A stretch of DNA of 64,000 nt from Candidatus Amphirhobacter sp. (GTDB lineage: Bacteria; Pseudomonadota; Gammaproteobacteria; Tethybacterales; Tethybacteraceae), in contig OZ244940.1 of assembly GCA_965222035.1 (NCBI GenBank), positions 899,015 through 963,014 on the forward strand, in the 5' to 3' direction. The translations under genes and the position numbers were made by a program. How positions within the stretch are numbered: position 1 is the stretch's first letter; each line of letters opens with the position of its first letter. Shown here piece by piece: positions 1 through 64,000 of this stretch. The notes beneath the pieces were generated by a model, which searched no databases, was not told where the DNA came from, and worked only from the letters and a program-made list of their open reading frames with translations.

Positions 1-298
1 GCCCAAGGACAAGGGCTTCAAGCTCGAGCTGCGGCTGTTCGGGTCCGAGGGCGTGCTCATCCTCGACATCGAGCACGAGCGCCTCGAGGTCCAGCGCCTC
101 GACGGCGAGCACGTCGCCAACCAGATGGAGCCCGGCGACGGCGCCTACGCCTGCGTCGAGCCCTACGCCAAGCTGGCGGCGTACTGCCGGGGCGACAGTC
201 CCGTCAACGATTCGCCAGCCAACGCCAACCGGCGCGTGGTCGAGATCCTCGATGCCATGTACCGGTCTTTCGCCAGCGGCGCCGCCGAGGAGGTCTGA
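1..298 (+). CDS. Gfo/Idh/MocA-family oxidoreductase, C-terminal part (5' end lies upstream of window)
   Basis: Open frame from position 2 to TGA at 296-298; C-terminal alpha/beta domain-like sequence typical of Gfo/Idh/MocA dehydrogenases; high-GC codon bias. Confidence 0.5.
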   Translation, partial: PKDKGFKLELRLFGSEGVLILDIEHERLEVQRLDGEHVANQMEPGDGAYACVEPYAKLAAYCRGDSPVNDSPANANRRVVEILDAMYRSFASGAAEEV

Positions 299-302
299 AC
301 CC

Positions 303-1124
303 ATGAAACTCACCCTGACCACATGGTCCTTTCCCGCCTGCGACCTGAGCCAGGCGATTGCGCTCAGCCGCTCCCTCGACATCAACGCCGTCGACGTCGG
401 CTACTTCTACGCCTCCGCGCTCGACAAGGCCAAGGTGCTCAAGCAGCCGGAGGAAGAGGGCAAGAAGCTCGCCGGTCTGGGCATCGACACGCCCTGCCTG
501 TACCACCTGTTCGGCGACAGCCTGGCCGACCGCAACCAGGCCGATCCCAGCTCCCTCAAGGCCAACGCCGCCGACTTCAAGCAGGCAATGCTCTTTTGCA
601 AGGCGGCCGGCATCGGCACCGTCTTCATCCTGCCCGGCGTCGTCAATCCGGGCCAAAGCCGCTCCCAGGCGCTGCAGGTCTCGGCCGCCAGCCTCAAGGA
701 GATGCTGGCGATCGGCCAGGACGCCGGCGTGACCGTAACCACCGAGCCACACGTCCATTCCTATCTCGAGACCCCTACCCTGACGCTCGAGCTGCTGGAC
801 TTGGTGCCCGGCCTGAAGCTCACGCTGGACTACGCCCACTTCCTGTGCCTGGGCTACCGCCAGGAAGAGATCGACCCGCTCGCCCCGCATGCGGCCCACA
901 TGCATGTCCGCCAGGCAAGGCCGGGCTTCTTGCAGGCCAAGGGGGCCGAGGGCACCCTCAATGTCGGAGCCATGCTCGGGACCCTGCGGGACGCAGGCTT
1001 CGACGGCCACCTCGCCGTCGAGTTCGTGCACCAGAACTATATGGGTACGCTGTATGACGACGTGCTCACCGAGACCGTCGCCATGCGCGACGCTATGCGC
1101 GCATGGCTGCAAGGCAACCCATAG
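303..1124 (+). CDS. sugar phosphate isomerase/epimerase (xylose-isomerase-like TIM barrel) family protein
   Basis: ATG at 303 preceded by GAGGAGG RBS; MKLTLTTWSF... TIM-barrel AP-endonuclease/xylose isomerase-like fold family; the track start at 252 is an unsupported upstream extension. Confidence 0.65.
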   Translation: MKLTLTTWSFPACDLSQAIALSRSLDINAVDVGYFYASALDKAKVLKQPEEEGKKLAGLGIDTPCLYHLFGDSLADRNQADPSSLKANAADFKQAMLFCKAAGIGTVFILPGVVNPGQSRSQALQVSAASLKEMLAIGQDAGVTVTTEPHVHSYLETPTLTLELLDLVPGLKLTLDYAHFLCLGYRQEEIDPLAPHAAHMHVRQARPGFLQAKGAEGTLNVGAMLGTLRDAGFDGHLAVEFVHQNYMGTLYDDVLTETVAMRDAMRAWLQGNP

Positions 1125-1891
1125 CGCTGGTCACCGGCGCGGCCGGCGGCCTGGGCAAGGCCATCGCCGCGCGGCTCGCGCAGGACGGCTATCGCCTGCT
1201 GCTGCTCGACGCCGACGCCGGCGCGCTCGAGAGCACCGCTGCTGAGCTGCAGGCTGCAGCCAGCCGTACCGTGAACATCGCCGACGCCGACGCCGTCAAC
1301 AACGCGGTCGCGGAGCTCGAGGGCGAGGACGGCATCGACCTGCTCGTCAACAACGCCGGCATCCACACCCACAGCCTGCTGGTCGACACCAAGGACGAGC
1401 AGTGGCGCAAATTGTTCGACGTCAACGTCCACGGCACCTTTCACATGTGCCGGGCCGTCGGCCGCGGCATGATGCGCCGCAAAAGCGGGGCCATCATCAA
1501 CGTCATCACCCGGCTCGGCTTCGCCAATCCCTATTCGAGCGCCTACATGGCGACCAAGAGCGCGGTGTGGGGCTTCAGCCTCTGCCTCGCGATCGAAGCC
1601 GCCGCCTACGGCGTGCGCGTCAACTGCGTCGCGCCCGGACACGTCGGGCCGGGTACCGGCATGGAGAAGATGTTCCGCCTCAAGGCCGACCTGCTCGGCA
1701 TGAGCTGGGAGGACTTCGAGCGCTCGGTGCACCAGGCCATCCCCGCCGGCCGCTGGTGCCGGCCGGACGACGTGGCCGCAGCGGTGTCCTACCTGGCCTC
1801 GCCGGAGGCCTCCTTCGTACTCGGCGAGGTCCTGCATGTGACCGGCGGCTTCCAGAGCTACGCCCAGCGCCCGCCGGTGGAGGAACTGTGA
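1103..1891 (+). CDS. short-chain dehydrogenase/reductase (SDR) family oxidoreductase
   Basis: N-terminal TGAAGGLG Rossmann motif, NNAG, YxxxK-type active site region (YMATK); 262 aa. Confidence 0.8.
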   Translation: MAARQPIALVTGAAGGLGKAIAARLAQDGYRLLLLDADAGALESTAAELQAAASRTVNIADADAVNNAVAELEGEDGIDLLVNNAGIHTHSLLVDTKDEQWRKLFDVNVHGTFHMCRAVGRGMMRRKSGAIINVITRLGFANPYSSAYMATKSAVWGFSLCLAIEAAAYGVRVNCVAPGHVGPGTGMEKMFRLKADLLGMSWEDFERSVHQAIPAGRWCRPDDVAAAVSYLASPEASFVLGEVLHVTGGFQSYAQRPPVEEL

Positions 1892-2655
1892 GCGCCAAGC
1901 GCCTCGACCGCGCCGCCATCATGCGGCCGGGTTTCTCCACCCCCTGGGACGCGCCGCTGGTGCCCTCCTTCCCGTTCAGCTTCCGCGACGTGCGCGTCCT
2001 GACCGCCGCATGGCGCACCGACCCCGACGCCATCGCCGCGCAGCTGCCGCCGCCGCTCGAGCCGCTCGGCGACGTCGTCCTCGCGCACATCTACGACATG
2101 GGCGACGTCGACTGGCTCGGGCACTACCAGGAGAGCAACGTCATGATCGGCGCGCGCATGCCCGGCGGCAAGGTACGCGGCGGCTATTCGTGCTACTTGT
2201 TCCTCGCCGCCGACGGCGGCGTCGCCCACGGGCGCGAGATCCACGGCCAGCCGAAAAAAAGCGGCGCGCCGCGGCTGGAGTTCCGCGAGGACCTGATCGT
2301 CGGGTCCATCGCGCGCAACGGCATCGACGTGCTCACCGCCACCATGCCGTACAAGCAACAACGCGCCGCGCTCGCCGCGCTCAAGAAACTGCTGCCCTTC
2401 GACACCAACCTCGCGCTCAAGGCCGTCGACCACATCGACCACACGCCGGCGATCCGGCAGTTGACCGCCCGCAAACTCACCCAGGTCAAGGTGCATGAAT
2501 GCTGGCGCGGGCCCGGGACCGTCGAGCTGCGACCCAACGCCCAGGCGCCGCTGCACCGCCTGCCGGTGCTCGAGATGCTGGACAATTTCTACTGGCGGGC
2601 CGATTTCACCCTGGTGAAAGGACGCGTCATCTACAATTACCTCAAGGAGGAGTGA
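1888..2655 (+). CDS. acetoacetate decarboxylase (ADC)-family protein
   Basis: GTG start overlapping SDR stop (GTGA), RBS GGTGGAGGAA upstream; the 417-aa track ORF 1402..2655 is an over-extension into the SDR gene in another frame. Confidence 0.55.
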   Translation: MSAKRLDRAAIMRPGFSTPWDAPLVPSFPFSFRDVRVLTAAWRTDPDAIAAQLPPPLEPLGDVVLAHIYDMGDVDWLGHYQESNVMIGARMPGGKVRGGYSCYLFLAADGGVAHGREIHGQPKKSGAPRLEFREDLIVGSIARNGIDVLTATMPYKQQRAALAALKKLLPFDTNLALKAVDHIDHTPAIRQLTARKLTQVKVHECWRGPGTVELRPNAQAPLHRLPVLEMLDNFYWRADFTLVKGRVIYNYLKEE

Positions 2656-2659
2656 CATC

Positions 2660-2977
2660 ATGAGCAAACACTACGCATGGGTGCTGGAAGTGCGCCCCGG
2701 CTACGAAGAGGAGTACAAAAAGCGCCACGACGAGATCTGGCCGGAGATGACTGCGGCGCTCAAGGAAGCCGGCATCAGCAACTACTCGATCTTCCGCCAC
2801 GGCCTGACGCTGTTCGGCTACTTCGAGACCGACGACCTCGACGCCACCATCAAGGCGCTCGGCGCCAGCGACGCCAACCGCCGCTGGGGCGAGGCCATGG
2901 CCCCGATCATGAAGATCGACATCGACACCCGGCGCAACTTCCCCTTCCTGCTGCCGCTGCAGTGGCACATGGACTAG
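2660..2977 (+). CDS. rhaM: L-rhamnose mutarotase (RhaM/YiiL family)
   Basis: 105 aa, MSKHYAWVLEVRPGYEEEYKKRHDEIWPE... matches the RhaM/YiiL mutarotase family closely. Confidence 0.8.
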   Translation: MSKHYAWVLEVRPGYEEEYKKRHDEIWPEMTAALKEAGISNYSIFRHGLTLFGYFETDDLDATIKALGASDANRRWGEAMAPIMKIDIDTRRNFPFLLPLQWHMD

Positions 2978-2981
2978 GGCC

Positions 2982-4109
2982 ATGCGCGTCGCAAGCGTCA
3001 AGGCCCACATCGTACGCTATCCGGAGCCCAACGACCACAACAACGAGCGCATGACCGTCCTGGTCGCGGTCGAGGACGGCGACGGCGCCTGCGGCTGGGG
3101 CGAGGCCATCGCCATGTGGCCGGAAGCCTGCCACGCGGTCGCGACCGTCGTCAATGAAGGCCTCGCGCCGGTGGTTGCCGGCGGCGATCCGCGCGACATC
3201 GAAGGACACTGGCAGCGCATGCGCGCCCACAGCTGGTGGTACGGCGAGGGCGGCATCGCCTCGATGGCGCTGTCCGCCGTCGACATGGCGCTGTGGGACC
3301 TCAAGGGCAAGCTGCTCGGCGAACCGCTGTGGCGCCTGCTCGGCGGCCGCAGCCACGAGCGCCTGCCGGCATGCTCATGCCTGCACGTCAACAAGGAGAC
3401 CATCGAGGAGAACGTCGCTGAGATCGCCGGCCACATCGAGAACGGCTTTCGCGCGACCAAGCTCGGCTTCGGCAAGAAGGGCAAGTCCCGCGTCGGCGGC
3501 GATCCGGACTACGACGTCGAGTTCGTCCGCCAGGTGCGCGAAGCCATCGGCCCGCAGACGCCGCTGTATATCGATGTCGGCAACGGCGTCAAGTGGAGCA
3601 CCGGGACCGCGCTGTACGCCGCGCGCCGCATGGAGGAGATCGGCATCGACTGGATCGAGGAGCCGCTGTATCCCACCAACTGGGACGGCTACCGCGAGCT
3701 CAAGCGCCAGCTGCGGGTCCCCATCGCCTCCGGCGAGCGCGAGTTCACGGTGACCGGCTATGAGCGCCTGCTCGCGACCGGCGCCATCGACGTCTTCGGC
3801 ATCGATCCCGGCCGGGCCGAGGGCATCACCGGCTTCGTGCGCGCCGCAAGGCTGATCGAGGCCGCCGGCCGCATCGTCAACGCCCACGCCTGGAGCACCG
3901 CCATCACCTCTGCTGCATCATTGGCGCTGTCGGTGCACTGTCCCAACGCCATCGTCTTCGAGCTCAAGCCGCAGCCGAGCCCGATGCAGCACGAGCTGGT
4001 CGAAGAGCCGATCTGGCACAACGACGGCTGGGTCGCGCCGAACGACGAGCCCGGCCTGGGGCTCGAGCCCAAGCGCGCGGTGATCGAGAAGTACCTGGTC
4101 GGTACCTAG
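2982..4109 (+). CDS. enolase-superfamily (mandelate racemase/muconate lactonizing enzyme family) sugar-acid dehydratase
   Basis: 375 aa MR/MLE N- and C-terminal domains (KxK, metal ligands D/E/D region); likely L-rhamnonate/L-fuconate-type dehydratase given adjacent rhaM; stop TAG 4107-4109. Confidence 0.8.
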   Translation: MRVASVKAHIVRYPEPNDHNNERMTVLVAVEDGDGACGWGEAIAMWPEACHAVATVVNEGLAPVVAGGDPRDIEGHWQRMRAHSWWYGEGGIASMALSAVDMALWDLKGKLLGEPLWRLLGGRSHERLPACSCLHVNKETIEENVAEIAGHIENGFRATKLGFGKKGKSRVGGDPDYDVEFVRQVREAIGPQTPLYIDVGNGVKWSTGTALYAARRMEEIGIDWIEEPLYPTNWDGYRELKRQLRVPIASGEREFTVTGYERLLATGAIDVFGIDPGRAEGITGFVRAARLIEAAGRIVNAHAWSTAITSAASLALSVHCPNAIVFELKPQPSPMQHELVEEPIWHNDGWVAPNDEPGLGLEPKRAVIEKYLVGT

Positions 4110-4116
4110 GCCGGCG
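4041..4116. repeat. 76-bp direct repeat, copy 1 (3' end of enolase-family CDS + stop), left boundary of low-GC insert
   Basis: aacgacgagcccggcctggggctcgagcccaagcgcgcggtgatcgagaagtacctggtcgg..ctaggccggcg repeated at 6319-6394 with 3-4 mismatches. Confidence 0.85.
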
Positions 4117-4199
4117 TCGCGGCTAAAAACAAAGTCAACGCACAGAACCACCACAGCGCCATCGAGTTCGATTGCGAAGGTGGCAGCGGTAGCCAACAC

Positions 4200-4697
4200 T
4201 CATGCTGTTGCACTCTTGGTAATAGCGGCGAAAGCACTCTTGAATTTGGTTATTGGTAGCAGCAAGGCCGGCGTACGGGTAAGTTTGAATAGAGTACTAG
4301 TCCCCCTGGCCATTGGAGTTAGCTGCAGGTTTTTCAATTGGCTTATAGAGTAGAGATTGAAATAAATCTGTTCAGGCTTTATACCCAATACGCAGAGGAT
4401 GTCGTATTTAGTGTCATGGCGAATGCCATTGAACTGGAAATTTCCATCCACATCCTCCGAGGCCATTTTGACCTCGATTTTCTGGCCATCGATTATGAGG
4501 TCATATTCCCCAATCCTGCTGGGGGCAGGTTCAGCTTGCATCTTGTGCTGCTGAGCTAGCCACACGATGAAATCCTCCGCTATCTGACCTTTGCCTGTAG
4601 CAGACAAGAACTTGATATCTCTGAAGAGACCTGGTCCCCCTTTCTCGAGATCCTTGCGCTTGCGAATCAAATTCGCTAGATAACTCTCGGGTTTCAT
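4200..4697 (-). CDS. hypothetical protein, putative PD-(D/E)xK-fold nuclease subunit (paralog A)
   Basis: 165 aa; motifs AEDF (helix E), EYDLII (D), IEVK (ExK); about 55% identical to adjacent paralog; third gene of MTase operon. Confidence 0.55.
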   Translation of the reverse strand: MKPESYLANLIRKRKDLEKGGPGLFRDIKFLSATGKGQIAEDFIVWLAQQHKMQAEPAPSRIGEYDLIIDGQKIEVKMASEDVDGNFQFNGIRHDTKYDILCVLGIKPEQIYFNLYSISQLKNLQLTPMARGTSTLFKLTRTPALLLPITKFKSAFAAITKSATA

Positions 4698-4758
4698 ATT
4701 TCGAGCATTGATTTTAACCGAGCCGCATCATCAAAGATGTACAACTAAGAAAAGTCGG

Positions 4759-5253
4759 CTATTCCTTGGACTTCTCCAGTTTTACAAACATGCTTTTAAA
4801 CTCAGTAATAGGATACAGCGAATTTTTTGGCCGCGTGAGCTTGAATGAGGAATTAGTGGACTTGGCCATGCGTACCAGAGGAAGGTCGGTTAGAACATTT
4901 TTCGGATAGAGATTGAAATAAATCTCGTTGGGAGATATGCCTAGGACGCACAATATCTCGTATTTGGTGTCGTAGCGAACACCGTTGAACTGAAAATGTC
5001 CGTTCACATCTTCCGAGGCCATTTTGACCTCGAGTTTGCGCTCATTGACCATCACGTCAAATTCGCCAAGGCGGCTTCCGCTTGAATCCGCCTCCATGTG
5101 GTAATGCCTCGCAATCCACACAATAAAATCCTCGGCCAGCTGCCCCTTGTCAGTGGCCGACAGATTCTTCACATCCGCAAAGATGCCGCTGGCCCATTTG
5201 CCCGGTTTTTTATATTTCTGGATTAGATTCCCCAGATGTTCTTCAGGGCTCAT
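4759..5253 (-). CDS. hypothetical protein, putative PD-(D/E)xK-fold nuclease subunit (paralog B)
   Basis: 164 aa; AEDF..EFDVMV..LEVK; start ATG overlaps MTase stop (ATGA coupling). Confidence 0.55.
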   Translation of the reverse strand: MSPEEHLGNLIQKYKKPGKWASGIFADVKNLSATDKGQLAEDFIVWIARHYHMEADSSGSRLGEFDVMVNERKLEVKMASEDVNGHFQFNGVRYDTKYEILCVLGISPNEIYFNLYPKNVLTDLPLVRMAKSTNSSFKLTRPKNSLYPITEFKSMFVKLEKSKE

Positions 5254-6287
5254 TTCTTATCCTTGAAGCCTGCCCCAATCACAGCATCTCGGATATGTCT
5301 CATGCGCAGGTGGCGGCAGTGATTCGTGGAACGTGATGAGAGAGCCATCCAGTTCGTTTTTCGCAAAGCAGCCAATACCTTTCTTTTCTGTTTTTTTATG
5401 ACGATTCCGTATCCCGATCCATATTTGACATCATCGAATTTAAAGACAATCTGGGGCGGATGGTTGTCGTAAAAGGAACTAGTGATGAAGCAATCATATT
5501 CATGCATGTGATCAAGGCCGCAGCGCCGATCCGGTGCGGTACATACGGTCCGTATATGAATAAAGCTATCGCAGGTATCCGGCCGCAAAGCCGCAGGTAC
5601 TTCCCGCGCGCCCCACACCTGGAAAACCGTGCAGATATCCCTATCTTGCTCGCCCACATAAAACGAGTTCGGTTCTAGCTCCATGGAGTGGAGTAGATTG
5701 AGGTTCTTGACTCGCGTCATCGCTCCGCCCTTGCCGTCGCTAGCGAAAGTCATCGGCAGAATGAAGCCTACTAGCTCAGCGAAGCGGCCGGCTCGGTTGA
5801 GGAACTCTAGCGCAAGAGCGCCGCGTATACCGAAGGGCGGGTTGCCTATGACGGCATAGGCCCCTTTTTTACGTGGTGACCACTTGAGGAAATCAGCCTG
5901 CTTAATACCTTTGCCTTGCGGGTCTATGTCGAGCGCGATACGGCGATTTGACGGCAGCAGCTCGGTGAAACAGCCTTCGCCAGCGCTGGGCTCGACGAAG
6001 ATGTGCCGATTCAGGTTGTAGCCGTGTTTCCGCGCTACTTCCTTGAACACCGCATAGCACTGGCTAGCTACCGCTTTATGGGTGAACCATTTATCACCCG
6101 GGTCCTTCTTGTTGATGGCGTACCACGGTGGTTCGCTACGGGGAATGGCCCCGCCCGCAAAAACCATCGCGTTTCCGATGGGTACTAATACCCCGGTGGG
6201 GTGAAGACCTGGCAGGAAGTCAGCGGATGCCATGCAACCGTTCTTCCTTCTGCTAACCCCTGGATTCCATTGCTCTAATTTTAGCAT
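5250..6287 (-). CDS. DNA methyltransferase, gamma-class (N6-adenine or N4-cytosine), NPPF motif
   Basis: Motif I VEPSAGEGCF followed by motif IV GNPPFG; order I then IV = gamma class; alternative start at 6233 (MASADF...) has better RBS AGAAGGAAG. Confidence 0.75.
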   Translation of the reverse strand: MLKLEQWNPGVSRRKNGCMASADFLPGLHPTGVLVPIGNAMVFAGGAIPRSEPPWYAINKKDPGDKWFTHKAVASQCYAVFKEVARKHGYNLNRHIFVEPSAGEGCFTELLPSNRRIALDIDPQGKGIKQADFLKWSPRKKGAYAVIGNPPFGIRGALALEFLNRAGRFAELVGFILPMTFASDGKGGAMTRVKNLNLLHSMELEPNSFYVGEQDRDICTVFQVWGAREVPAALRPDTCDSFIHIRTVCTAPDRRCGLDHMHEYDCFITSSFYDNHPPQIVFKFDDVKYGSGYGIVIKKQKRKVLAALRKTNWMALSSRSTNHCRHLRMRHIRDAVIGAGFKDKK

Positions 6288-6318
6288 GAATCATCGTCCT
6301 CGAAACCGGCAGTATGCT

Positions 6319-6394
6319 AACGACGAGCCCGGCCTGGGGCTCGAGCCCAAGCGCGCGGTGATCGAAAAGTACCTGGTCGGACCCTAGGCCGGCG
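6319..6394. repeat. 76-bp direct repeat, copy 2 (right boundary of insert)
   Basis: Near-identical to 4041-4116; contains overlapping convergent stops CTAG (6384-6387) of the ancestral arrangement. Confidence 0.85.
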
Positions 6395-7502
6395 CGCGGC
6401 GGGCCGCATCCTGCAGCGAAGCGCCGATGGCCGTGCGCCGCGGCTCGAACATCTTTTTCAGCCGCAGGCTGTTGCCCATGCTGTCATGGGCCTCGAGGTC
6501 GCAATCGACGCAGTCGAAGACCGTGAAGTCCGCGCGCGTACCCGTCTGCGCCGCGGCGTCCAGGCCGAGGAAGGCGCGCGGGCGCGCGGCCACCGCCGCG
6601 ACGCATTCATCGAAGGGCAGCCCGACCGCATGCAGCTTGGCCATGGTCGTCGCCATGTCATAGACCGGACCGTCGATGTTCTCGCGGTGCAGGTCAGTCG
6701 AGATCGAATAGGGCCGCAGGCCGTCGGCGAGCGCGCGCTTGGCCGTGTCGAAATGGAACGAGGCCGCGCCGTGGCCCACGTCCATCAAAATGCCGCGCTC
6801 GGCCGCCTGCTTGGCCAAGGCAAACACGCCGGGCGCGTCGGTCAAGGAGCCGGCCGGCTTGCCGTTGAAGCAGTGGGTGATCACGTCGCCGGGCTCGAGG
6901 ATCTCGAGCACCTCGTCGGGAATGGGAGGCGGCTCGCCGATGTGCGCCATCAGCGGCAGGCCCGCCATCTGGGCGACGCGCTTGGCCACCCGTACCGGAC
7001 CGGCGCCCCACGAACCGACGATGACGCCGCTGGCGCGGATCTTGACCCCGCAGACCACATCGCGGTTCTTCTCGATCACCTCTAGGGTACGACCCACATC
7101 GATGAAGCGGGCGTCGAGCAGTTCGGGGATGCGGTTGCAGCACACCAAACCGATCGAGGAGATGTTGACGAAGGCGCGCATGGTCTCGGCGCCCTCCTCG
7201 AGGACGTACTCGCGCAGGCCGTGGAAACTGCCCTCGCCGGCGCTGCCGGCGTCGGCCATGGCGGTCACGCCGGTGGCGCGGCCGGCGTCCTTGGCGCGGA
7301 CCGAGATGTCGGTGCCGCCGTGCCAGACATGCACGTGCAGGTCGGTCCAGCCCGGCGACAGCCAGCTGCCGCCGCAGTCGATGTCCTCGGCGCCGTCAGC
7401 CGGCCGCGCGGCGATCAGACCGTCGGCGTCGACATGGATGACATCACCTGGATCCTGCGCGAAGCCCGCAGGCTGGAAGTTGCGCAGGCTGTAGGCGCTC
7501 AC
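6384..7502 (-). CDS. amidohydrolase-superfamily protein (NagA/dihydroorotase-like metal-dependent hydrolase)
   Basis: HVHVW HxH motif near N-terminus, C-terminal ...RADFTVFD segment like NagA/DHOase-type amidohydrolases; 372 aa. Confidence 0.7.
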   Translation of the reverse strand: MSAYSLRNFQPAGFAQDPGDVIHVDADGLIAARPADGAEDIDCGGSWLSPGWTDLHVHVWHGGTDISVRAKDAGRATGVTAMADAGSAGEGSFHGLREYVLEEGAETMRAFVNISSIGLVCCNRIPELLDARFIDVGRTLEVIEKNRDVVCGVKIRASGVIVGSWGAGPVRVAKRVAQMAGLPLMAHIGEPPPIPDEVLEILEPGDVITHCFNGKPAGSLTDAPGVFALAKQAAERGILMDVGHGAASFHFDTAKRALADGLRPYSISTDLHRENIDGPVYDMATTMAKLHAVGLPFDECVAAVAARPRAFLGLDAAAQTGTRADFTVFDCVDCDLEAHDSMGNSLRLKKMFEPRRTAIGASLQDAARRAPA

Positions 7503-7963
7503 GGCCGCAGCGCGAAAATCGCCTCGATCTCGACCGTGATCCCGCCGGGCAGCGAGCCCATGCCGACCGCCGAGCGCGCGTGCGAGCCGATCTCCGGCCC
7601 GAAGACATGCACCAGCAGGTCCGAGCAGCCGTCGATCACCAGCGGATGCTTGCTGAAGTCCGGCGGGGCGTTGACCATGCCCAGCAGCTTGACCACCGCC
7701 GCGACACGGCCGAGCCCGCAGTACTCGTGTACGACCGCGAGGATGTTGAGCGCGGTCAGCTGCGCGCGGCGCCGGGCCTCGTCGAGGTCGACGTCGACGC
7801 CGACCTTGCCGCGCAGGCTCTTGCCGTCGGCATCGGTCGGGCCCTGGCCGGAGACATACAGCAGGTCGCCCACCTGCCGGGCCGGGACGTAGTTCGCTAC
7901 CGGCGCCGGCGCGCGCGGCGGCAACTGCAGTCCCAGCTCCTGGAGTTTGGCCTCATGGTCCAT
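7499..7963 (-). CDS. RidA/YjgF/TdcF-family reactive intermediate deaminase
   Basis: ...YVSGQGP...GMGSLPGGITVEIEAIFAL; ATG at 7963 gives 154 aa typical length (track GTG start 8011 probably too long); ATGA overlap with downstream amidohydrolase. Confidence 0.7.
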   Translation of the reverse strand: MDHEAKLQELGLQLPPRAPAPVANYVPARQVGDLLYVSGQGPTDADGKSLRGKVGVDVDLDEARRRAQLTALNILAVVHEYCGLGRVAAVVKLLGMVNAPPDFSKHPLVIDGCSDLLVHVFGPEIGSHARSAVGMGSLPGGITVEIEAIFALRP

Positions 7964-8013
7964 ATCGCGGGAGTTGATTCTAACTACCGCCGCCAGTGTT
8001 TTAAAATCCACCC

Positions 8014-8499
8014 ATGGAGCGCGCCAATCCCTACGCCGGCGACGCGGACCGGGCCCAGCTGTGGGAAATGCTGGTCCGCCGCGATATCGAGGCCTATGTG
8101 CGGCAAGACTGGAGCATGGTCGCGGACGATTTCCTCCCCGAGCAGTTCTTCGGCTTCAGCGCGCGGCACAGCGGCGCGGTGGACAACTGGGGCATGGCCT
8201 ATCCCAGCCTGGCGGCCTACCGCGACGACTGGCTCGCCCAGGCGGCGGAATCCGCCGCGACCGCGGCCACCGATCAGCTGGCCGACGCCCTGCTCGAGCT
8301 GTCGACCTTGACCAGCATCGACATCACGGACGGCTGCGCGGTCGCGCGCAAGTGCTTCGACGGCACGGTCCCGCTGGCGGACGGCAGCCGCTCGGAGCCG
8401 CTCAAGTGGCAGACCCTCTACATCTGCCGCGCGACCGACAGCGGCTGGAAGATCCAGGGCTTCTTCGGCTACCTGCCCTATCCGCTCATCCAGCCATGA
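8014..8499 (+). CDS. SnoaL-like/NTF2-like fold protein (DUF4440-like)
   Basis: 161 aa, divergent from RidA gene with 2-bp intergenic gap; fold assignment by sequence pattern only. Confidence 0.5.
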   Translation: MERANPYAGDADRAQLWEMLVRRDIEAYVRQDWSMVADDFLPEQFFGFSARHSGAVDNWGMAYPSLAAYRDDWLAQAAESAATAATDQLADALLELSTLTSIDITDGCAVARKCFDGTVPLADGSRSEPLKWQTLYICRATDSGWKIQGFFGYLPYPLIQP

Positions 8500-9284
8500 C
8501 GGACCGGCAGCTCGAAGACCAGCACATCTTGGTGACCGGCGCGGCCGGCGGCATCGGCCAGGCGCTGTGCGCCGAGCTCGCCGCGCGCGGCGCGAGGGTG
8601 GCCGCGCTCGACCGCGACCAGCGCGGGCTCGAACGCCTGGCCAAGCAGCAGCACGGCCTTGAGCTCCTGCGCGCCGACCTGACTCAAGAACGCATGCTGG
8701 CGCGGAAGCTGGCCGCGCACGCCAAGCGCCACGGAGCGTTCGACGGCTTGGTGAGCAACGCCGCGGTCTTTTGCGACGTGCCCACCTTGGCGCGCACCAC
8801 TCCGGCGAGCTGGCAGCAGGAGATCGACGGCAACCTAACCGCCGCCTTCAACGTCGCCCGGGCGCTGCTGCCCGCGTGCCGGCGGAAGAAGCGCGGCAGC
8901 CTGGTCTTCATCGCCTCGGTCAACGCCCTGTCCTTCCTCGGGCATCCAGCCTACAGCGTCGCCAAGGCGGCGGTCGTCAGCTACGCCGGCGCGATCGCGG
9001 TCGAATACGGCAAGCACAACATCCGCAGCAACGTGCTGCTGCCGGGTACGGTGGCGACGCCGGCCTGGCGCAAGCGCCTGCGGCGCAATCCCAAGCTGCT
9101 CGAGCAGCTGCGCAAGTGGTACCCGCTCGGACGGGTGGTCGAACCCAATGAGGTCGCGCGCGCCGCATGCTTTTTGCTGTCGGATGACGCCGCCGCCGTC
9201 AGCGGCGCATGCCTCACCGTCGACTGCGGGCTGAGCGCCGGCATCAAGCCGATGGCGTCCGAGCTCACGCAGGCCGAGTTTTGA
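8496..9284 (+). CDS. SDR-family oxidoreductase
   Basis: MTDRQLEDQHILVTGAAGGIGQALC... TGxxxGxG, NAA, YSVAK (YxxxK); ATGA overlap with upstream gene; the track ORF 7947..9284 is an over-extension. Confidence 0.8.
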   Translation: MTDRQLEDQHILVTGAAGGIGQALCAELAARGARVAALDRDQRGLERLAKQQHGLELLRADLTQERMLARKLAAHAKRHGAFDGLVSNAAVFCDVPTLARTTPASWQQEIDGNLTAAFNVARALLPACRRKKRGSLVFIASVNALSFLGHPAYSVAKAAVVSYAGAIAVEYGKHNIRSNVLLPGTVATPAWRKRLRRNPKLLEQLRKWYPLGRVVEPNEVARAACFLLSDDAAAVSGACLTVDCGLSAGIKPMASELTQAEF

Positions 9285-10690
9285 TGAGCGTCGCGCGGCC
9301 GCCGTGGCGCATCGCCCTCGCCGGCATTGCGGCGGAGAGCTGCACCTTCTCGCCCCTGCGCAGCGAGCTCGAAGACTTCGTCCAGCTGCGCGGCGAGCAA
9401 CTGCGGGCAAGTACGGCGGCGGCTGACTTCATGGACGGCGGCGCCTGCGAGCTGCACGGCGGATTTCTCGCCCGGGCCCTGCCGGGCGGCATGCTCGCAG
9501 CGGACACCTTCGCGACGCTGCGCGCGCGGCTGCTGGCGGAGATCGAGCCGCTGCTGGCGGCTGGCCTCGACGGCATCGTCCTCGATCTGCACGGCGCGCT
9601 GGCGGCCGAGGGCTGCGACGACGCCGAGTACGAGATCTTGCGCGAGCTGCGCGCCTGCGTCGGGCCCGCATTGCCGCTGGCCGCGGCCTTCGACCTGCAC
9701 GGCAACCTCACGGCGGCGGCCGCGGCCCAGCTGGACGTACTGACCGCCTATCGCACGGCGCCGCACATCGACGTCGCCGCGACCCGGCGCCGGGCGCGGG
9801 CGCTGCTCGAGCGCTGCATGGCCGGCCGGCGCCCGCAGGCGGCATGCGTGCCGATTCCTGTGTTGCTGACCGGCGAGCAGACTGCGACCACCGTCGAGCC
9901 GGGCAAGTCGGCCTGGCAGCTGGTGGCCGAAATCGCCGCCGCGCCCGGCGTGTGGGACGCCTCATTGTTCGTCGGCTACGCCTGGGCGGACCAGGCGCGC
10001 AGCGGCGCCTGCGCCGTGTGCTACGCCGACGGGCAGGAGCAGGCTGATGATGGCGCGGCTCGCCTCCGGGATGCGTATTGGGACCAGCGCGAGGCCTTCA
10101 CCTGGCCGGAGGATCCGCTCGCGGCTTCGGACTGCGTCGCATGGCTGGACGGCCTCGATGAAGGCGCCACCGTCTTCCTGTCCGACGCCGCGGACAATCC
10201 GACCGCCGGCGGCGTGGGCGACGCCTGGGACATGCTTGCGCTCGCGCTCGCTGATGCGGATCGCCGCTGGCTGATCGCCGGCCTCGCCGATCCGGCCGTG
10301 GCCCAGCAGGCCAGCGACGCGGGCGTCGGCGCGGAGATTGAAGCAGCGCTCGGCGGCCGCTGGAGCGGCCGGCCCAATCCGCAGGCGCAGCGGTACCGCA
10401 TCGTCGCCCTCGCCGACAGCGTCGCGGTCTTGGCCTGCGGCGCGACGACCGTGCTGTGCACCGCGCGCCGGCGCACGTTCCACGAGCTCGAGGACTTCAC
10501 CGACCTGGGGATCGAGCTGTCGGACTATCAAGCGGTCGTCATCAAGGTCGGCTACCTGCCGCCGGCCATCGCGCGGATCGCGCGGCGGCACCGCCTGGTC
10601 AGCGGCGCGGGCTGCGTCCCGCCGGACATCAGCGCCCTGGATTACCAGCAGGCGCGCTTCGCCCATCCCCTGCATGCGTCGCAGCATTGA
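9284..10690 (+). CDS. M81-family metallopeptidase (MlrC-like, DUF1485/DUF1015 architecture)
   Basis: MSVARPPWRIALAGIAAESCTFSP... N-terminal MlrC signature; TGATG overlap with SDR stop. Confidence 0.65.
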   Translation: MSVARPPWRIALAGIAAESCTFSPLRSELEDFVQLRGEQLRASTAAADFMDGGACELHGGFLARALPGGMLAADTFATLRARLLAEIEPLLAAGLDGIVLDLHGALAAEGCDDAEYEILRELRACVGPALPLAAAFDLHGNLTAAAAAQLDVLTAYRTAPHIDVAATRRRARALLERCMAGRRPQAACVPIPVLLTGEQTATTVEPGKSAWQLVAEIAAAPGVWDASLFVGYAWADQARSGACAVCYADGQEQADDGAARLRDAYWDQREAFTWPEDPLAASDCVAWLDGLDEGATVFLSDAADNPTAGGVGDAWDMLALALADADRRWLIAGLADPAVAQQASDAGVGAEIEAALGGRWSGRPNPQAQRYRIVALADSVAVLACGATTVLCTARRRTFHELEDFTDLGIELSDYQAVVIKVGYLPPAIARIARRHRLVSGAGCVPPDISALDYQQARFAHPLHASQH

Positions 10691-10697
10691 CCCAAGC

Positions 10698-12593
10698 ATG
10701 GCACCGCTGCGCCTGACCACTCGCCTGCGCGACGGCAACGTCATCGAGGGCCGGCTGAGCAATGACGGGCCCGGCATCGCCGCCGGCTTCCGGCTGTGCG
10801 GGAGCATTCTCGTCACCGCCGCCGCCCGGGCCGGCTGCCGGGTCGCATGGCAGGCCGGCGGCTACTTCGAGCTCGAGCCCGAGCCCGCGGATCTTGAACT
10901 CGCTGCGGGCGCGAGCTGGGACTTCGCCATCGCGTACAAGAACGGCTACGACATCCTCAACCAGACTTGGGGGATCACCGGCGCCTATATACGTACCGCC
11001 AACGGCGACGCCGTCGACATCGCCTCTGAGCCGCTGGAGTTTCCCTCCTATCCGGATCCTGCGCCGGTCACGGCCGCGAAGCCACCCGAGCTGCTGCTGC
11101 TGCCGACGCCGGTCTCATGGGGACCGAGCAGCGGTACCTGCGACCTGCGCAAGGGCTTGCGACATCCAGCCGAGCGCGGGCCCGCGGGCGAGGCCTGCGC
11201 CGCCCTGGGCAAGCGCATGCGCCTGCCGGACATCGACCATCGCGACGATGGCGAGGTTGAGCTGGCCTATGCCGAGGGCCCGGCCGGCTTGCCGGCCGAG
11301 GGCTATCAGCTGCAGCTGGAGGACAAGAAAGTCACGTTGCGCGCTAATGACGACAGCGGGCGCTTCTACGGTTTGGCGTCGCTGCTGCAGCTCGCGGTCC
11401 TGCACGACGGCCAGGTGCCCTGCGGACTGATCATCGACCAGCCGCGCTTCGCCTGGCGCGGCATGCACCTGGACTGCGTCCGGCACTTCTATCCGCCCGC
11501 CTATCTGCAGCGGCTGCTCGACTTCTTCGCGCTGCTCAAGCTCAACCGCTTCCACTGGCACTTGACCGACGACGAGGCCTTCCGCCTTGAGATCCCCGGC
11601 CGGCCGGAGCTCGAGCGCACCTGGCAGCGCGGGCACGGCTTGCTGGTACCCGCTCTCTTCGGCAGCGGCAGCGGCCCGCATGGCGACGTCTATCGCCGGG
11701 ATGACATTCGCCAGATCGAAGCGGCGGCGGCGGCCAATCGCATGCAGGTGATGCCGGAGCTCGAAGTGCCCGCTCACAGCTGGGCGCTGCTGCAGGCTTT
11801 GCCCGAACTGCGCGATCCCGCCGACCGCAGCGGGGAAATCTCAGTCCAGGGCTATCGCGGCAACACCATGAATCCGGGCCAGCCGGCAACCTGGCGTTTC
11901 CTGGAAGAAACAATCGGCGCCATCGCCGACAGCTTCGCAGCGCCGGTCATCCATCTCGGCTGCGATGAGATGCCGCCCGGTACCTGGACGGGATCGCCTG
12001 CAGTCGCAGCATGGATGCGCGAGCACAAGCTGCAGGACATGCTTGATGTCCAAGAGAAGATGATGCAGCAGGTAGCGGCTTTGGTCGCAGCGCAGCAGCG
12101 CCGGCCGGCCGCATGGGAGGAAGCAGCCCGCGGGCGCAACGGCGGCCTCGGACACGACGCGGTGATCTTCTCGTGGACCGGCCAGGGACCGGGACTCGAA
12201 GCGGCGCGCAACGGCTATCAAGTGGTGCTCTGTCCGGCCCAGCACACATACATGGACATGGCGCCGAGCGCCGATCCGCGCGAGCGCGGCCTCAACTGGG
12301 CCGCGCTGGTCGACATCGCCGACACCCTCGCCTGGGAGCCGGTGCCTCCTGATGAGCCGGAACTCGCCAAGAACATCCTCGGGGTCCAGGGCGCGCTGTG
12401 GTGCGAGACCGTATTGCAGCCTAGCGACTGCGAGCCGATGCTCGCGCCGCGGCTGCTCGGCGTGGCCGAAAAGGCTTGGTCCCAGGCGGATCGAACTATG
12501 GACGCCACGCAGCTGCGCGGCTGTGCCCAGGCCTGGGAGAAGCTGTTCGCCCGCTGCGATTGGCGGGTCTGGAAGGCGGCAGGAAGGCCATGA
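10698..12593 (+). CDS. glycoside hydrolase family 20 beta-N-acetylhexosaminidase (no signal peptide)
   Basis: GH20 catalytic core (H/N-x-G-x-D-E region: HLGCDEMP), FHWHLTDD; start 10698 or 10674; the upstream 10338 extension overlaps the MlrC gene in another frame. Confidence 0.75.
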   Translation: MAPLRLTTRLRDGNVIEGRLSNDGPGIAAGFRLCGSILVTAAARAGCRVAWQAGGYFELEPEPADLELAAGASWDFAIAYKNGYDILNQTWGITGAYIRTANGDAVDIASEPLEFPSYPDPAPVTAAKPPELLLLPTPVSWGPSSGTCDLRKGLRHPAERGPAGEACAALGKRMRLPDIDHRDDGEVELAYAEGPAGLPAEGYQLQLEDKKVTLRANDDSGRFYGLASLLQLAVLHDGQVPCGLIIDQPRFAWRGMHLDCVRHFYPPAYLQRLLDFFALLKLNRFHWHLTDDEAFRLEIPGRPELERTWQRGHGLLVPALFGSGSGPHGDVYRRDDIRQIEAAAAANRMQVMPELEVPAHSWALLQALPELRDPADRSGEISVQGYRGNTMNPGQPATWRFLEETIGAIADSFAAPVIHLGCDEMPPGTWTGSPAVAAWMREHKLQDMLDVQEKMMQQVAALVAAQQRRPAAWEEAARGRNGGLGHDAVIFSWTGQGPGLEAARNGYQVVLCPAQHTYMDMAPSADPRERGLNWAALVDIADTLAWEPVPPDEPELAKNILGVQGALWCETVLQPSDCEPMLAPRLLGVAEKAWSQADRTMDATQLRGCAQAWEKLFARCDWRVWKAAGRP

Positions 12594-12772
12594 AAGTTTA
12601 TTTGCGCTGAGAGCCTGGAAAAATACCTAGATTTAGTAAAATTCAGTGAAAACATATATTTGTTATTTGCGGTCGCAGCCTTCTTACTAGCCTGAAAACA
12701 TATAATTTTCTTTTTCAATCTATTGTTCTTCCAATAGAATCTGCGCCCCGAAAAACTACTATAACTCTAGGC

Positions 12773-14254
12773 ATGCTTTCCATCCAAGAAATAACCGAGA
12801 AGCAAATCGACCGTTGGTGCCAACAGTACGAAGGCCCCGGCCTTGAGTTCAAGGAAGCGAAGAACAATGTCAACAGGGAGGAGATGTCCAAATCTTGCTG
12901 CGCGTTAGCAAACACTGAAGGCGGGTACGTCATCCTCGGAATCACAAATGCTTTTCCGCACCAGGTGACAGGAACCAAAGCCTGCCCCAACCCGCCGAAA
13001 ATGGTTGAGCTAATCACTAGCAAGCTCAATCCTGCCATCCCACTTCAAGCTACGGAGGTGGAACACCGCGATGGCAGAGTGGTGGTGTTTGTTGTGGGCA
13101 AGCGACCCAAAGGCTCCGCTATCGAGTATCAACGGCAAGCCCTCGTCCGCGAAGGACAGCAAATACGGCCAATGTCGGTATCTGAAATAGGAGAAGTCCT
13201 TGCTGAGACCAAGCCTCATTGGCTGGAGGGACCTTGCTGCAGCAACCTGTCTCCAAGAGAGGTGAGGAATTTGCTCGACATCGAGCGTTTTTATGAATTG
13301 CAAGAAAAAGAGCAGCCTGCCCAGCTCTCAATGGTCTTGGATGATCTGAACGCCTTGAAAATGCTTGCGCCGGCAGGAGGTGATCGCTACACCATCAACC
13401 GCATGGGTGTCCTCTTGCTAGCAAAGAGCATCAGTGCCTGTGATCCTGGCCTGGGATCCAAGCGCATGCGTATTTTGCGCTTCAAGGGCGAGGGAGACAT
13501 ACACACCATCGGCTTTGACGAGACTTTCGACCGGGGTTACGCCACCGGCTTCGCTGACTTGGTCAAGATGGTGGTGGGCCAGCTGGATAATGAACATCCC
13601 GTTAGGGGAGCGCTGCGCCGTTATGATGAATTCGTACCCGAGGTAGCGGTGCGTGAATTACTCGCCAACGCTCTCATTCATCAGGATTTCCAGACTACCG
13701 GCCACCAGCTTTGGGTGCGCATCTACACCAATCGCATGGTAGTAGGAAACCCGGGCAAGCCGCTGGTGGCTATCGACCGCATGATAGACCGGCATGAAAC
13801 CCGCAACGAGATCTTGGTAGATGCCATGCGCACGCTGCGAATTTGCGAACGGGCCAGTACCGGCATCGATAAGGCTCTGGCAGCCATGGAAAAAGTGCGC
13901 GGCGCTCCAATTTCCTTCCAAACCGGCGACCAGGATGTAACTGAGGCGATAGTCTTCGCAACCCGGCCCTACGCCAAGCTCAGCCCTGGATTGAAAGCGT
14001 TGGCATGCTACCAGCATTGCGCGCTGCGTAGCTTACATAATGAACCCATGACCAACGTCTCCTTCCGGGAGAGGTTCGGACTGAACGCCAGCAAGCGGGA
14101 GGATGTCTCCCGGCTGTTCAAGAAGCTAGTGGATAGGAAACTCATCAAGCGCTCGATTATCGGCCATTCGAACAAGCACGCCAGCTACGTGCCGCAGTGG
14201 TTTGCTGAGGACGAAGACACTATCTTGGAAATGATCAGGAACGCAACAGATTAA
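12773..14254 (+). CDS. COG2865-type protein: AlbA_2 (Schlafen-like) N-terminal domain + HATPase_c_4 (RecG-C-like) domain, putative regulator/defence-associated
   Basis: ALANTEGGYVILGI (AlbA_2), ELLANALIHQDF and VGNPG (HATPase_c_4); gene and 180-bp upstream region are about 50% GC versus about 68% flanks. Confidence 0.7.
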   Translation: MLSIQEITEKQIDRWCQQYEGPGLEFKEAKNNVNREEMSKSCCALANTEGGYVILGITNAFPHQVTGTKACPNPPKMVELITSKLNPAIPLQATEVEHRDGRVVVFVVGKRPKGSAIEYQRQALVREGQQIRPMSVSEIGEVLAETKPHWLEGPCCSNLSPREVRNLLDIERFYELQEKEQPAQLSMVLDDLNALKMLAPAGGDRYTINRMGVLLLAKSISACDPGLGSKRMRILRFKGEGDIHTIGFDETFDRGYATGFADLVKMVVGQLDNEHPVRGALRRYDEFVPEVAVRELLANALIHQDFQTTGHQLWVRIYTNRMVVGNPGKPLVAIDRMIDRHETRNEILVDAMRTLRICERASTGIDKALAAMEKVRGAPISFQTGDQDVTEAIVFATRPYAKLSPGLKALACYQHCALRSLHNEPMTNVSFRERFGLNASKREDVSRLFKKLVDRKLIKRSIIGHSNKHASYVPQWFAEDEDTILEMIRNATD

Positions 14255-14275
14255 AATCAGCGCACGCAGCAAATC

Positions 14276-15172
14276 ATGTCCGCGCTCAGCAAACTGCACC
14301 GCAACGCCAGCCGCTTCGCCTGGCTGCTGATCATGCCCGCGGCGCTGTATATGTGCCTGATCGTCGCCTGGCCCCTGCTCGAGACCATCCGGCTGTCCTT
14401 CACCAACGCCGCCCTCGGCGGCGAGGAATACATCGGCGTCGAGAACTACGCCAAGCTGGCCGGCAGCGGGAAATTCCACGACATCGTGCTGCGCACCTTC
14501 TACTGGATGTTCCTGTCGGTCACCCTCAAGATCATCCTCGGCCTCGCCGGCGCCACCCTGCTCAATTCCAAGCTCAGGGGCGGCGGCATCTACCGGGTGC
14601 TGGTCATGCCGCCCTGGGTCGTCCCGATCGCCATCGGCTGCATCGGCTGGCTGTGGCTGTACCAAGGGCACTTCGGCCTCATCGCCGGCGTGCTGCAGCG
14701 CGTCGGCATCCTCGACGGGCCGTTCGAGTTCCTCGCCTATCGCAACAGCGCCTTCTACAGCGCCGTCATCACCGACGTGTGGATCGGCACCCCCTTCGTG
14801 ACCATCTACTTCCTCGCTGTCATCCAAGCCGTCCCCCGCGAACTGCACGAAGCCGCCTATCTCGACGGCGCCTCGCGCTGGTACCGCTTCCGCCGCGTGA
14901 CCATCCCCTACATCATGCCCGCGATCGTCGCCATGTCGCTGCTGTCGATCATCTGGACCTTCAACTCCTTCGAGATCATCTGGATCCTCACCGAAGGCGG
15001 GCCCCGCGGCGGGACCACCACCTTGATCATCGATACCTACAAGCGCGCCATCGCCAATTTCAAGTTCGGCCAGGGCGCCGCGCGCGCGACCATCATCGTA
15101 CTGCTGCTGACCGCCTTCTCGCTGCTGTACCTCGGGACCATGGCGCGCATCAACCGCCGCTACGCCCACTAG
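14276..15172 (+). CDS. carbohydrate ABC transporter permease (CUT1, MalF/UgpA-like)
   Basis: 6-TM permease with EAAxxDGA loop (HEAAYLDGAS). Confidence 0.85.
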   Translation: MSALSKLHRNASRFAWLLIMPAALYMCLIVAWPLLETIRLSFTNAALGGEEYIGVENYAKLAGSGKFHDIVLRTFYWMFLSVTLKIILGLAGATLLNSKLRGGGIYRVLVMPPWVVPIAIGCIGWLWLYQGHFGLIAGVLQRVGILDGPFEFLAYRNSAFYSAVITDVWIGTPFVTIYFLAVIQAVPRELHEAAYLDGASRWYRFRRVTIPYIMPAIVAMSLLSIIWTFNSFEIIWILTEGGPRGGTTTLIIDTYKRAIANFKFGQGAARATIIVLLLTAFSLLYLGTMARINRRYAH

Positions 15173-15188
15173 CCGGAGGAGAGCGAAG

Positions 15189-16028
15189 ATGGACCGCATG
15201 GCTGGCTGGCAACGCGCCCTGCTGTATGTCGGCATGGCGCTGTTCCTCCTCTTCTGCCTGCTGCCCTTCATCGAGATGTTCTTCGCCTCGCTGCGGCCGC
15301 TCGAGCACCTGTTCCGCGCGCCCTACCAGTTCTGGTCGGACGACTTCTCCCTCGACGCCTACAGCCAGATGTGGGAGACCGTCCCCCGCCTCGGGCGCTA
15401 CATCTTCAACAGCGTCCTGCTCGCCACCGCCACCACCATCACCGCGCTGGCCTTCATCATCCCCGCGACCTACGCCTACGCCCGCTTCCAGTTCCGCGGC
15501 AAGGCCCTGTCGCTCGGCGCCTTCCTCAGCGTCAACATGTTCGCCGGCGCCGTGCTGCTGATCCCGCTGTACAAGCTGCTGCGCGCCTTCGGCCTGCTCA
15601 ACACCTACTTCGCCATGATCGTACCCGGCGCCGCCTTCTTGATCCCGACCGGCATCTGGCTGCTGAAGTCCTATCTCGAGCGCATCCCCGTCGAGCTCGA
15701 GGAGGCCGCCTGGGTCGACGGCGCCTCAAGGCTGTACACCCTGCGGCGCGTCATCCTGCCGCTCGCGGTCCCCGGGCTGATCGTCATCAGCGTCGCGACC
15801 TTCATCGGCGCCTACGCCCAGCAGTTCCTGTTCGCGGTGACCTTCAACCAAAACCGCGACTACATGCCGCTGCCCGCCGGCATCTACGAGTTCGTCGGCT
15901 ACCAGACCGTGATCTGGAACGAGCTGATGGCCGCCAGCCTGGTCGGCATCCTGCCGGTGATGGCGGTCTTTTTCCTGCTGCAGCGGTACCTGATCGAGGG
16001 CCTGACCGCCGGCGCGGTCAAGCACTGA
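15189..16028 (+). CDS. carbohydrate ABC transporter permease (CUT1, MalG/UgpE-like)
   Basis: EEAAWVDGAS EAA loop, 6 TM. Confidence 0.85.
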   Translation: MDRMAGWQRALLYVGMALFLLFCLLPFIEMFFASLRPLEHLFRAPYQFWSDDFSLDAYSQMWETVPRLGRYIFNSVLLATATTITALAFIIPATYAYARFQFRGKALSLGAFLSVNMFAGAVLLIPLYKLLRAFGLLNTYFAMIVPGAAFLIPTGIWLLKSYLERIPVELEEAAWVDGASRLYTLRRVILPLAVPGLIVISVATFIGAYAQQFLFAVTFNQNRDYMPLPAGIYEFVGYQTVIWNELMAASLVGILPVMAVFFLLQRYLIEGLTAGAVKH

Positions 16029-16097
16029 AATCCGGCTCCCGCCCGCATGTGATATAGAATTAAGGCAACGGAGTTCAGGCTCCCGGAGGAGAGAGAC

Positions 16098-17309
16098 ATG
16101 AAACACAAGCAACTGTATGCGACCCTGCTGCTCGGCGGCATGATGTTCGCCAGCGGCGCCCACGCCCAGTCGATGAAATTCATCATGTGCGGGGGCGAGG
16201 TGCGCGAGGCCGACCAGAAGGTCATCGACCAGTTCCAGGCGGACAACCCCGGCGTCAACATCGAGATGGAAGCGGTGCCCTGGGGAACCTGCCAGGACAA
16301 GTCCACGCAGCTGGCCGCCGCCGGCGACCCGCCGAGCCTGGCCTACATGGGCTCGCGCACGCTCAAGCAGCTGGCCAAGAACAACCTGATTGTCCCGGTC
16401 GACATCGACCGGTCGGTCCAGGCCCTGTACCAGCCGAACGTGCTCAAGACCGTCGCTGACGGCGGCAAGTTCTGGGGCTTCCCGCATGCCTTCTCGACCA
16501 AGGCGCTGTTCATCAACTGCGACCTGATCGAGCAGGCCGGCATGACCTGCCGCGGGCCGAGCACCTGGGATGAGATGTACCAGATGGCCAAGACCGTCAA
16601 GGACAAGACCGGCATCGCCGGCGTGGGCCTGGCGGGCAAGGACTTCGACAACACCATGCACCAGTTCCTCAACTACCTGTACAGCAACGGCGGCACGGTC
16701 ATCAACTCGGACACCAACGAGATCACCCTGGACAGCAGCGAAGCCATCGAGACCCTGGCGTTCTACGGCCGGCTCGCTCAAGTCGCCCAGGACGGGCCCA
16801 CCGCTTTTGAGCGCTCGCAGATCAAGGACCTGTTCAACGACGGCAAGGTCGCGATGTACATCGACGGACCCTGGGGCAAAAGCCAGCACAACGAGGACAT
16901 CCGCTCGATCACCGTGCCGATTCCGGCCGGCCCGAGCGGCCGCAGCGGCACGCTGCTGATCACCGACTCGATCGCGGTCTTCAAGGGCACTGGCCACGAG
17001 GCGATGGCGACCAAGCTGGCGCTGGCGCTGGCTTCAGGCGAAGCGCAGTACGACCTGGACAGCAGCTGGGGCCTGACGCCCATCATGAAGTACGAGCAAG
17101 TCATCTCCGACAAGCCCTACTACGTGGACGACCCCTACTGGGAAGTGTTCGTCCAGCCGATCGCCGGCGGCGGACCTGAGCCCCTGTTCGTCGAGTACAA
17201 GGAGCTGCAGAACGTCATGAACAGCATGATCCAAGGCATCCTGCTGGGCGAGGGCTCAGCCGCTGAGCTGGTCGCGACCGCTGCTGAAGAACTCGAAGAG
17301 TTCAAATAG
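16098..17309 (+). CDS. extracellular solute-binding protein (family 1), sugar ABC transporter
   Basis: Signal peptide MKHKQLYATLLLGGMMFASGAHA; SBP_bac_1-like. Confidence 0.8.
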   Translation: MKHKQLYATLLLGGMMFASGAHAQSMKFIMCGGEVREADQKVIDQFQADNPGVNIEMEAVPWGTCQDKSTQLAAAGDPPSLAYMGSRTLKQLAKNNLIVPVDIDRSVQALYQPNVLKTVADGGKFWGFPHAFSTKALFINCDLIEQAGMTCRGPSTWDEMYQMAKTVKDKTGIAGVGLAGKDFDNTMHQFLNYLYSNGGTVINSDTNEITLDSSEAIETLAFYGRLAQVAQDGPTAFERSQIKDLFNDGKVAMYIDGPWGKSQHNEDIRSITVPIPAGPSGRSGTLLITDSIAVFKGTGHEAMATKLALALASGEAQYDLDSSWGLTPIMKYEQVISDKPYYVDDPYWEVFVQPIAGGGPEPLFVEYKELQNVMNSMIQGILLGEGSAAELVATAAEELEEFK

Positions 17310-17330
17310 GGCTTCGCGTCCGACAGCGGC

Positions 17331-18434
<1,104 letters not shown>

Positions 18435-18436
18435 CC

Positions 18437-19594
18437 ATGCGCATCGGCGTCGTCGGCCTGGGACATCGCGCCGCCATGGTGCTGCGCTTTCTCAAGCAGC
18501 CCCTGCCGGAGCTGGAGGTCATGGGCTACGTCGACCCGCAGCCCTGCGGGCTGGAGCCGCTGCGTGAGAAAGTCAAGGTCGGCGAAGCCTACCCGGACAT
18601 CCAGGCCCTGCTCGCGGCCAAGCCGGAGTTCCTGTTCATCGCCTCGCCGAACCATCTGCATCTCGAGCACATCCGCGCCGGCCTGGAAGCGGGCATGCGC
18701 ATGTTCGTCGAGAAGCCGATCGTGATCACGCCCGAGCAGACCTTCGAGCTGGCCGAGCTGCTCGCCAAGCACGGCCCGGCGCAGGTCCAGGTCGGCCTGG
18801 TGCTGCGCTACGCGCGCCACATGCGCGATCTGCGCGCGAGCATGCAAGAGGGCCTGCTGGGCGACATCATCTCGATGGAGGCCAACGAGCACATCGCGCC
18901 CTATCACGGCGCCTTCTTCATGCGCGACTGGCGACGCCTGGCGAAGTACTCCGGCGGCTTCATGCTGGAGAAGTGCTGCCACGACCTCGACATCTACAAC
19001 ATGATCGCCAACAGCCGCCCCCTGCGGGTCGCGAGCTTCGGCGGCCGCGGCGCGTTCACGCCCGCGAACGCGCCGGGCGCTGACGAGGACAGCGCGGTCT
19101 ATCAGGAAAAGCGCTCGTTCTGGGAAGCAGCTCCCGATCCGTTCAGAAGCGACGGCGACATCGTCGACAACCAAGTTGCGATCATCGAGTACGCCAATGG
19201 CGCGCGGCTAGCCTTCCACACCAACACCAACGTCCCCGACGAGCACCGCCGCTTCTGCGTCGTCGGCACCAAGGGCATGGCCGAGGGCGATTTTGGACGG
19301 GGATTTCTCAAGATCACCGACGCACGCACGCGCCAGACCATCCACGACCATGACTACACCGGCTACCAGGGCGACGCCTGCCACTACGGCGCCGACGAGT
19401 TGATGGCCCAGGACTTGGCAGACTACCTGCGCGGCACCAGCGAAGAGCTGCCGGTCGCCGCGGTGGATTGCCTGGAGGCCGGCCTGGCCGCCATGGCGAT
19501 CGACCAGGCCCGCGCCAGCGGTCAAGTCGTCAGCCTGCAGGAGTGGTGGGACCGGATGGATGCCTGTAAATTGCGAGCGGATGGATCCCGCTAA
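18437..19594 (+). CDS. Gfo/Idh/MocA-family oxidoreductase
   Basis: MRIGVVGLGHRA N-terminal NAD(P)-binding; track start 18371 overlaps the ATPase gene. Confidence 0.8.
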   Translation: MRIGVVGLGHRAAMVLRFLKQPLPELEVMGYVDPQPCGLEPLREKVKVGEAYPDIQALLAAKPEFLFIASPNHLHLEHIRAGLEAGMRMFVEKPIVITPEQTFELAELLAKHGPAQVQVGLVLRYARHMRDLRASMQEGLLGDIISMEANEHIAPYHGAFFMRDWRRLAKYSGGFMLEKCCHDLDIYNMIANSRPLRVASFGGRGAFTPANAPGADEDSAVYQEKRSFWEAAPDPFRSDGDIVDNQVAIIEYANGARLAFHTNTNVPDEHRRFCVVGTKGMAEGDFGRGFLKITDARTRQTIHDHDYTGYQGDACHYGADELMAQDLADYLRGTSEELPVAAVDCLEAGLAAMAIDQARASGQVVSLQEWWDRMDACKLRADGSR

Positions 19595-19631
19595 CTTGTT
19601 TTCCGGCAATTAGGGGCTATAATACCCATAA
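19512..19631. repeat. about 120-bp segment (oxidoreductase 3' end + promoter) duplicated at 20788-20909
   Basis: About 90-95% identity between the two copies including the last about 75 nt of the oxidoreductase CDS. Confidence 0.8.
19596..19623 (+). promoter_or_regulatory. sigma70-like promoter TTGTTT-N16-TATAAT, -10 ends 8 nt before ATG (leaderless mRNA)
   Basis: Hexamers read directly; no room for SD; conserved in second cassette. Confidence 0.5.
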
Positions 19632-20093
19632 ATGCCCGGGCACAACGCCATCGCCATCGCGAACATCTATGTCAAGCTAGCGCAGGCTAGAAAGCACTAT
19701 CTGTCCAAGCTTCCCCTGATGAAGTTCATCTACTTCGCCCATGGCTGGACTTTGGGCTACACGGGAGAACCGCTCATTCGCGAGGACATCCTCGTCTGGA
19801 AATTCGGCCCGGCCATTCTCGAGGTCTATCGCGCCTTCGCGGAGAAAGGTTTTTACATCCAAACTCCGGCGCTGGACAAGAAAGGTGAGGAAATCACCTG
19901 CGAGCAGGATTTGAGCACCCAGGAGCAGGACATCATCATTAAGGTGTTCGATGATTACTCAACTTCAGACGCTATGGAGCTGGTTGGGATTACGCATGCC
20001 AAAGGCGCACCTTGGTCTACCAGCAAACAGAGAGGAGAATCTGTAATTTCTAACGAGATAATCAGGGATTATTACAAGGAGCGGTTGATTTAA
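19632..20093 (+). CDS. Panacea-domain (DUF4065, GepA/SocA-like) putative antitoxin, cassette 1
   Basis: LMKFIYFAHGWTLGYTGEPLIREDILVWKFGPAILEVYRAF matches DUF4065 core; about 50% GC. Confidence 0.7.
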   Translation: MPGHNAIAIANIYVKLAQARKHYLSKLPLMKFIYFAHGWTLGYTGEPLIREDILVWKFGPAILEVYRAFAEKGFYIQTPALDKKGEEITCEQDLSTQEQDIIIKVFDDYSTSDAMELVGITHAKGAPWSTSKQRGESVISNEIIRDYYKERLI

Positions 20094-20094
20094 C

Positions 20095-20538
20095 ATGTTC
20101 GATGAACAATTTAAGGGCCGGGAAGAAGAGTCCGAAAAGGCTCTTAGCCCGCAGGATTTGCTGCGCGAGTATCTTGCAGAGGAACTCTCCGAAGAGGCGG
20201 TGAAAATCAGAAAGGGACGCGAAAGCAAGGAGTTCATTTTCTCCTTGAGCGCCCGGATTATCCTAATCATCGCGGTGCTTGTCGTTGTCGGTATCCTATA
20301 TTGGCAACTATTCCAGGTCGCTGGTGCCTGGTCCGAACTCCGAAACGTCCACCCAGCAGTCCTGACAGCCTTTGTGTCGGGCATCATCATCAGTACCACA
20401 GCGCTGCTGGGCTTCTTGATCGCTGGAGTTTTCCGCAACGCTGACAAGGACAAGCCTGAGCATCCCATGCAGAACCTTCTCAGCAATCCGGGAATAGCCA
20501 GGATCTTCAACCTCAGCGTGCAAGCGCCTCTCAATTAG
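20095..20538 (+). CDS. small membrane protein (acidic N-terminal region + two C-terminal TM helices), putative PanT-like toxin partner, cassette 1
   Basis: ATG 1 nt after upstream stop; TM segments ILIIAVLVVVGILYW and VLTAFVSGIIISTTALLGFLIAGVF. Confidence 0.55.
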   Translation: MFDEQFKGREEESEKALSPQDLLREYLAEELSEEAVKIRKGRESKEFIFSLSARIILIIAVLVVVGILYWQLFQVAGAWSELRNVHPAVLTAFVSGIIISTTALLGFLIAGVFRNADKDKPEHPMQNLLSNPGIARIFNLSVQAPLN

Positions 20539-20595
20539 GCTAACGAGTAAGGCGCCTTAGCTGCCGCCTCGAGAATTAACATCGCCAGGACTGAT

Positions 20596-20769
20596 AGTTC
20601 ATTGTCCTGCCAGGACACTGACGAGGGTGATCTGGACCTCGCACTAGAGGAATAAATCAAGCAGCTGGAGCGGGAGGCCGACCGCCAGGAGTTCTTCCTC
20701 TACGTACTCCTCGGCTTCATGCTGGCCTGCGGCTGCGGCCTCTTCTTCGACGACTACCCACGCCGCTAA
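20596..20769 (+). pseudogene. decayed copy of the 56-aa TM peptide gene of cassette 2 (lost ATG, in-frame TAA at 20653)
   Basis: About 90% nucleotide identity to 21861-22031 but start codon mutated and premature stop. Confidence 0.4.
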
Positions 20770-20787
20770 GCGGCTGGCGGCCAAGCC

Positions 20788-20909
20788 GCGCCAGCGGCCA
20801 GGTCGTCAGCCTGCAGGAGTGGTGGGACCGGCTGGATGCCTGCAAATTGAGAGGCGGCTAAATCCCGCCATACTTGTTTTTCGGCAATTTAGGGCTATAA
20901 TAACCACAA
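20788..20909. repeat. duplicate of oxidoreductase 3' end + promoter (copy 2)
   Basis: See 19512-19631. Confidence 0.8.
20874..20901 (+). promoter_or_regulatory. sigma70-like promoter TTGTTT-N16-TATAAT, leaderless (8 nt to ATG)
   Basis: Conserved copy of 19596-19623. Confidence 0.5.
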
Positions 20910-21356
20910 ATGCCCGGTCACAAAGCCATCGCCATCGCGAACCTCTATGTTCAGCGTGCGCTAGACAACGGCCATGACTTGACCATCATGCCGCTGATGA
21001 AGTACATCTACTTCGCTCATGGCTGGACCCTGGGCTATACAGGCCAGCCGCTCATCCAGGAGGATATCATCTCTTGGAGGCTGGGTCCGGCAATCCCGGA
21101 GGTATACGACGCCTTCAAAGAAAAAGGCTTCATCATCGGCAGCCAGGTCGAGGGCGAGGAGTTCAACTGCGAACTCACCGACGAAGAGAAAAGAATCGTC
21201 TTCGGCGTGTTCGATGATTACTCACGCTTCAAGCCATGGACTCTCTCTAAAATCACCCATGCAAGGGAAACACCGTGGTATAAATATCGGCGGAAGAGAG
21301 GGTCTGTGATACCCAATGATGTGATTGAGCAATATTACAAGGAACGCAAGCAATAG
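20910..21356 (+). CDS. Panacea-domain (DUF4065) putative antitoxin, cassette 2
   Basis: Paralog of 19632-20093 (about 60% aa identity): LMKYIYFAHGWTLGYTGQPLIQEDIISWRLGPAIPEVYDAF. Confidence 0.7.
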   Translation: MPGHKAIAIANLYVQRALDNGHDLTIMPLMKYIYFAHGWTLGYTGQPLIQEDIISWRLGPAIPEVYDAFKEKGFIIGSQVEGEEFNCELTDEEKRIVFGVFDDYSRFKPWTLSKITHARETPWYKYRRKRGSVIPNDVIEQYYKERKQ

Positions 21357-21357
21357 C

Positions 21358-21813
21358 ATGGCCAAACAGCCTTCATTTTCCGGCAAGGAAACCGACGAGC
21401 AAGCCGGCAAGGAAAGTCTGGACATCCGCTCCTTTGTGTATGCTTACCTTGAGTCTCAATCATCCGAAGAGGCTGAGAAGATACGGAAAGGGCAAGAGCG
21501 CAAGGAGTTCATTTTCTCCCTGAGCGTCCGGTCCGCTGCCGCCGGTACGGCGCTTGCAGCTGTCTTGTTCCTGTATCTCCAGCTATACCGGATCATTGGT
21601 GACTGGTCCTCGCTTCAAGAGGGACACCCAGCAGTCCTGACAGCCTTGGTGTCGGGCATCATCATCAGCACCACAGCGCTGCTAGGCTTCCTAATCACTA
21701 GCACTTTTCGCAACGCTGATAAGGACAAGCCTGTGCATCCCATGCAGAACTTTCTCAGCAATCCTAACGTGAGTAGGATTTTCAACCTCAGCGTGCAGGC
21801 GCCGCTCGAATAA
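21358..21813 (+). CDS. small membrane protein (acidic N-terminus + 2 TM), putative toxin partner, cassette 2
   Basis: ATG 1 nt after stop of upstream gene; C-terminal half about 90% identical at nt level to cassette 1, N-terminal half diverged. Confidence 0.55.
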   Translation: MAKQPSFSGKETDEQAGKESLDIRSFVYAYLESQSSEEAEKIRKGQERKEFIFSLSVRSAAAGTALAAVLFLYLQLYRIIGDWSSLQEGHPAVLTALVSGIIISTTALLGFLITSTFRNADKDKPVHPMQNFLSNPNVSRIFNLSVQAPLE

Positions 21814-21860
21814 GCTAACGAGCGGGCGATTTAACTGCCGCTTCAAGAATAAATATAGTC

Positions 21861-22031
21861 ATGATTGACAAATCATTGCCCTACCAGGAAATCGAAGAAG
21901 ATGACCTGGACCTCGAACTAGAGGAAGAAATCAAGCAAATGGAGCGGGAGGCCGACCGCCAGGAGTTCTTCCTCTACGTACTCCTCGGCTTCATGCTGGC
22001 CTGGGGCTGCGGCCTCTTTATGGACGACTAG
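21861..22031 (+). CDS. 56-aa peptide with acidic N-terminal half and single C-terminal TM helix (third cassette gene)
   Basis: MIDKSLPYQEIEEDDLDLELEEEIKQMEREADRQEFFLYVLLGFMLAWGCGLFMDD; below the ORF-track length cutoff; intact only in cassette 2. Confidence 0.4.
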   Translation: MIDKSLPYQEIEEDDLDLELEEEIKQMEREADRQEFFLYVLLGFMLAWGCGLFMDD

Positions 22032-22067
22032 CCTGCGCCGCTAGCAACTGGCGGCCAAGCGCGCGCG

Positions 22068-22532
22068 ATGGCCGACACTTTAACCCCGCAGCAACGCAGC
22101 CAGTTGATGGCGCGCATCCGCGGCAAGGACACCAAGATCGAGCTGCTCGTCCGCCGCGCGCTGCACGGCCTGAAGTTCCGCTATCAACTGCACGACCGCC
22201 GCTTGCCCGGTCGACCCGACATGGTCCTGCCCAAATACCGGGCGGTGATTTTCATCCACGGCTGCTTCTGGCACGGCCACGACTGCGCGTTGCATCGCCC
22301 GCCCTCTTCCAACAAACTATACTGGCGCGACAAGATCACGCGCAATCAGGAACGGGACGCCGCGGCGCTCAAGCAACTGCGCCGCGACGGCTGGCGCTGC
22401 CTGGTGATCTGGGAATGCGCCCTGCGCGGACCGCAGCGGCGCGATTTCGACCGCAGCATCGCCGCGATCGACAGCTGGCTGCGCGGCGACGCGCGCTCCA
22501 AGACCATCCGGGGCAAGACCCAGCGCAAATAA
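22068..22532 (+). CDS. vsr: very short patch repair endonuclease
   Basis: FIHGCFWHGH and WRCLVIWECAL; near full-length match to the Vsr family. Confidence 0.85.
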   Translation: MADTLTPQQRSQLMARIRGKDTKIELLVRRALHGLKFRYQLHDRRLPGRPDMVLPKYRAVIFIHGCFWHGHDCALHRPPSSNKLYWRDKITRNQERDAAALKQLRRDGWRCLVIWECALRGPQRRDFDRSIAAIDSWLRGDARSKTIRGKTQRK

Positions 22533-22544
22533 GCCGCCCGGCGC

Positions 22545-23003
22545 TCAGGCGTCGAGCTGCTTGAGCTTCTCGACCTTCGGGGCCGAGCGCCCGCCCTGGA
22601 ATTCATTGCGCAGGTAAATGTCAACCAGCATCTTCGCTACCGACGGGCCCGTGATCAGGGCGCCGAAGCTGATCACCTGCGCGTCGTTCGAAGCAATGGC
22701 GCGCTCGGCGGTGTACGGATCGGTCACGCAGACTGCCCGGACGCCGGCGACCTTGTTCGCCGCGATCGCCATGCCCGCGCCGGTCCCGCAGATCAGGATG
22801 CCGCGCTCGAACTCGCCCGCGGCCAGCCGCCGCGCCAGCTCAGCGCCGATGTCCGGATAATCGACCGGCTGCTCATCGTCCACACCGATATCACTGATCT
22901 CGGCGCCGTTCGCGCGCAGATGCGCGGCCAGCTCATTCTTGAGCGCCAGGCCGAGATGGTCGCAGCCCAGTCCCAGCTTGGTGGCTAGATACGGCGCGCT
23001 CAT
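22545..23003 (-). CDS. rpiB: ribose-5-phosphate isomerase B (RpiB/LacAB family)
   Basis: GCDHLG, ILICGTGAGMAIAANK conserved RpiB motifs. Confidence 0.8.
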   Translation of the reverse strand: MSAPYLATKLGLGCDHLGLALKNELAAHLRANGAEISDIGVDDEQPVDYPDIGAELARRLAAGEFERGILICGTGAGMAIAANKVAGVRAVCVTDPYTAERAIASNDAQVISFGALITGPSVAKMLVDIYLRNEFQGGRSAPKVEKLKQLDA

Positions 23004-23947
23004 GCCGACAACCGGGGCAATTCCTTGCTGCGCGCCAAGGTGTCCTCAAAGGAGATGATGCCAGCATCCGAGCCCAGGCCCGTCGCCACCAAAGCCGCGG
23101 CCGCCTGGGCGAAGTCCAGGGCCTGCTCAGGATTCATCTGGCGATGCAGCGCCGTGATGAAGCCGGCGTCGAAGGCATCGCCGCAGCCGGTGGTGTCGGT
23201 CACATCGATGGCGTAGGCGGGCGCCTGCAGGCGCGTGCCGTCGGCATGGGCGTAGTACGCGCCCTCGGGCCCGAGGGTGAAGACGCAGCAGGTCGCGCCC
23301 TTGTCCAGATAGAAGGCCGCGCAGTCCGCTGCGTCCTGCTGGTCGGACATGTCGCGCGCCTCTTCGATCGAGGGCATGAAATAATCAATGTGAGGCAGCA
23401 GCGGCTCGACCAGGGCAATCGTCTCCGCGGTCGCCGCGATCAAATCGAAGGTCACGATACGGTCCCGCTTCTTGGCCTCGGCCAGCAGCTTGGCGCTGCG
23501 CTCGCCATCGAGCTTCTGCAGCAGCCCGGTCCCGCCCAGATGGATGATCGGCGCGGCCAGCACCTGGTCGTACATGGCGGCCTCGACATCGAAATGGTCG
23601 GAGGCCCCGCGCAGATGCAAGGCGGGCCGGTCGCCGTTCGGCCGGACATTGAGAATGGTCGCGGAAGTGGGCACGCCCGGCAGGCGCTGCATGGCCGCAG
23701 TGTCCACGCCGAAGCTCTTGAGAGTCGCGATGACGAAATCGGCCTTCTCATCATCGCCGACCGCGCCGACCGCCAGCGTCTTGAGGCCGAGCTTGGCGCA
23801 GTCGACCACCGTCCCGCCTGCGGTACCCGCCACCGTCAGGCGAATCTCATCGATGAATTCGACATTGCCCTTGTCCGGAATGCGCTCGACTGGCCGCCCC
23901 AGCACATCCAGGATGTACAGGCCTATCACCGCTACGTCATGATCCAT
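23000..23947 (-). CDS. PfkB-family carbohydrate kinase
   Basis: DTTGCGDAF PfkB signature 2; ATGA-coupled to rpiB. Confidence 0.8.
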   Translation of the reverse strand: MDHDVAVIGLYILDVLGRPVERIPDKGNVEFIDEIRLTVAGTAGGTVVDCAKLGLKTLAVGAVGDDEKADFVIATLKSFGVDTAAMQRLPGVPTSATILNVRPNGDRPALHLRGASDHFDVEAAMYDQVLAAPIIHLGGTGLLQKLDGERSAKLLAEAKKRDRIVTFDLIAATAETIALVEPLLPHIDYFMPSIEEARDMSDQQDAADCAAFYLDKGATCCVFTLGPEGAYYAHADGTRLQAPAYAIDVTDTTGCGDAFDAGFITALHRQMNPEQALDFAQAAAALVATGLGSDAGIISFEDTLARSKELPRLSA

Positions 23948-24000
23948 GGCTGCTGCTCCTCCTTCCTAGATAGGATTCTAACCTTGCCCGCCAAGCGGGG

Positions 24001-24088
24001 CGGAGAGAGAGGGATTCGAACCCTCGATACGGGAAAACCGTATACACGCTTTCCAAGCGTGCGCCTTCGACCGCTCGGCCACCTCTCC
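24001..24088 (-). tRNA. tRNA-Ser (anticodon GGA), 88 nt with long variable arm
   Basis: Reverse complement GGAGAGGTGGCCGAGCGGT...anticodon loop TTGGAAA...GGTTCGAATCC...; cloverleaf built by hand. Confidence 0.8.
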
Positions 24089-24095
24089 GTGTATC

Positions 24096-25988
24096 TTACT
24101 TGCCCTTGGTGTGGATCTCGACCAGCGCCTCATTGGGCTTGACCGCGTCGCCGACGCTGACCAGGATCGCGACCACCGTCCCCGCGATCGGCGCTTCGAT
24201 CTCGTTCTCCATCTTCATGGCCTCGATCACCAGGACCGCCTCGCCCTGCTTGACCTCCTGCCCTTCCTTGACCAGCACCTGGACCACGTTGCCCGGCATC
24301 GGCGTCGAGACGTGCCCGGGCTTGCTCGCCCGCGGCAGGCCGTCCCGGCCGGCGCCCGGCTTGGCCGCCGCATCGGCGTCGACCGGCGCCAGATCCAGGG
24401 TCTCGAGCAGCACCTCCTCGGTAACGCCATCGACGGTGAAGAACATCGGGCGCTGCTCGGCCGATTTCATGCCCGCGCCGGTCAGCTTGATGTGGAAGGT
24501 CTCGCCGTGCAGCGTTACGTTGAACTCGCTCGGCGCCTGGCCTGCTGAGTCGGGACTGGGTGCGGGTGCGCCCGGCGCCGGGGCCGGCAGCAGTTCCTCG
24601 GGCTTGAGCTGCCCGGCGGCGCGCTCCTGCAGATAAGCCCGGGCGATCTCCGGGAACATCGCATAGGTCAGGATGTCCTCGTCGCTGGTCGCGAGCGAGC
24701 CGATCTCGCCGCGGATCTTGTCGAGCTCGCTGCCGCCGAGCAGGTCGGCGGGCCGGCAGGTGATCACCTCCTCGTCTCCAATCGCCTCTTGGCGGACCTC
24801 TTCGTTAACCGAGCCCGGCGTCGCGCCGTACAGGCCGCGCAGCAGGTTCTTGATCTCCTTGGTCACCGTCTGATAGCGCTTGCCGCCGCCCACCACATTG
24901 AAGACCGCCTGGGTCCCGACGATCTGCGAGGTCGGCGTGACCAGCGGCGGATAGCCCAAATCGGCGCGCACCCGGGGGATTTCCTCCAAGACCTCGTCGA
25001 TCTTGTCGAGCGCGCCCTGCTCCTTGAGCTGGTTGGTCAGGTTGGAGATCATCCCGCCGGGGACGTGGTGCTTGAGCACTCGCGGATCGACGTTGGTGAA
25101 ACTGCTCTCGAACTGCCAGTATTTGCGGCGCACCACCCGGAAGTAGTCCGCGATGCTCTCGAGCTGGGCCGGGTCCAGGCCGGGATCGCGGGGCGTGCCC
25201 TGCAGCGCGGCGCACATGGTCTCGGTCGCCGGATGCGAAGCGCCCTCGGCGAACGGCGAGATCGCGGTGTCGATGATGTCGGCGCCGGCCTCGGCGGCGC
25301 GCAGCATGCACATGCCGGCCAGGCCCGAAGTGTAGTGGCTGTGTACCGCCACCGGCAGGCCGACCTCCGCTTTCAGCCGCGATACCAGCTCAAAGCAGGC
25401 CGGCGGCGTCATGATGCCGGCCATGTCCTTGATGGCGACGCTGGCGCAGCCGGCGTCGGCGAAGCGCTTGGCGAGCTCGACAAAGCCCGTCAGGTCGTGC
25501 ACCGGGCTGGTGGTGTAGGAAATGGCCCCCTGGGCGTGCTTGCCCGCGTCCTTGATAGCTTGCAGGCAGACTTCCATGTTGCGGAAGTCGTTGAGAGCGT
25601 CAAAGACGCGAAAGACGTCGATGCCGTTGTCCGCGGCCTTGGCGACGAAGGAGCGTACGACATCGTCGGCGTAGTGGCGGTAGCCGAGCAGGTTCTGGCC
25701 CCGCAGCAGCATCTGCAGCCGGGTGTTCGGGAGTACCTGGCGCAATTTGCGCAGGCGTTCCCAGGGGTCCTCACGCAAAAAGCGCACGCAGGCGTCGAAG
25801 GTCGCGCCGCCCCAGGCTTCGAGGGACCAGAAGCCGACCTTGTCGAGTTTCTCGCAAATCGGCAGCATGTCGTCCAGGGACATGCGGGTCGCGATCAGCG
25901 ACTGGTGCCCGTCCCGCAAGACCAGCTCGGTGATCTTGAGGGGCTCGGCCGCCGCGGCCCCCTGCTTGCTCGCCTGCTTCTTTGCCAT
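24096..25988 (-). CDS. oadA: oxaloacetate decarboxylase alpha subunit / pyruvate carboxylase subunit B (carboxyltransferase + biotinyl domain)
   Basis: HMGL-like carboxyltransferase domain, C-terminal EAMKMEN biotin attachment motif; the ORF-track N-terminal 186 aa are an Arg/Pro-rich over-extension, true start MAKKQASK at 25988. Confidence 0.8.
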   Translation of the reverse strand: MAKKQASKQGAAAAEPLKITELVLRDGHQSLIATRMSLDDMLPICEKLDKVGFWSLEAWGGATFDACVRFLREDPWERLRKLRQVLPNTRLQMLLRGQNLLGYRHYADDVVRSFVAKAADNGIDVFRVFDALNDFRNMEVCLQAIKDAGKHAQGAISYTTSPVHDLTGFVELAKRFADAGCASVAIKDMAGIMTPPACFELVSRLKAEVGLPVAVHSHYTSGLAGMCMLRAAEAGADIIDTAISPFAEGASHPATETMCAALQGTPRDPGLDPAQLESIADYFRVVRRKYWQFESSFTNVDPRVLKHHVPGGMISNLTNQLKEQGALDKIDEVLEEIPRVRADLGYPPLVTPTSQIVGTQAVFNVVGGGKRYQTVTKEIKNLLRGLYGATPGSVNEEVRQEAIGDEEVITCRPADLLGGSELDKIRGEIGSLATSDEDILTYAMFPEIARAYLQERAAGQLKPEELLPAPAPGAPAPSPDSAGQAPSEFNVTLHGETFHIKLTGAGMKSAEQRPMFFTVDGVTEEVLLETLDLAPVDADAAAKPGAGRDGLPRASKPGHVSTPMPGNVVQVLVKEGQEVKQGEAVLVIEAMKMENEIEAPIAGTVVAILVSVGDAVKPNEALVEIHTKGK

Positions 25989-26037
25989 GGGGTTAAGAGG
26001 GTTAATTTTAACTAACCGGCAGGCCCCGGCCGGGCCG

Positions 26038-27195
26038 TCAGCGCGGGCGCCAGATCCTGCCGCCCGTACTAGGGACAGCGACGCCAGTGGTGAGTGGATA
26101 AGTATATGGCAGGCCGTAGCGGCTGCGCGCGGCCAGGCAGGCGAACAGCTCCGCCTCGATGGCGTCCCCGTCCACGCCCAGCGCGTCGATGGGAGCCCAG
26201 GCGCAGGCGGGCGCGGCCGCGGCCAGCAGCTCCGCCAGCACTGGATTGCGGCGCCCGCCACCCGCCAGATAGGCCCGCTTCGGCGGGGCTGGCAGCAGTT
26301 CGAGCCCGCGGCGGACAGCGGCGGCGGTACCCGCCGCCAGGGTCGCGAGCGCGTCCGGCGGCCCCAGATCCCGGACGGCGGCCAGCCAGCCGTGGAACTG
26401 CTGCCGGTCGGCGGATTTCGGATAGGGCGCGGCCACATAAGGATCAGCCAAGAAGCCTTCCAGGACCGCGGCGTCCGCCTGGCCCTCGCGGGCGCAGCGG
26501 CCGTCCTCATCCAGCGGCTGGTCCAGGCGCTCCCGGGCACAGTCATCGAGCAGGGCGTTGCCCGGGCCGGTGTCGAAGGCCACCATGCGCTCGGGCGCGT
26601 CGGGCGCCGGCAACCAGGTGAGATTGGCGATGCCGCCGAGATTGAGGATCACCAGCGGATAATCATCCGGCTGCAGTCGCTCCCGCGCCAGCATGGCGTG
26701 GTACAGCGGCGCCAGCGGCGCGCCCTGCCCGCCGGCGGCGAGGTCGGCCTGGCGGAAATCGCCGACAACGGGCACCCCCAGGCGGTCGGCGAGGCGCTGG
26801 CAGTCGCCCAGCTGGATGCTCAGGCCCTCAGCGGGCGCATGCAGGACGGTCTGCCCGTGACAGCCGACGAGGTCGACAGCGTCGCGGTCGATACCGGCCT
26901 CAGCGAGACAAGCTTCGATGGCCGCGCCGAATTCATCGGCGATCATCGCCGCGAGCTGCGGCTGCGGCGCCCGCGCCTGCCGCGCATCGGCGACCACCGG
27001 CGCGAGCGCGGCGGCCAGCTCAGCGGACAGCGGGCGGGCGGCGGCGGCGCGGCGGGCCAGGACCGCAGCGCCGTCGGTCTGCAGCACCGCGACGTCGACG
27101 GCGTCCATGGAGGTCCCGCAAATAGCGCCTACGCACAGCAGCGGAGATGGGGCGGGGGCTTGCAATTTAACTTTTAAACAACTAAGTAAGGGCAA
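26038..27195 (-). CDS. anmK: anhydro-N-acetylmuramic acid kinase
   Basis: GTSMDAVDVAVL N-terminal motif and full-length AnmK similarity; exact start uncertain (AT-rich first 10 codons). Confidence 0.75.
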   Translation of the reverse strand: MPLLSCLKVKLQAPAPSPLLCVGAICGTSMDAVDVAVLQTDGAAVLARRAAAARPLSAELAAALAPVVADARQARAPQPQLAAMIADEFGAAIEACLAEAGIDRDAVDLVGCHGQTVLHAPAEGLSIQLGDCQRLADRLGVPVVGDFRQADLAAGGQGAPLAPLYHAMLARERLQPDDYPLVILNLGGIANLTWLPAPDAPERMVAFDTGPGNALLDDCARERLDQPLDEDGRCAREGQADAAVLEGFLADPYVAAPYPKSADRQQFHGWLAAVRDLGPPDALATLAAGTAAAVRRGLELLPAPPKRAYLAGGGRRNPVLAELLAAAAPACAWAPIDALGVDGDAIEAELFACLAARSRYGLPYTYPLTTGVAVPSTGGRIWRPR

Positions 27196-27346
27196 GTCGC
27201 TATTTTAGGCAAGGATGCGGGTTGCCGCATTGGTTTATGCCGCATAATAACGGGCATTCCTGCCAGGCGGGAAGCCTGCCAGGAAGCAGCGGCCACGCTG
27301 TCTTGGAGCAGGAAGCCCGGGACCTGCGAGAATCAACCCATATCTG

Positions 27347-28552
27347 ATGAAACATTCGACCTTCACCATCATCTTCCTGGGACTGCTGCTCGGGACCGGC
27401 CCGGCCGCGGTCGACAGCTACGCGCCGATCCTGGTCTTCGTCGCGGACGACCTGGCCGTGCCCGCCACCAGCGCCCAGCTGGGCCTGTCGGTGGTGCTGT
27501 TCGCCATGGGCCTCGGCCAGATCATCATGGGCCCGATCGCGGACCGCTGGGGCCGGACCCGCCCGCTGTATGCGGGCGTGCTCCTGATGATTGTCGGCTC
27601 GCTGCTGTCCTTGTTGGCGCCGAACATCGAAGTGCTGCTGCTCGGGCGCCTGCTGCAGGGCCTGGGCGCCGCGACCGGCCAGATCCTGGTGCGGGCCATC
27701 CTGCGCGATTTGTACTCGGGCCCGGCGCTCGCCCACGCCACCGCCACGGTCACGGCCATCATGGCGGTCGTGGTGCTGATGTCGCCGCCGGCCGGCTACC
27801 TGCTCGCGCACGCCTTCGGCTGGCGCTCCATGTTCTTCGCCCTGCTCGCCTATGGCGTCGTGCTGCTGCTGTTCGCGCGGTGGAAATACACCGAGACCCT
27901 CGACAAGCCCAATCCGCACGCCCTGCGGCCGGCCTCGATGCTGCGGGCGGCCCACAAGATCTTCGTCCACCCGCAGTCGTGCCGTTTCCTGCTCGTGCTG
28001 CTGATCGGCGGCTTCGCCATGTTCTCGTATGTCGTCAGCTCGCCGGTCGTCTACGCCACCAGCTACGCGACCACCGGGACGAAGTTCGCGCTGCTGTACA
28101 GCAGCATGGGCGTCGGCGCGCTGATCGGCCAATTGCTCAACCGCTGGCTAATCAACAGCATCGGCACGGTCCCGACGATGATCCTGGCGCTGGGCTGCAC
28201 CGCCGCGGCGCTGGCGCTCGGCCTGCTGCTGCAGCTGCTCGACCTGATGAACGCCTACGGCTTCGCGGCCACGCTGTTCGTCTTCGCCGCCGGCTTTCTC
28301 ATGGCGGTCTCGAACGCGACCGCGCTGGTGATGGATCCGCACGGCCGCTACGCCGGCTTCGCCGCGAGCCTGGTCGGGACGCTGTCGTTCGTGATCGGCT
28401 CGATCGTCGGGACCGCCATCGCGCGCTACGCCGCCGGCGACGCGGTCATCATCCTGGCGAGCATGCTCGCGAGCGTGCTGGTCTGCCTGGCGCTCACGGC
28501 CGATTGGCTGTGGCAAGCGCGGCACCGGCATCCGGAGGCGGTGACCACTTGA
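27347..28552 (+). CDS. MFS transporter, Bcr/CflA drug-resistance subfamily
   Basis: 12 TM, GPIADRWGRTRPL MFS motif A. Confidence 0.8.
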   Translation: MKHSTFTIIFLGLLLGTGPAAVDSYAPILVFVADDLAVPATSAQLGLSVVLFAMGLGQIIMGPIADRWGRTRPLYAGVLLMIVGSLLSLLAPNIEVLLLGRLLQGLGAATGQILVRAILRDLYSGPALAHATATVTAIMAVVVLMSPPAGYLLAHAFGWRSMFFALLAYGVVLLLFARWKYTETLDKPNPHALRPASMLRAAHKIFVHPQSCRFLLVLLIGGFAMFSYVVSSPVVYATSYATTGTKFALLYSSMGVGALIGQLLNRWLINSIGTVPTMILALGCTAAALALGLLLQLLDLMNAYGFAATLFVFAAGFLMAVSNATALVMDPHGRYAGFAASLVGTLSFVIGSIVGTAIARYAAGDAVIILASMLASVLVCLALTADWLWQARHRHPEAVTT

Positions 28553-28636
28553 CACAACTGACCAGGGTGGTCCTATAATAGGCAGTCCCACTTCTCCCCC
28601 GACATTGCCCAACCCCTTCCACTACGGTAAAATCGG

Positions 28637-28843
28637 ATGACAATGAGCGAGAAAAGTCTCAAGCAGCTCACGAAGAAGGAGATAGCCAAAGAGTTCCTGC
28701 TTGCGGGGCTCGAGGATTTGCTGACGGGAGGGGCAGGGTATCCGAGGGAAATCTCCCTGACAATCCAGTGGAAGAACCGTACATATACTTTCGGTTCTCC
28801 GCAGCAAGAGAACGCTAAGGGTCAAAGCCAGAGCAAGCGCTAG
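28637..28843 (+). CDS. hypothetical small protein (68 aa), low-GC, weak support
   Basis: Only ORF in a 400-bp lower-GC gap; TATAAT upstream at about 28575; no homology recognised. Confidence 0.25.
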   Translation: MTMSEKSLKQLTKKEIAKEFLLAGLEDLLTGGAGYPREISLTIQWKNRTYTFGSPQQENAKGQSQSKR

Positions 28844-28951
28844 TCAGCAAGGACGCCGCGCATGACGCTGCTTTTTTGCTTGACCTCCTAAAATAGGCGG
28901 CGTGAAGCAGCGGCGCCAGGCAGATGGCAGGACCCGGATCCTTACCCCTCG

Positions 28952-29731
28952 ATGACCACCGAGCCTGATTATGAGGTCTCGGTGCTCCTGCCGCTGTACA
29001 ACGAGGCCCAGCGCCTGCCACGCACCTACCCGCAATTCCTGGCCTTCCTCGACAGCTCGGCCGAGCGCCAGGCCCGGGCCGAGTTGGTCCTCATCGACGA
29101 CCTGTCCGAGGACGAAACCTGGCCTCTGCTCGAACGCTACGCCCGGGAACGCCCGGACGTCCAGGCCGTGCGGCTGCCGGCCCACGGCGGCAAGGGCGCA
29201 GCGCTGCGGCTGGGCGCGGCCCACGCCAAGGGACGCACGCTGCTGACGGTCGATTGCGACCTGTCCACCGACTTCAGCTACTATCCGCCCTTCGCTGAGC
29301 TGCTCAAGGAATACGATATCGTGTTCGGCTCGCGGCGCGCGCCCGGCGCCCACATCGCCAAGAGCCAGAATCTCTACAAGCGCACCGTCGGCAGGATGGC
29401 CAAGGTGCTCATCAACCTGATCAACGGCTGGGAGTACGGCGACGTGACCTGCGGCTTCAAGATCTACGGGCCCCGGACGCGCGGGCTGTTCAAGCACACC
29501 GTGCTCGACAGCGTGCTGATGGAGAGCGAAATGCTCAACTTCGCGCGCCTCACCGGCTTGAAGGCCAAGGAAGAGCCGGTGGTCTGGATCAATGACGCCG
29601 ACACCCGCATCGGCATGCGCAGCTATCTGCATGCGATGTATGAGCTGCTGGTCATGCGCCTGCGCTTTGCGACCGGGCGCTACGACCTGGCCGCCATCAA
29701 GCAAGCCATCAAGGACGCTTCCGACCGTTGA
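28952..29731 (+). CDS. glycosyltransferase family 2 (DPM/DPG-synthase-like)
   Basis: VSVLLPLYNE...LIDDLSEDET DxD-type GT-A motifs. Confidence 0.75.
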   Translation: MTTEPDYEVSVLLPLYNEAQRLPRTYPQFLAFLDSSAERQARAELVLIDDLSEDETWPLLERYARERPDVQAVRLPAHGGKGAALRLGAAHAKGRTLLTVDCDLSTDFSYYPPFAELLKEYDIVFGSRRAPGAHIAKSQNLYKRTVGRMAKVLINLINGWEYGDVTCGFKIYGPRTRGLFKHTVLDSVLMESEMLNFARLTGLKAKEEPVVWINDADTRIGMRSYLHAMYELLVMRLRFATGRYDLAAIKQAIKDASDR

Positions 29732-30543
29732 CCATGCGCGGCAAGGCCGTCCTGTGCTTCGACGCTGAGACCGTACCCGACGCCGAGCTGCTGCGCCGGT
29801 CGCTGCAGCTGCCGGACGCCAGCGACGCAGAGGTGGTGGACCAGGCCCTGCAGGCGCAGCGGGAGAAAACCGACGGGCGCAGCGATTTCCTGCCGCTGGT
29901 GTTCCACCAGGTGGTCTCGATCAGCGTCGTCTATCGCGCGGGCAGCACCTTCTTGGTCGATTCCAAGTCCACGCCCCTGGCTGAGAAGGAGATCATCAGC
30001 CACTTCTTCCAGTCCATCGCGAGCAAGAACCCCATCCTCGTCAGTTGGAACGGCAGCGGCTTCGATATGCCCATGCTGGTGCTGCGCGCCCTGCGCCACG
30101 GCGTGAACGCCCAGGGCTACTGGACCGGGCCGAGCGACGCGCGCGACTTCAACAAATACATCCGGCGCTACGATGACAAGGGACATCAGGATGTCATGGA
30201 CATCCTCGCGCACTATCAAGCGGGCAACAAGACCAGCCTCGCGAACGCCGCCCTCGCCTGCGACCTGCCCGGCAAGATGGGCTATGAAGGCAGCCAGGTG
30301 CTCGGGCTGCATCGCAGCGGCAAGCACGATGAGATCCGAAACTACTGCGAGATCGACGCGCTCAACACCTATCTGATCTGGCTGCGCCTGCAACTGTCAA
30401 ACGGCGCCCTGGACGCAGAGGCTTACGCGCAGGAAGTCGAGCTGGTCGAAGATTATCTCGGGAGGAACGCCGCCCCGCACCTGCAGGACTTCCTGCGGCA
30501 ATGGCGCGACTACCGCGCCGCGTCCCAGGGCTCGAGCACGTAG
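29728..30543 (+). CDS. RNase-H-fold 3'-5' exonuclease related to PolB exonuclease domain (COG3298-like)
   Basis: Exo I CFDAET (DxE), Exo II WNGSGFDMP, Exo III YCEIDALNTY; ATGA-coupled to GT2 gene. Confidence 0.65.
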   Translation: MTMRGKAVLCFDAETVPDAELLRRSLQLPDASDAEVVDQALQAQREKTDGRSDFLPLVFHQVVSISVVYRAGSTFLVDSKSTPLAEKEIISHFFQSIASKNPILVSWNGSGFDMPMLVLRALRHGVNAQGYWTGPSDARDFNKYIRRYDDKGHQDVMDILAHYQAGNKTSLANAALACDLPGKMGYEGSQVLGLHRSGKHDEIRNYCEIDALNTYLIWLRLQLSNGALDAEAYAQEVELVEDYLGRNAAPHLQDFLRQWRDYRAASQGSST

Positions 30544-31523
30544 CCCAGGCAGTCCTGCCGGACGAGGCCGGCCTGCGCGACCAGCATCGCGGGCATGAAG
30601 CTGCGCGCCGCCACCAGGTCATCGCCGCTGCGGCGCAGCAGGTCGTTGGACCGCGGCCGCCCCTTGGCGTCGTACAACTCCAGCGCCTCGCCGCCGGCGC
30701 CGTTGTTGAGCTTCGCGAAGACCGTGCCCTCGGCCACCGTCTTGAAGTTGAACAATTGCGGCAGGTTGGCCGGAAAACTTATGTCCGCCCGGCTGTTGCC
30801 AAAACAGATGCTGTGCTCCGGCTTGACCTTCAGGCACCCGCACAGGCGGTGATACTCGCCCGCCGCCGCCGGCACTTGCGCGGTGGCATCGACATAATCA
30901 AGGAAATCCAGCCCCAGGCCGATGCCCTCTTCGCTGCCGGGCAAGCCGCATTCGAGCGTGACCGCTGGATGACGCCGGCCGAAGGCCTCCATGAGCGTCC
31001 CCAGCCTCAGCTCGGTGCCAATGGTCCGGCCGGTGAAAGCCCCCGCCCAGCCGCGGGCGTCGACGAAGCCCTCGCCCTGCATGCACATCGCATAGCAGGG
31101 ATTGAGCCCGTTGTTGTTGTGCAGGTCGATTACCAAGCGCAGCGGCCGGTCCGCGTACTCCTCATAGACCGCATATAGATCGTCCAGCAGCGGCTGATTG
31201 GGCTGGGCGCCCCAGATGCGGTTGAAGTCGACCTGGCTCTTGAGCTGGCGCTCGCCGCGCGCGGCCGCCATCGGATTTGCCAGGAGAAAGACGAAGGCGC
31301 ACTGCGGCTGACGGGCCCCCAGCTGCTGCAGCCAGCGGCGCGCGATCTCCCAGCCGCTGGTCTCGTTGCCGTGCAGCAGCGCGCTGACAAAGACAATCTC
31401 GTCCCCCGTCCCCGGGACCTCCAGCAGCGCCGGGCCATCGAGATAGGCCAGCAGCCGCTCCGCCGGCTGCGCCAGCAGCTCGGCTGGAGGCGGGCTGAGG
31501 CGCCGCAGGCTCACAAGGACCAA
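30510..31523 (-). CDS. succinylglutamate desuccinylase/aspartoacylase (AstE/AspA) family zinc hydrolase
   Basis: LLHGNETSGWE zinc-binding motif typical of AstE_AspA family. Confidence 0.7.
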   Translation of the reverse strand: MVLVSLRRLSPPPAELLAQPAERLLAYLDGPALLEVPGTGDEIVFVSALLHGNETSGWEIARRWLQQLGARQPQCAFVFLLANPMAAARGERQLKSQVDFNRIWGAQPNQPLLDDLYAVYEEYADRPLRLVIDLHNNNGLNPCYAMCMQGEGFVDARGWAGAFTGRTIGTELRLGTLMEAFGRRHPAVTLECGLPGSEEGIGLGLDFLDYVDATAQVPAAAGEYHRLCGCLKVKPEHSICFGNSRADISFPANLPQLFNFKTVAEGTVFAKLNNGAGGEALELYDAKGRPRSNDLLRRSGDDLVAARSFMPAMLVAQAGLVRQDCLGYVLEPWDAAR

Positions 31524-32965
31524 CGGTGCACCGGCATGCCCTGCAGCTGCCGGCGCCAGTAACTGCCCGTCAGCCGCCGGATGTTCGCTGAGCCCGCGCC
31601 GTGCGCCTGGACATAGCGCCGCTGCCAGGTCGCGCCGTTGATGCCCGTCGCGATCCGCTGCTCCATGATGTCCAGGTATTCGAGCTCGCGGGGCTCAAGC
31701 CTGAGCTGCTTGAGCTCGCGCCGCGCCAGGGGGAGCAGCTGGTCCAGCAGCAGCTTCTTGACGCTGCGACGGCGCCCGTCGAGCCAGGTCACCTTGGCGT
31801 CCAGGCCGTGCAAGGCGCAAGCGTAGAAATTCGCGCGCGCCTGCGCGCAGGGCAGCTGCCGCTCCAGCTGCGGGCCCTTCAGGCCGGTCCCCAGCTCGCG
31901 TACCAGGCCGCGCATCAGCCCGATGAACAAGGCGATGTTCGCGCACATGTCCGCGCTGCTCGGGCTCGAGGACATCACCCGGTGCTCGATGCGCAGCGCC
32001 GGCGCGCCGTCCTCCTCGAAGTCCAGCACCGGGCGGTTCCAGCGCCAGATGGTGCCGTTGTGCAAACGCAAGTGCGGCAGGCCGTGGCGCGCCTTGCTCA
32101 CTTCGGCGAGCATCACCGCGAAGTACTTGGCGTTGTCCTCATACAGCTCGATCAAGCTGTCGGAGACATAGCTGTGCCCGAAGAAATCGTTGGCGCGCTC
32201 ATCCTGCAGGCCGGGCGCGAGAAACCGCGGTCGCAGGATCTGCTCGAACAGCGGGACGCGGGTCTCGGCCCACAGGTTGCGCCCGAGAAAGAACGGCGAG
32301 TTCGCCGTGGCCGCGGCGATCGGTCCGGCCAGCAGCTGGGCCGCGTTGTAATACTGGACGGCCTGCTTCGCCGGCGGCTGCAGATGCAGCTGCTGCGAAG
32401 TTGTGACCGCTTCCATCAGCACCGTCGACAAGCCCAGCTCCAGGCCGTCGTTCTCCGGAATCAGGATCGAGCTGAAGCGCCCGCCCCGCCAGCGCACGAA
32501 GCGCTCCAGCAAAGCGTGATAGCGCTTGTCGCGGCTCGTCATGGCCGTGCCCAGGTCCGCCGGCGAGATGGTCGGCAGAATGCCCGCCATGACCAGATGG
32601 ACCGACAGAATCTCGGCGACGTTGAAGGCCCGCTGCATGAAATCGACGAAGTCCTGCCGCATGCGCAGGATGAAGCCCGGGGACAGCTCGGTCCGGTGGG
32701 AGTTGTACTCGACGTTGAAGGCCGCCAGCTCCGTCGTCGCCTGCGGACTGTCTAGCTGCTTGAGGAACTTGGCGTTGATCGAGGCCGGCAGGAAAGAATG
32801 GTCCGCCAGGCAGAACTCCACTTCCTGGCCGACATACTGCTTGCGGCTGGAAAACCGTCCTTCGCGTTCCCAGCGCCTGATGGTGGCGGTCTCCCGCAGC
32901 AGCTTGGCCGCGAAGGCCTTCTCATCGGCCTTGCTGTAGCGGCTCTTGGTGGTCTCCTCGCCCAT
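31511..32965 (-). CDS. glutamate--cysteine ligase family 2 (GCS2/carboxylate-amine ligase-like) protein
   Basis: 484 aa, GCS2-type fold by sequence pattern; overlaps downstream AstE-like gene by 13 nt. Confidence 0.55.
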   Translation of the reverse strand: MGEETTKSRYSKADEKAFAAKLLRETATIRRWEREGRFSSRKQYVGQEVEFCLADHSFLPASINAKFLKQLDSPQATTELAAFNVEYNSHRTELSPGFILRMRQDFVDFMQRAFNVAEILSVHLVMAGILPTISPADLGTAMTSRDKRYHALLERFVRWRGGRFSSILIPENDGLELGLSTVLMEAVTTSQQLHLQPPAKQAVQYYNAAQLLAGPIAAATANSPFFLGRNLWAETRVPLFEQILRPRFLAPGLQDERANDFFGHSYVSDSLIELYEDNAKYFAVMLAEVSKARHGLPHLRLHNGTIWRWNRPVLDFEEDGAPALRIEHRVMSSSPSSADMCANIALFIGLMRGLVRELGTGLKGPQLERQLPCAQARANFYACALHGLDAKVTWLDGRRRSVKKLLLDQLLPLARRELKQLRLEPRELEYLDIMEQRIATGINGATWQRRYVQAHGAGSANIRRLTGSYWRRQLQGMPVHRWSL

Positions 32966-33063
32966 GCGGCAACTATTAGGGTCCCGTCCCGGTCAAGCAG
33001 GGAATGAAAATAAGATGGAACTAGCGGCCGGCGTATGCGGCCGCGCGGAGTTTCAGCGAGTTG

Positions 33064-33792
33064 TTATTCGCGCCCGCCGAAGGCCATCAGCAGATGCAGC
33101 AGCGACTGGAAGATGTTGAACAGCATGATGAAGATCGTCATCGCCGCCATGATGTAGTTGGTCTCGCCGCCGCGTACGATCGAGTTGATCGTGAACACGA
33201 TGTAGGCCGAGGCCAGCGGGATGAAGATCGCCGAAAGCGCCAGGCTGATAACGCTCAGGCCGAAGGCCATGCCGATTATTCCCATGATGAAGGCCATCCA
33301 GATGCCAATGAACAGCGTCTTGCCCACGCCCGGCGTCGCGAAGTTGCGGCTGGTCACCGTGGCGTAGCCCGCCAGCAGGAAGAACATCGCCGCGGTCCCG
33401 CCGAAGGCGATCGCGATCATGTCCACGCCATTGCTGAAGCTCAGGGCCACCAGCAGCATCGGGCCGATCATGTACCCCAGGAACAGGGTGAAGGCCAGCA
33501 TCCAGAAGACGCCCATGAAGCTGTTGCGATTGCCCATCACGAGGAACTGGAAACCGAACATGCCAGCCAGGAAGATGCCGAAATAGCCCCAGAAGCCGAC
33601 GTAGAGGACCAGCGGGAAGGCAACGCCGAGCGCGGCGCCGACCACCGTCGGCAGCATCGAGAGCGCCAGCAGCAGGTAGGTGTTGCGCAGTACCTTGCGG
33701 GCGCTGTCCGACAGGACGCCGGGCAGGTGGAATTCGTCCGCAGCGTAGGTGGGACCAGTGCGGCTGTTGGAATGAGGGAAGTCAGTAGGCAT
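33064..33792 (-). CDS. Bax inhibitor-1/YccA family membrane protein
   Basis: 7 TM, typical BI-1/YccA length and motif pattern. Confidence 0.8.
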   Translation of the reverse strand: MPTDFPHSNSRTGPTYAADEFHLPGVLSDSARKVLRNTYLLLALSMLPTVVGAALGVAFPLVLYVGFWGYFGIFLAGMFGFQFLVMGNRNSFMGVFWMLAFTLFLGYMIGPMLLVALSFSNGVDMIAIAFGGTAAMFFLLAGYATVTSRNFATPGVGKTLFIGIWMAFIMGIIGMAFGLSVISLALSAIFIPLASAYIVFTINSIVRGGETNYIMAAMTIFIMLFNIFQSLLHLLMAFGGRE

Positions 33793-33845
33793 AGTTCAAT
33801 AACCCGGTGATGTTTTCCTGCCCATAATTATAAACCGATTTGCTC

Positions 33846-34550
33846 CTAGCACAAGTCCCGCCGCCGGACGGCCAGCAGCGCCCGGGCGGCCGCCAGGTCG
33901 GCCGGAGCCGTGATTTTGGGGTTCGGATGCGCGCTGGGGACCAGCAGCGGGCGCCAGCCGCAGCGCTCGAGCACCTGGGCCTCGTCGGTGGCATCGGGAT
34001 GGGCCCGCAGGGCCGCCAGCAGGGCTTCCAGCGGGGCCGCCTGCGGGGTCTGGGCCCGGTACAGCTCGGCGCGGTCCAGCGTCGCGACCACCTCCCCGCC
34101 CTTCACCCGCTTGACGGTGTCGGTCATCGGCGCGCCCAGCAGGGCCGGCTGCTCCCGCTCCGCGACCGTCGCCAGCAGCCGCTCCAGGTCGGCCGGATGC
34201 AGGCAGGGCCGGGCCGCGTCGTGGACCAGCACCCAGGCGGGCGGCGACGCGGCCTTCGCCAGCAACTCGCAGGCCGCCAGCACCGTCCGCCCGCGCTTGT
34301 CCGCCCCGCAGGGCAGCAGCCGCAGCGGGACGTCCAGTTCCTGCTGGGCGCGGTCGACCGCCTTTGCGGCGGCCGCATCGCCGGCCGCGGCGGCCACATG
34401 GACCGCGGCGATCTCCGGCTGGCCAGCGAAACAGCGGATGCTGCGCTCGAGCACGGTCATGCCGCCGAGGGCGCGGTGCTGCTTGGGCGTCTTGCCGCCG
34501 AAGCGCGCGCCGGAGCCGGCGGCGGCGATGATGACGGCGAAATCAGGCAT
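33846..34550 (-). CDS. ispD: 2-C-methyl-D-erythritol 4-phosphate cytidylyltransferase
   Basis: IIAAAGSGARFG N-terminal CTP-binding motif, 234 aa. Confidence 0.85.
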   Translation of the reverse strand: MPDFAVIIAAAGSGARFGGKTPKQHRALGGMTVLERSIRCFAGQPEIAAVHVAAAAGDAAAAKAVDRAQQELDVPLRLLPCGADKRGRTVLAACELLAKAASPPAWVLVHDAARPCLHPADLERLLATVAEREQPALLGAPMTDTVKRVKGGEVVATLDRAELYRAQTPQAAPLEALLAALRAHPDATDEAQVLERCGWRPLLVPSAHPNPKITAPADLAAARALLAVRRRDLC

Positions 34551-34610
34551 GGCGACTTACAATTTACCTAGGAAAGCGCGGCGCGCGCGGGCCGAATGTA
34601 TTTTACGTAG

Positions 34611-36119
34611 ATGAATTTGCTCCGCCTCGCCACCATCGCCTCCACGACGTTCCGCTTCGGTCTCGACGAGATCATCGCGAGCTCCTGGCCCGCGGCCTGG
34701 TTCGCGCGGCTGTGGTACATGCTGTTCTTCTGGCGCACCTATGCCGCGCCGCGCGGCGTGCGCCTGCGACAGGCGCTCGAGGACCTGGGGCCGATCTTCG
34801 TCAAGTTCGGGCAGCAGCTGTCGACCCGCCAGGACATCCTGCCCGCCGACATCGCCAGCGAGCTCGCCAAGCTGCAGGACCGCGTCCAGCCGCAGCCCTT
34901 CGCGCTGATCCACGCGCAGCTGGCCGCGTCCTACGAGCGGCCGCTGGAGGAGATCTTCGAACACATCGAGCCCGAGCCGCTGGGCTCGGCCTCGGTCGCC
35001 CAAGTCCATAAGGCCCGGCTGCTCGATGGGCGGACGGTGGCGGTCAAGGTATTGCGCCCGCAGATCCGCGCCCAGGTCGAGCGCGACATCGATCTCATGC
35101 AGAGCTTCGCCTGGCTGACCGAGAAGCTCTACAAGTACGGCCGCCACATGAAGATCCGCGCCCTGGTCCATGAATTCGACAAGAGCCTGCGCCAGGAGAC
35201 CGACCTGCTGCATGAGGCCGCCAACTGCAACCAGGTGCGGCGCAACTTCGCCGGCCATCCCATGCTGCGCATTCCCGAGGTGTACTGGGACCAATGCAAC
35301 GCCAACGTCATGGTCATGGAGCTGCTGCTCGGGACCCCGGTCGACCAGATCGACGCGCTGCGCGAGCGCGGCATCGACCTCGCCAAGCTCGCATCCACCG
35401 GCATCGAGGTCTTCTTCACCCAGGTCTTCCGCGACAGTTTCTTTCACGCCGACATGCATCCGGGCAACATCCACGTCGACGACGAGGGCCGCTTCATCGT
35501 CCTGGACTTCGGCATCATGGGCAGCCTCGAGGACCACGACAAGGAGTATATCGGCGCGAATTTCCTCGCCTTCTTCAACCGCGACTACCGCCGGGTCGCG
35601 GTCATGCATGTGGAAGCCGGCTGGACCCCGCCGGACATCTCGATCACCGAGTTCGAGGCGGAGATCCGCGCCGTCTGCGAGCCCATCTTCGCGCGGCCCC
35701 TGCAGGAGATCTCCTTCGGGCGGCTGCTGCTGCAGCTGATCAACGCGGCGCGCAAGCTCAACCTGATTGTCCAGCCGCAGCTGATCCTGCTGCAGAAGAC
35801 CCTGCTGAACATCGAGGGCATCGGCCGGCAGCTCGCGCCGGAGCTCAATTTGTGGGACAAGGCCAAGCCCATCCTCGAGGACTGGGCCAAGGAGCAGAAC
35901 TCGCCCAAGCGGATCGCAAGCATCATGCGCGCGAACGCGCCCTCGATGATTTCCCTGCTGCCGGACCTGCCCGTCGCCCTGCGGCGGCACGTCCGCGGCA
36001 TGCGCGGCGAGGACGCCGCCCGGGCGGAAGAGACCGCGCGCCTGCATCGATCCAACCGCCGGCTGGGCTGGGCGCTGGCCATCGCCGTCATCCTGCTGCT
36101 GGGGTTCGGCCTTGGCTAA
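34611..36119 (+). CDS. ubiB: ubiquinone biosynthesis protein kinase-like UbiB
   Basis: ABC1/UbiB kinase-like domain (ASVAQVHKA, HADMHPGNI), C-terminal TM. Confidence 0.85.
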   Translation: MNLLRLATIASTTFRFGLDEIIASSWPAAWFARLWYMLFFWRTYAAPRGVRLRQALEDLGPIFVKFGQQLSTRQDILPADIASELAKLQDRVQPQPFALIHAQLAASYERPLEEIFEHIEPEPLGSASVAQVHKARLLDGRTVAVKVLRPQIRAQVERDIDLMQSFAWLTEKLYKYGRHMKIRALVHEFDKSLRQETDLLHEAANCNQVRRNFAGHPMLRIPEVYWDQCNANVMVMELLLGTPVDQIDALRERGIDLAKLASTGIEVFFTQVFRDSFFHADMHPGNIHVDDEGRFIVLDFGIMGSLEDHDKEYIGANFLAFFNRDYRRVAVMHVEAGWTPPDISITEFEAEIRAVCEPIFARPLQEISFGRLLLQLINAARKLNLIVQPQLILLQKTLLNIEGIGRQLAPELNLWDKAKPILEDWAKEQNSPKRIASIMRANAPSMISLLPDLPVALRRHVRGMRGEDAARAEETARLHRSNRRLGWALAIAVILLLGFGLG

Positions 36120-37002
36120 GCTGCGCATCGCGACCCGCCGCAGCCGGCTGGCGCTCGCCCAGGCGCAGCAGGCGCAGCAGCGCCTCGCTCGCGCCCATCC
36201 GGAGCTTGAGACCGAGCTGGTGCCCCTGGCATGCGACGGGGACGGCGGGGCCACCGGCGGCAAGGATTTGTACACCGCCAGCCTGCGCGCCGCCATCCGC
36301 GGCGGGGACGCCGACTGCGCCTGCCATTCGCTCAAGGATGTCGAGGATGAAGACGGCTGGATGATCGCCGCCTGTTTGCCGCGCGCCGACCATCGCGAGG
36401 CCCTCGTCGGCCTGGACCTGGCGCGCCTGCTCGAGCGCGAGCGCCCGCGCGTCGGGGCCGCGAGCCTGCGGCGCCAGGCGCAGCTGCGCCGCGCCCTGCC
36501 CCGGGCCACGGCGGTGGAAGTACGCGGCAACATCGATACCAGGCTGCAAAAGCTTGAAGACGGCGCGGCCGACGCCCTGCTGCTGGCATGCGCCGGCCTC
36601 GAGCGCCTGGGCTGGGCGGACCGCATCGCCGAGCGCCTCGACCCCGACGCCTTCCTGCCGCCGCCGGGCCAGGGCACCGTGGTGCTCGAGTGCCGCAGCG
36701 ACAGCGAGCACGCCGACCTGCTCAGCGGCGCCGACGACCCTGACGCCCGGCGCATGGCCGAGGCCGAGCGCGCCTGCGCCCGGACGATTGACGGCGACTG
36801 CCAGACGCCGCTCGGGGCCCTCGCCCGCCTGCGGGACGATGGCACGGTCGAGGTCTGCTGCGAGCTCAGCGGCCCGGAACGCAGCGCCACCGGCGCCGCC
36901 ACCGGCTCCGATCCCCAGGCAGCGGGTACGAGCGCCGCCGAGCGCATGCTCGCAGCCGGCGGCCGGGAACTGCTCGCCGCCCTGCGCAACGCCGCCGCAT
37001 GA
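36112..37002 (+). CDS. hemC: hydroxymethylbilane synthase (porphobilinogen deaminase)
   Basis: LRIATRRSRLALAQAQ N-terminus, 296 aa. Confidence 0.85.
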   Translation: MAKLRIATRRSRLALAQAQQAQQRLARAHPELETELVPLACDGDGGATGGKDLYTASLRAAIRGGDADCACHSLKDVEDEDGWMIAACLPRADHREALVGLDLARLLERERPRVGAASLRRQAQLRRALPRATAVEVRGNIDTRLQKLEDGAADALLLACAGLERLGWADRIAERLDPDAFLPPPGQGTVVLECRSDSEHADLLSGADDPDARRMAEAERACARTIDGDCQTPLGALARLRDDGTVEVCCELSGPERSATGAATGSDPQAAGTSAAERMLAAGGRELLAALRNAAA

Positions 37003-37766
37003 GCAAGGAAACAGTCGTCATGCTCTTGCGCGACACCGCGCGCACCGAGCGGCTGCGCGCGCAAGTGCGGCAGCGCGGCGGGCGCGCCTTCTGCCTGCCG
37101 ATGTTCCGTTTCGTGCCCGTCTACGACTGCGCCGAGGCCCTGGCGTACCTGCGCGCGCCGCAGCCGTTCGCCTGGACGGTCTTCGCCAGTCCCAACGGCG
37201 TCAAGGCTCTGCACAGCATCGCGATGCGCAACGCCATGCGGCTGCCCCTCAACAACGCCTGCGCCGCGCCCGGCCAGGGCACCCGCGCGGCGCTGGTCGC
37301 CAAGGGCTTCCGCAATGTGGTCGCCGGGCCCGGCTCCAGCGACCTGGGCTCTTTGCTGCGCTCCCGGGCCCTCGGCGATCTCAGGGGCAAGCAGGTCGCG
37401 CTGGTCCAGCGGCGCGACGCGCCGGACCGCGCGACGGCTGCCCTGCGCAAGCGCGGCGCCAAGGCGGTGCTCGAGATAGCCTGCTATCAGCGGCAGCCCT
37501 GCGCCGACGATACCTGGATCAAGCTCAACGCCGACCTGCGACGCGACTGCAACGCGGCCATCGCTTTTGACGCGCCCTCGCTGGAAGTACTCCTCGAGCG
37601 CAGCGGGGACGATCGCGCCGCGCGCCTGGCCCAGCCGCTGGCGGTCATTCACCCCACCATCGCCGCCAAAGCCGCCGAAATGGGCTTTACAAATATAATT
37701 GTTTCTGACGACAGCAGCGAAATCGTGAACAAACTGATGCAGAAGGTCGAGGGGATGCCATCATAA
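36999..37766 (+). CDS. hemD: uroporphyrinogen-III synthase
   Basis: HemD-fold, coupled (ATGA) to hemC. Confidence 0.75.
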   Translation: MSKETVVMLLRDTARTERLRAQVRQRGGRAFCLPMFRFVPVYDCAEALAYLRAPQPFAWTVFASPNGVKALHSIAMRNAMRLPLNNACAAPGQGTRAALVAKGFRNVVAGPGSSDLGSLLRSRALGDLRGKQVALVQRRDAPDRATAALRKRGAKAVLEIACYQRQPCADDTWIKLNADLRRDCNAAIAFDAPSLEVLLERSGDDRAARLAQPLAVIHPTIAAKAAEMGFTNIIVSDDSSEIVNKLMQKVEGMPS

Positions 37767-38806
37767 GCACGGAACAGGACCAGCCGCCCAGCGAGCCCGC
37801 CGCGGCAGCGACGCCCCAGCCTGAGCCCCCAGAGGCCCCGGCCCCGCGCAAGCGCGGCCGCTGGCTCGGCAAGCTGATCAACCTGGCGATCGTAATCGCG
37901 ATCGGCGCTGGCTTCTACGCCTACATCCAAGGAGATCTCGATCCGGCGCTTGAATTCATCTTCGGGCCGGACGCGATTGAGCCGCAGCCCACCATCATCG
38001 CCGCGCCGCCGGAGACCCCAGCCGTACCCGTCGGCCCGGAAACGGAAGAGATCATGCTGGAACCGTCCGTCGCGGACACGTACAGCAGCGCCGACCAGAT
38101 GGCCCTCATCACCCAGCTCGAGAACACGCAGAGCCGCGTCCAGAGCCTGGAGCGCGACACCCGCACCCTGCTCGGCATCGTCGAGGACCTCGGCGCCCAA
38201 GTCGGCCGGCGGAACTTTGAGGACGGCAGCGGGGTTTCGGCCCAGCAGCTGCTGCCGATGCAGCTCGAGATCGTCAACCTGCGCCTGCAGCTCGATGGCG
38301 ACACCCGCGCCGCCGACGCCGAGCTCGAGCAGCTAGCGGCGCAGGCCGGGCCCAACACCCAGCTCGCGCAGCTGATCGACGCCAACCGCCTGCGGCTGGC
38401 TTCGATGCAGCCCAGGACGCGGCTGCTCGCCCTCATCGACGATTTCAGCAACGAGGCCCGCCGCGCGCATGCGATCGCGGCCGGCAAGGTCGAGGCCCAT
38501 CGCAGCAGCGGCGAGCAGGATGGTTCGCTGCTGGGACGCATCTTCGCGATCCAGCGCGAGAGCCCAACCCTGACCCAGGCGCTCGCCAATCACGAGCGCT
38601 TGCTAAGCAGCGGCGCCGACTTGCGCACGCAGCTGCTGGTCAAGGACGAAGCCAGTTACCTGAAGACCATTGATGGCATCCAGCAGCTGCTGGGCGCCAT
38701 GCGCCAGCAGGATCCCGCCTCGGTCGAGCTGGTGGCGCTGGCCAAGTTCGCCGGCGAGCTGGCGGCCGAGGGCTATCCCCGCTACCGCCTGCGCCTGGAG
38801 CAGTAG
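37763..38806 (+). CDS. hemX: HemX-like membrane protein (putative uroporphyrinogen-III C-methyltransferase-type HemX), non-canonical start
   Basis: Open frame from 37709; N-terminus ISTEQDQ.. resembles the MTEQEK start of E. coli HemX, basic stretch then TM anchor LINLAIVIAIGAGFYAYI; first ATG only at 38054 after the TM; probable ATA/ATC initiation overlapping hemD stop. Confidence 0.5.
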   Translation: MSTEQDQPPSEPAAAATPQPEPPEAPAPRKRGRWLGKLINLAIVIAIGAGFYAYIQGDLDPALEFIFGPDAIEPQPTIIAAPPETPAVPVGPETEEIMLEPSVADTYSSADQMALITQLENTQSRVQSLERDTRTLLGIVEDLGAQVGRRNFEDGSGVSAQQLLPMQLEIVNLRLQLDGDTRAADAELEQLAAQAGPNTQLAQLIDANRLRLASMQPRTRLLALIDDFSNEARRAHAIAAGKVEAHRSSGEQDGSLLGRIFAIQRESPTLTQALANHERLLSSGADLRTQLLVKDEASYLKTIDGIQQLLGAMRQQDPASVELVALAKFAGELAAEGYPRYRLRLEQ

Positions 38807-38807
38807 C

Positions 38808-39428
38808 ATGCGGCCATCTAGATTCCAGCAGCGTTTCTGGGGGATTGTGGCGGTGTGCGCCTTCGTCTGGATCAATTGGTTGGCGAGGACTGATCCCTGG
38901 ATCAAGCTGGAGGTGGGAGCGGGCGCCGGCATGGTGGCGTGGTTTTTCTTCTGGAACATATGGCTGCGAAGCAGGCCCCACCAGCTGGGAACGACGCTGA
39001 TGATGGCTGGCACCCTGGTCTTTTTCATCAGCTTGCCTATGCTGGCCGCATGGCAAATGACGACTGGATGGCCAGCGCTGGCAGGAGCCGGCATCACCAT
39101 CACCATGGGGTGGATCGTCAGCTGGGTATGGTGCTTCCATAAGCGCAAGAGCAAGAAAGGCGCGGTGGCCCTGATGATCACCAGCGTGGGGATGGCCATC
39201 TTCATCTGCATGACAATCCCTTTCGTCATGCACACCCTGCCTGAAGTCACCTGGCCCGAAGCAATCACAACAATGATCTTGTGGCTTTATTTAGGCCTTA
39301 TAGTCATAGGTGTTCCCTTGCTGCTGGCATTGGCCGCGATCGTATTGCCCATCCGGCTCTGGCGGATGTCCAAGCGCGGCCAACAAATCCAGCCTCACGG
39401 CTTCAGCCAAGGAATAGGAGGAAGTTAG
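38808..39428 (+). CDS. Trp-rich polytopic membrane protein of unknown function (inserted in hem operon)
   Basis: ATG 2 nt after hemX stop; 5-6 TM; about 56% GC. Confidence 0.5.
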   Translation: MRPSRFQQRFWGIVAVCAFVWINWLARTDPWIKLEVGAGAGMVAWFFFWNIWLRSRPHQLGTTLMMAGTLVFFISLPMLAAWQMTTGWPALAGAGITITMGWIVSWVWCFHKRKSKKGAVALMITSVGMAIFICMTIPFVMHTLPEVTWPEAITTMILWLYLGLIVIGVPLLLALAAIVLPIRLWRMSKRGQQIQPHGFSQGIGGS

Positions 39429-39538
39429 TTTGCAATTAGAGTGACGTGGGCCATCGGGCTGCGCTGCTGCGGCCTGCAGGATGTGGCAACGGAGGACAAT
39501 CGAATTGTCCCTCAATCTAAGACCGGCATGAGAAGGAC

Positions 39539-41350
39539 ATGAACGAGAAGAAAGACCAGGACGATCCAAGTTTCAGCGACGAGCTGAAGAAGACCTTCGA
39601 AAGCGCCAAGGAACGCCTGCGGGATGTCCCGGAGAGCGTCAAGCAAGTCGCGGACAAAACAGGCGAACTTGCCAAGGAAGGCTTCGACAGCCTGAAGCAA
39701 AAGACGACCGAGGTAGCCGCCCAGGCTAAGGAAAGCGTCCCGGATGTCCCTGAAAGCGTGAAGCAGGTCGCGGACAAGACAGGCGAGCTTGCCAAGGAAG
39801 GCTTGAGCAAAATCAGCGATGCCGCTTCTGAGACTGGAGCGCGAGCCAAGGAGAGCGTCCAGGAGCTCGGATCAGACCTGCAGCAGGCCGCGGGCAAAAC
39901 GGGAGAACTCGCCAAGGAGGGCTTCGACAGCTTGAAACACAAAACGGCTGAGACCGCCGCTCAAGCCAAAGAGGGAGTACATAAGCTAGGTGAGACAGCC
40001 GCCGAAACCGCCGCCCAGGCCAAGGAACGCGTCCAGGAGCTCGGTTCAGACCTGCAGCAGGCCGCGGGCAAGACAGGCGAGATCGCCAAGGAAGGCTTCG
40101 GCAGCTTGAAACACAAGACGGCTGCGACCATCGCTCAAGCCAAAGAAGGAGTACATAAACTGGGCGAGACAGCCGGTGAAACCGCCGCCCAGGCCAAGGA
40201 ACGCGCCCAGGAGCTCGGTTCAGACCTGCAGCAGGCCGCGGGCAAGACAGGCGAAATCGCCAAGGAAGGGATGCATAAGCTGGGTGAGACAGCTGCCGAA
40301 GCTAGTGCTCGAGCCAAAGAACGAGCCCAGGAGCTCGGCTCAGACCTGCAGCAGGCCGCAGGCAAAACAGGCGAGATCGCCAAGGAAGGCTACGACAGTC
40401 TGAAGCATAAAACAGCCGACACAGCTGCCCAAGCCCAGGAGCGCATGCATGATGTCGGCGAAGGCGTGAAGCGAGCCGCAAGCGAAACGGGCACCTCCGC
40501 CAAAGAGGGCATGAACAAGGTGGGAGAAGCCGCCGCCCGAGCGCAGAAAAACGTACGGCAAAAGCTGCTTGACATCCTATCCGCACCGCTTCGTTTGTTG
40601 TCTGCCACGAAGACAGCTGCCGGCGAGGCTGGCGCCTCCGTCAAGGAAGGCATCAGCAAGGTTGGGGAAGCAGCTGCTCAAGCAAAGGAGCGCATGCGAT
40701 GGAAGTTGTATGGCATCATAGCCATACCGCTGCTGTTCTTCATGACGATGGCCATCGTATTCGCGAACCCTTGGGCGTGGATAGCACTCGGTGTCATGAT
40801 CATCGGGTTGCTGTCCTGGTGGCACATAAGGAAGAATGTCAGCAAAGAGGAGTTGAAACACGCATGGGTGAGCACGCGAGAAATATTGTACCGCCTCATT
40901 ATGTTTCTTTCATCGGCCTTCGTTATCGCCATCATGTGGAATTCAGGTGTGGCACCGGCATGGGCAATGGCGATACCCGAAAAACTAAATTCCATCCCTC
41001 TTCTGTTCTTGTTTGTAGTAGCTGTGATGCTGCTAGTTGCTGCGCTCTTCCACCAATACATCATGCGCCCGGCACGCTTGTTCTGGCAGAAAGCAGTGGC
41101 TTGGTTAGGAGCTAACGGGCCTGTGATCATAATCTTATTGTCGCTGGTGGTCTTGGTTGCTTTGCTATTGCAGTACTTTTTTACTGACGCTGAAATTAGC
41201 TGGCAAGGTTTTGGGACATGGTTGACCGAGCCGCTCCGGTTCGGAACATTTATGCTAATTGGCTGCTTCTTGATCCTGCTCTGGATGCTTTTCATCCAGC
41301 TTATCCTGCGCCCGCTGCGCCGCCTCAGGCACAAAGCAAAGGCGCAGTAA
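39539..41350 (+). CDS. repeat-rich membrane protein: about 390-aa amphipathic KTGE(L/I)AKEG repeat region (DUF883/ElaB/LEA-like) + 6-TM C-terminal domain
   Basis: RBS GAGAAGGAC; 3.7 tandem 60-aa repeats; TM segment ..NPWAWIALGVMIIGLL resembles DUF883 C-terminal anchor. Confidence 0.6.
   Translation: MNEKKDQDDPSFSDELKKTFESAKERLRDVPESVKQVADKTGELAKEGFDSLKQKTTEVAAQAKESVPDVPESVKQVADKTGELAKEGLSKISDAASETGARAKESVQELGSDLQQAAGKTGELAKEGFDSLKHKTAETAAQAKEGVHKLGETAAETAAQAKERVQELGSDLQQAAGKTGEIAKEGFGSLKHKTAATIAQAKEGVHKLGETAGETAAQAKERAQELGSDLQQAAGKTGEIAKEGMHKLGETAAEASARAKERAQELGSDLQQAAGKTGEIAKEGYDSLKHKTADTAAQAQERMHDVGEGVKRAASETGTSAKEGMNKVGEAAARAQKNVRQKLLDILSAPLRLLSATKTAAGEAGASVKEGISKVGEAAAQAKERMRWKLYGIIAIPLLFFMTMAIVFANPWAWIALGVMIIGLLSWWHIRKNVSKEELKHAWVSTREILYRLIMFLSSAFVIAIMWNSGVAPAWAMAIPEKLNSIPLLFLFVVAVMLLVAALFHQYIMRPARLFWQKAVAWLGANGPVIIILLSLVVLVALLLQYFFTDAEISWQGFGTWLTEPLRFGTFMLIGCFLILLWMLFIQLILRPLRRLRHKAKAQ
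39856..40450. repeat. tandem 180-bp coding repeats (about 3.7 copies, about 90% identity; third copy lacks a 60-bp sub-unit)
   Basis: gagctcgg(a/t)tcagacctgcagcaggccgcgggcaa(a/g)ac(g/a)gg(a/c)ga... recurring at 39856, 40036, 40216, 40336. Confidence 0.85.
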
Positions 41351-41545
41351 AAGATTGCAGAGAAGGATTGAAAAAACGTGCCGGATTGGATCGTAAACTG
41401 CGTTCGCATGGCTATGTTGCCCTGCTCTGGCATACTGTCCACTGGATGTCATTGGCACAGCGGCGCAAGGCTGGCTAGCAGGGGCTGGAAGGCTCGAAAA
41501 ACGGCACGATTCCCGGCCATCGCCTGGTAAAATTACCTACGCAAT

Positions 41546-42736
41546 ATGCGCGCCAAAGTCCTGCTGGTAATCTTCCTCACGCTGGCCGTCCTGCTCGGCC
41601 TGCTGTGGCTGCACTTCACCTACCTCAACCGCACCATCGAGATCAGCCTCGATGACGCGGTCGGAGGACAGTTCTTGCTGACCTCCAATCTCGGTCTGGT
41701 CTCACTCAGCATGGTGATCGGCAGCATCGTACTGCTGGTCGCATGGAAACTCTTCTACCTGCTCGCTTTCCTGCCAATGCATTTGCGCCATTGGAACAAC
41801 CGGCGCAAGGAACGCAAGCGCCTGCAGAATATCGGCGCGGGCCTGCAAGCTATGGTGGTCGGCGATATAGAGGAGCAGCGCAAGAACTTCAACGCCGTCG
41901 CTGATGCCGGCGTCGCGCCCGCCGCTTTCTACTATATGGCCGCCTCGGCCGCCACCGAAGAGGCTAAGCGGCGCAGCCTGCTCAAGAAAGCAGCCGGCGC
42001 TGAAGGCGATCCCATGATCCAGGCTATGGCGACCGCCCGGCTGCGGCTCAACGCCAATATGCCCGGCGAGGCCGCTGAAGTCCTGCGCGTCGCTGGCGCC
42101 GCTACCGCCAAGGCTAGCCACCCGCTCGCCCTGCTGCTCGAAGCCTGTGAGAAATCCGGTGATATCCGCAGCGCCCTGGATGTCGCCCAAACCCTGCTCG
42201 AGCGCAGCCCCTCGCCCTCGCCGCCGCTGCAGCGCCGCATCGGCCGGCTCGCCGGCGAACTGCTCAAGAATGAAGGCAACCCTGAGGCTATCCACGGCCT
42301 GATCGGGGCCGAGCGCAAGTCGCACCCCTCCTCACCCGTTTCCATCGCCCTCGCCGCAGCCCAGCGCCTCGCCGCCGTCAATGATGAGAAAAGAGCGTCC
42401 AATGTCCTCAGCCAGGCATGGAACCAAAGCCAGGATACCGAGGTTCTCGAAGCTATCGCTAAATACGGCTCGAGCGAGCTGGTGCGCAAGATCCTCGAGC
42501 AGTCAGATGAACTGCTGCGTACCCGGAGCGATGATATCGGCTTGATGTGCGCCCTCGCCGACCTCGCCGTGCGCGAGCAGATCTGGGGCCAGGCGCGCAA
42601 GCTGCTCCAGGATGCCCTGCGCATCAAGGAAGCGCGCAAGGTCTACCTGCGCCTCGCCAAGCTCGCTGAGAGCGAGGGCAAGTCGAACGATGAGAGCAAC
42701 CGGCTGTTCCGCCTGGCTGCCCAAGCCAGCGACTAG
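41546..42736 (+). CDS. hemY: HemY-like protein (HemY_N membrane anchor + TPR)
   Basis: N-terminal 2 TM, RHWNNRRKERKR basic stretch, TPR-like C-terminal region; conserved hemCDXY position. Confidence 0.7.
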   Translation: MRAKVLLVIFLTLAVLLGLLWLHFTYLNRTIEISLDDAVGGQFLLTSNLGLVSLSMVIGSIVLLVAWKLFYLLAFLPMHLRHWNNRRKERKRLQNIGAGLQAMVVGDIEEQRKNFNAVADAGVAPAAFYYMAASAATEEAKRRSLLKKAAGAEGDPMIQAMATARLRLNANMPGEAAEVLRVAGAATAKASHPLALLLEACEKSGDIRSALDVAQTLLERSPSPSPPLQRRIGRLAGELLKNEGNPEAIHGLIGAERKSHPSSPVSIALAAAQRLAAVNDEKRASNVLSQAWNQSQDTEVLEAIAKYGSSELVRKILEQSDELLRTRSDDIGLMCALADLAVREQIWGQARKLLQDALRIKEARKVYLRLAKLAESEGKSNDESNRLFRLAAQASD

Positions 42737-42777
42737 CCAGCCCCCTCGCCCAGCCCCGGGACCCCGGGGCCTGCCCG

Positions 42778-44859
42778 TCAGACGTTGTAGCGCCGCTCCA
42801 GCGCCTGGTAGTCGTACTTGCCGCTGCCGAGCAGCGGGAAGTCCTCTTCTGACAGGTATACGACATCCTGCGGGATCCATAGCGGCGGAAAACCCGCTTC
42901 CTGCAACGCAGCCGCGACATGCTCCTGGTTGATGCTCAGGTCCTCTGAGACCACTAAGAGGCGCTCGCCCTTGGCCTCGTCGGGCAGCGCAATGACCGCG
43001 ATCAAACCGTCTTCCTTCAGCTTGCCCAGCTCGTTCTCGATGCGGCCCATCGGCACCATCTCGCCCGCGACCTTCGCAAAGCGCTTGTGGCGCCCCACGA
43101 TGTAGACATAGCCGTCCTTGTCGATGTTGACCACGTCGCCGGTGTCGTACCAGCCGTCCGGCGGCGCCTGCAGCACTCCCGGCTGGTCCGGCAACAGATA
43201 CCCCAGCATCACGTTCGAACCCTTGAGCACCAACGTACCGCCCGCGTCAATGCCTTCCTGGGGCTGCAGCCGGACCTCGATGTCCGGCAACACCAGCCCG
43301 ACCGAACCTTTGCGATTGGCGAAGGGAGTGCTGATGCATACGCCCGGCGACGCTTCGGTCACGCCATAGCCCTCGTAGATTTTCATCTCCAGCTTCTCAT
43401 CCCATATCTTGCGCACGCTGCCCCGCAGCTTCTCGCCGCCAGCGATCAGCAGCCGCAGCGATTTCATCTGCTCGATCTCGTCCTCCTGGATCTCCTTGGC
43501 GTAACGCCCGAGGAAAGTTCCGGTCGAGAAGAGGCAGCTGATCTTCTTGTCGGCTATCAACTCAACGATGCCGCGGTAATCAAGCGGCGTCGGGTACTGC
43601 CACACATGCACGCCCCGCGCGATCGGCAGCAGCGTCCCGCCCATCAGGCCGAAGGAGTGGAAAGACGGCAAGGTGTTGAGCAGCTGCTCGTCGTTCTGGA
43701 CATCCAGCCGGGCCAGGATCTGATAGATGTTGCTGCAGATGTTGCTTTGCGACAGCGCCACGCCCTTGGGCGGACCCTGGGAGCCCGACGTGAACAGCAC
43801 CACCGCCTCATTGTCCAAGGTCAGGTCGCTGCCCGGCATGTCCGCGCTGATCTTGTCCATGTTGCGCGACTTGAACCACGCGAGGGCCTTGGTCTTGATT
43901 GACATGAACTGGCGGATGTCTTCCAGGAACGCAACTTTGATGTTGGCCGCGAACAGCGCGTCGTTCGCGGCGCTGGCCGGGATGGAATTCTCCAGCAGCG
44001 GACGCACCGTGTAGACCGTGGAGACCTCCGTGGCCGCACAGCACGCGACGACGTTCTCGGCGCCAGACGTGAAATTGATGATCGCTGGCACCAGGCCCGC
44101 GAACTGGCACGCGTAAAAAGCCTGCATGAACGCCCGGGACGAAGGCAGCATCAGGCCGACGCGCTCGCCAGGCTTGTGCTTCTTGCCGAGCTCCAGTCCC
44201 AGGGCGTAGGAACTCTGGATCAACTGCCGGTAAGTGAGCTTCGCCGGCGGCTTCGTCTGCGAGACGATCACCTTGTCCAAGCCATGGCGATTGGCCGCGT
44301 CGAACAACACCTGAAGCAAGGAACGGCCATGGTCGAAGATGTGGAATTCAGCCATCTCGAGCACGTTGCGCAGGAAAATGGAGTCGTCGACCTGGTCCTC
44401 GCCCGGCGGCGGCGCCGTTACCGCCGGCGCGGCGACGACGCGCAGATCCGGATGATCCGCTCCTCCGGTCTCCACGCCGATGCCCAGCATCACCCCGTTG
44501 GTGAAGGTACGCGCTAGTTTCACCGCTAGCGGATGGACCTCCTGGATGCCCGGCCGGCCGGTCGCATGCCGCTCCGGGAACATCACGATGTGCGTACCCC
44601 CTTGGAACTTCTCCGTGATGGCCGCTTCAATCTCCTGCTGGTCAGCGTCGAAATCGACCTGGACAAAATCGTCTTCCTTGGAGAATTTGTGGGACTGGCC
44701 GACGATGCTGTCGCCCTTGTCGAGCACAAAGCATTTCTTCCCCGGCAGGGTGGTAGAGAGGGTCAGGGCCTCGGCGAAGGAGCGGTAATTGGCGACAATC
44801 ACCGCTGAGGAGTTCAGCTCCTCGTAATTGCGCAAATCGATATGTTGTTCTGCCGGCAT
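42778..44859 (-). CDS. Aas-like bifunctional protein: N-terminal (degenerate) PlsC-type acyltransferase domain + acyl-ACP/AMP-dependent synthetase
   Basis: AMP-binding motifs (LFTSGSQGPPKGV, YGVTE); N-terminal VANYRSFAE and FPERHATGR in place of NHxSxxD and FPEGTR. Confidence 0.7.
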   Translation of the reverse strand: MPAEQHIDLRNYEELNSSAVIVANYRSFAEALTLSTTLPGKKCFVLDKGDSIVGQSHKFSKEDDFVQVDFDADQQEIEAAITEKFQGGTHIVMFPERHATGRPGIQEVHPLAVKLARTFTNGVMLGIGVETGGADHPDLRVVAAPAVTAPPPGEDQVDDSIFLRNVLEMAEFHIFDHGRSLLQVLFDAANRHGLDKVIVSQTKPPAKLTYRQLIQSSYALGLELGKKHKPGERVGLMLPSSRAFMQAFYACQFAGLVPAIINFTSGAENVVACCAATEVSTVYTVRPLLENSIPASAANDALFAANIKVAFLEDIRQFMSIKTKALAWFKSRNMDKISADMPGSDLTLDNEAVVLFTSGSQGPPKGVALSQSNICSNIYQILARLDVQNDEQLLNTLPSFHSFGLMGGTLLPIARGVHVWQYPTPLDYRGIVELIADKKISCLFSTGTFLGRYAKEIQEDEIEQMKSLRLLIAGGEKLRGSVRKIWDEKLEMKIYEGYGVTEASPGVCISTPFANRKGSVGLVLPDIEVRLQPQEGIDAGGTLVLKGSNVMLGYLLPDQPGVLQAPPDGWYDTGDVVNIDKDGYVYIVGRHKRFAKVAGEMVPMGRIENELGKLKEDGLIAVIALPDEAKGERLLVVSEDLSINQEHVAAALQEAGFPPLWIPQDVVYLSEEDFPLLGSGKYDYQALERRYNV

Positions 44860-44886
44860 GGTTCTGTTTCTCCTTCAGGTAATATT

Positions 44887-45942
44887 CTAGTGGTCCAACT
44901 CGCCGGCTGCGTAGCGCTGCGCCATCGCCGCGAGCGGCACCGGCTTGAGCTTGGCCGCCTGGCCGGCGGTGCCGAAGGCCTCGAAGCGCCCGGCGCAGAC
45001 CTCGGTCATCTTGGCCTTGGCCGGCTTGTTGAACTTGCGCGGATCGAATTCGCGGGGGTTCTCCTGCGCGAACTTGCGGTACTGCCCGGTCACCGCCATG
45101 CGGCAGTCGGTGTCGATATTGACCTTGCGCACGCCGTGCTTGATGCCCTCGACGATCTCAGCCACCGGCACGCCCCAGGTCGGCGGCATCTCGCCGCCGT
45201 GGCTGTTGATGATCTCCTGCAGGTCCTCGGGGACCGACGAAGAGCCGTGCATCACCATGTGGATGGACGGCAGGCGCTGGTGGATCTCCTTGATGGTGTC
45301 CATCGACAGGATCGCGCCGTCGGGCTTGCGCGTGAACTTGTAGGCGCCGTGGGAAGTGCCGATGGCGACGGCTAGCGCATCGACCTGGGTGGCCTTGACG
45401 AATTTCTCGGCCTCGGCCGGATCGGTCAGCAGCCGGTCGCGGCCGAGCTTGCCGGTCGCGCCGTGGCCGTCTTCCTGCTCGCCCTCGCCGGTCTCCAGCG
45501 AACCCAGGCAGCCGAGCTCGCCCTCGACCGAGACGCCGACCATGCGCGCCATCTCGACCACCTTGCGGGTGACCTCCTCGTTGTAGCCGTAGTCCGCCGG
45601 GCTCTTGGCGTCCTCATGCAGCGAGCCGTCCATCATCACGCTGGTGAAGCCGTTGCTGATCGCCGACAGGCAGGTCGCCGGGCTGTTGCCGTGATCGAGA
45701 TGCATGCACACCGGGACGTCCGGATGGGTCTCGACCGCCGCGAGCAGCAGATGCTTGAGATAGCTGTCGCCAGCGTACTCGCGGGCGCCGCGGCTGGCTT
45801 GGATGATCACCGGCGATTCGGTCTGGGCCGCGGCCTGCATGATCGACTGGACCTGCTCGAGGTTGTTGACGTTGAACGCCGGCACACCGTAGGAGTGCTC
45901 GGCAGCATGGTCGAGCAGTTGTCGCAAAGATACGAGAGCCAT
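44887..45942 (-). CDS. fba: fructose-bisphosphate aldolase class II
   Basis: MHLDHG zinc site and full-length class II FBA pattern. Confidence 0.85.
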
Positions 45943-46029
45943 ATTATTAACAGCCTGTAATTTTACCGAAAACCGACCGCTGACCGCCCTGCGGCCGGTC
46001 AGGCTAGCAAGGGGGGGGGTAGCGAGCCT

Positions 46030-47526
46030 TTATTCATCGCCCTGCGCGGCATATGCGAGGGCGGCCTGGACGGCTCGGCTCCACCGCTCCAGGCGCTGCG
46101 CGCGGACCTCGGCGGCCAGCGCCGGGGTGAAGCTGCTCCCCTCGACGCGCAGCTTGCCCATCTCCGCCATGGAGCCGTATTCCCCGGCCTGCAGCCCGGC
46201 CAGGAAAGCCGCTCCCGCCGCGGTGGTCTCGATGTGGCTCGGCCGGCTGACCTCCTGGTCGAGCACGTCGGCCAGGTACTGCGCGAACCAGTCGTTCGCA
46301 GCCATGCCGCCGTCGATGCGCACCGCCTGCGGCGCCAGGCCCTCGGCGCGATAGGCCTCGAGCAGGTCGTGGCTTTGATAGGCGACCGACGCCAGCGTCG
46401 CATGCGCGAGCGTCGCGCGGTCAGTGTCCAGCGTCATGCCGACGATGGTCCCGCGCGCCGCCGGGTTCCAATGCGGAGCGCCCAGGCCGGTGAAGGCGGG
46501 TACCAGGTACACCTGCGCATCGGCCGGGGCCTGGGCCGCGAGCTCGGCGGTCGCGGCGGCATTGTCGATGACGCCGATCTTGTCGCGCAGCCACTGGACC
46601 GCGGCGCCGGCGATGAAGATCGAGCCCTCGACCGCATAGGCGCTGCGGCCGCCCACCCGGTAGCCGACGGTCCCCAGCAGCCCGCTGCCCGGAATCAGGG
46701 GCTCGGCCCCGCCTTGGACGATGACGAAGCAGCCGGTCCCGTAGGTCGACTTGGCCTCGCCCGGCTCGAGGCAGTTCTGGCCGATGGCGGCCGCCTGCTG
46801 GTCGCCGGCGATGCCGCCGATCGGGATGCGCAGGTCGCCGATCTCGGCGACGCCGTAGTCGGAGGCGTTGTCCTTGACCTCGGGCAGGCAGGCGCGCGGG
46901 ACGCCATGCAGCTTGAGCAGCTCGTCATCCCATGCCATGCTCGCGAGGTCGAGCAACTGGGTGCGGCTGGCGTTGGTGACGTCAGAGGCGAAGACTTTGC
47001 CGCCGGTGAGCATCCACACCAAGTAGGCGTCGATGGTTCCGGCGAGGACCTTGCCCTGCTCGGCTTGCTCCATGGAGTTGGTCTCACGCAGCAGCCAGGC
47101 GATCTTGGTCGCGGAGAAATACGGGTCGAGCACCAGGCCGGTCTTGCGCCGCACCAGCTCCAGGGCGCCGTCGCGCTCGAGCTCGGCGCAGCGGTCCGCG
47201 GTGCGACGGTCCTGCCAGACGATCGCGCGGTGCAGCGGCTTGCCGGTCTCCTTATCCCACAGCAGCACGGTCTCGCGCTGGTTGGTGATGCCGAGGGCGA
47301 CGGCCTGGCCGCCTTGGGCCGTACAGTAATCAGCGGCCTCGCGCAGCACCCGCTGGGCATCGCGCCAGATGTCGGTGGCGTCGTGCTCGACCCAGCCCTC
47401 CTGCGGATAATGCTGCGGGAGTTCGTAGCGACTGATGTGCTCCGGCGCGAGCGTGTCGGCGGCGAAGGCGATGGCCCGGGTGCTGGTCGTGCCCTGGTCG
47501 AGCGCGATGATGTATTTCTTGCCCAT
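46030..47526 (-). CDS. glpK: glycerol kinase
   Basis: FGGY kinase family, N-terminal YIIALDQGTTSTRA, 498 aa. Confidence 0.9.
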   Translation of the reverse strand: MGKKYIIALDQGTTSTRAIAFAADTLAPEHISRYELPQHYPQEGWVEHDATDIWRDAQRVLREAADYCTAQGGQAVALGITNQRETVLLWDKETGKPLHRAIVWQDRRTADRCAELERDGALELVRRKTGLVLDPYFSATKIAWLLRETNSMEQAEQGKVLAGTIDAYLVWMLTGGKVFASDVTNASRTQLLDLASMAWDDELLKLHGVPRACLPEVKDNASDYGVAEIGDLRIPIGGIAGDQQAAAIGQNCLEPGEAKSTYGTGCFVIVQGGAEPLIPGSGLLGTVGYRVGGRSAYAVEGSIFIAGAAVQWLRDKIGVIDNAAATAELAAQAPADAQVYLVPAFTGLGAPHWNPAARGTIVGMTLDTDRATLAHATLASVAYQSHDLLEAYRAEGLAPQAVRIDGGMAANDWFAQYLADVLDQEVSRPSHIETTAAGAAFLAGLQAGEYGSMAEMGKLRVEGSSFTPALAAEVRAQRLERWSRAVQAALAYAAQGDE

Positions 47527-47594
47527 CCGGATGCTATTTTACGCTGTGCTCCCTTGCGGGGTAGGCAGGCCTCAAAGTCCGCATGGCAGAGGGC

Positions 47595-47622
47595 TTGTTT
47601 TGCTGAAAAAGAGGACTATATA
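47595..47622 (+). promoter_or_regulatory. sigma70-like promoter TTGTTT-N16-TATATA for glycine-rich peptide gene 1
   Basis: 68-nt leader identical to that at 48092-48119. Confidence 0.45.
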
Positions 47623-47657
47623 ACTGGGTAAGCATTCACTCGTAAGGAGAAATGACC

Positions 47658-47969
47658 ATGAACAAACCAACCATATCCAACACACACGGCGGCGGCGACC
47701 CCGGCTGGCCTTCCAAGACTGGGGAAGAGAGCGGAGGCGGCAGGAAAAACGCTGTCCGCCGCAAGCCACTCCTGGCCAAGGGCAAAGGCGGCGGCAGAGG
47801 TGGCGGCCGTCCTCACAACGGGCCTTCCACAACCGGACGGCCGAGCGGCAAGGGCCGAGGCAACAACCCGCCGGGCGGCGGTGGCGGCGGCAAAAGCGGT
47901 CCCAACTGGCCTTCCACAACCGGGAATCCGAGCGGCAAAGGCAGGGACAACAACCCGCCGAGCAAGTAG
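47658..47969 (+). CDS. glycine/proline-rich basic small protein with three N[WY]PS[KT]TG.PSGKGR.N.PP repeats
   Basis: RBS AAGGAGA 8 nt before ATG at 47658 (the track start 47652 sits only 1 nt from the SD); followed by strong terminator. Confidence 0.55.
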   Translation: MNKPTISNTHGGGDPGWPSKTGEESGGGRKNAVRRKPLLAKGKGGGRGGGRPHNGPSTTGRPSGKGRGNNPPGGGGGGKSGPNWPSTTGNPSGKGRDNNPPSK

Positions 47970-47995
47970 CTCTGCGCTAACTGCGCAGGCTCTGG

Positions 47996-48034
47996 CCGGA
48001 GACCGGGAATGCCCGGTCTCCGGTTTCGCTGTTT
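47996..48034 (+). terminator. rho-independent terminator (12-bp perfect stem ccggagaccggg/cccggtctccgg, loop aatg, T-tract)
   Basis: Palindrome and downstream tttcgctgttt read directly. Confidence 0.75.
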
Positions 48035-48091
48035 AAGTACCTAGCCTCCTTGCGCGGGACGCAGGCTGCAGGGCCCGCAAGACAGAGGGGC

Positions 48092-48119
48092 TTGTTTTGC
48101 TGAAAAAGAGGACTATATA
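48092..48119 (+). promoter_or_regulatory. duplicate promoter TTGTTT-N16-TATATA for peptide gene 2
   Basis: Identical to 47595-47622. Confidence 0.45.
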
Positions 48120-48154
48120 ACTGGGTAAGCATTCACTCGTAAGGAGAAATGATT

Positions 48155-48304
48155 ATGATCAAGCTGATTTTGCCTAACCTGCGCGACGACGACGAGGAGG
48201 AGGAGGAGTACTACTACTTCGACGACGACGACGACGAGAATCCCAACTACCCTTCCACGACCGGGAATCCGAGCGGGGGAGGCAGGGGCAACACGCCGAA
48301 GTAA
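48155..48304 (+). CDS. 49-aa peptide: hydrophobic N-terminus, poly-acidic D/E/Y stretch, C-terminal NYPSTTGNPSGGGRGNTPK motif
   Basis: Same RBS/leader as gene 1; shares the PSTTGNPSG.GRGN motif; below the ORF-track cutoff. Confidence 0.45.
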   Translation: MIKLILPNLRDDDEEEEEYYYFDDDDDENPNYPSTTGNPSGGGRGNTPK

Positions 48305-48333
48305 CAGCCCTGCGCTAGCTGCGCAGACGCTGG

Positions 48334-48372
48334 CCGGAGACCGGGAATGCCCGGTCTCCGGTTTCGCTGTTT
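48334..48372 (+). terminator. rho-independent terminator, identical hairpin to 47996-48034; abuts the 3' end of trpB2 (convergent, possibly bidirectional)
   Basis: Same 12-bp stem; T-tract 48362-48372; trpB2 stop at 48380. Confidence 0.75.
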
Positions 48373-48379
48373 AATCCGC

Positions 48380-49747
48380 CTAGGCCTCGACCGGCGGCAG
48401 GCCCTCAAGCGCCTTGGCCATGGCCGCCGGATCGGCGGCCTCGTTGCTGAGCGAGCCTGAGGCGTAGTCCATGTACGCCTGCATGTCGAAATGGCCATGG
48501 CCGCAGAGATTGAACAAGATCGTCTGGGACTTGCCCTCCTTCTTGCAGCGCTCGGCCTCCTCCAGCACGCAAGCGACCGCATGGTTGGCCTCCGGCGCCG
48601 GCAGAATGCCCTCGGCGCGCGCGAAGATCGCACCCGCCTCAAAACAGCGCAGCTGCTTGTACGACCGCGCCGCGATGCGCTCTTCCGCCACCAATTGACT
48701 CACCAGCGGCGCCATGCCGTGGTACCGCAAGCCGCCCGCATGAAAACCCGGCGGGACAAAACCCGCGCCCAGCGTATGCATCTTCACTAGCGGCGTCATC
48801 TGACCCGTGTCGCCGAAGTCGTAGGCGTACTTGCCGCGCGTCAAGGTCGGACAGTTGTCCGGCTCCGCCGCGATGAACTCGCAGTCGATCTCGCCGCGCA
48901 GCTTCGCCCCCAGGAAGGGAAATGCCAGGCCCGCGAAGTTGCTGCCGCCGCCGGTGCAGCCGATCACCAAGTCCGGCTGCGCGTCCGCCAGGCGCAGCTG
49001 CGCCATCGCTTCTTGGCCCACCACCGTCTGATGCAGCAAGACATGATTGAGCACGCTGCCCAGCGCATACTTGGTGTCGTCGCTGCTCGCCGCGCGCTCG
49101 ACCGCCTCGGAGATCGCGATCCCCAAGCTGCCGGTGCAGTCCGGATCGTCCGCCAGGATCTTGCGGCCCGCGTTGGTCTGGTCCGAAGGACTCGCGATGC
49201 AAGTCGCGCCGAAGGACTCCATGAAAGCCCGCCGATAGGGCTTCTGCCCGTAACTGACCTTCACCATGTACACCTCGACCTCCAGCCCGAACAACGAACC
49301 CGCCAGCGCCAGCGACGAGCCCCACTGGCCCGCGCCGGTCTCCGTCGTCAGGCGCTTGACGCCCTCCTCCTTGGCGTAATACGCCTGCGCGATCGCCGTG
49401 TTCGGCTTGTGGCTGCCCGCCGGGCTCACGCCCTCGTACTTGTAGAAGATCTTCGCCGGCGTGTCCAGCGCCTGCTCCAGCCGCCGCGCGCGATACAGCG
49501 GCGACGGGCGCCACTGCCGGTAGATCTCACGCACCGGCTCCGGAATCGGGACCTCGCGGTCCTGGCTGACCTCCTGCATGATGATCGCCATCGGGAACAA
49601 CGGCGCCAGGTCGTCCGGGCCCACCGGGTCCATGCGCCCCGGATGGATGACCGGCGGCGGCTTGACCGGCATGTCGGCCACGATGTTGTACCAGTGGCTC
49701 GGCAGCTGGTCCTCCGCTAGCAGGTATTTGACTTGTTCTTCGCTCAT
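48380..49747 (-). CDS. trpB: tryptophan synthase beta chain-like protein, TrpB2 type
   Basis: PLP-dependent TrpB fold with long N-terminal extension typical of TrpB2 (about 455 aa); start MSEEQVKYLL at 49747 preferred over the track start. Confidence 0.8.
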   Translation of the reverse strand: MSEEQVKYLLAEDQLPSHWYNIVADMPVKPPPVIHPGRMDPVGPDDLAPLFPMAIIMQEVSQDREVPIPEPVREIYRQWRPSPLYRARRLEQALDTPAKIFYKYEGVSPAGSHKPNTAIAQAYYAKEEGVKRLTTETGAGQWGSSLALAGSLFGLEVEVYMVKVSYGQKPYRRAFMESFGATCIASPSDQTNAGRKILADDPDCTGSLGIAISEAVERAASSDDTKYALGSVLNHVLLHQTVVGQEAMAQLRLADAQPDLVIGCTGGGSNFAGLAFPFLGAKLRGEIDCEFIAAEPDNCPTLTRGKYAYDFGDTGQMTPLVKMHTLGAGFVPPGFHAGGLRYHGMAPLVSQLVAEERIAARSYKQLRCFEAGAIFARAEGILPAPEANHAVACVLEEAERCKKEGKSQTILFNLCGHGHFDMQAYMDYASGSLSNEAADPAAMAKALEGLPPVEA

Positions 49748-49814
49748 GATATGGATCTCCCTCTGTAGATGTGTCCTTGTCCTCGCGCCCTTGCTCACGC
49801 CGCCGGGCCAGCGG

Positions 49815-49887
49815 TGCTGCAGGAGGGACTCGAACCCCCGACCTGCTATTTACGAAACAGCTGCTCTACCAGCTGAGCTACTGCAGC
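49815..49887 (-). tRNA. tRNA-Thr (anticodon CGT)
   Basis: GCTGCAGTAGCTCAGCTGGTAGAGCAGCTGTTTCGTAAATAGC..GGTTCGAGTCC..CTGCAGCA; acceptor stem 7/7 paired. Confidence 0.8.
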
Positions 49888-49916
49888 ACAGGGATGCAAT
49901 TTTAGTTGCAAAGCCA

Positions 49917-50780
49917 CTAGTGCATGCTCATGTAGACGCCGCGCCGCCGCCGCGCCGTCAATACCACCATGACCACCGCCAGCGCCAGCGTGGTCAATAG
50001 CAGCGCGGAGATGTCGCCGGTCCCATCCGCCAGCGCATGCCCCAGGTGCACCCGCCAGATCGAGGCGAAGACGCCATGCTGGTACCACGCCAGGGCCTCC
50101 AGGACCGGATTGTCCGTGACCGCCGCCGTTTCAATCCGCTCCAGCACGACCAGCAACGCCATCAACACCCACCACACCCACGGCCGCAGCAGCAGCGCGC
50201 AGAACGCCAGGACCGAAGCCAAGCCCAGGCTGACCGTGAAGATCAAGGCGCCGCGGCCGATCATGCCCAGCCAGTCCCGCAGGTTGGCTACGACGATCGT
50301 GGCGAAGCCCTTGTCGCCGAAGATGAAGTACTCGAAGACCGAGAACAGCAGCCCGTAAACCAGCAGCGGCAGCGCCGCCAGCACGAAGAACACCAGCGCG
50401 CCCAGCATCTGGCCGACGAGCCACATGCTGTCCGCCACCGGCATGTTGTGCCAGAACAGAATGCTGCGGTCCTTCATGTTGTAATGGTCCATGCATGCGC
50501 AGCTGTAGAAGACGATGCCTCCGAACACAAACAGATAGAAGAAGTGGAAGTACGTCAGATGCACCGCCGGATACTGCGCCAGGGAACCCCCGAACAACAG
50601 TTTGTACGGCGCGCCCCGCGGCTCAAAGCCGAAAAAGCACAAGAGCAGGAACAACACCCCGGCCACGACGAGGATGATGGCCGCATAACGCAGCCGCCAC
50701 AGCAAGGTGGTGAGCGTGATGAGCAGGACCGCCTGCAGCTGGACGCGGATGCTGTGGAAAACTCCCGTCATCTGCGCCAC
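49917..50780 (-). CDS. ABC-2-type-like polytopic membrane protein (putative permease partner)
   Basis: 6-7 TM, overlaps upstream ATPase-like gene stop; family assignment tentative. Confidence 0.45.
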   Translation of the reverse strand: MAQMTGVFHSIRVQLQAVLLITLTTLLWRLRYAAIILVVAGVLFLLLCFFGFEPRGAPYKLLFGGSLAQYPAVHLTYFHFFYLFVFGGIVFYSCACMDHYNMKDRSILFWHNMPVADSMWLVGQMLGALVFFVLAALPLLVYGLLFSVFEYFIFGDKGFATIVVANLRDWLGMIGRGALIFTVSLGLASVLAFCALLLRPWVWWVLMALLVVLERIETAAVTDNPVLEALAWYQHGVFASIWRVHLGHALADGTGDISALLLTTLALAVVMVVLTARRRRGVYMSMH

Positions 50781-51754
50781 CTACCCGCTAGGCGGGCGGG
50801 GGGGGGGGTGCGGGAGACTCCTTTGCTCGATGCCTGCGTGAACAACTGGGAGAACAGGCTCATGGTGGCCGGGCGCATGTTCATCCCCGTTTCCTGCAGC
50901 TCCTCTGCGGAGTGCTGGCGCTTGTCGAACAGCATGTGCGACCGCTGGGAGCCGCCGCCGCTGGTGTAGAGCGGCTTCAGGGTCGAAGCATCAAGCGCCA
51001 TGGCGCCGCCCCCTTCGAGAATGACATAATGCTCGGTCAGGTCTTCCCGGGACTCGTACAGGACCTTGCGGCCCTGCTCCAGCACCAGCACATGGGTCAG
51101 CACGCTCTCGATGTCATGCAGCCGCTCGGGCACGATGATCGCGCTGTTGCCCAGCTCCATGTAATGCTTGAGGTCCTGGGTGTTGAATTTATGGAGGTAC
51201 TCCCGCTCGGGCGGCGGCGCGAGCTCGTCGAGGATGATCAGATGCGTGTTCGAAGCCAGGGTCATCACCATCCGCAGATAGGACATCTGGCTCTCGGACA
51301 ATTCAGACAGGTGATGGTCGACGTCGATGTCGTGGGATTCCAGCACATACAGGAAATAATCGCGGTTGAACCGCGGATAGAACTGCTTCATCACCAATGC
51401 GAGAAAGCGTGGCGACGACCACGCCGGCCGCGAAGACAGCGAGGTGATGACCGATGCGTCCCGCGCCACCAGGTGCCGCTCGGTCCAGGGATTGCGGCCC
51501 GCCAGCGACAGGTAGCTGCCGCGCGCCGGCTTGAGATCGCCGCGCAGCAGGTGGCAGAACGTGGTCCGGCCCGATCCTTGCCGGCCCATCAACGCCACCA
51601 TCGAGCCCTGCTCGATCTCGAGGTTGATGTCGTGCAAGTCGTATTCGTTGTCGCTGCCATGGTGCTTGAAACTCAAATGCTTGGCGCTCAGCAGCGGCAG
51701 ATGCTCGAGCTGCAAAGCAGGCATCTTCTCTTGGCGGTATTCCAGGACGCTCAT
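50768..51754 (-). CDS. ABC-transporter ATPase-like protein with degenerate motifs
   Basis: Walker [10 protein letters not shown] (K->R), signature LSESQ, Walker B LIILDE, H-loop position lacks His; ATGA-coupled to gltD stop; the track N-terminal 101 aa over-extension is rejected. Confidence 0.6.
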
Positions 51755-53166
51755 GCTTGCTCCCGCAGGTCGGCGTCGATCGCTTCCGCGCACATGCGGC
51801 CCTCGCGAATGGCCCAGACCACCAGCGACTGCCCGCGCCGCATGTCGCCGGCCGCGTAGACCCCGGGCGCCGAAGTACGGAACGCGCCGAAATCCGCCTT
51901 GACGTTGCCGCGCTGGTCCAGCTCCAGCTTGAGCTCGGCCACCGGACCGTCGTGCCGCGGGTGCACATAACCCATCGCCAGCAGCACCAGGTCGGCCGCG
52001 AAACGCAGCTCCTCTCCCGTCTGCTCCATCTGCATGCGGCCGTTGTCCTTGCGCCATTGCACCCGGCGCGCATACAGCGCCTCAACCTTGTCCTTGCCCT
52101 CGAGGCGGGTGGTCGCGATGCTCCAGTCGCGCGCGCAGCCCTCGTCGTGCGAGGTCGAAGTGCGCAGCTTGAGCGGCCAGTCCGGCCAGGTCAGCAGCTT
52201 GTCCTCGGCCTCCGGCGGCTGGGGCAGCAATTCAAACTGGGTGATCGACTTGGCGCCCTGCCGGTTCGAGGTGCCGATGCAGTCCGAGCCAGTGTCGCCG
52301 CCGCCGATGACGATCACGTCCTTGCCCGCAGCGGTCAACTCGGGGACGTCGGCGTCGCCCGCTACCCGGCGGTTCTGCAGCGGCAGGAAATCCATCGCGA
52401 AATGCGCGCCCGCCAGCTCGCGGCCCTCGACCTCCAAATCGCGCGGGTGCTCGCAGCCGCCGCAGAGCGCGACCGCCGCATGCCGCTCGCGCAGCTCAGC
52501 CATGCTGATGTCCACGCCGATATGGCTGTTCGGCTTGAACGCCACCCCTTCGGCCTCAAGCTGTTCCAGCCGGCGATCGATCCAGCGCTTCTCCAGCTTG
52601 AAATCGGGTATGCCGTAGCGCAGCAGCCCGCCTAAGCGGTCGTTCTTCTCGTAAAGCGTTACTTGATGTCCCGCCCGCGCCAGCTGCTGGGCGCACGCCA
52701 GGCCCGAAGGACCCGAACCCACCACCGCGACGCTCTTGCCCGTTTGCTGCGCCGGCGGCTGCGGCTGTGCCCAGCCCTCGGCGAAGGCGCGCTCGACGAT
52801 CGCCAGCTCCAGCGACTTGATCGTGACCGGATCGTCGTTGAAATTCAACGTGCATGAGGCCTCGCACGGCGCCGGACAGATGCGGCCGGTGAACTCAGGG
52901 AAATTGTTGGTCGCCGCCAAGGCCCGGTAGGCCTCGCGCCAATCGCCCTGGTAGACCAGGTCGTTCCAGTCCGGAATAACGTTGCTAACCGGACAGCCTT
53001 CCTGGCAGTAGGGAATGCCGCAGTCCATGCAGCGCGCGCCCTGCTCGCGCAGTTGGCCTTCAGCTGGTACCAGCATGAACTCCCGGTAGTGCTTGAGCCG
53101 CTCCGGCGGCGGCGCATACTCGTCCCGCCGACGCTCGATCTCGAGAAAACCTGTTGTCTTGCCCAT
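51751..53166 (-). CDS. gltD: glutamate synthase (NADPH) small subunit
   Basis: Fe-S cysteine cluster region, FAD/NAD(P) Rossmann motifs [12 protein letters not shown] and IVIGGGDTG. Confidence 0.9.
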
Positions 53167-53178
53167 CGCCTTGCCCCG

Positions 53179-57738
<4,560 letters not shown>

Positions 57739-57983
57739 ATCGCCTAGTTGAATCGGTTATTTTAACCAATTAATGGCGGAGGCAGGATGCGGAGCTGCCG
57801 CCCTCCTCTACAAACCTAAGGAAGCTTAGTAAATGACCAGGATGATGTGGCTGCTAGGTTCCGTATGGAGATTTGTGGTTGCTGGCATATGTTCTGGACA
57901 GCAGACTCTTTAGCACCTTTTGCGCTTGCATGGGCTGGGAACAGGCCTCCTTGATGGCCAGGCATCTAGGCTACGGAGCGATG

Positions 57984-58667
57984 CTAACTCTGCGGCTTGT
58001 CCTTTCCCCCTTGATGATCGTCGAGGTATTTACGAGCTTTGTTGATATAGGACTTGCCGTTGCGGAACTGCCCTAGGCCGGTATTGCAGCTTTCGCAGAT
58101 GAAGTCGCGGAAATCGCCGCTCTTATGATCATGGTCGCGGACGGCACGGGATGTCACCTGTGCAATGAAACCTTGCCCGCACAGCGGGCAGGCAAAAATA
58201 GAACCTGGCTTGGGCCGGCGATGCTCAGCCGCCTTGGCTTGTTCACGATTTAACGGCTGGCCCCGGCGCTCTTTGCGGCACTTCTTGCAGCTAGCGCGCC
58301 GCACTACACCAGTCTTGTTGTAGCGATCGCATGCGAATTCACTGACTGGCAACAGGCAGTGACAGTGTTTGCAGATTTTTTGGCTGTGAGCGTCTCCGGT
58401 GGCATGCAGGCCGAACGACTCCACCTCCCGATACGGCACCAGCCACCGCCTGCCATCTACCAGGTGAATTTGAAAGCTACCGAGGTCGCGTACGAAGTAT
58501 TCGAGAATGCCTACGGCGTTGCGGTCGAAGCCTTTATTGTCCTGCTTCGGCTGACTGTTGTCGTCGAGTACCAGCCCCTTGCCGGCGAAGCAAAACACCC
58601 ACGGAACGTGGAGTTCGTTGTTCAGAACCTCGCTGGATTCGCTCAAGTCGCAGCCAGAATGGGACAA
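57984..58667 (-). CDS. recombination endonuclease VII (phage T4 gp49-like) domain protein with extra N-terminal region and CxxC zinc ribbon
   Basis: C-terminal CPLCG...RDHDHKSGDFRDFICESCNTGLG matches Endo VII H-N-H-like core; no in-frame ATG (TTG start at 58667, uncertain); about 55% GC. Confidence 0.6.
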   Translation of the reverse strand: MSHSGCDLSESSEVLNNELHVPWVFCFAGKGLVLDDNSQPKQDNKGFDRNAVGILEYFVRDLGSFQIHLVDGRRWLVPYREVESFGLHATGDAHSQKICKHCHCLLPVSEFACDRYNKTGVVRRASCKKCRKERRGQPLNREQAKAAEHRRPKPGSIFACPLCGQGFIAQVTSRAVRDHDHKSGDFRDFICESCNTGLGQFRNGKSYINKARKYLDDHQGGKDKPQS

Positions 58668-58679
58668 GGCACAGGAATG

Positions 58680-59090
58680 TTAGATGATCTTGATGGTGTG
58701 AACCTCGCCGTCGTCGTCGGTGTAACCGAGGACGCTCATTTTGCCGCAGGTCGCGCGGCTGGGAGGTTTGTCGGTCTTGTTCTCCTTCATCCAGCCGCGT
58801 ACGTGCCGCTCCCATTCCTCTGCCGGTATGGGATCGAAGGGTTCGTACGGACGGTTGTACTCATCTTCCTCGGTCCATTCAGGCGTGGTCCAGGCGAGCA
58901 GCAGCTTATGCAGGGCCTCCAACTGATACTGCTGCTCGGCGATGGCAGCCGCCAACTTCTCGACCTGGACCATCACGTCGGTCTGGGTGGGAGGAAGGGG
59001 GGCAGGCTCCGCTGGAGCATCCGCCTTCTTGCCCTTGGCAGATTTAGGATTGGATTTGGGCTTGGCCCGTGTGGTCGGTGAAGACGCCAT
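58680..59090 (-). CDS. small basic protein, paralog 1 of tandem family (Lys/Pro/Ala-rich N-tail, coiled coil, conserved C-terminal EEW..RGWMK..DG module)
   Basis: ATG 59090 lies 8 nt downstream of a TATAAT; most diverged of the three. Confidence 0.5.
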   Translation of the reverse strand: MASSPTTRAKPKSNPKSAKGKKADAPAEPAPLPPTQTDVMVQVEKLAAAIAEQQYQLEALHKLLLAWTTPEWTEEDEYNRPYEPFDPIPAEEWERHVRGWMKENKTDKPPSRATCGKMSVLGYTDDDGEVHTIKII

Positions 59091-59119
59091 TGCGACCAAT
59101 TATACCTTATGCATACTGC

Positions 59120-59551
59120 TCACAGGTCAACTGGAATAACCCATTCCTTGCCGTCCTCGTCGATATACCTGATGTCGCGGTCGCGAGCACAGCCAGGCTC
59201 GCGGGCCGGAGGCTCGGTGGTCTCGTGGTCCTTCATCCAGCCACGCAGGTGCTTCGCCCATTCTTCCGGCGTCATCCCGACGGAGGGTTCATAGGGCATG
59301 AAATTATATGCCTCATTTTCCCGCTTCGAATACTCCCGCTCGGTCCAGAAAGCCACTAGATGGCGAATGTAAGCGAGTTGTTTGTGCTGCGTCGCAATCG
59401 TCGCGCGCAGCTGCTCCACTAATTGCAGCGCCTCGGCCCTGGTCGGCAGGTTGGGCTCGGGCGCCGGCTTGGGCTGAGCCTGCTTGCGCTTGGCGGGCTT
59501 GGTCCCGGATTTAGTCCGGGGCTTAGACCGCGCAATCGAGGGAGTAGCCAT
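59120..59551 (-). CDS. small basic protein, paralog 2
   Basis: ATG 59551 8 nt downstream of TATAAT (59560-59565); about 85% identical to paralog 3 over the C-terminal 100 aa. Confidence 0.5.
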   Translation of the reverse strand: MATPSIARSKPRTKSGTKPAKRKQAQPKPAPEPNLPTRAEALQLVEQLRATIATQHKQLAYIRHLVAFWTEREYSKRENEAYNFMPYEPSVGMTPEEWAKHLRGWMKDHETTEPPAREPGCARDRDIRYIDEDGKEWVIPVDL

Positions 59552-59580
59552 TGCGACCAATTATACCTTATGCGGGCCGC

Positions 59581-59982
59581 TCAGTCGCAAACCGGAATAA
59601 CCCATTCCTTGCCGTCCTCATCGACATACCTGATGCGGCGGTCGCGAGCACAGCCAGGCTCGCGGGCCGGAGGCTTAGTGGTTTGGTGGTACTTCATCCA
59701 GCCGCGCAGGTGCTTGGCCCATTCCTCCGGCGTCAACCCGCCGAAGGGCTCATAGGGCATGAAGCTGTATGCCTCATTTTCCCGCTTCGAATACTCTCGC
59801 TCGGTCCAGAAAGCCACTAGATGGCGAATGTAAGCGAGTTGTTTGTGCTGCGCCGCAATCGTCGCTCGCAGCTGCTCCACCAACTGCAGCGCCTCGGCCC
59901 TGGTCGGCAGGTTGGGATCGGGAGGCGGCTTGGGCTGCGCCTGCTTGCGCTTGGGCTTTTTCTGCTGAGCAGCCGGAGACAT
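59581..59982 (-). CDS. small basic protein, paralog 3
   Basis: ATG 8 nt after ALDH stop; [14 protein letters not shown]-tail. Confidence 0.5.
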
Positions 59983-59989
59983 GGCTTGC

Positions 59990-61420
59990 TCAGGCCGCCG
60001 GCGGTACCCCGTGGAAGACGATCGTCTTCTCCTCGGTCATTTCCAGGCAAGTCGAACGCATGCCCTCCTTGCCGATGCCGCTGCCCTTGAGGCCGCCGTA
60101 GGGCATGAAATCAGCGCGCCACTGGGTCGACCAGTTGATGTGGACGTTGCCCGATTCGCAATCGCGCGCGAAGCGCAGGGCGCTGGCGTAGTCCCGGGTG
60201 TGGACCGAGGCGCTGAGGCCGTAGTCCGAATCGTTGGCGAGCGCCAGGGCCTCGTCGATGTTGGACGCCGGCGTCGCCGCCACCACCGGGCCGAAGACCT
60301 CGCCGCACATCACCTTCATGTCGGGCTTGGCGTCGGCGAGGATGGTCGGGGCGTAGACGCTGCGGTCGCGGCTGCCGCCGGTCACCACCCGGGCGCCGGC
60401 CGCCTGGGCCTCGTCGACCCAGGCCTCGACGCGCTCGGCCTCCTTCTCCTCGATCATCGCCGCGAGCTTGGTGCCCTCCTCCTTGGGCGAGCCCACCTTG
60501 ATCTTCTCGACCTCGGCCTTGGCCGCGTCGAGGAAATCGCCGTAGATGGAGCGGTCGACGATGGCGCGCTGCAGCGAGATGCACACCTGCCCGGCGTTGG
60601 CGTAGCCGCCGTAGGCGACGTGCGCGGCCACCTGCTCCAGGTCCGCGTCCGGCAGCACCACCATGGGGCTGTTCGAGCCCAGCTCGAGCGACAGCTTCTT
60701 GAGGCCGGCGACGTTCGCGAGCCGCTGCCCGACTTCCATGCTGCCGGTGAAGCTGATCTTGCGCGGGCGCGGGTCGGATGCGAGCGCCTCGCCGATTTTC
60801 GCGCCGGAGCCGGTGATCACCTGCAGCTGGTCGCCGTCGTAGCCCGCCTCATGGAACAGCTCGGTGAGCATGATGGCCGACAGCGGCGTGACCGAGGCCG
60901 GCTTGAGGATGACCGCGTTGCCAGTCGTCAGCGCCGGCGCGACCTTGTGCAGCGCGAGCATCAGCGGGAAGTTGAACGGCGTGATCGCGACGACGATGCC
61001 GCAGGGTACCCGCATGGTCATGCCGATCTTGCCGGCGCCGTTCGGGGCCGCCTCCAGCGGCAGCTGCTCGCCGCGGACCATCGCGCCCTCGAAGGCGCTG
61101 AGGCGAATGATCTCGACCGAGCGGGAGGCCTCGGTGCGGGCCTCGGCGAGCGGCTTGCCGTTCTCGGCGGTGATCGCCTCGGCGAAGTCCTCGACGCGCT
61201 CTTGCAGCAATTCGGCCGCCTTGAGGGTCGCGAGATAGCGCTTGTGCGCGCCCATCTGGCGCTGCTGGACCACGCCCTTGGCGGCGGCGGCGAGGGCGCG
61301 CTCGGCGTCTTTAGGCTCGGCGGCGGGGACCTCGTCGAAGACCTCGCCATCATAAGGATGGGCGACCGCCAGGGCTTGGTTGCCCTCCTGCCATTTGCCG
61401 GCGATGTAGTTCTTGCGCAT
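59990..61420 (-). CDS. NAD(P)-dependent aldehyde dehydrogenase
   Basis: ALDH family full-length (476 aa), catalytic Cys region GQVCIS, Glu motif LELGSNSP. Confidence 0.85.
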
Positions 61421-61504
61421 AGCTTGTATGTCCCAGGCATGCCAGGCTTTAGAATAACAGCCCGGCGCCTTTGCCTCCCTATTCCCATTTTAGCCTACCC
61501 GCCC

Positions 61505-62299
61505 ATGACTTCCACACCCGTCAAAGCCCTCGTATGGGGCGAGAACCACCACGAGCAGACCAGCGAAAAAGTGCGCGCCGTCTATCCCGACGGCATGCAC
61601 GCCTGCATCGCCGCGGCCCTGAGCGCCGACGCCGGCATCACCGCGACCACCGCCACTTTGCAAGAGCCCGAGCACGGCCTCACCGATGAGGCGCTGGCGG
61701 CGGCCGACGTGCTGCTGTGGTGGGGACACGCCAAGCATGGCGACGTCGACGACAAGGTCGTCGAGCGCGTCGCCGAGCACGTCTGGGCCGGCCTGGGGCT
61801 CATCGTGCTGCACTCGGCGCACTTCTCCAAGATTTTCAAGCGCCTGATGGGCACGCCATGCAACCTGCACTGGCGCGAGGCCGGCGAGCGCGAGCGCCTG
61901 TGGACCGTCAATCCCCGCCATCCGATCGCCGCGGGCATTCCGCCGCATTTCGAGCTCGCGAACGAGGAGATGTACGGCGAGCCCTTCGGCATCCCCGAGC
62001 CGCTCGAGACGGTCTTCGTCGCGTGGTTCCAAGGCGGCGAGGTGTTCCGCTCCGGGGTGACCTTCCGCCGCGGCGCCGGCAACATCTTTTATTTCCAGCC
62101 CGGCCATGAGGTCTATCCGATCTATCACGACGCGACCATCCAGCAGGTCCTGCGCAATGCGGTCCGCTGGGCCTGCAATCCGCAGCCGCGCATCGAGAAA
62201 GTGACCGACGCGCCCAACTTCCCGATCGAGCGCGCCCTTGAGAAGCTCGAGGAGCGCGGCCCGAAGCTGCACGCCAAGGGCGAAGAGGGTTTTAAATGA
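61505..62299 (+). CDS. thuA: ThuA-like (trehalose-utilisation) class-I glutamine-amidotransferase-like protein
   Basis: [18 protein letters not shown]... ThuA family; the track ORF start at 59981 is an antisense over-extension through ALDH. Confidence 0.75.
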
Positions 62300-63357
62300 G
62301 CAAGCCGATGCGCGTCTTGATCGTCGGCGCCGGCAACATGGCGAACTTCCACGCCCAGAACTACCAGGCCAGCGGCGTCGAGGTGGTCGGCGCGGTCGAC
62401 GTCAAGGAGGACAATCTCGCGCAGTTCTGCGAGCGCCACAAGGTCGGCAAGAGCTTCGGCTCGGTCGAGGACGCGATGCAGTGGGGCGAGTTCGACAGCG
62501 CCTCGGTGGTCACGCCCGATCCCATGCACAAGGACGCGAGCATCGCGCTGCTCGGCGCGGGCAAGCACGTGCTGTGCGAGAAGCCGCTGGCGCCCAACCA
62601 TGCGGACGCGCGCGCCATGGCGGACGCGGCCAAGGCGGCGGGCACGGTGGCGATGGTGCACATGACCTACCGGCAGTCGGCTGCGCTCAACGCAGCCCAT
62701 GCCCTGGTGCGCGATGGCAAGCTGGGCACGCTGCGGCACGTCCAGGCGGAGTACCGCCAGAGCTGGCTGGCGCAGGACAGCTGGGGCGACTGGCGCAGCA
62801 TGGACACCTGGCTGTGGCGCCTGTCCTCCCAGCATGGATCCCTGGGCGTGCTCGGAGACGTCGGCGTGCACCTGCTGGACTTCGCGTGCTTCGCGGCCGA
62901 CGCGCGCATCGCTGACGTACGCTGCTTGCTGCGCGCCTTCCACAAGGCGGACAACGACCGCATCGGCGAGTACGACCTGGACGCCAACGATTCAGCGGTG
63001 ATCACGGCGAGCTTGGACAACGGCGCGATCGCGGTGCTGCAGGCGAGCCGTTGGATGACGGGCTACATCAACGAGCTGCATCTGCAGCTGTTCGGCGACG
63101 AGGGCGCGCTGGAAGTAACGCACAGCCACGATGAGGACGTGCTGCGGACCTGCCTGGGCACGGCCGACCTCAAGGCGGGCAAGTGGGAGAACGCGCAGCC
63201 TGAGCCCCAGCCGAAGACCATCGAGCGCTTCATCGCGGCGGTACGCGACGGCGGCCCGCGCGATCCGGATTTCGAGCGCGGCTGCGAGCTGCAGCAGGCG
63301 ATTGACCTGGCGTTCGCGGCCGACCGCGACGGCGGCGTCCACGCCACGGCTGGCTAG
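62296..63357 (+). CDS. Gfo/Idh/MocA-family oxidoreductase (ThuB-like partner)
   Basis: [17 protein letters not shown]-terminal Rossmann; ATGA coupled to thuA-like gene. Confidence 0.75.
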
Positions 63358-63364
63358 CTAGTCT

Positions 63365-64000
63365 TTAGGCGGCAGGAGCGGCCGCGAGGCGCCGCAGGCC
63401 CTCGAGCAGCTCGGCGCGGCTGACATTGCCGACATACTGCAGCAGCTTGCGGCCGTCAGCGCCGCGGATGACGATGGCGGGCGGGCCGAACAGGCGGTTG
63501 AGCGCGAGCAGGCGGCGGGTGTCGGCGGTGCTCTTGGTTACGTCGATCTTGACCAGGCGATAGCCAGCGAGCGCATCCTTGATGTCGGGGTCGCCGAAGA
63601 CGTAGGCATCGATCTCGACGCAGGTCACGCACCAGTCGGCGGTGTAGTACTCCAACGTCGGGCGCCCGGCGGCAACCTGGATGCCGGCGTTGTAGGAGCG
63701 CATGGTCGCGACGGTTTCGAAAGCGAGCGATTCGTCCGCGCGCAGGTGCGCGAGCGGCGCGAGCTCATTGGTCCCGCCGGTCGATCCTCCGACGGCCATG
63801 ACGCCGGCGAGGCTGGCTGATGCCAGCATGCACAACGCCGCGGCCGCGCGGGCGGGCGTGGTCTGGACACCGCCGCGCAGCAGGCTCAGCAGCCACCAGC
63901 ATGCAACCAGCGCCAGGGCGGCGTAGGCCAGCATCTTGATCCATGCGGGCAGCAAGCCGCCGAGCACCCACACGCCGAGTCCGAGCAGCAGCAGGCCGAA
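63365..64000 (-). CDS. thiol:disulfide interchange protein DsbD-like, C-terminal membrane + thioredoxin domain (N-terminal part beyond window end)
   Basis: WCVTC thioredoxin-fold CxxC active site, TM segments; frame open to window edge. Confidence 0.6.
   Translation of the reverse strand, partial: FGLLLLGLGVWVLGGLLPAWIKMLAYAALALVACWWLLSLLRGGVQTTPARAAAALCMLASASLAGVMAVGGSTGGTNELAPLAHLRADESLAFETVATMRSYNAGIQVAAGRPTLEYYTADWCVTCVEIDAYVFGDPDIKDALAGYRLVKIDVTKSTADTRRLLALNRLFGPPAIVIRGADGRKLLQYVGNVSRAELLEGLRRLAAAPAA

Follow-up and report, generated by a model that had tools for sequence, protein, structure and literature searches.

The two tandem units of about 1.28 kb each that fill positions 19508-22060 of the window (the whole 64,000-nucleotide stretch of DNA analysed) are probably two specificity-diverged, paralogous type II PanA-PanT membrane-toxin modules, stacked in tandem by homologous recombination. 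Each unit carries, in order, an oxidoreductase 3' tail, a terminator-like hairpin, a TATAAT box, a Panacea-domain gene (PanA), a gene for a protein with two transmembrane helices (2-TM protein) and a small peptide ORF (Table 1). The PanT membrane-toxin role of the 2-TM proteins is putative and is drawn from their pairing with Panacea proteins and from their architecture. The locus is a fairly ordinary addition to the known Panacea system, and its added interest lies in the recombination between copies and in a conserved membrane peptide of 56 amino acids.

Table 1. Features of the two cassettes and of their flanks (window positions)
Feature	Position	Strand	Basis or remark
GFO/IDH/MocA oxidoreductase gene, native host gene	18437..19594	+	Pfam PF01408, PF22725, PF02894
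Terminator-like hairpin AGCGG-N7-CCGCT, then T-tract; overlaps oxidoreductase stop codon	19576..19602	+	consensus scan
Cassette 1 promoter-like element (TTGTTT, 16 nt, TATAAT)	19596..19623	+	read from sequence
PanA type A, 153 aa, stand-alone Panacea-domain protein, putative antitoxin of cassette 1	19632..20093	+	PF13274 E 1.6e-16; PHROG 1281 E 4.5e-30
2-TM protein type A, 147 aa, putative PanT membrane toxin of cassette 1	20095..20538	+	two hydrophobic segments; family alignment
Degraded peptide gene of unit 1	20587..20757	+	CTG for ATG, in-frame TAA at 20653-20655, stop changed to TAC
Internal pseudo-copy of oxidoreductase 3' tail (RASGQVVSLQEWWDRLDACKLRGG*), left end of unit 2	20786..20861	+	93% identity to 19510-19577
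Cassette 2 hairpin (GGCGG-N7-CCGCC), T-tract and TTGTTT-16-TATAAT promoter-like element	20853..20901	+	consensus scan, unit comparison, sequence reading
PanA type B, 148 aa, stand-alone Panacea-domain protein, putative antitoxin of cassette 2	20910..21356	+	PF13274 E 7.5e-19
2-TM protein type B, 151 aa, putative PanT membrane toxin of cassette 2	21358..21813	+	conserved ATG start at 21358 (family alignment)
56-aa peptide gene, single intact copy in the locus	21861..22031	+	length of 56 codons without exception (7 loci, 12 cluster members)
vsr (very-short-patch repair endonuclease), native host gene, right boundary	22068..22532	+	PF03852 E 2.3e-33, TIGR00632

Organisation of the locus

The cassettes sit between two housekeeping genes (sugar oxidoreductase and vsr) of a sponge symbiont with a reduced genome, from the AqS2/Tethybacterales group; the locus is chromosomal and mobile-element genes are absent nearby. 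Direct repeats with a spacing of 1274-1278 nt span the entire region, in agreement with the two tandem units of about 1.27 kb described in a first-pass annotation of this DNA. The same annotation had each unit open with a diverged copy of the oxidoreductase tail. This was found to be correct for unit 2, whose tail is a decaying copy, whereas in unit 1 the tail is the genuine gene end, the last ~87 nt of the gene (19508-19594) forming the left end of the repeat. The internal pseudo-copy is present in all double-cassette relatives, where it is decaying with indels. G+C across 19600-22000 is ~0.50, down from 0.66.

Variation of cassette number among relatives, a point already raised in the first-pass annotation, was observed: the same site holds one or two cassettes in 8 related genomes (sponge metagenomes), and closely related hosts differ in their type-B alleles and cassette numbers. 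In the outgroup AqS2 the site is empty, the oxidoreductase ortholog ending 17 nt before vsr, and no cassette was found at 80 other orthologous loci. Discrete ~1.28-kb units with a shared bounding sequence of ~75 nt, a low G+C and a varying cassette number would also suit mobile cassettes moved by a site-specific recombinase (an integron-like or tyrosine-recombinase island) with the oxidoreductase tail as attachment site. Such an origin is extremely improbable, as integrase or recombinase families were found at 0/8 loci (Pfam lists, called genes within 6 kb), the unit ends carry no attC-like inverted repeat, the alignment of the units gives no third oxidoreductase-tail copy at the right end after unit 2, and the 2-TM family was not found on viral contigs or plasmids. 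In the recombination model which we prefer, the repeat formed by the oxidoreductase tail would be where homologous recombination adds and removes cassettes.

Each PanA gene is preceded by a promoter-like TTGTTT-16-TATAAT element, as had been claimed for every unit. The -35 element is poor, and that of cassette 1 was missed by the consensus scan because it matches at just 3/6 positions. On the other hand, the -10 box and its spacing of 8 nt from the PanA ATG are conserved in all units. Since TATAAT lies only 8 nt from this ATG, the PanA mRNA is probably leaderless, given the predicted transcription start. Compensatory stem changes preserve a hairpin in most units; the hairpins of L009_2, L011_2, L008_2 and L003 are weak (-3.0 to -4.6 kcal/mol), and in L095 the upstream sequence differs from that of the other units. 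Hairpin and T-tract may stop upstream transcription and so insulate each unit.

Panacea proteins and their membrane partners

Both PanA ORFs exceed the curated cut-off of Pfam PF13274 SocA_Panacea (25.7 bits) with 61.7 bits for type A and 69.2 bits for type B, and the Panacea assignment made from the bare sequence is thus borne out by HMM search. The two types share 56% amino acid identity with dS > 1. PanA was found to be under purifying selection (dN/dS 0.1-0.4; for type A, 0.13-0.23 among orthologs), and its residues 1-50 are among the best-conserved protein segments family-wide. The closest relatives of these PanAs are those of three remote pairs (P0011, P0012 and P0014), at 43-47% identity. 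The antitoxin domain is also that of SocAB, the type VI system of Caulobacter in which SocA is a Panacea-domain ClpXP adaptor. SocB is an inhibitor of the DnaN sliding clamp. NCBIfam NF047745 (SocA) matches both PanAs (E 3e-22 and 2e-18), but at 79 and 66 bits they fall far under its equivalog cut-off of 190 bits, and the partner encoded here is a 2-TM protein and not SocB-like.

The 2-TM gene starts 1 nt after the PanA stop in both units (TAA-C-ATG at 20095 and TAG-C-ATG at 21358), as first annotated, and may be translationally coupled to PanA. Two TM helices were confirmed, but the N-terminus described as acidic is highly charged and not clearly acidic (14 D/E vs 10 K/R in one protein, 11 vs 9 in the other). 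The AF2 model of type B places a helical hairpin at residues ~60-118 with moderate confidence (pLDDT 61). The C-terminal tail is very conserved in the family alignment, and TM2 and tail are under purifying selection. The N-terminal half is fast-evolving, with dN up to 0.4 vs 0.01-0.02 in the flanking genes; in type B, the N-terminal region has a dN/dS near 1, which could reflect relaxed constraint instead of diversifying selection. One copy (L011) possibly carries an internal deletion.

No family in Pfam, PADLOC or PHROG was found to cover the 2-TM protein. Its own family is tiny (~13 clusters at 90% identity among 5.8 billion; 6 matches among 1.84 billion representatives), and every member, the three remote ones included, lies directly 3' of a Panacea gene, the pairing recurring in three other, unrelated genomic contexts. 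In hhalign, the 2-TM profile matched an annotated E. coli phage PanT over the entire hairpin (E 3.8e-5, probability 71%, single-sequence template), a score reached by 0/450 block shuffles; the weak similarity includes an EG-x-P loop and F[RK]xxxKD after TM2. An unrelated phage PanA partner with two TM helices gave no match to the profile. The similarity of the 2-TM family to the phage PanT is, at the level of sequence profiles, suggestive.

Validated membrane-disrupting PanT toxins have a 2-TM hairpin after a charged N-terminal region (PMC8832971), and for three TM toxins that PanA neutralises, depolarisation or permeabilisation of the E. coli membrane has been reported. As in the membrane-toxin pairs of Kurata et al. 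(2022, PNAS; clusters T3 from E. coli STEC O31 and T12 from Bartonella apis/choladocola), a stand-alone Panacea (DUF4065) antitoxin gene comes first and the toxin gene follows within a few nt. Unlike those pairs, the present ones are tandemly stacked, include a third small gene, occur in a sponge symbiont and have a toxin role that is putative; the 2-TM protein adds a conserved C-terminal tail of ~35 residues, and there is no significant direct sequence similarity, phmmer and hmmsearch from the 2-TM family failing to reach the known toxins. In the Bartonella pair, the stand-alone Panacea protein touches the toxin at its N-terminal region and at the helix that precedes the TM segment (PMC10440598). 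By analogy, the 2-TM protein would sit in the inner membrane and, if unbound, depolarise or permeabilise it, and the stand-alone Panacea protein would neutralise the toxin by binding to its cytoplasmic N-terminal region and to the helix leading into TM1. A short 2-TM hairpin after a helical region is also shared with PF20712 CyanoTRADDas_TM, the 2-TM effector modules of conflict systems. Its matches, found in 3/10 family members, were sub-threshold (best E 5e-4, 16.3 bits vs gathering 24.3), and no TRADD-N or NTPase partner is present here.

The pair might have no toxin-antitoxin function and be kept for housekeeping or symbiosis. In that case the 2-TM protein would serve, without harm to the cell, as an anchor or a sensor in the membrane, and PanA would be the cytoplasmic protein that works with it, for instance as a signalling subunit or, as in SocAB, as an adaptor for proteolysis. 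The finding of 10 predicted NetFlax pairs that showed no toxicity in E. coli (PMC10440598), the chromosomal position away from mobile-element genes and the very conserved tail, which could indicate a cellular partner, speak for such a role. We consider it unlikely, as housekeeping poorly fits a family limited to one lineage and a few remote pairs, the empty AqS2 site, the foreign G+C, the fast N-terminal half, the varying cassette number, the L011 copy with its possible deletion and the 79 bits of PanA against a SocA equivalog cut-off of 190.

Mosaic divergence between the units

Segment identities of the two units, taken from a global alignment, are 90-92% in the oxidoreductase tail, 82-88% in the promoter and first ~50 nt of PanA, 48-60% in the remainder of PanA, 34-58% in the first ~180 nt of the TM gene, 80-94% in its 3' half and 92-98% in the peptide 3' half. 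The values given in the first-pass annotation (55-75% against 90-95%) were roughly correct, with extremes that are wider. The mosaic is real and goes beyond protein constraint alone. Synonymous p-distance between units is 0.79 in the PanA remainder, 0.56 in the TM N-terminal part and 0.27 in the TM C-terminal part, a heterogeneity supported in the window (Fisher p = 3e-6) and in L001 (p = 1e-6); L008 and L009 yield only a weak signal of conversion (p = 0.04-0.08). Trees built from separate segments disagree: in L001_2 the TM gene has a 3' half that is 88-90% identical to type A and 72-83% to type B1. Cassette type is discordant with the groups and phylogeny of the flanking genes. Synonymous divergence that differs by segment and incongruent segment trees point to recombination or gene conversion, which had been proposed earlier in place of simple duplication; a simple duplication as the origin is possible, but conversion must be added to it.

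A single old in-situ tandem duplication with uneven purifying selection, and with neither recombination nor cassette exchange, is very unlikely to suffice. The best-conserved coding segments (PanA residues 1-50, TM2 and tail) are also those best conserved family-wide, and native oxidoreductase sequence is part of the duplicated unit, which places the duplication or stacking at this locus. However, synonymous sites are equally mosaic, the internal oxidoreductase tail, which is non-coding, and the pseudo-peptide still match their counterparts at 84-98% identity despite the PanA dS > 1, and both the incongruent segment identities between genomes and the differing type-B alleles and cassette numbers of close hosts speak against it. 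In the recombination model, PanA and the toxin N-terminus would form a specificity half that has diverged to saturation between the two cassette types, so that cross-talk between cassettes would be unlikely, whereas gene conversion or recombination, both among cassettes and among strains, would keep the remainder similar, namely the effector half (TM2 with the cytoplasmic tail) and the promoter and peptide regions. Stacked polymorphic toxin-immunity arrays likewise combine head-to-tail modules with diverged specificity parts and conserved shared parts, and alter copy number by inter-repeat recombination. Here, on the other hand, there are only two units, without orphan-immunity arrays or secretion machinery, and units would be gained and lost through a repeat derived from the 3' end of the adjacent housekeeping gene.

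The 56-residue peptide

Judged from its sequence, the peptide ORF is a real gene. As first described, it encodes a small acidic membrane peptide (net charge -13), with an acidic N-terminal half (-11) and one C-terminal TM helix, and is intact in unit 2 only. Its dN/dS is 0.10-0.46; no homologs were found beyond this locus. The degraded unit-1 copy is still recognised by tblastn (76% over 55 aa), and the internal copies in L001, L008 and L009 carry lesions that differ from those of the window.

In a tripartite system, the peptide itself could be the true effector, acting as a small hydrophobic toxin, or it could be a co-toxin that the system requires, with PanA and the 2-TM protein as regulator or immunity pair. 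Its purifying selection, a conservation far above that of its neighbours (95% vs 56-72% amino acid identity), its small, tail-anchored architecture and a gene that always lies co-directionally 47 nt past the 2-TM gene are in favour of this. It is nevertheless decidedly unlikely: remote PanA-2TM modules have no peptide (L094, L096 and L092, where a convergent gene begins 40 nt past the 2-TM stop), double-cassette loci retain one intact copy and show four distinct patterns of decay in the internal one, screening for antisense and other known RNAs gave nothing, and the gene has neither a recognisable Shine-Dalgarno nor an own promoter conserved across relatives. Comparison across loci favours a single component shared by the whole locus over a part that belongs to each cassette. 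We propose a lineage-specific third gene required once per locus, and favour, as a guess, that its product pairs in the membrane with the conserved half of both 2-TM proteins or modulates this half. Beyond the peptide gene, the consensus scan found no terminator-like site between 22031 and 22068, and vsr is probably co-transcribed with the cassettes.

Organization of the tandem cassettes

Our preferred explanation of the region is a tandem stack of two PanA-PanT putative membrane-toxin modules which have diverged in specificity, are partly homogenised by recombination and are accompanied by a lineage-specific conserved peptide. The observation made in the first-pass annotation was confirmed overall and its interpretation is supported; toxicity, neutralisation and the function of the peptide are inferences. 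The putative PanT family is new and very small, and its arrangement is unusual within a kind of system that is known already.

As had been claimed, 19508-22060 is made up of two units in head-to-tail order, 1278 and about 1275 nt long, and direct-repeat families with a spacing of 1274-1278 nt tile the entire stretch. Each unit consists of three genes, encoding PanA (the Panacea-domain putative antitoxin), a 2-TM protein (the putative PanT membrane toxin) and a small acidic TM peptide. The claim that each unit starts with a copy of the oxidoreductase tail held for unit 2 and failed for unit 1, where the real end of the gene is found. No third tail copy is present at the right end, and the sequence runs straight into vsr, the very-short-patch repair endonuclease gene; although so close to the cassettes, vsr also occurs without a cassette in the sponge symbiont AqS2 and is a native gene. 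The G+C content is 0.66 in the flanks and about 0.50 within the cassette region. Repeat family D9, a 25-nt likeness of the peptide TM region to a segment inside the oxidoreductase gene, was judged to be due to chance.

Features of the cassette region and its flanking genes (window positions)
Feature	Position	Length	Remarks
GFO/IDH/MocA oxidoreductase gene	18437-19594		Pfam; unit 1 starts within its real 3' end
PanA type A	19632-20093	153 aa	Pfam SocA_Panacea
2-TM type A	20095-20538	147 aa	starts 1 nt past PanA stop
Oxidoreductase-tail copy	20786-20861		start of unit 2; still reads RASGQVVSLQEWWDRLDACKLRGG then stop
PanA type B	20910-21356	148 aa	Pfam SocA_Panacea
2-TM type B	21358-21813	151 aa	starts 1 nt past PanA stop
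Peptide ORF	21861-22031	56 residues	acidic half (net charge -11) and one C-terminal TM helix
vsr	22068-22532		same strand as cassettes; 36 nt beyond the third gene of the unit

PanA and 2-TM proteins as candidate toxin-antitoxin pairs

The Panacea assignment, for which an HMM test had been set beforehand, stood: the PanA genes scored 61.7 and 69.2 bits against PF13274 (cut-off 25.7), covering profile positions 1-112/113, and PHROG 1281 also matched both (E ~1e-30). With the NCBIfam SocA equivalog NF047745 they reached 79 and 66.5 bits, far below its cut-off of 190, and they are thus stand-alone Panacea proteins and not SocA orthologs. A PDB sequence search with PanA gave no match at E <= 0.01.

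The 2-TM proteins have a highly charged N-terminal region of about 57 residues (20-24 of them charged), followed by two hydrophobic helices and a tail of about 35 residues. The AlphaFold2 model has a helical hairpin at residues ~60-118 with pLDDT of 72-82 (overall pLDDT 61, pTM 0.34), so that gene coordinates, two hydrophobic windows and predicted hairpin agree with the earlier description of a gene 1 nt downstream encoding two TM helices. None of the curated families in Pfam, NCBIfam, PADLOC and PHROGs covers these proteins; PADLOC gave no meaningful match in the region, PHROGs matched PanA only, and CyanoTRADDas_TM (PF20712) reached 16.3 bits against a gathering threshold of 24.3, with three of ten 2-TM members matching (best E 5e-4).

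PanA-PanT pairs were defined by Kurata et al. (PMC8832971), who found that three PanA-neutralised TM toxins depolarise or permeabilise membranes. The 2-TM proteins resemble the T3 or E. coli-type PanT in having a charged N-terminal region and two hydrophobic helices. Moreover, a stand-alone Panacea protein of Bartonella neutralises its toxin directly by touching the N-terminal region and the helix before the TM segment (Ernits et al., PMC10440598), and this is exactly the part of the 2-TM protein which has co-diverged with PanA here. The nearest annotated PanAs are those of E. coli Stx prophages (34.5% identity). In phage PhiR47_1 an annotated PanT lies 22 nt downstream of PanA, a spacing equal to that listed for the validated E. 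coli pair, and from this match and the annotation we infer that it is the validated E. coli PanT. The 2-TM profile aligned by hhalign with this single sequence over the whole hairpin (probability 70.8%, E 3.8e-5, 73 columns); none of 450 block-shuffled controls reached the score (35.5 real, 27.4 maximum shuffled), and the profile did not match another phage PanA partner that also has two TM helices. The profile-profile test stayed at a single sequence on the PanT side because phage and plasmid records yielded only three copies of E. coli PanT, 94-100% identical, with no plasmid match. Neither of the HMMER searches from the 2-TM family reached a protein outside the PanA-linked family. Homology of the 2-TM family to the T3 PanT is likely, and functional analogy to PanT is well supported by architecture and gene linkage.

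The 2-TM family is very small, comprising first 9 and later 13 clusters out of 5.8 billion; when 1.84 billion representatives were searched exhaustively with a profile, six matches came up, one of them spurious, and no relatives were found in viral contigs or JGI metagenome contigs. All close members are from sponge-metagenome scaffolds and lie at one syntenic site (sugar ABC transporter, oxidoreductase, cassette(s), vsr, rpiB, pfkB). The pairing of PanA with a 2-TM gene was found in 8 related genomes and 3 remote contexts. The remote 2-TM proteins (P0011, P0012 and P0014), which lie in different genomic contexts, each directly follow and overlap a Panacea gene, and those Panacea proteins are the nearest relatives of the window PanAs (43-47% identity vs 34% for phage PanAs); hence PanA and the 2-TM gene are inherited together as a two-gene module, to which the peptide does not belong in these remote loci.

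The nearest reference genome is that of the Amphimedon symbiont AqS2 (77% oxidoreductase identity), which belongs to a clade of sponge symbionts with reduced genomes, Tethybacterales / Ca. Beroebacter (PMC12166358). Its vsr starts only 17 nt past the oxidoreductase stop (7146-7164 of the AqS2 locus), so the site is empty. The cassette is also absent from all 80 orthologous oxidoreductase loci of other taxa. No integrase or recombinase Pfam families were found among the called genes within 6 kb in 8 loci, and no attC-like inverted repeats at the unit ends, so that neither mark of integron or other site-specific gene cassettes is seen. Between vsr and tRNA-Ser the window has rpiB and pfkB (22545-23947, minus strand), which are missing in AqS2, where the tRNA-Ser gene comes almost directly after vsr (7150-7720 of its locus); thus the neighbourhood is changed by more than cassette insertion.

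Mosaic divergence and exchange of cassettes

Two deep cassette lineages were recognised. Type A (PanA of 153 aa, 2-TM of 147 aa) is always the first cassette in double loci, and behind it there always come a dead peptide copy and an internal oxidoreductase-tail copy, whereas type B (PanA of 147-149 aa, 2-TM of 143-151 aa, three subtypes) is the second or sole cassette and is always followed by an intact peptide. The number of cassettes does vary among relatives, a point which had been raised for checking: two are present in the window, L001, L008, L009/L010 and L011, and one in L003, L005 and L095 (all related loci in sponge metagenomes).

On global alignment the two units of the window are 90-92% identical in the oxidoreductase tail, 82-88% in the promoter and first ~50 nt of PanA, 48-60% in the remaining PanA, 34-58% in the first ~180 nt of the 2-TM gene, 80-94% in its 3' half and 92-98% in the 3' half of the peptide region. 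Synonymous divergence is equally uneven. The flanking genes differ by 3-6% (dS 0.1-0.25, dN 0.01-0.02). Between PanA types A and B synonymous sites are saturated (dS at least 0.94 and above 1 in nearly every pair), and each type is under purifying selection (dN/dS 0.1-0.4). Along the 2-TM gene, dS between the types falls from 0.8-2.1 in the N-terminal part through 0.4-1.0 near TM1 to 0.23-0.58 in TM2 and the tail. In the window the synonymous p-distance is 0.79 in the remaining PanA, 0.56 in the 2-TM N-terminal part and 0.27 in the C-terminal part; Fisher p for heterogeneity is 3e-6 here, 1e-6 in L001 and 0.04-0.08 in L008 and L009. The internal oxidoreductase tail and the dead peptide copy, though non-coding, have kept 84-98% identity with the functional partners. 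In the second cassette of L001, the 3' half of the 2-TM gene is closer to type A (88-90% vs 72-83% to type B1) and the 5' half to B1 (66-68% vs 49-51% to type A). Cassette content also fails to track the flanking-gene groups, one of which joins the window (A+B1), L001 (A+B2) and L005 (B1), and the other L003 (B1) and L008/L009 (A+B2). Taken together, the uneven dS, the near-identical non-coding copies, the incongruent segments and the mismatch of content with flanking genes show that recombination or gene conversion has acted between cassettes and between strains. The synonymous divergence and segment identities thus bear out the mosaic origin by exchange or conversion proposed in the first-pass annotation.

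These patterns further indicate that cassette A has been gained or lost by crossover in the repeated oxidoreductase tail. This model predicts that single-cassette promoters should be like the internal second-cassette ones of double loci, and the promoter regions do show that resemblance. Types A and B could have begun either as alleles which were later stacked or as an old duplication (eight genomes).

The least-diverged segments (PanA codons 1-50 and the 2-TM gene 3' halves) have GC3 of 0.67-0.78, as compared to 0.61-0.64 in the most-diverged cassette segments; GC-biased gene conversion would produce such higher values, which are based on few codons, and the 3' half of the peptide is higher still. 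In L011 the type-A 2-TM gene (6001-6342, P0009), otherwise 97-100% identical to window cassette 1, has an in-frame deletion of ~34 codons removing the loop and TM2; either the putative toxin has been inactivated naturally or this contig, of 1.95x coverage, is in error.

If the 2-TM proteins are toxic and neutralised by the cognate PanA only, the locus would hold a natural pair of orthogonal Panacea modules which share the effector half and differ in the recognition half, and chimeras could then map the recognition of membrane toxins by Panacea. The locus also displays toxin-antitoxin reshuffling through stacking, loss, allele exchange and conversion, in a sponge symbiont with a reduced genome and reportedly vertical transmission, in which one would not expect accessory dynamics of this sort to be common. 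It does not overturn what is currently understood of toxin-antitoxin biology.

The conserved peptide and the control region

The peptide is intact only in cassette 2, as had been noted from the sequence earlier; in the unit-1 counterpart the ATG is replaced by CTG and a TAA lies in frame. Its length is exactly 56 codons in seven loci and in 12 of 12 cluster members, with a mean identity of 95% and dN/dS of 0.10-0.46, and the ORF is a real gene. The type-B PanA and 2-TM proteins next to it are much less conserved. No homologs were found outside this locus. All internal copies are without ATG, and each has further lesions of its own: the window copy has a TAA stop, that of L009 frameshifting deletions and that of L001 Pro and Asp substitutions in the TM helix, while that of L008 has lost its stop codon. 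A single peptide copy per locus is thus enough.

GC3 of peptide codons 1-27 is 0.56 in the window and 0.67-0.78 in relatives (cassette genes 0.61-0.78), whereas that of the last 29 codons (28-56) is 0.87-0.93, with 0.93 in the window (host genes 0.84-0.89). Given this break at codons 27/28, the right edge of the low-GC DNA lies within the peptide ORF. Such a shift from cassette-like to host-like composition is compatible with a chimeric gene formed at the insertion junction or with a product of GC-biased conversion; in the former case the peptide gene would have arisen at a junction of foreign and host DNA. The conserved orphan peptide is a candidate accessory PanAT component or a young gene.

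As regards its function, the architecture is compatible with a small hydrophobic toxin of a type I toxin-antitoxin system, in which an overlapping or adjacent antisense RNA would control the peptide; among known RNAs, Rfam on 18000-25000 gave only a tRNA and sub-threshold noise. A promoter-like match just ahead of the peptide ATG (21831-21859) was rejected as a conserved promoter, as the transcription start would fall inside the ORF and the match is missing in L001 and L005. It is also conceivable, though improbable, that the highly conserved, tail-anchored peptide belongs to a three-part system as the common membrane partner of several 2-TM effectors whose specificities are stacked by recombination. 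In such a system it would serve as gate, inhibitor or pore subunit for the conserved TM2-plus-tail half, every effector would be held in check by its own co-diverged PanA, and the locus would acquire new specificities as allelic cassettes are stacked via recombination in the oxidoreductase 3' end.

The 47-nt spacer from the 2-TM stop to the peptide ATG (21814-21860) is 98-100% identical in five lineages including L095, where the coding DNA beside it is only 61-91% identical; the spacer of L001 and L005 differs (61-69% identical). The pattern points either to an element under constraint, in RNA or in translation initiation, or to recent exchange of the segment.

A terminator-like hairpin and T-tract lie at the oxidoreductase stop and again at the internal copy, and are followed by TTGTTT, 16 nt, and TATAAT ending 8 nt before the PanA ATG. 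On comparison of 13 units from 8 genomes, the hairpin was kept in most, with compensatory stem changes (AGCGG/CCGCT, GGCGG/CCGCC, GGGGC/GCCCC), and was weak in several; the upstream region of L095 differs. The -10 box and its distance to the PanA ATG are conserved across the compared units, with L095 and the remote locus L092 having instead a TGnTA(C/G)AAT box 6-7 nt before the ATG. Each cassette would thus be transcribed as an insulated unit, with a PanA mRNA that is leaderless and a second gene that depends on translational coupling.

The PanA start lies 6-8 nt past a strong -10 box in every unit (19618-19634 and 20896-20912 in the window), and the extended -10 sequence of L095 (~5530-5552) and L092 (~3535-3558) differs yet keeps the same short spacing. 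From this spacing, retained even with a different promoter sequence, leaderless mRNA may be conserved throughout this PanA subgroup; the exception is the remote locus L094, which has a GAGGAGG Shine-Dalgarno sequence.

The stretch from the peptide stop to vsr has no terminator-like sites, so transcription of vsr probably comes from the cassette promoters. No dcm-type methyltransferase is listed within ~6 kb of vsr in any related locus. The hairpin now parts vsr from the oxidoreductase gene, with nothing terminator-like on the cassette side, and vsr expression has probably been captured by the cassette promoters.

What the first reader, a model, noticed from the sequence alone, without database searches (positions are those of the whole stretch)
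47560..48372. Two tandem promoter-ORF-terminator cassettes encoding glycine-rich peptides with a shared novel motif
Both units share an identical about 68-nt promoter/leader (TTGTTT-N16-TATATA, AAGGAGA RBS) and an identical 12-bp-stem terminator, but carry different small ORFs. The first ORF is a 103-aa Gly/Pro-rich basic protein with three N[WY]PS[KT]TG.PSGKGR.N.PP repeats. The second is a 49-aa peptide with a hydrophobic N-terminus, an extraordinary DDDEEEEEYYYFDDDDDE stretch and one copy of the same PSTTGNPSGGGRGN motif. No known family was recognised. Candidate roles are secreted or processed peptides, RiPP precursors, or disordered stress proteins. The second terminator abuts the convergent trpB2 stop.
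Basis: seen in the sequence. Interest (0 to 1): 0.55.

Follow-up and report, generated by a model that had tools for sequence, protein, structure and literature searches.

The report
Unannotated, widespread tiny glycine-rich protein family
Two small neighbouring genes encode floppy, glycine-rich mini-proteins from a large but undescribed family whose nearly invariant 20-residue tail turns up in bacteria, plasmids, phages and a giant virus, and whose function is still unknown.

Summary
Two tandem units lie between glpK and a trpB2-like gene. They share a 65-nt identical promoter/leader and an identical double-hairpin 3' end. They encode a basic 103-aa protein (ORF1) and an acidic 49-aa protein (ORF2). 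Three orthologous loci keep both genes, with in-frame indels and mostly synonymous changes in the motif region, so both are genuine coding genes.

The shared motif is not a local oddity. The module [N/G]-x-PS[T/K]TG[N/K]PSG[G/K]GR[G/D]NNPP-K defines a very large family:
- more than 273 confirmed loci among GTDB species genomes
- 586 clusters at 50% identity
- 56 plasmid records
- 30 viral contigs, including a giant-virus ubiquitin fusion

Most carriers are 25-60-aa ORFs that end with the motif, and most are unannotated. Nothing matched in Pfam, NCBIfam, PHROGs, PADLOC, PDB, Rfam or the literature.

The proteins are predicted to be disordered, very hydrophilic and without signal peptides. No maturase or exporter is a conserved neighbour, so the RiPP and secreted-peptide readings are not supported.

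The motif is fused to GroES, an SMP/LEA module, BON-like domains and ubiquitin. This favours a portable disordered tail acting in stress protection or proteostasis (about 0.35). The main rival is a peptide, spread by mobile elements, that binds a universal nucleic-acid or ribosomal target.

The parts
47591..47657 (+). Promoter/leader of cassette 1: TTGTTT 47595-47600, 16-nt spacer, TATATA 47617-47622 (alternatively TATAAC 47619-47624), AAGGAG RBS 47644-47649
   Evidence: 65 nt are identical to 48088-48152. The -35/-10-like core is conserved in all 8 copies across 4 orthologous loci. The translation-initiation region is unstructured. Promoter function is inferred; the consensus scan did not call it.
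47658..47969 (+). ORF1: 103 aa, basic (pI 11.8), 29% Gly. It has one degenerate motif copy (about 47700-47765) and two good copies (47814-47879 and 47901-47966).
   Evidence: Intact in L001, L114 and L115, and all indels are in frame. Across repeats 2-3 there are 16 synonymous against 5 non-synonymous codon differences. Homologues P0001-P0003.
47972..48036 (+). 3' end of cassette 1: small hairpin 47972-47988, 12-14-bp GC-rich hairpin 47994-48025, then TTTCGCTGTTTAA
   Evidence: -44.6 kcal/mol, z -7.05. Orthologs keep the stem through G-U changes. Weak Rfam sX12/P17 hits lie far below their gathering scores.
48037..48087 (+). Inter-cassette spacer, a diverged copy of the region upstream of cassette 1
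   Evidence: Alignment of the two units. In L114 this spacer holds about 117 extra nt that copy the glpK-proximal sequence.
48088..48154 (+). Promoter/leader of cassette 2: TTGTTT 48092-48097, TATATA 48114-48119, AAGGAG 48141-48146
48155..48304 (+). ORF2: 49 aa, acidic (pI 4.05). MIKLILPNLR, then an acidic/aromatic patch DDDEEEEEYYYFDDDDDE (48185-48238), then one motif copy NPNYPSTTGNPSGGGRGNTPK (48242-48301).
   Evidence: Conserved in L001, L114 and L115 with in-frame length changes in the acidic run. The same layout, an acidic patch followed by the motif, ends about 20 larger proteins. AlphaFold2 gives pLDDT 59 and no secondary structure.
48310..48374 (+). 3' end of cassette 2: small hairpin 48310-48326, GC-rich hairpin 48332-48363, then TTTCGCTGTTTAA. 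It abuts the stop of the convergent trpB2-like gene (48380-48382).
   Evidence: -45.6 kcal/mol, z -6.82. On the minus strand the small hairpin was called terminator-like, so the element may terminate transcription in both directions (inferred).

Best explanation
**What is shown.** ORF1 and ORF2 are genuine small genes. Each is apparently transcribed on its own, and they arose by tandem duplication of one promoter-ORF-terminator unit. That unit was gained in one clade of an uncultured gammaproteobacterium. Both encode cytoplasmic proteins predicted to be disordered. Both belong to a very large, undescribed, horizontally spread family defined by one portable module of about 21 residues: [N/G]-[W/x]-PS[T/K]TG[N/K]PSG[G/K]GR[G/D]NNPP[K/R/S]K. 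The module usually lies at the extreme C-terminus.

**What is inferred.** The module is the working part. It acts as a flexible hydrophilic tail, either alone or attached to a carrier domain. Its most likely role is stress protection or proteostasis, in the manner of hydrophilins and LEA proteins, which shield or solubilise other macromolecules or assist chaperone-type carriers. ORF1 would be a three-copy polycationic version. ORF2 would be the minimal form of a recurrent 'acidic patch + motif' tail, in which the acidic/aromatic run probably masks or tunes the basic module, or pairs with ORF1.

**Confidence by layer.** Real genes of a new family: about 0.9. Portable disordered tail module: about 0.7. 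The stress/proteostasis role specifically: about 0.35, which is the confidence given below.
For: **Coding reality**
- The locus is syntenic in L001, L114 and L115, and both ORFs are intact there.
- All indels are multiples of 3.
- The motif half of ORF1 shows 16 synonymous against 5 non-synonymous codon differences, compared with 19 against 20 in the N-terminal half.

**Family size and spread**
- 30 viral contigs.
- 2526 proteins at E<=1 among 8000 scored candidates.
- 586 clusters at 50% identity at E<=1e-3 in an exhaustive search.
- 56 plasmid records.

**Architecture**
- Among 224 unique carriers the median length is 50 aa.
- The motif starts 19-20 residues from the C-terminus in 57% of them.
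- R11 and N13 are invariant although the search pattern did not require them.

**Disorder and hydrophilicity**
- AlphaFold2 gives pLDDT 59 for ORF2, and about 50 for the tail of P0245.
- GRAVY is -1.52 for ORF1 and -1.57 for ORF2, and both have Gly at or above 10%.
- No carrier has a hydrophobic run.

**Stand-alone units**
- The downstream neighbour is convergent in 45 of 79 loci. A same-strand gene lies within 100 nt in only 11 of 79.
- The 50 nt after the stop codon are more structured than random windows (p=6e-5).

**Links to stress and proteostasis**
- In-frame GroES-motif fusion followed by groEL (L124), and a separate peptide ORF between groES and groEL (L029).
- SMP/LEA-D34 module fused at the N-terminus (PF04927, 24.6 bits against a cut-off of 22) in L057, similar in L047, and an N-terminus that looks similar by eye in P0113 (not scanned).
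- Proteins of about 200 aa whose confident AlphaFold2 model is two alpha-beta-beta-alpha-beta units. The best Foldseek hits are OsmY, BonA and DolP.
- Ubiquitin fusion in a giant-virus fragment.
- Hydrophilins are reported across all kingdoms and protect enzymes on drying (PMC13552118).

**Gain in this clade.** Relatives with 82% and 77% TrpB2 identity have no motif ORF within about 4 kb either side of trpB2. One of them (L126) has a metallo-beta-lactamase-fold gene between trpB2 and glpK instead.
Against: - There are no expression or phenotype data of any kind.
- Conservation is close to exact (80-95% over 20 residues between phyla). That is much tighter than a generic water-replacement or shield role needs, and it argues for a specific ligand.
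- The family is strongly associated with mobile elements, which is unusual for hydrophilins. Carriers include small ColE1-type and large plasmids, phage contigs, a giant virus and integrase islands.
- Several recurrent neighbours act on nucleic acids. They include an NYN RNase in three unrelated lineages, gp32 and RecA/UvsX in T4-like contigs, helicases and restriction-modification genes.
- The GroES, SMP and BON-like links each rest on few lineages.
- BON-likeness is at fold level only (TM 0.24-0.30). No Pfam BON hit was found, and the same fold also matches KH and ring-building motifs.
- ORF1 and ORF2 do not match any LEA, KGG or SMP model.
Confidence: 0.35

Rival explanations
1. The module is a short linear motif that binds one universally conserved, probably anionic, target such as RNA, DNA, the ribosome or an enzyme that acts on them. 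Mobile elements spread the tiny proteins to manipulate or protect that host process. ORF2's acidic/aromatic run would act as a built-in mask or nucleic-acid mimic.
For: - Conservation is near-exact across bacteria, archaea-labelled MAGs, phage contigs and a giant-virus fragment. That fits a target shared by all cells.
- 92% of small carriers have pI above 9.
- An NYN-domain RNase gene is adjacent in Campylobacter, Competibacteraceae and Dehalococcoidia.
- In T4-like contigs the gene lies between gp32 and a RecA/UvsX-like gene.
- Carriers occur on plasmids, including a 2.4-kb and a 5-kb plasmid, and in integrase, Fic or helicase islands.
- The ubiquitin fusion mirrors the eukaryotic ubiquitin-ribosomal-protein fusions (the comparison rests on general knowledge).
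- Positions -2 and 12 covary.
Against: - No neighbour is universal.
- No PDB sequence resembles the motif.
- There is no known nucleic-acid-binding signature, and only one invariant Arg.
- ORF2 and the roughly 200-aa carriers are acidic overall.
- The covariation could simply reflect subfamily descent.
- The archaeal assignment rests on MAG labels only.
Confidence: 0.3
2. ORF1 (net charge about +14) and ORF2 (about -10) form a charge-complementary pair. One neutralises, chaperones or co-condenses with the other, in the manner of an antidote or a coacervate.
For: - Opposite charges (pI 11.8 against 4.05).
- The two genes are always kept together in four orthologous loci.
- An acidic patch directly precedes the basic motif in many larger carriers.
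Against: - Most family members occur singly, with no acidic partner gene.
- There is no toxin-like feature and no PADLOC or Pfam toxin-antitoxin hit.
- The pairing is seen in only one clade.
Confidence: 0.1
3. The ORFs are RiPP precursors, microcin-like peptides or otherwise secreted peptides, with the repeated motifs serving as cores.
For: - ORF1 has repeated motif copies, like multi-core precursors.
- An ABC ATPase and an uncharacterised membrane protein lie 1.5 kb away, and they are present in all cassette-bearing orthologs.
Against: - There is no signal peptide or double-glycine leader, and no hydrophobic run in any of 268 small carriers.
- No radical-SAM, YcaO, lanthipeptide, protease or C39-exporter gene is a conserved neighbour in about 110 loci.
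- The near-invariant part would have to be the 'core'. It also ends GroES, ubiquitin and BON-like proteins.
- Carriers lie within housekeeping operons and on tiny plasmids that have no room for maturases.
Confidence: 0.05
4. The tiny ORFs are regulatory leader or ribosome-arrest peptides. The conserved C-terminal 20 residues would contact the ribosomal exit tunnel and control a downstream gene.
For: - The motif is about the length of the exit tunnel, sits at the C-terminus, ends in NNPP-x-K-stop, and follows an N-terminal part of variable length.
- The ribosome is a universal partner.
- Some loci have a closely following co-directional gene: groEL in L029, an NYN gene in Campylobacter, and 146-aa paralogues in Acinetobacter.
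Against: - In the window both ORFs are followed by strong hairpins, and then by another promoter or a convergent gene.
- Only 11 of 79 loci have a same-strand gene within 100 nt.
- The motif occurs 2-3 times within one ORF, and at the N-terminus of larger proteins.
Confidence: 0.05
5. This is not a protein feature: the repeats are a non-coding repeated DNA or RNA element, and the ORFs are chance reading frames in GC-rich DNA.
For: - GC-rich DNA gives many spurious ORFs.
- Weak sub-threshold Rfam hits (sX12, P17) fall on the hairpins.
Against: - The amino-acid motif is conserved from a 30%-GC giant-virus fragment (L104) to the 65%-GC window. The alignments between orthologues of the window locus show mostly synonymous differences in the motif region.
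- All indels are in frame.
- A strong RBS sits at the optimal distance from each start.
- No Rfam family reaches its threshold.
Confidence: 0.02

Closest known systems
Hydrophilins and LEA-type repeat proteins (LEA group 1 20-mer, PF00477; KGG-repeat stress proteins such as YciG/GsiB; SMP/LEA-D34, PF04927; A. baumannii DtpA/DtpB)
   Same: - They are small, Gly-rich, very hydrophilic and disordered.
- They carry a hydrophilic motif of about 20 residues in one to several tandem copies.
- They occur across the domains of life.
- ORF1 and ORF2 meet the composition criteria.
- Some family members carry an SMP module.
- The hydrophilin concept is taken from PMC13552118 and PMC13232832.
   Different: - ORF1 and ORF2 match no LEA, KGG or SMP model.
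- The motif is far more strictly conserved, and is usually single and C-terminal.
- The family sits largely on plasmids, phages and islands.
- No stress induction or protection has been shown.
Portable C-terminal peptide tails shared by unrelated proteins (for example the SSB acidic tip, or encapsulin cargo-loading peptides). Comparison from general knowledge.
   Same: - A short disordered C-terminal peptide, preceded by a flexible linker, is attached to unrelated globular domains. Here those are GroES, ubiquitin, BON-like, helical plasmid proteins and 146-aa Acinetobacter proteins.
- An acidic/aromatic run, as in ORF2, recalls SSB-type tips.
   Different: - The sequences are unrelated.
- No encapsulin or other receptor gene is a conserved neighbour.
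- Here the tail also exists massively as a free-standing 25-60-aa gene.
Ubiquitin-ribosomal protein fusions (eL40, eS31). Comparison from general knowledge.
   Same: In giant-virus fragments L103 and L104, eukaryote-type ubiquitin ending in LRLRGG is followed by a Gly/Lys linker and the motif. Cleavage would release a small basic peptide that looks like the bacterial stand-alone proteins.
   Different: - The released peptide has no similarity to eL40 or eS31 and no zinc ribbon.
- Association with ribosomes is untested.
Phage 'moron'-type cassettes (promoter-ORF-terminator units added to a genome). Comparison from general knowledge.
   Same: - Each window unit has its own AT-rich promoter-like leader, one small ORF and a hairpin terminator.
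- The pair has no counterpart near trpB2 in the nearest outgroups.
- Family members are common on mobile elements.
   Different: - The window copy lies between chromosomal housekeeping genes.
- No prophage, integrase or transposase is evident next to it.
Multi-core RiPP precursors and class II microcins
   Same: They are small ORFs with repeated conserved peptide units.
   Different: There is no leader or signal, no maturase, no dedicated exporter, and no variable core.

Membership tests
Hydrophilins (compositional definition) | Gly above about 6% and mean hydrophilicity index above 1 (GRAVY below -1) | tested here: met
   ORF1: GRAVY -1.52, Gly 29%. ORF2: GRAVY -1.57, Gly 10%. 79% of 268 small carriers have GRAVY below -1.
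Hydrophilins (functional definition) | Accumulate under water deficit or stress, and protect enzymes or cells on drying | not testable with these tools
   No expression or biochemical data are available. There are only indirect links: GroES, SMP and OsmY-like fusions.
LEA group 1 (PF00477), KGG repeat, SMP (PF04927) | Match to the family profile HMM | tested here: not met
   ORF1 and ORF2 hit no Pfam or NCBIfam family, even at E<=10. An SMP hit above its cut-off occurs only in the N-terminus of the distant member L057.
RiPP precursor | Co-located maturase or recognition protein, protease or exporter | tested here: not met
   Window neighbours are glpK, FBP aldolase, acyl-CoA synthetase-type, trpB2-like, tRNA-Thr, an ABC ATPase and an unknown membrane protein. 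There is no recurrent maturase among 141 immediate neighbours in about 80 non-redundant loci.
RiPP precursor | Conserved leader with a variable core | tested here: not met
   The reverse is seen: the N-terminal part varies, and the C-terminal 20 residues are nearly invariant.
Secreted peptide or class II microcin | Sec/Tat signal peptide or double-glycine leader | tested here: not met
   None of 268 carriers of 80 aa or less has a hydrophobic run of 12 or more residues. The ORF2 N-terminus (MIKLILPNLR) is too short.
Leader or ribosome-arrest peptide | A closely following co-directional gene whose expression the ORF controls | tested here: not met
   Both window ORFs are followed by strong hairpins, and then by a new promoter or a convergent gene. 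Family-wide, only 11 of 79 loci have a same-strand gene within 100 nt.
Rho-independent terminator | GC-rich hairpin directly followed by a U-tract | tested here: inconclusive
   The hairpins are very stable (z about -7) and keep pairing in orthologs. The tail TTTCGCTGTTT is interrupted, and the scanner did not call it on the + strand.
Sigma-70-type promoter | -35 and -10 hexamers with a 16-18-nt spacer | tested here: inconclusive
   TTGTTT-N16-TATATA (or N18-TATAAC) is conserved in 8 copies but falls below the scanner's criteria. The C just before the -10 element resembles sigma-S promoters (inference from general knowledge only).
BON domain proteins (OsmY, DolP, BonA). Applies to the roughly 200-aa relatives, not to ORF1/ORF2. 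| Alpha-beta-beta-alpha-beta fold and a PF04972 profile match | tested here: inconclusive
   AlphaFold2 gives pLDDT 97 for two alpha-beta-beta-alpha-beta units. Foldseek puts OsmY, BonA and DolP on top (probability 0.97-0.99), but TM is only 0.24-0.30. There is no Pfam hit and no signal peptide.
Known anti-phage defence or phage protein families | Match to PADLOC or PHROG models | tested here: not met
   There were no hits for the peptides against PHROGs, or for their recurrent neighbours against PADLOC. One chance-level PHROG hit had E=0.027.

The most novel reading that the evidence does not exclude
The roughly 21-residue module is a universal ligand: a free-standing or appended peptide that docks onto a machine or molecule conserved in all cells, such as the ribosome, the chaperonin or nucleic acid. 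It would be traded by plasmids, phages and giant viruses. That would make this one of the most widely distributed microprotein families, missed so far because most copies are 25-60-aa ORFs that gene callers and curated libraries skip.
Probability: 0.25. Interest if true: 0.85.

Novelty: categorically new. Interest (0 to 1): 0.7.

Why it matters
**Size of the blind spot**
- A 20-residue peptide is kept at 80-95% identity in Campylobacter, Acinetobacter, myxobacteria, Chloroflexi, Bacteroidales, archaea-labelled MAGs, phage contigs and a giant-virus fragment.
- It is absent from every curated library searched here.
- It is also carried, unannotated, on 22 plasmids of clinical and animal Acinetobacter with an identical sequence, including a pOXA58 carbapenemase plasmid, and on small enterobacterial plasmids.

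**What each outcome would mean**
- If the module binds one universal target, it would be a new tool that mobile elements use on their hosts, and a ready-made affinity tag for that target.
- If it is a stress protectant, it adds a new, very compact hydrophilin class. That would bear on desiccation and persistence.

**Testability.** The function can be tested directly with a synthetic peptide.

**Caveat on the novelty rating.** The family is new as a sequence family. As a physical kind (a small disordered hydrophilic protein) it may turn out to be a variant of the hydrophilin theme.

Tried and rejected
**Library and literature searches that found nothing**
- Rfam on the region (E<=1) and on the whole window found only sub-threshold sX12/P17 hits on the hairpins and two tRNAs. 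A riboswitch or sRNA reading is dropped.
- Pfam, NCBIfam, PHROGs and PADLOC gave nothing for ORF1, ORF2, typical family peptides or their recurrent neighbours.
- A PDB sequence-profile search gave 0 hits at E<=10.
- Full-text searches for 12 motif strings gave 0 papers. A keyword search gave nothing relevant. A marine small-protein paper has no supplement held as text.
- tblastn of 24-28-aa consensus peptides against INPHARED phages found no match. The first plasmid attempt, with a generic consensus, also found nothing, but the exact Acinetobacter peptide then found 56 records.
- No blastn match in E. coli complete genomes.

**Leads that led nowhere**
- Pseudomonas phage phiPSA1, found through the neighbouring endolysin, has no annotated small ORF beside that endolysin.
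- The exact window products are not in the protein collection, and its gene index holds no gene with the ORF1 or glpK product.

**Neighbour and association tests**
- A universal-neighbour hypothesis is rejected: BLAST clustering and HMM searches of flanking ORFs show only lineage-specific partners.
- The sortase LPXTG, Trp-cage, PilZ (NxSxxG), AT-hook and L27-N-terminus resemblances were considered from memory. All were dropped, because spacing or key residues do not fit, or because the aromatic position is often G, A or K.
- A sigma-54 or sigma-32 promoter reading is dropped, because the needed bases are not conserved between the two cassettes.
- The archaeal origin of L014 could not be confirmed from its neighbours.
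Full report
**1. The observation**

The region between a glycerol-kinase gene (46030-47526, minus strand) and a TrpB-like PLP enzyme gene (48380-49798, minus strand) holds two head-to-tail units. A 65-nt stretch, 47591-47655, is identical to 48088-48152. A 63-nt core of it matches exactly twice in the window, against 0 expected by chance. This stretch carries:
- TTGTTT, a 16-nt spacer and TATATA
- AAGGAG placed 8 nt before an ATG

Both units end with the same small hairpin and the same perfect 12-bp GC-rich stem, followed by TTTCGCTGTTTAA. As RNA, the two 3' regions fold to -44.6 and -45.6 kcal/mol (z about -7). The translation-start regions are unstructured.

The first of the three ORF1 'repeats' is degenerate. 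No Rfam family reaches its threshold. The consensus scanner does not call the promoter or the terminators, because they miss its fixed criteria. Promoter and terminator function therefore remain inferences.

**2. These are real genes**

Three orthologous loci from metagenome assemblies (L001, L114, L115) show the same order, glpK - ORF1 - ORF2 - trpB2.
- Every length difference inside the ORFs is a multiple of three.
- In the motif half of ORF1, codon differences are 16 synonymous to 5 non-synonymous. In the N-terminal half they are 19 to 20.
- The hairpin stems keep their pairing through G-U changes.
- The upstream in-frame ATG of ORF1 is missing in L001, which supports the 103-aa start.
- In L114 the spacer between the units still contains a copy of the glpK-proximal sequence, so the whole unit was duplicated in tandem.

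The host is an uncultured gammaproteobacterium. The best named TrpB2 hits, at 73-76% identity, are 'Gammaproteobacteria bacterium' and 'Acidiferrobacteraceae bacterium'. Relatives with 82% and 77% TrpB2 identity have no motif ORF within about 4 kb either side of trpB2. One of them (L126) carries a metallo-beta-lactamase-fold gene between trpB2 and glpK instead. The cassettes are therefore a gain specific to this clade.

**3. The motif defines a very large, undescribed family**

The first search with ORF1 returned small 'hypothetical' proteins that share only the motif. Wider searches gave the following.

| Search | Result |
|---|---|
| Same alignment against IMG/VR viral contigs | 30 loci |
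| Profile search of the 5.8-billion-protein collection | 2526 proteins at E<=1 among only 8000 scored candidates; none of the 120 listed has a Pfam domain |
| Exhaustive HMM search of 1.84 billion 50%-identity representatives | 586 clusters at E<=1e-3 |
| tblastn of the exact Acinetobacter peptide against PLSDB plasmids | 56 records |

The GTDB loci come from Psychrobacter, Acinetobacter, many Campylobacter and other Campylobacterales, Cupriavidus, Chromobacterium, Marinomonas, Myxococcota, Planctomycetota, Chloroflexi/Dehalococcoidia, Bacteroidota, Verrucomicrobiota and a Bathyarchaeia-labelled MAG.

Six-frame extraction showed that most carriers are ORFs of 25-60 aa. Each has a short or Gly/Lys/Ser-rich N-terminal part followed by the motif and a stop codon. 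Examples are MAKSGVRPPNGPSTTGNPSGKGRGNNPPKK and MSKAGWPSTTGNPSGGGRDNNPPRK.

Over 224 unique carriers:
- median length is 50 aa
- 196 have one copy, 25 have two and 3 have three
- the motif starts 19-20 residues from the C-terminus in 57%
- R11 and N13 are invariant although the search pattern did not demand them

Positions -2 and 12 covary: N goes with G, and G goes with D or S. A 'NPNYPS...GRGNTPK' subtype, to which ORF2 belongs, recurs in distant taxa. This may reflect contacts between residues or simply subfamily descent.

Nothing matched in Pfam, NCBIfam, PHROGs, PADLOC, PDB sequences or the full text of the paper library.

**4. Properties**

ORF1 is polycationic (pI 11.8, 29% Gly, GRAVY -1.52). 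ORF2 is acidic (pI 4.05, GRAVY -1.57). Among 268 small carriers, 92% have pI above 9, 79% have GRAVY below -1, and none has a hydrophobic run that could be a signal peptide or membrane helix.

AlphaFold2, given a 40-sequence alignment, predicts no structure for ORF2 (pLDDT 59).

Family-wide, the genes are mostly stand-alone:
- the downstream neighbour is convergent in 45 of 79 loci
- a same-strand gene lies within 100 nt in only 11 of 79
- the 50 nt after the stop are more structured than random windows (p=6e-5)

**5. Architectures that carry the module**

Besides free-standing peptides, the motif ends or begins unrelated proteins:
- Eukaryote-type ubiquitin (PF00240, 1e-31) plus a Gly/Lys linker, in L103 and L104. 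L104 is a giant-virus fragment with a Pox_A22 resolvase, ankyrin repeats, a patatin gene and 30% GC.
- GroES fused in frame to the motif, followed 8 nt later by groEL, in an NCBI Bacteroidales-type genome (L124). A separate 30-aa peptide ORF lies between groES and groEL in another Bacteroidales MAG (L029).
- An SMP/LEA-D34 module at the N-terminus of L057 (above the Pfam cut-off) and, below the cut-off, of L047. P0113 has a similar-looking N-terminus but was not scanned.
- Paralogous 146-aa proteins in Acinetobacter.
- 94-aa helical proteins on a 2.4-kb Salmonella plasmid and a Citrobacter IncFIB plasmid.
- A class of proteins of about 125-212 aa: a globular part, a linker, an acidic patch (DDxDDD and similar) and then NPNWPS[K/T]TGNPSGGGRGNNPPRR at the end.

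ORF2 is the minimal form of this last 'acidic patch + motif' tail. For one such protein (P0245), AlphaFold2 gives a confident model (pLDDT 97) of two alpha-beta-beta-alpha-beta units with a disordered tail. Foldseek ranks the dual-BON proteins OsmY, BonA and DolP first. TM-scores are low (0.24-0.30), and KH and ring-building motifs also appear in the list. No Pfam BON hit was found.

**6. Genomic context**

No neighbour is universal. The recurrent, lineage-specific partners are:
- An NYN-domain RNase gene next to the peptide in Campylobacter, a Competibacteraceae MAG and a Dehalococcoidia MAG.
- A divergent helical protein of about 120 aa and a Cys-containing protein of about 130 aa in Campylobacterales and several marine gammaproteobacteria.
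- A convergent unknown protein of 360-400 aa in Moraxellaceae, often near type I restriction genes.
- gp32 and a RecA/UvsX-like gene in T4-like viral contigs, and a GH19 endolysin in others.
- A tyrosine integrase, Fic and a DEAD helicase near the BON-like carriers.

On plasmids, 22 Acinetobacter records (A. baumannii, A. pittii pOXA58-AP_882, A. nosocomialis, A. soli, A. towneri and others) hold an identical 28-aa ORF with no annotated feature. It lies directly after an annotated 41-aa N/Q-rich ORF. A 5-kb ColRNAI plasmid of Enterobacter hormaechei has an unannotated 50-aa member.

**7. Interpretation**

*Shown:*
- two genuine, duplicated small genes
- membership of a new family with cross-domain spread and many carriers on mobile elements
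- a portable module predicted to be disordered
- no signal peptide, and no conserved maturase or exporter

*Inferred:*
- each unit is transcribed on its own
- the module is the functional unit

I commit to a stress-protection or proteostasis role of the hydrophilin type as the single most likely reading, at about 0.35. The carriers it is fused to are GroES, an LEA-type module, OsmY-like folds and ubiquitin. The composition also meets the hydrophilin definition (concept from PMC13552118 and PMC13232832).

The main rival, at about 0.30, is a short linear motif that binds one universal target, possibly related to nucleic acids or the ribosome, and is spread by mobile elements. Three things favour it: the near-exact conservation, the basic charge, and the NYN, gp32 and RecA contexts.

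| Other reading | Confidence |
|---|---|
| Charge-pair reading for ORF1 and ORF2 | about 0.1 |
| RiPP or secreted peptide | about 0.05 |
| Arrest or leader peptide | about 0.05 |
| Non-coding element | about 0.02 |

**8. Novelty and limits**

As a sequence family this matches nothing curated or published that I could search, and its breadth for a 20-residue peptide is surprising. As a physical kind it may prove to be a new type of hydrophilin.

Limits:
- There are no expression, proteomic or functional data.
- The archaeal assignment rests on MAG labels. The eukaryote-looking carriers (P0190, P0195, P0216) are unverified.
- The beta-grasp reading of P0009 is by eye only, with no Pfam hit.
- Neighbour calling used simple ORF rules.
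- The GTDB and word-indexed searches were capped, so the counts are lower bounds.

Noticed in passing
window 49813-49887 (-): A tRNA-Thr(CGT) gene sits immediately upstream of the trpB2-like gene. tRNA genes are common integration sites, but no integrase lies nearby.
   Followed up: partly
window 49917-50777 (-) and 50768-51736 (-): A 286-aa membrane-like protein with no Pfam hit and a 322-aa ABC ATPase lie next to the trpB2-like gene. The pair is present in all cassette-bearing orthologs (L001, L114, L115). It is absent at this position in the outgroups L126 and L127. A link to the small ORFs is neither shown nor excluded.
   Followed up: partly
L114 about 2770-3060 (spacer between the two cassettes): About 117 extra nt duplicate the glpK-proximal upstream sequence. 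This is a footprint of the tandem duplication that created cassette 2.
   Followed up: yes
L117 4061-4147 (-) (Acinetobacter pittii plasmid pOXA58-AP_882, NZ_CP014479.1): An unannotated 28-aa ORF, MKTMSTAGWPSTTGNPSGGGRDNNPPRK, lies directly after an annotated 41-aa N/Q-rich ORF and is convergent to a 357-aa hypothetical gene. The identical peptide occurs on 22 Acinetobacter plasmids, none of which has an annotated feature there.
   Followed up: partly
L124 3001-3396 and L029 5650-5742: In L124, GroES is fused in frame to the motif, with groEL 8 nt downstream. L124 comes from NCBI GCA_002206065.1, and DUF1661 genes nearby suggest a Porphyromonas-like organism. In the Bacteroidales MAG L029, a separate 30-aa motif ORF is inserted between groES and groEL.
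   Followed up: partly
L103 38-406, L104 5659-6051: Eukaryote-type ubiquitin is fused through a Gly/Lys linker to the motif on AT-rich contigs. L104 carries a poxvirus-type A22 resolvase, ankyrin and patatin genes, so it is a giant-virus fragment.
   Followed up: partly
L129 1212-1496 (Salmonella plasmid pF18S023-2364) and L132 2279-2563 (Citrobacter freundii IncFIB plasmid): 94-aa proteins with a helical N-terminal part end in the motif. The Salmonella plasmid is only 2364 bp and has two annotated genes, the other being a NinE-like protein. The Citrobacter copy lies next to relBE and hok.
   Followed up: no
L014 8529-9200 and 6163-6414: In the Bathyarchaeia-labelled contig, an HSP20 gene lies about 2.5 kb from the peptide ORF and a ParE-type toxin gene is adjacent. 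No clearly archaeal marker was found among the neighbours.
   Followed up: partly
P0190, P0195, P0216 (metagenome proteins): These carriers have an N-terminus resembling an organelle transit peptide, then GRGQGDAGGWPSTTGNPSGGGRSNNPP, then an unknown domain of about 150 aa. They may be eukaryotic. The same 'RGQGN.GGW' subtype occurs in marine phage, giant-virus and Euryarchaeota-labelled sequences.
   Followed up: no
window 48132-48159 (+): The scanner's only promoter-like hit (TTCACT-16-TATGAT) overlaps the ORF2 RBS and start codon. It is probably a chance match.
   Followed up: no

Follow-up and report, generated by a model that had tools for sequence, protein, structure and literature searches.

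The locus described here raises the question of how a bacterium can carry a gene for what appears to be a type II restriction endonuclease when no methyltransferase gene accompanies it. Without its methyltransferase, a type II restriction enzyme is considered lethal to its host, and the few solitary ones have been explained case by case. The nuclease gene lies in a 2.25-kb islet (positions 57739–59989) of the 64-kb stretch of DNA that was analyzed, here called the window. The islet is flanked upstream by an ALDH gene (59990–61420) and downstream by gltB (53179–57738), both on the minus strand, and contains four co-oriented minus-strand genes: two small genes of one type (A-type; A1 and A2), one paralog of a second type (B), and a gene for a 227-aa nuclease. 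No methyltransferase gene was found in the islet.

The preliminary description of this region had noted a low-GC islet between the ALDH gene and gltB, and the composition bears this out, with a GC content of 58% compared to 67–69% in the flanks. More precisely, the GC fraction is 0.581 for the islet as a whole and 0.589 for the originally delimited span (57984–59982), versus 0.673 for gltB and 0.692 for the ALDH gene. At third codon positions, the values are 0.64–0.69 for the nuclease, 0.75–0.77 for B and 0.89–0.94 for the flanks. The lowest GC of the region (≈0.50) is found at the downstream edge of the islet, in the 245 nt of non-coding DNA that separate the end of the nuclease gene from gltB (57739–57983, minus strand), where a consensus scan called neither a terminator nor a promoter. 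No flanking or terminal inverted repeats, integrase or tRNA target were found at the islet, and since all of these are absent, a transposon or integrative element was rejected as an explanation.

Seven metagenomic loci (L001–L007) were fetched for comparison. The insertion site between ALDH and gltB was the same in every locus where both flanks were visible, and in one locus (L005), a gene for a 798-aa N6 methyltransferase/MmeI-like protein was inserted between the nuclease and gltB. All seven loci, like the window, carry an intact nuclease gene and one intact, single-copy B-type gene adjoining it, although this co-occurrence counts as one evolutionary event rather than eight, because all of the loci come from a single lineage. 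The distance from the B stop codon to the nuclease start is 12 nt in every locus. The number of A-type genes varies, with two to four in each of the six fetched loci that extend upstream and two in the window. Both checks suggested in the preliminary description, for co-occurrence of the two families and for copy-number variation of the unit among strains, thus gave positive results. Between loci, the nuclease is 77–89% identical at the amino acid level, compared to 96–99% for the flanking gene products; divergence several-fold above that of the flanks, together with foreign composition, is typical of defence loci. Searches of GTDB representative genomes, IMG/VR and JGI metagenomes found neither the nuclease nor the small-protein family, and in all the databases searched, the small-protein family occurs only with the nuclease. 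The islet is almost certainly a four-gene module that was acquired horizontally and has become fixed at a single site in the chromosome of a narrow, uncultured lineage.

The nuclease gene (57984–58667, minus strand) had been described as encoding a T4 gp49-type Holliday-junction resolvase. This assignment did not hold up, as the whole protein aligns with the restriction endonuclease Hpy99I. In a profile search, residues 45–219 matched residues 25–199 of Hpy99I (PDB 3fc3, chain 3fc3_A) with E = 5e-34; this was the only match among PDB sequences, and T4 endonuclease VII was absent at E ≤ 1. The nuclease also matched PADLOC REase_II (4.3e-29) and Pfam His_Me_b4a2 (6.3e-6), and its profile search recovered proteins named “Hpy99I family type II restriction endonuclease”, from a wider family of more than 1,300 proteins. 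The Endonuclease_7 domain that had been noted before is indeed present (PF02945, 7.5e-13, residues 159–216), consistent with an Hpy99I-family enzyme of the ββα-Me (His-Me finger/EndoVII-type) class.

The fold of Hpy99I includes two β4α2 repeats, each with two CXXC motifs that bind a structural zinc (PMC2699513). All eight zinc cysteines (C99/C102, C127/C130, C160/C163 and C191/C194) are invariant in the alignment with Hpy99I, as are the catalytic residues D178, H179 and N195, equivalent to Asp148, His149 and Asn165 of Hpy99I. The alignment also covers residues 15–53 of the native barrel, a region for which Pfam SH3_17 (PF18350) was unreported in both the nuclease clade and its sister clade. 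An AlphaFold2 (AF2) model placed strands at residues 24–78, but with a pLDDT of only 42, so we used the alignment with the Hpy99I crystal structure instead. Compared with Hpy99I, the nuclease is extended by about 30 residues at the N-terminus and ends in a basic tail. An “extra N-terminal domain and zinc ribbon” had been proposed earlier; the extra residues are real, while the remainder corresponds to what is probably the normal SH3-like barrel and to the first β4α2 zinc repeat of Hpy99I. Nor does the gene lack a start codon, as had been suggested: a TTG at 58667, 12 nt after the B stop codon and without a Shine–Dalgarno sequence, is conserved in position as GTG in L001 and L002 and as TTG in L003–L007, and the 227-aa reading frame is conserved from residue 1. 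With a dN/dS of 0.13–0.28 between loci, the gene product is, with little doubt, a full-length and intact homolog of Hpy99I-family type II restriction endonucleases, whose activity is predicted from its sequence.

Where the nuclease departs from Hpy99I is in the residues that contact the bases of the CGWCG recognition site. The five contact residues of Hpy99I, N83, Q84, R94, D162 and R170, correspond to D114, R115, R124, E192 and Q200 in the nuclease, so that four out of five are replaced (N83D, Q84R, D162E and R170Q) and only the equivalent of Arg94 is retained. These replacements are invariant within the clade to which the nuclease belongs. In the methyltransferase-linked sister clade, all five Hpy99I residues are retained.

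The genomic neighborhood of the nuclease also differs. We compared eight outgroup loci, six in the closest sister clade, one additional member of that clade and one canonical SH3_17 member, and in all eight an N6_N4 methyltransferase gene lies immediately upstream of the nuclease gene and overlaps it. In the islet, this slot is occupied by B, preceded in the lineage by two to four diversified A paralogs. A tblastn search of the 64-kb window, and of the 10 kb on either side of the islet in six relatives, detected no homolog or remnant of the sister-clade methyltransferase, and neither the rest of the window nor the sister-clade loci contained additional small-protein paralogs. That an orphan small-protein gene stands where the outgroups carry a methyltransferase gene is close to certain.

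Sites of the kind recognized by the family are frequent in the host DNA. CGWCG occurs 401 times in the window, and all 32 sites of the five-base-pair format used by the family, XY[W/S]Y'X', are present, 16–953 times each. With at least 16 occurrences of each site, the explanation that the host simply has no sites fails for this format, and some form of self-protection would be needed. The most depleted palindrome in the window is GASTC (z = −4.4), and ACCGGT is also under-represented. Depletion of GANTC has other known causes, and about 20 GASTC sites remain in any case, so that site avoidance, which we considered as a clue to the specificity of the nuclease, was not used as evidence. The window contains another type II methyltransferase gene (5250–6287), adjoined by its own two restriction-enzyme genes, and a vsr gene, implying that cytosines are methylated somewhere in the genome.

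The genes that fill the methyltransferase slot form a short array on the minus strand. At its upstream edge, A1 (59581–59982) encodes a 133-aa protein with a shortened tail and starts 7 nt past the ALDH stop codon; a first-copy ortholog with the same short tail is present in L001, L003, L006 and L007, with ATG or GTG starts. After an inter-unit spacer (59552–59580) comes the second A-type copy, A2 (59120–59551; 143 aa from its ATG), with a full lysine-rich tail, followed by another spacer (59091–59119) and B (58680–59090; 136 aa from its ATG), with a basic K/P/A tail and an acidic body. The start codon of both A2 and B is ATG; a TTG three codons upstream becomes TTA in two relatives. The region had been described as three tandem 461-bp repeats, but Tandem Repeats Finder (TRF) yielded only 1.9 copies of a 461-bp period with 90% identity (59086–59954). 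A1 and A2 are 90% identical, whereas B is spaced at 446 bp and shares about 38% protein identity with the A-type and 68–70% DNA identity over the best 97 nt. Judging from these identities, the third unit, B, is an old and diverged paralog of the A-type. The dN/dS ratios are 0.11–0.45 for A and 0.08–0.18 for B; together with the nuclease value, the range of 0.08–0.45 indicates that all four islet genes are under purifying selection and are not chance open reading frames.

An AF2 model of A2 (mean pLDDT 72) showed a disordered segment at residues 1–39, helices at 41–86 and 98–111 and a hairpin at 129–145. The K/P/A-rich disordered tail of the small proteins carries a charge of +5 to +8 and is followed by the 46-residue helix. 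B has a net charge of −4, made up, by a count of charged residues, of about +6 in the tail and −10 in the body, and the body of A1 has a net positive charge. Variation among the A copies is concentrated in two hypervariable, mosaic patches, where pN/pS reaches 0.4–1.06, versus 0.05–0.2 elsewhere.

Searches for relatives of the small proteins returned very little. No match reached threshold in Pfam, PHROGs, PADLOC or NCBIfam, the sole match to PDB sequence profiles was mS58 at E = 0.59, and Foldseek found no matching fold in PDB or BFVD. Immunity or antitoxin folds (Im, SUKH, RHH, HTH, AbrB) were likewise not found in Pfam, PHROGs, NCBIfam, PADLOC, PDB sequences or by Foldseek against PDB and BFVD, and there was no Pfam match to Histone_HNS or any other nucleoid-protein family at E ≤ 1; the likeness to H1-like tails is one of tail composition only. 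Weak matches to RP-C_N (E = 0.006, 16.9 bits against a cutoff of 24.4 bits), DUF4303 and others were dismissed as sub-threshold and compositional. The possibility that the small proteins are degenerate fragments of a lost methyltransferase was also rejected, with an hhalign probability of 0.1% and no remnant by tblastn. An exhaustive HMMER search of 1.84 billion representatives recovered two 50%-identity clusters of the family, one of them the B-type representative P0015, and a word search of 5.8 billion sequences gave nine clusters. Beyond the two true clusters, the HMMER search yielded only long repeat proteins sharing a 21-residue motif, whose counterpart is a repeat unit that occurs in fusion with an SF2 helicase and an HNH-like protein (hhalign probability 84.5%); we consider this a weak lead rather than family membership. 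By all of these searches, the small proteins are orphans without a known family, in agreement with the preliminary description.

The spacers between the units share a 15-nt core that is invariant among the 19 such spacers of the eight loci, while the adjacent codons vary. In the window, the element (GCATAAGGTATAATT in the spacer upstream of B) places a TATAAT at 59560–59565 and at 59099–59104, in each case 8 nt before the ATG of A2 and B, respectively; indeed, every small gene except the first, A1, is preceded by a perfect TATAAT at this distance. The consensus promoter scan did not call the element, because there is no good −35 sequence at 16–18 nt. Genes that look leaderless occur elsewhere in the window, and we infer that the spacer TATAAT is a promoter giving a leaderless mRNA, of a kind that the host seems to use elsewhere.

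How, then, might the nuclease be kept in check? The explanation that we favor, tentatively and with less than even confidence, is that proteins rather than DNA methylation restrain it, the small proteins having taken over the protection of the host. The small proteins would be made in excess, as expected if each gene except the first has its own leaderless-promoter-like TATAAT, and the nuclease would be made sparingly by translational coupling to B, as expected from a TTG/GTG start without a ribosome-binding site 12 nt after the B stop codon. The small proteins would probably dimerize through the long helix, and their acidic body might attach to the basic surface with which the nuclease contacts DNA, in the manner of an immunity protein or antitoxin; alternatively, they might sit on the DNA through the H1-like tail. 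DNA cleavage by the nuclease would follow if the supply failed or the small proteins were titrated, for example when a phage infects or when the locus is lost, and the restriction–modification system would in effect have been converted to a toxin–antitoxin or abortive-infection-like module. The presumed connection between the small proteins and the nuclease rests on genetic linkage. The charge complementarity between the body of B (about −10) and residues 96–152 of the nuclease (net charge +11) would be consistent with an inhibitor, although the argument fails for some copies, since the body of A1 is net positive. The hypervariable patches in the A copies fit an interaction surface that may be under diversification. 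In its most specific form, the proposal of a type II enzyme without self-protection by methylation, restrained by a tandem, diversifying array of DNA-tethered inhibitors in the methyltransferase slot, is possible but doubtful.

The most serious rival, although on balance unlikely, is a separated restriction–modification system, in which a methyltransferase encoded elsewhere protects the host and the nuclease is an ordinary type II enzyme with altered specificity. The small proteins would then be accessory, for example as controller-like regulators, or have an unrelated DNA-binding function and simply travel along. Such arrangements are documented, with distant methyltransferases predicted for 57 of 272 solitary restriction genes (PMC3488263), and the purifying selection on the nuclease and its intact active site agree with this reading. 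The view is limited to 64 kb, which does include another type II methyltransferase and vsr; that methyltransferase, however, is adjoined by its own restriction enzymes, and the sister-clade enzyme has left no homolog in the window or near the islet in the six relatives. A separated system also leaves unexplained why an orphan family found only with the nuclease should occupy the methyltransferase slot and be amplified and diversifying. It is quite improbable that the small proteins act instead as DNA-binding partners, similar to the H1/H-NS nucleoid proteins with their basic tail, oligomerizing helix and small C-terminal domain, either covering the DNA of the host and leaving only naked incoming DNA open to cleavage, or recruiting the nuclease and supplying its specificity. 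The disordered basic tail followed by a long helix, the high dosage suggested by a strong −10 box for each gene in the array and the 21-residue motif shared with helicase and HNH-like fusions all point in this direction, and a protein-coated nucleoid is one published explanation for solitary restriction enzymes (PMC3488263). Yet no nucleoid-protein family was matched, the shared motif is short, the body of B is acidic, and Hpy99I-type enzymes recognize DNA unaided, as dimers (PMC2699513).

A change of substrate might also remove the need for protection, if the nuclease had come to depend on modified DNA (type IV-like) or on a DNA structure, or cut only at a long, rare site that the high-GC host does not contain, with the small proteins independent of it. 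The invariant replacement of four of five base-contact residues would fit this case, PacI provides a precedent of a methyltransferase-less His-Me enzyme in a host that lacks its sites (PMC5714182, PMC3488263), relatives carry two or three HNH_2 nucleases 4–5 kb from the islet, and both GASTC and ACCGGT are depleted in the 64-kb stretch. Nevertheless, we regard this reading as improbable: even GASTC remains about 20 times and no five-base-pair site of the family format falls below 16 occurrences in 64 kb, Hpy99I, a compact dimer, touches no more than 5 bp (PMC2699513), and neither the strict linkage nor the replacement in the slot is accounted for. The suggestion made previously that the islet is a phage remnant, with a T4 gp49-like resolvase and small phage proteins, is very improbable. 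It draws on a GC content below that of the host and on matches of the C-terminal 60–130 residues to Pfam Endonuclease_7 and the PHROG “endonuclease VII”, but the match to Hpy99I is full-length and includes both zinc repeats and the barrel region. Furthermore, neither family is found in IMG/VR, the small proteins have no PHROG, there are no other phage genes, integrase, tRNA target or flanking repeats, and the sister clade consists of chromosomal methyltransferase–nuclease operons. The alternative label from the same source, a “new DNA-targeting module”, fared better as a broad description, and can be refined to a nuclease derived from a restriction–modification system with an orphan array in the methyltransferase slot.

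Because the sister clade retains a classical methyltransferase–nuclease operon, the states before and after this evolutionary change can be cleanly compared. If the small proteins do control the nuclease, they would represent a new protein family and a class of host-encoded protein inhibitors of a restriction enzyme, and the islet would illustrate a concrete route from restriction–modification to toxin–antitoxin or abortive-infection modules; a re-specified Hpy99I-type enzyme might also be of practical interest. If an unlinked methyltransferase is the explanation, the finding becomes a new restriction-enzyme clade accompanied by an orphan gene array.

Among known systems, T4 endonuclease VII (gp49) shares the catalytic ββα-Me motif of Endonuclease_7 (residues 159–216) with the islet nuclease, but the likeness is confined to this core of about 60 residues, while the islet nuclease has the architecture, context and best full-length match of a restriction enzyme rather than of a phage resolvase. 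PacI of Pseudomonas alcaligenes, a solitary His-Me/HNH enzyme, is similar in being a ββα-Me nuclease in a high-GC host with no adjoining methyltransferase. However, its host is protected because the 8-bp, AT-rich PacI site is absent, whereas the family-format sites all occur in the window; PacI also belongs to a different His-Me group and lacks the catalytic His, and no small-protein array has been described for it. The colicin and pyocin DNase–immunity pairs (E7/Im7, E9/Im9) likewise combine a His-Me finger nuclease with a small, tightly linked protein that neutralizes it, a role that is putative for the small proteins of the islet. Polymorphic toxin systems often contain diversified paralogs of their immunity genes in arrays. 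Colicin-type nucleases, however, form the C-terminal domain of a secreted toxin, and their immunity gene follows them, whereas the islet encodes a free-standing 227-aa nuclease without a secretion or translocation domain, the small genes lie upstream, and their products share no sequence or fold with Im or SUKH.

The arrangement also resembles type II toxin–antitoxin systems: a potentially toxic enzyme is encoded directly downstream of a small gene, the two are tightly spaced, co-oriented and co-inherited, the upstream product is apparently in excess, and the foreign islet is situated among other defence and toxin–antitoxin genes. It differs in that the small proteins have no RHH, HTH or AbrB fold, the candidate antitoxin consists of three to five paralogs, each with its own −10 box, and the candidate toxin is a homolog of a restriction enzyme rather than having one of the usual toxin folds. 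The Hpy99I system of Helicobacter pylori (PDB 3fc3/3gox) has in common with the islet a nuclease with full-length homology, two β4α2 repeats, four CXXC zinc motifs, a catalytic Asp-His...Asn, a probable N-terminal barrel region, a similar size and a nuclease gene that comes last in a short, co-oriented operon. The islet nuclease is set apart by its four changed base contacts out of five, its roughly 30 additional N-terminal residues, basic C-terminal tail and TTG/GTG start, and the islet as a whole by having orphan small-protein genes in the upstream slot in place of a methyltransferase gene.

Between the ALDH gene (59990–61420; Pfam Aldedh, 1.3e-147) and gltB (53179–57738), the window carries three small genes and a nuclease gene, all on the minus strand and transcribed in the order ALDH, A1 (59581–59982, 133 aa), A2 (59120–59551, 143 aa), B (58680–59090, 136 aa) and nuclease (57984–58667, 227 aa), followed by a 245-nt gap and gltB. 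The GC content of this islet (57739–59989) is 0.581, compared to 0.673 for gltB and 0.692 for ALDH, and GC3 is 0.64–0.69 in the nuclease gene and about 0.75 in B, compared to 0.89–0.94 in the flanks; the islet is thus compositionally foreign. No inverted repeats flanking the islet were found, and the tRNA genes of the window are all distant from it. The preliminary description had seen three tandem 461-bp repeats here, but TRF gave a 461-bp period repeated 1.9 times (90% identity), corresponding to the two A units. B has about 38% protein identity to A, with 68–70% DNA identity over the best 97 nt, and is a much older paralog than the A pair.

In Pfam, the nuclease matched Endonuclease_7 (7.5e-13, residues 159–216) and His_Me_b4a2 (6.3e-6, residues 89–133). 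It had previously been read as a T4 gp49-type resolvase-like protein. However, when a profile made from the window protein and five close relatives was searched against the PDB, the sole matching sequence was the type II restriction endonuclease Hpy99I (3fc3/3gox; E = 5e-34, residues 45–219 of 227), and the PADLOC REase_II model matched at 4.3e-29. Hpy99I has an SH3-like barrel and two β4α2 repeats with two CXXC zinc motifs per repeat, the catalytic residues Asp148, His149 and Asn165, and base contacts by Asn83, Gln84, Arg94, Asp162 and Arg170 (PMC2699513). In the window protein, all eight zinc cysteines and the catalytic triad (D178, H179, N195) are kept and invariant, while four of the five base-contact equivalents (D114, R115, R124, E192 and Q200) are changed, the changed residues being invariant in all seven sequences of its clade. 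The protein is a restriction-enzyme homolog of the Hpy99I family, not a resolvase. The gene was also thought to lack a recognizable start codon, but a TTG at 58667 corresponds to a TTG or GTG at the same codon in the relatives, and N-terminal conservation extends to the very first residue. The ORF was intact even in two relatives where the gene caller had overlooked it. Overall dN/dS was 0.13–0.28, being lowest in the two catalytic repeats (0.14–0.19) and 0.31–0.43 in the barrel and N-terminal extension. By all appearances, the nuclease gene is functional.

The lengths of the small proteins are from ATG starts as called in relatives; an upstream TTG is unconserved. Their layout was derived from an AF2 model (mean pLDDT 72; >80 in two helices and the hairpin), the alignment and charge analysis. 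A K/R/P/A-rich tail (net +5 to +8), disordered by prediction, is followed in the model by a 46-residue helix, a short strand, a second helix with the invariant motif E-E-W-x-[KR]-H-x-R-G-W-M-K, a T-x-x-P-P loop and a terminal β-hairpin, Y-x-D-[ED]-x-G...I. B has a net charge of −4, made up of a basic tail (about +6) and an acidic body (about −10) by count from the sequence; A-type bodies range from −5 to +1. As the preliminary description had supposed, the proteins could not be placed in any known family by Pfam, PHROGs, PADLOC, NCBIfam or PDB sequences, nor by Foldseek against PDB and viral structures, and when 1.84 billion representatives were scanned exhaustively with HMMER, two 50% clusters were all that came up, one of A-type and one of B-type proteins. 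The small proteins are a new family. An origin as methyltransferase remnants was ruled out (hhalign probability 0.1%).

Other weak HMMER matches were long repeat proteins, with an hhalign probability of 84.5% over 21 columns. These database proteins (P0017–P0022) are 565–1082 aa long and contain 5–7 copies, or more, of a unit of roughly 75 aa, 'AReIKKWMEERxTTKPPS..EEEKkLG.AL..IR..PY..', covered by no Pfam family; P0022 is fused to an SF2 helicase and P0018 to an HNH-like N-terminus. The first 21 residues of the unit are similar to the motif in the middle of the small proteins, a lead suggesting that the central helix-loop of the latter may be a module found with DNA enzymes, rather than indicating family membership.

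The dN/dS ratios (0.11–0.45 for A, 0.08–0.18 for B) are low, showing that the small genes are real. Most segments of A are strongly constrained (pN/pS 0.05–0.2), with two hypervariable patches, in the C-terminal half of the long helix (0.4–0.7) and in the strand before the hairpin (about 1.0). Patch variants assort independently across copies and strains, which indicates recombination between A copies.

Relatives of the islet were found in seven metagenomic loci (L001–L007) from ENA and Logan assemblies. Six of these (L001, L003–L007) have A-type copies, then one B-type gene, then an intact nuclease gene; L002, a 2.8-kb contig, covers B, the nuclease and the beginning of the following gene and nothing else. 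Two to four full A-type genes follow ALDH in L001, L003, L006 and L007, while L004 has at least two, with an assembly gap upstream and the gltB side not visible, and L005 has three, of which the first is joined in frame to a shortened ALDH gene. In L005 (8696–9511), ALDH was called as 445 aa and the first A-type copy as a 194-aa ORF, and the open frame passes from sequence resembling the ALDH C-terminus into this copy, perhaps because of a local rearrangement or frameshift at the upstream edge of the array. In every locus whose contig reaches that far, gltB is downstream of the nuclease. Neither the small-protein family nor the nuclease clade was found without the other, and both families were absent from GTDB representative genomes, IMG/VR and JGI metagenomes. 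Co-occurrence of the two families elsewhere and copy-number variation of the unit, both raised in the preliminary description, were thus borne out.

Between strains, the flanking genes are 96–99% identical (dS 0.06–0.22), whereas the nuclease is 77–89% identical (dS 0.35–0.76), with dN about ten-fold above the flanks. The extreme GC3 constraint of the flanks may explain some of the difference in dS; the difference in dN is genuine and of a kind typical for defense loci. Only L005 has a 798-aa N6_Mtase/MmeI_Mtase/Eco57I-type gene (12103–14499, minus strand, opposite to the nuclease) between the nuclease and gltB. The ALDH/gltB site thus accepts other defense cargo, and the junction therefore behaves as a hot spot for it. 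Since this gene is missing from the other loci, the nuclease does not generally partner with it.

An Hpy99I-family profile search retrieved >1,300 members, of which the nearest outgroup nucleases are 40–46% identical, 201–215 aa long and retain all five Hpy99I base-contact residues. We inspected eight outgroup loci, comprising L008–L013 and L015 from the nearest clade and L014, the locus of a canonical SH3_17-bearing member from Desulfonema limicola. In all eight, a gene for an N6_N4_Mtase protein (242–283 aa) with an SPPY motif is directly upstream, overlapping the nuclease start. In the window's clade, this slot is occupied by B, whose stop codon is 12 nt before the nuclease start, and searches of the 64-kb window, and of ±10 kb in each of six relatives, gave no trace of an outgroup-type methyltransferase. 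The comparison shows loss of the linked methyltransferase, its slot having been taken by an orphan, amplified, diversifying small-protein family.

All small-gene units but the first follow a spacer with a 15-nt core, GCATAAGGTATAATT, identical in 19 of 19 spacers from eight loci, while the codons beside it vary. The spacer has a perfect TATAAT 8 nt before the ATG and no Shine–Dalgarno sequence at a usable distance. A TAnnnT box 7–12 nt before the ATG, again with no Shine–Dalgarno sequence, was also observed at genes at 12773, 31511–32965 (minus strand), 41546 and 46030–47526 (minus strand), which suggests that leaderless mRNAs may be frequent in this host and makes a leaderless promoter plausible before each spaced small gene. 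A promoter consensus scan did not call the spacer sites and found no good −35 element at 16–18 nt. The nuclease has its TTG/GTG start and no Shine–Dalgarno sequence, and the small proteins would likely be made in quantity and the nuclease in small amounts.

There are 401 CGWCG sites in the window, with no avoidance of the sequence, and all 32 sites of the family's two-plus-one-plus-two format occur 16–953 times each. The chromosome thus offers thousands of targets, unless the enzyme has come to recognize a much longer site or to act on something other than plain duplex DNA. PacI has a host without recognition sites (PMC5714182; PMC3488263), an explanation that is unlikely for the Hpy99I fold because every site of the 5-bp format is frequent in the window. 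Some protection or control of the nuclease is required.

With the islet excluded, the most under-represented short palindrome in the window was GASTC (observed 20, expected 51, z = −4.4); GAWTC (ratio 0.70) and ACCGGT (observed 2, expected 12.8) were also low. These depletions may go back to a GANTC-specific system, or to CcrM-type methylation, in the lineage. A separate low-GC islet (4200–6287, minus strand; GC about 0.49–0.53) encodes a complete type II restriction-modification system, with a methyltransferase (5250–6287; PADLOC MTase_II, 4.9e-53; EPSAGEG and GNPPF motifs; no Pfam match at 1e-3) and tandem restriction-enzyme paralogs of 164 and 165 aa (4759–5253 and 4200–4697; REase_II, 1e-10 and 6.5e-8), another tandem duplication within a defense islet. 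At 19632–21813 (plus strand, low GC), a two-gene pair is duplicated in tandem: a SocA/Panacea-domain antitoxin gene (19632–20093, Pfam 1.6e-16; paralog 20910–21356), each copy followed by a gene for a 147–162-aa protein with a hydrophobic segment (20095–20538; 21325–21813). A vsr gene for very-short-patch repair endonuclease (22068–22532, plus strand; Pfam Vsr, 2.3e-33) has no cytosine-5 methyltransferase gene next to it, and implies that 5-methylcytosine is probably present somewhere in this genome. Two further low-GC stretches have defense-like genes (both plus strand): the one at 12773–14254 encodes a Schlafen AlbA_2 and HATPase_c_4 protein (5e-14 and 1e-13), the one at 39539–41350 a protein of 603 aa whose ZorA/MotA-like matches are weak (9e-6). 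Small foreign islets give the window a mosaic structure. Just past its right end, about 4–5 kb from the islet and beyond the DsbD gene, L001 (20–2986) and L003–L007 have two or three tandem paralogous genes for 319–331-aa proteins, which end in an HNH_2 nuclease domain (Pfam 5e-6; PADLOC HNH, 8e-12), have a very weakly EVE-like N-terminus (E = 0.03) and may be modification-dependent nucleases.

Taken together, the intact nuclease, lost methyltransferase, array in its slot, remodeled DNA contacts and expression layout are best accounted for by a module whose small proteins hold back or steer the nuclease. The version in which they would act as inhibitors is our tentative choice, held with rather less than even confidence. 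The main rival, a methyltransferase encoded elsewhere that protects the host, is a less probable but substantial alternative: the methyltransferase searches here span 64 kb of genome, and the window contains both vsr and the separate complete restriction-modification system. If this were true, the nuclease part could be ordinary. That the small proteins are DNA-coating or targeting partners seems unlikely, and a changed substrate specificity that makes protection unnecessary slightly more so. The phage remnant or resolvase originally proposed is highly improbable, given the Hpy99I match, the lack of a PHROG for the small proteins and the absence of both families from IMG/VR.

The comparative evidence is exceptionally clean, and what the small proteins do can be tested directly, although the function is inferred and the lineage both narrow and uncultured. 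Neither PADLOC nor the literature searched showed this combination, in which an orphan tandem array stands where the methyltransferase would be. The nuclease itself is a new clade within a family that is known and structurally solved, and if the small proteins do hold it back or steer it, a restriction-modification system would have been turned into an immunity, toxin-antitoxin or abortive-infection-like module.
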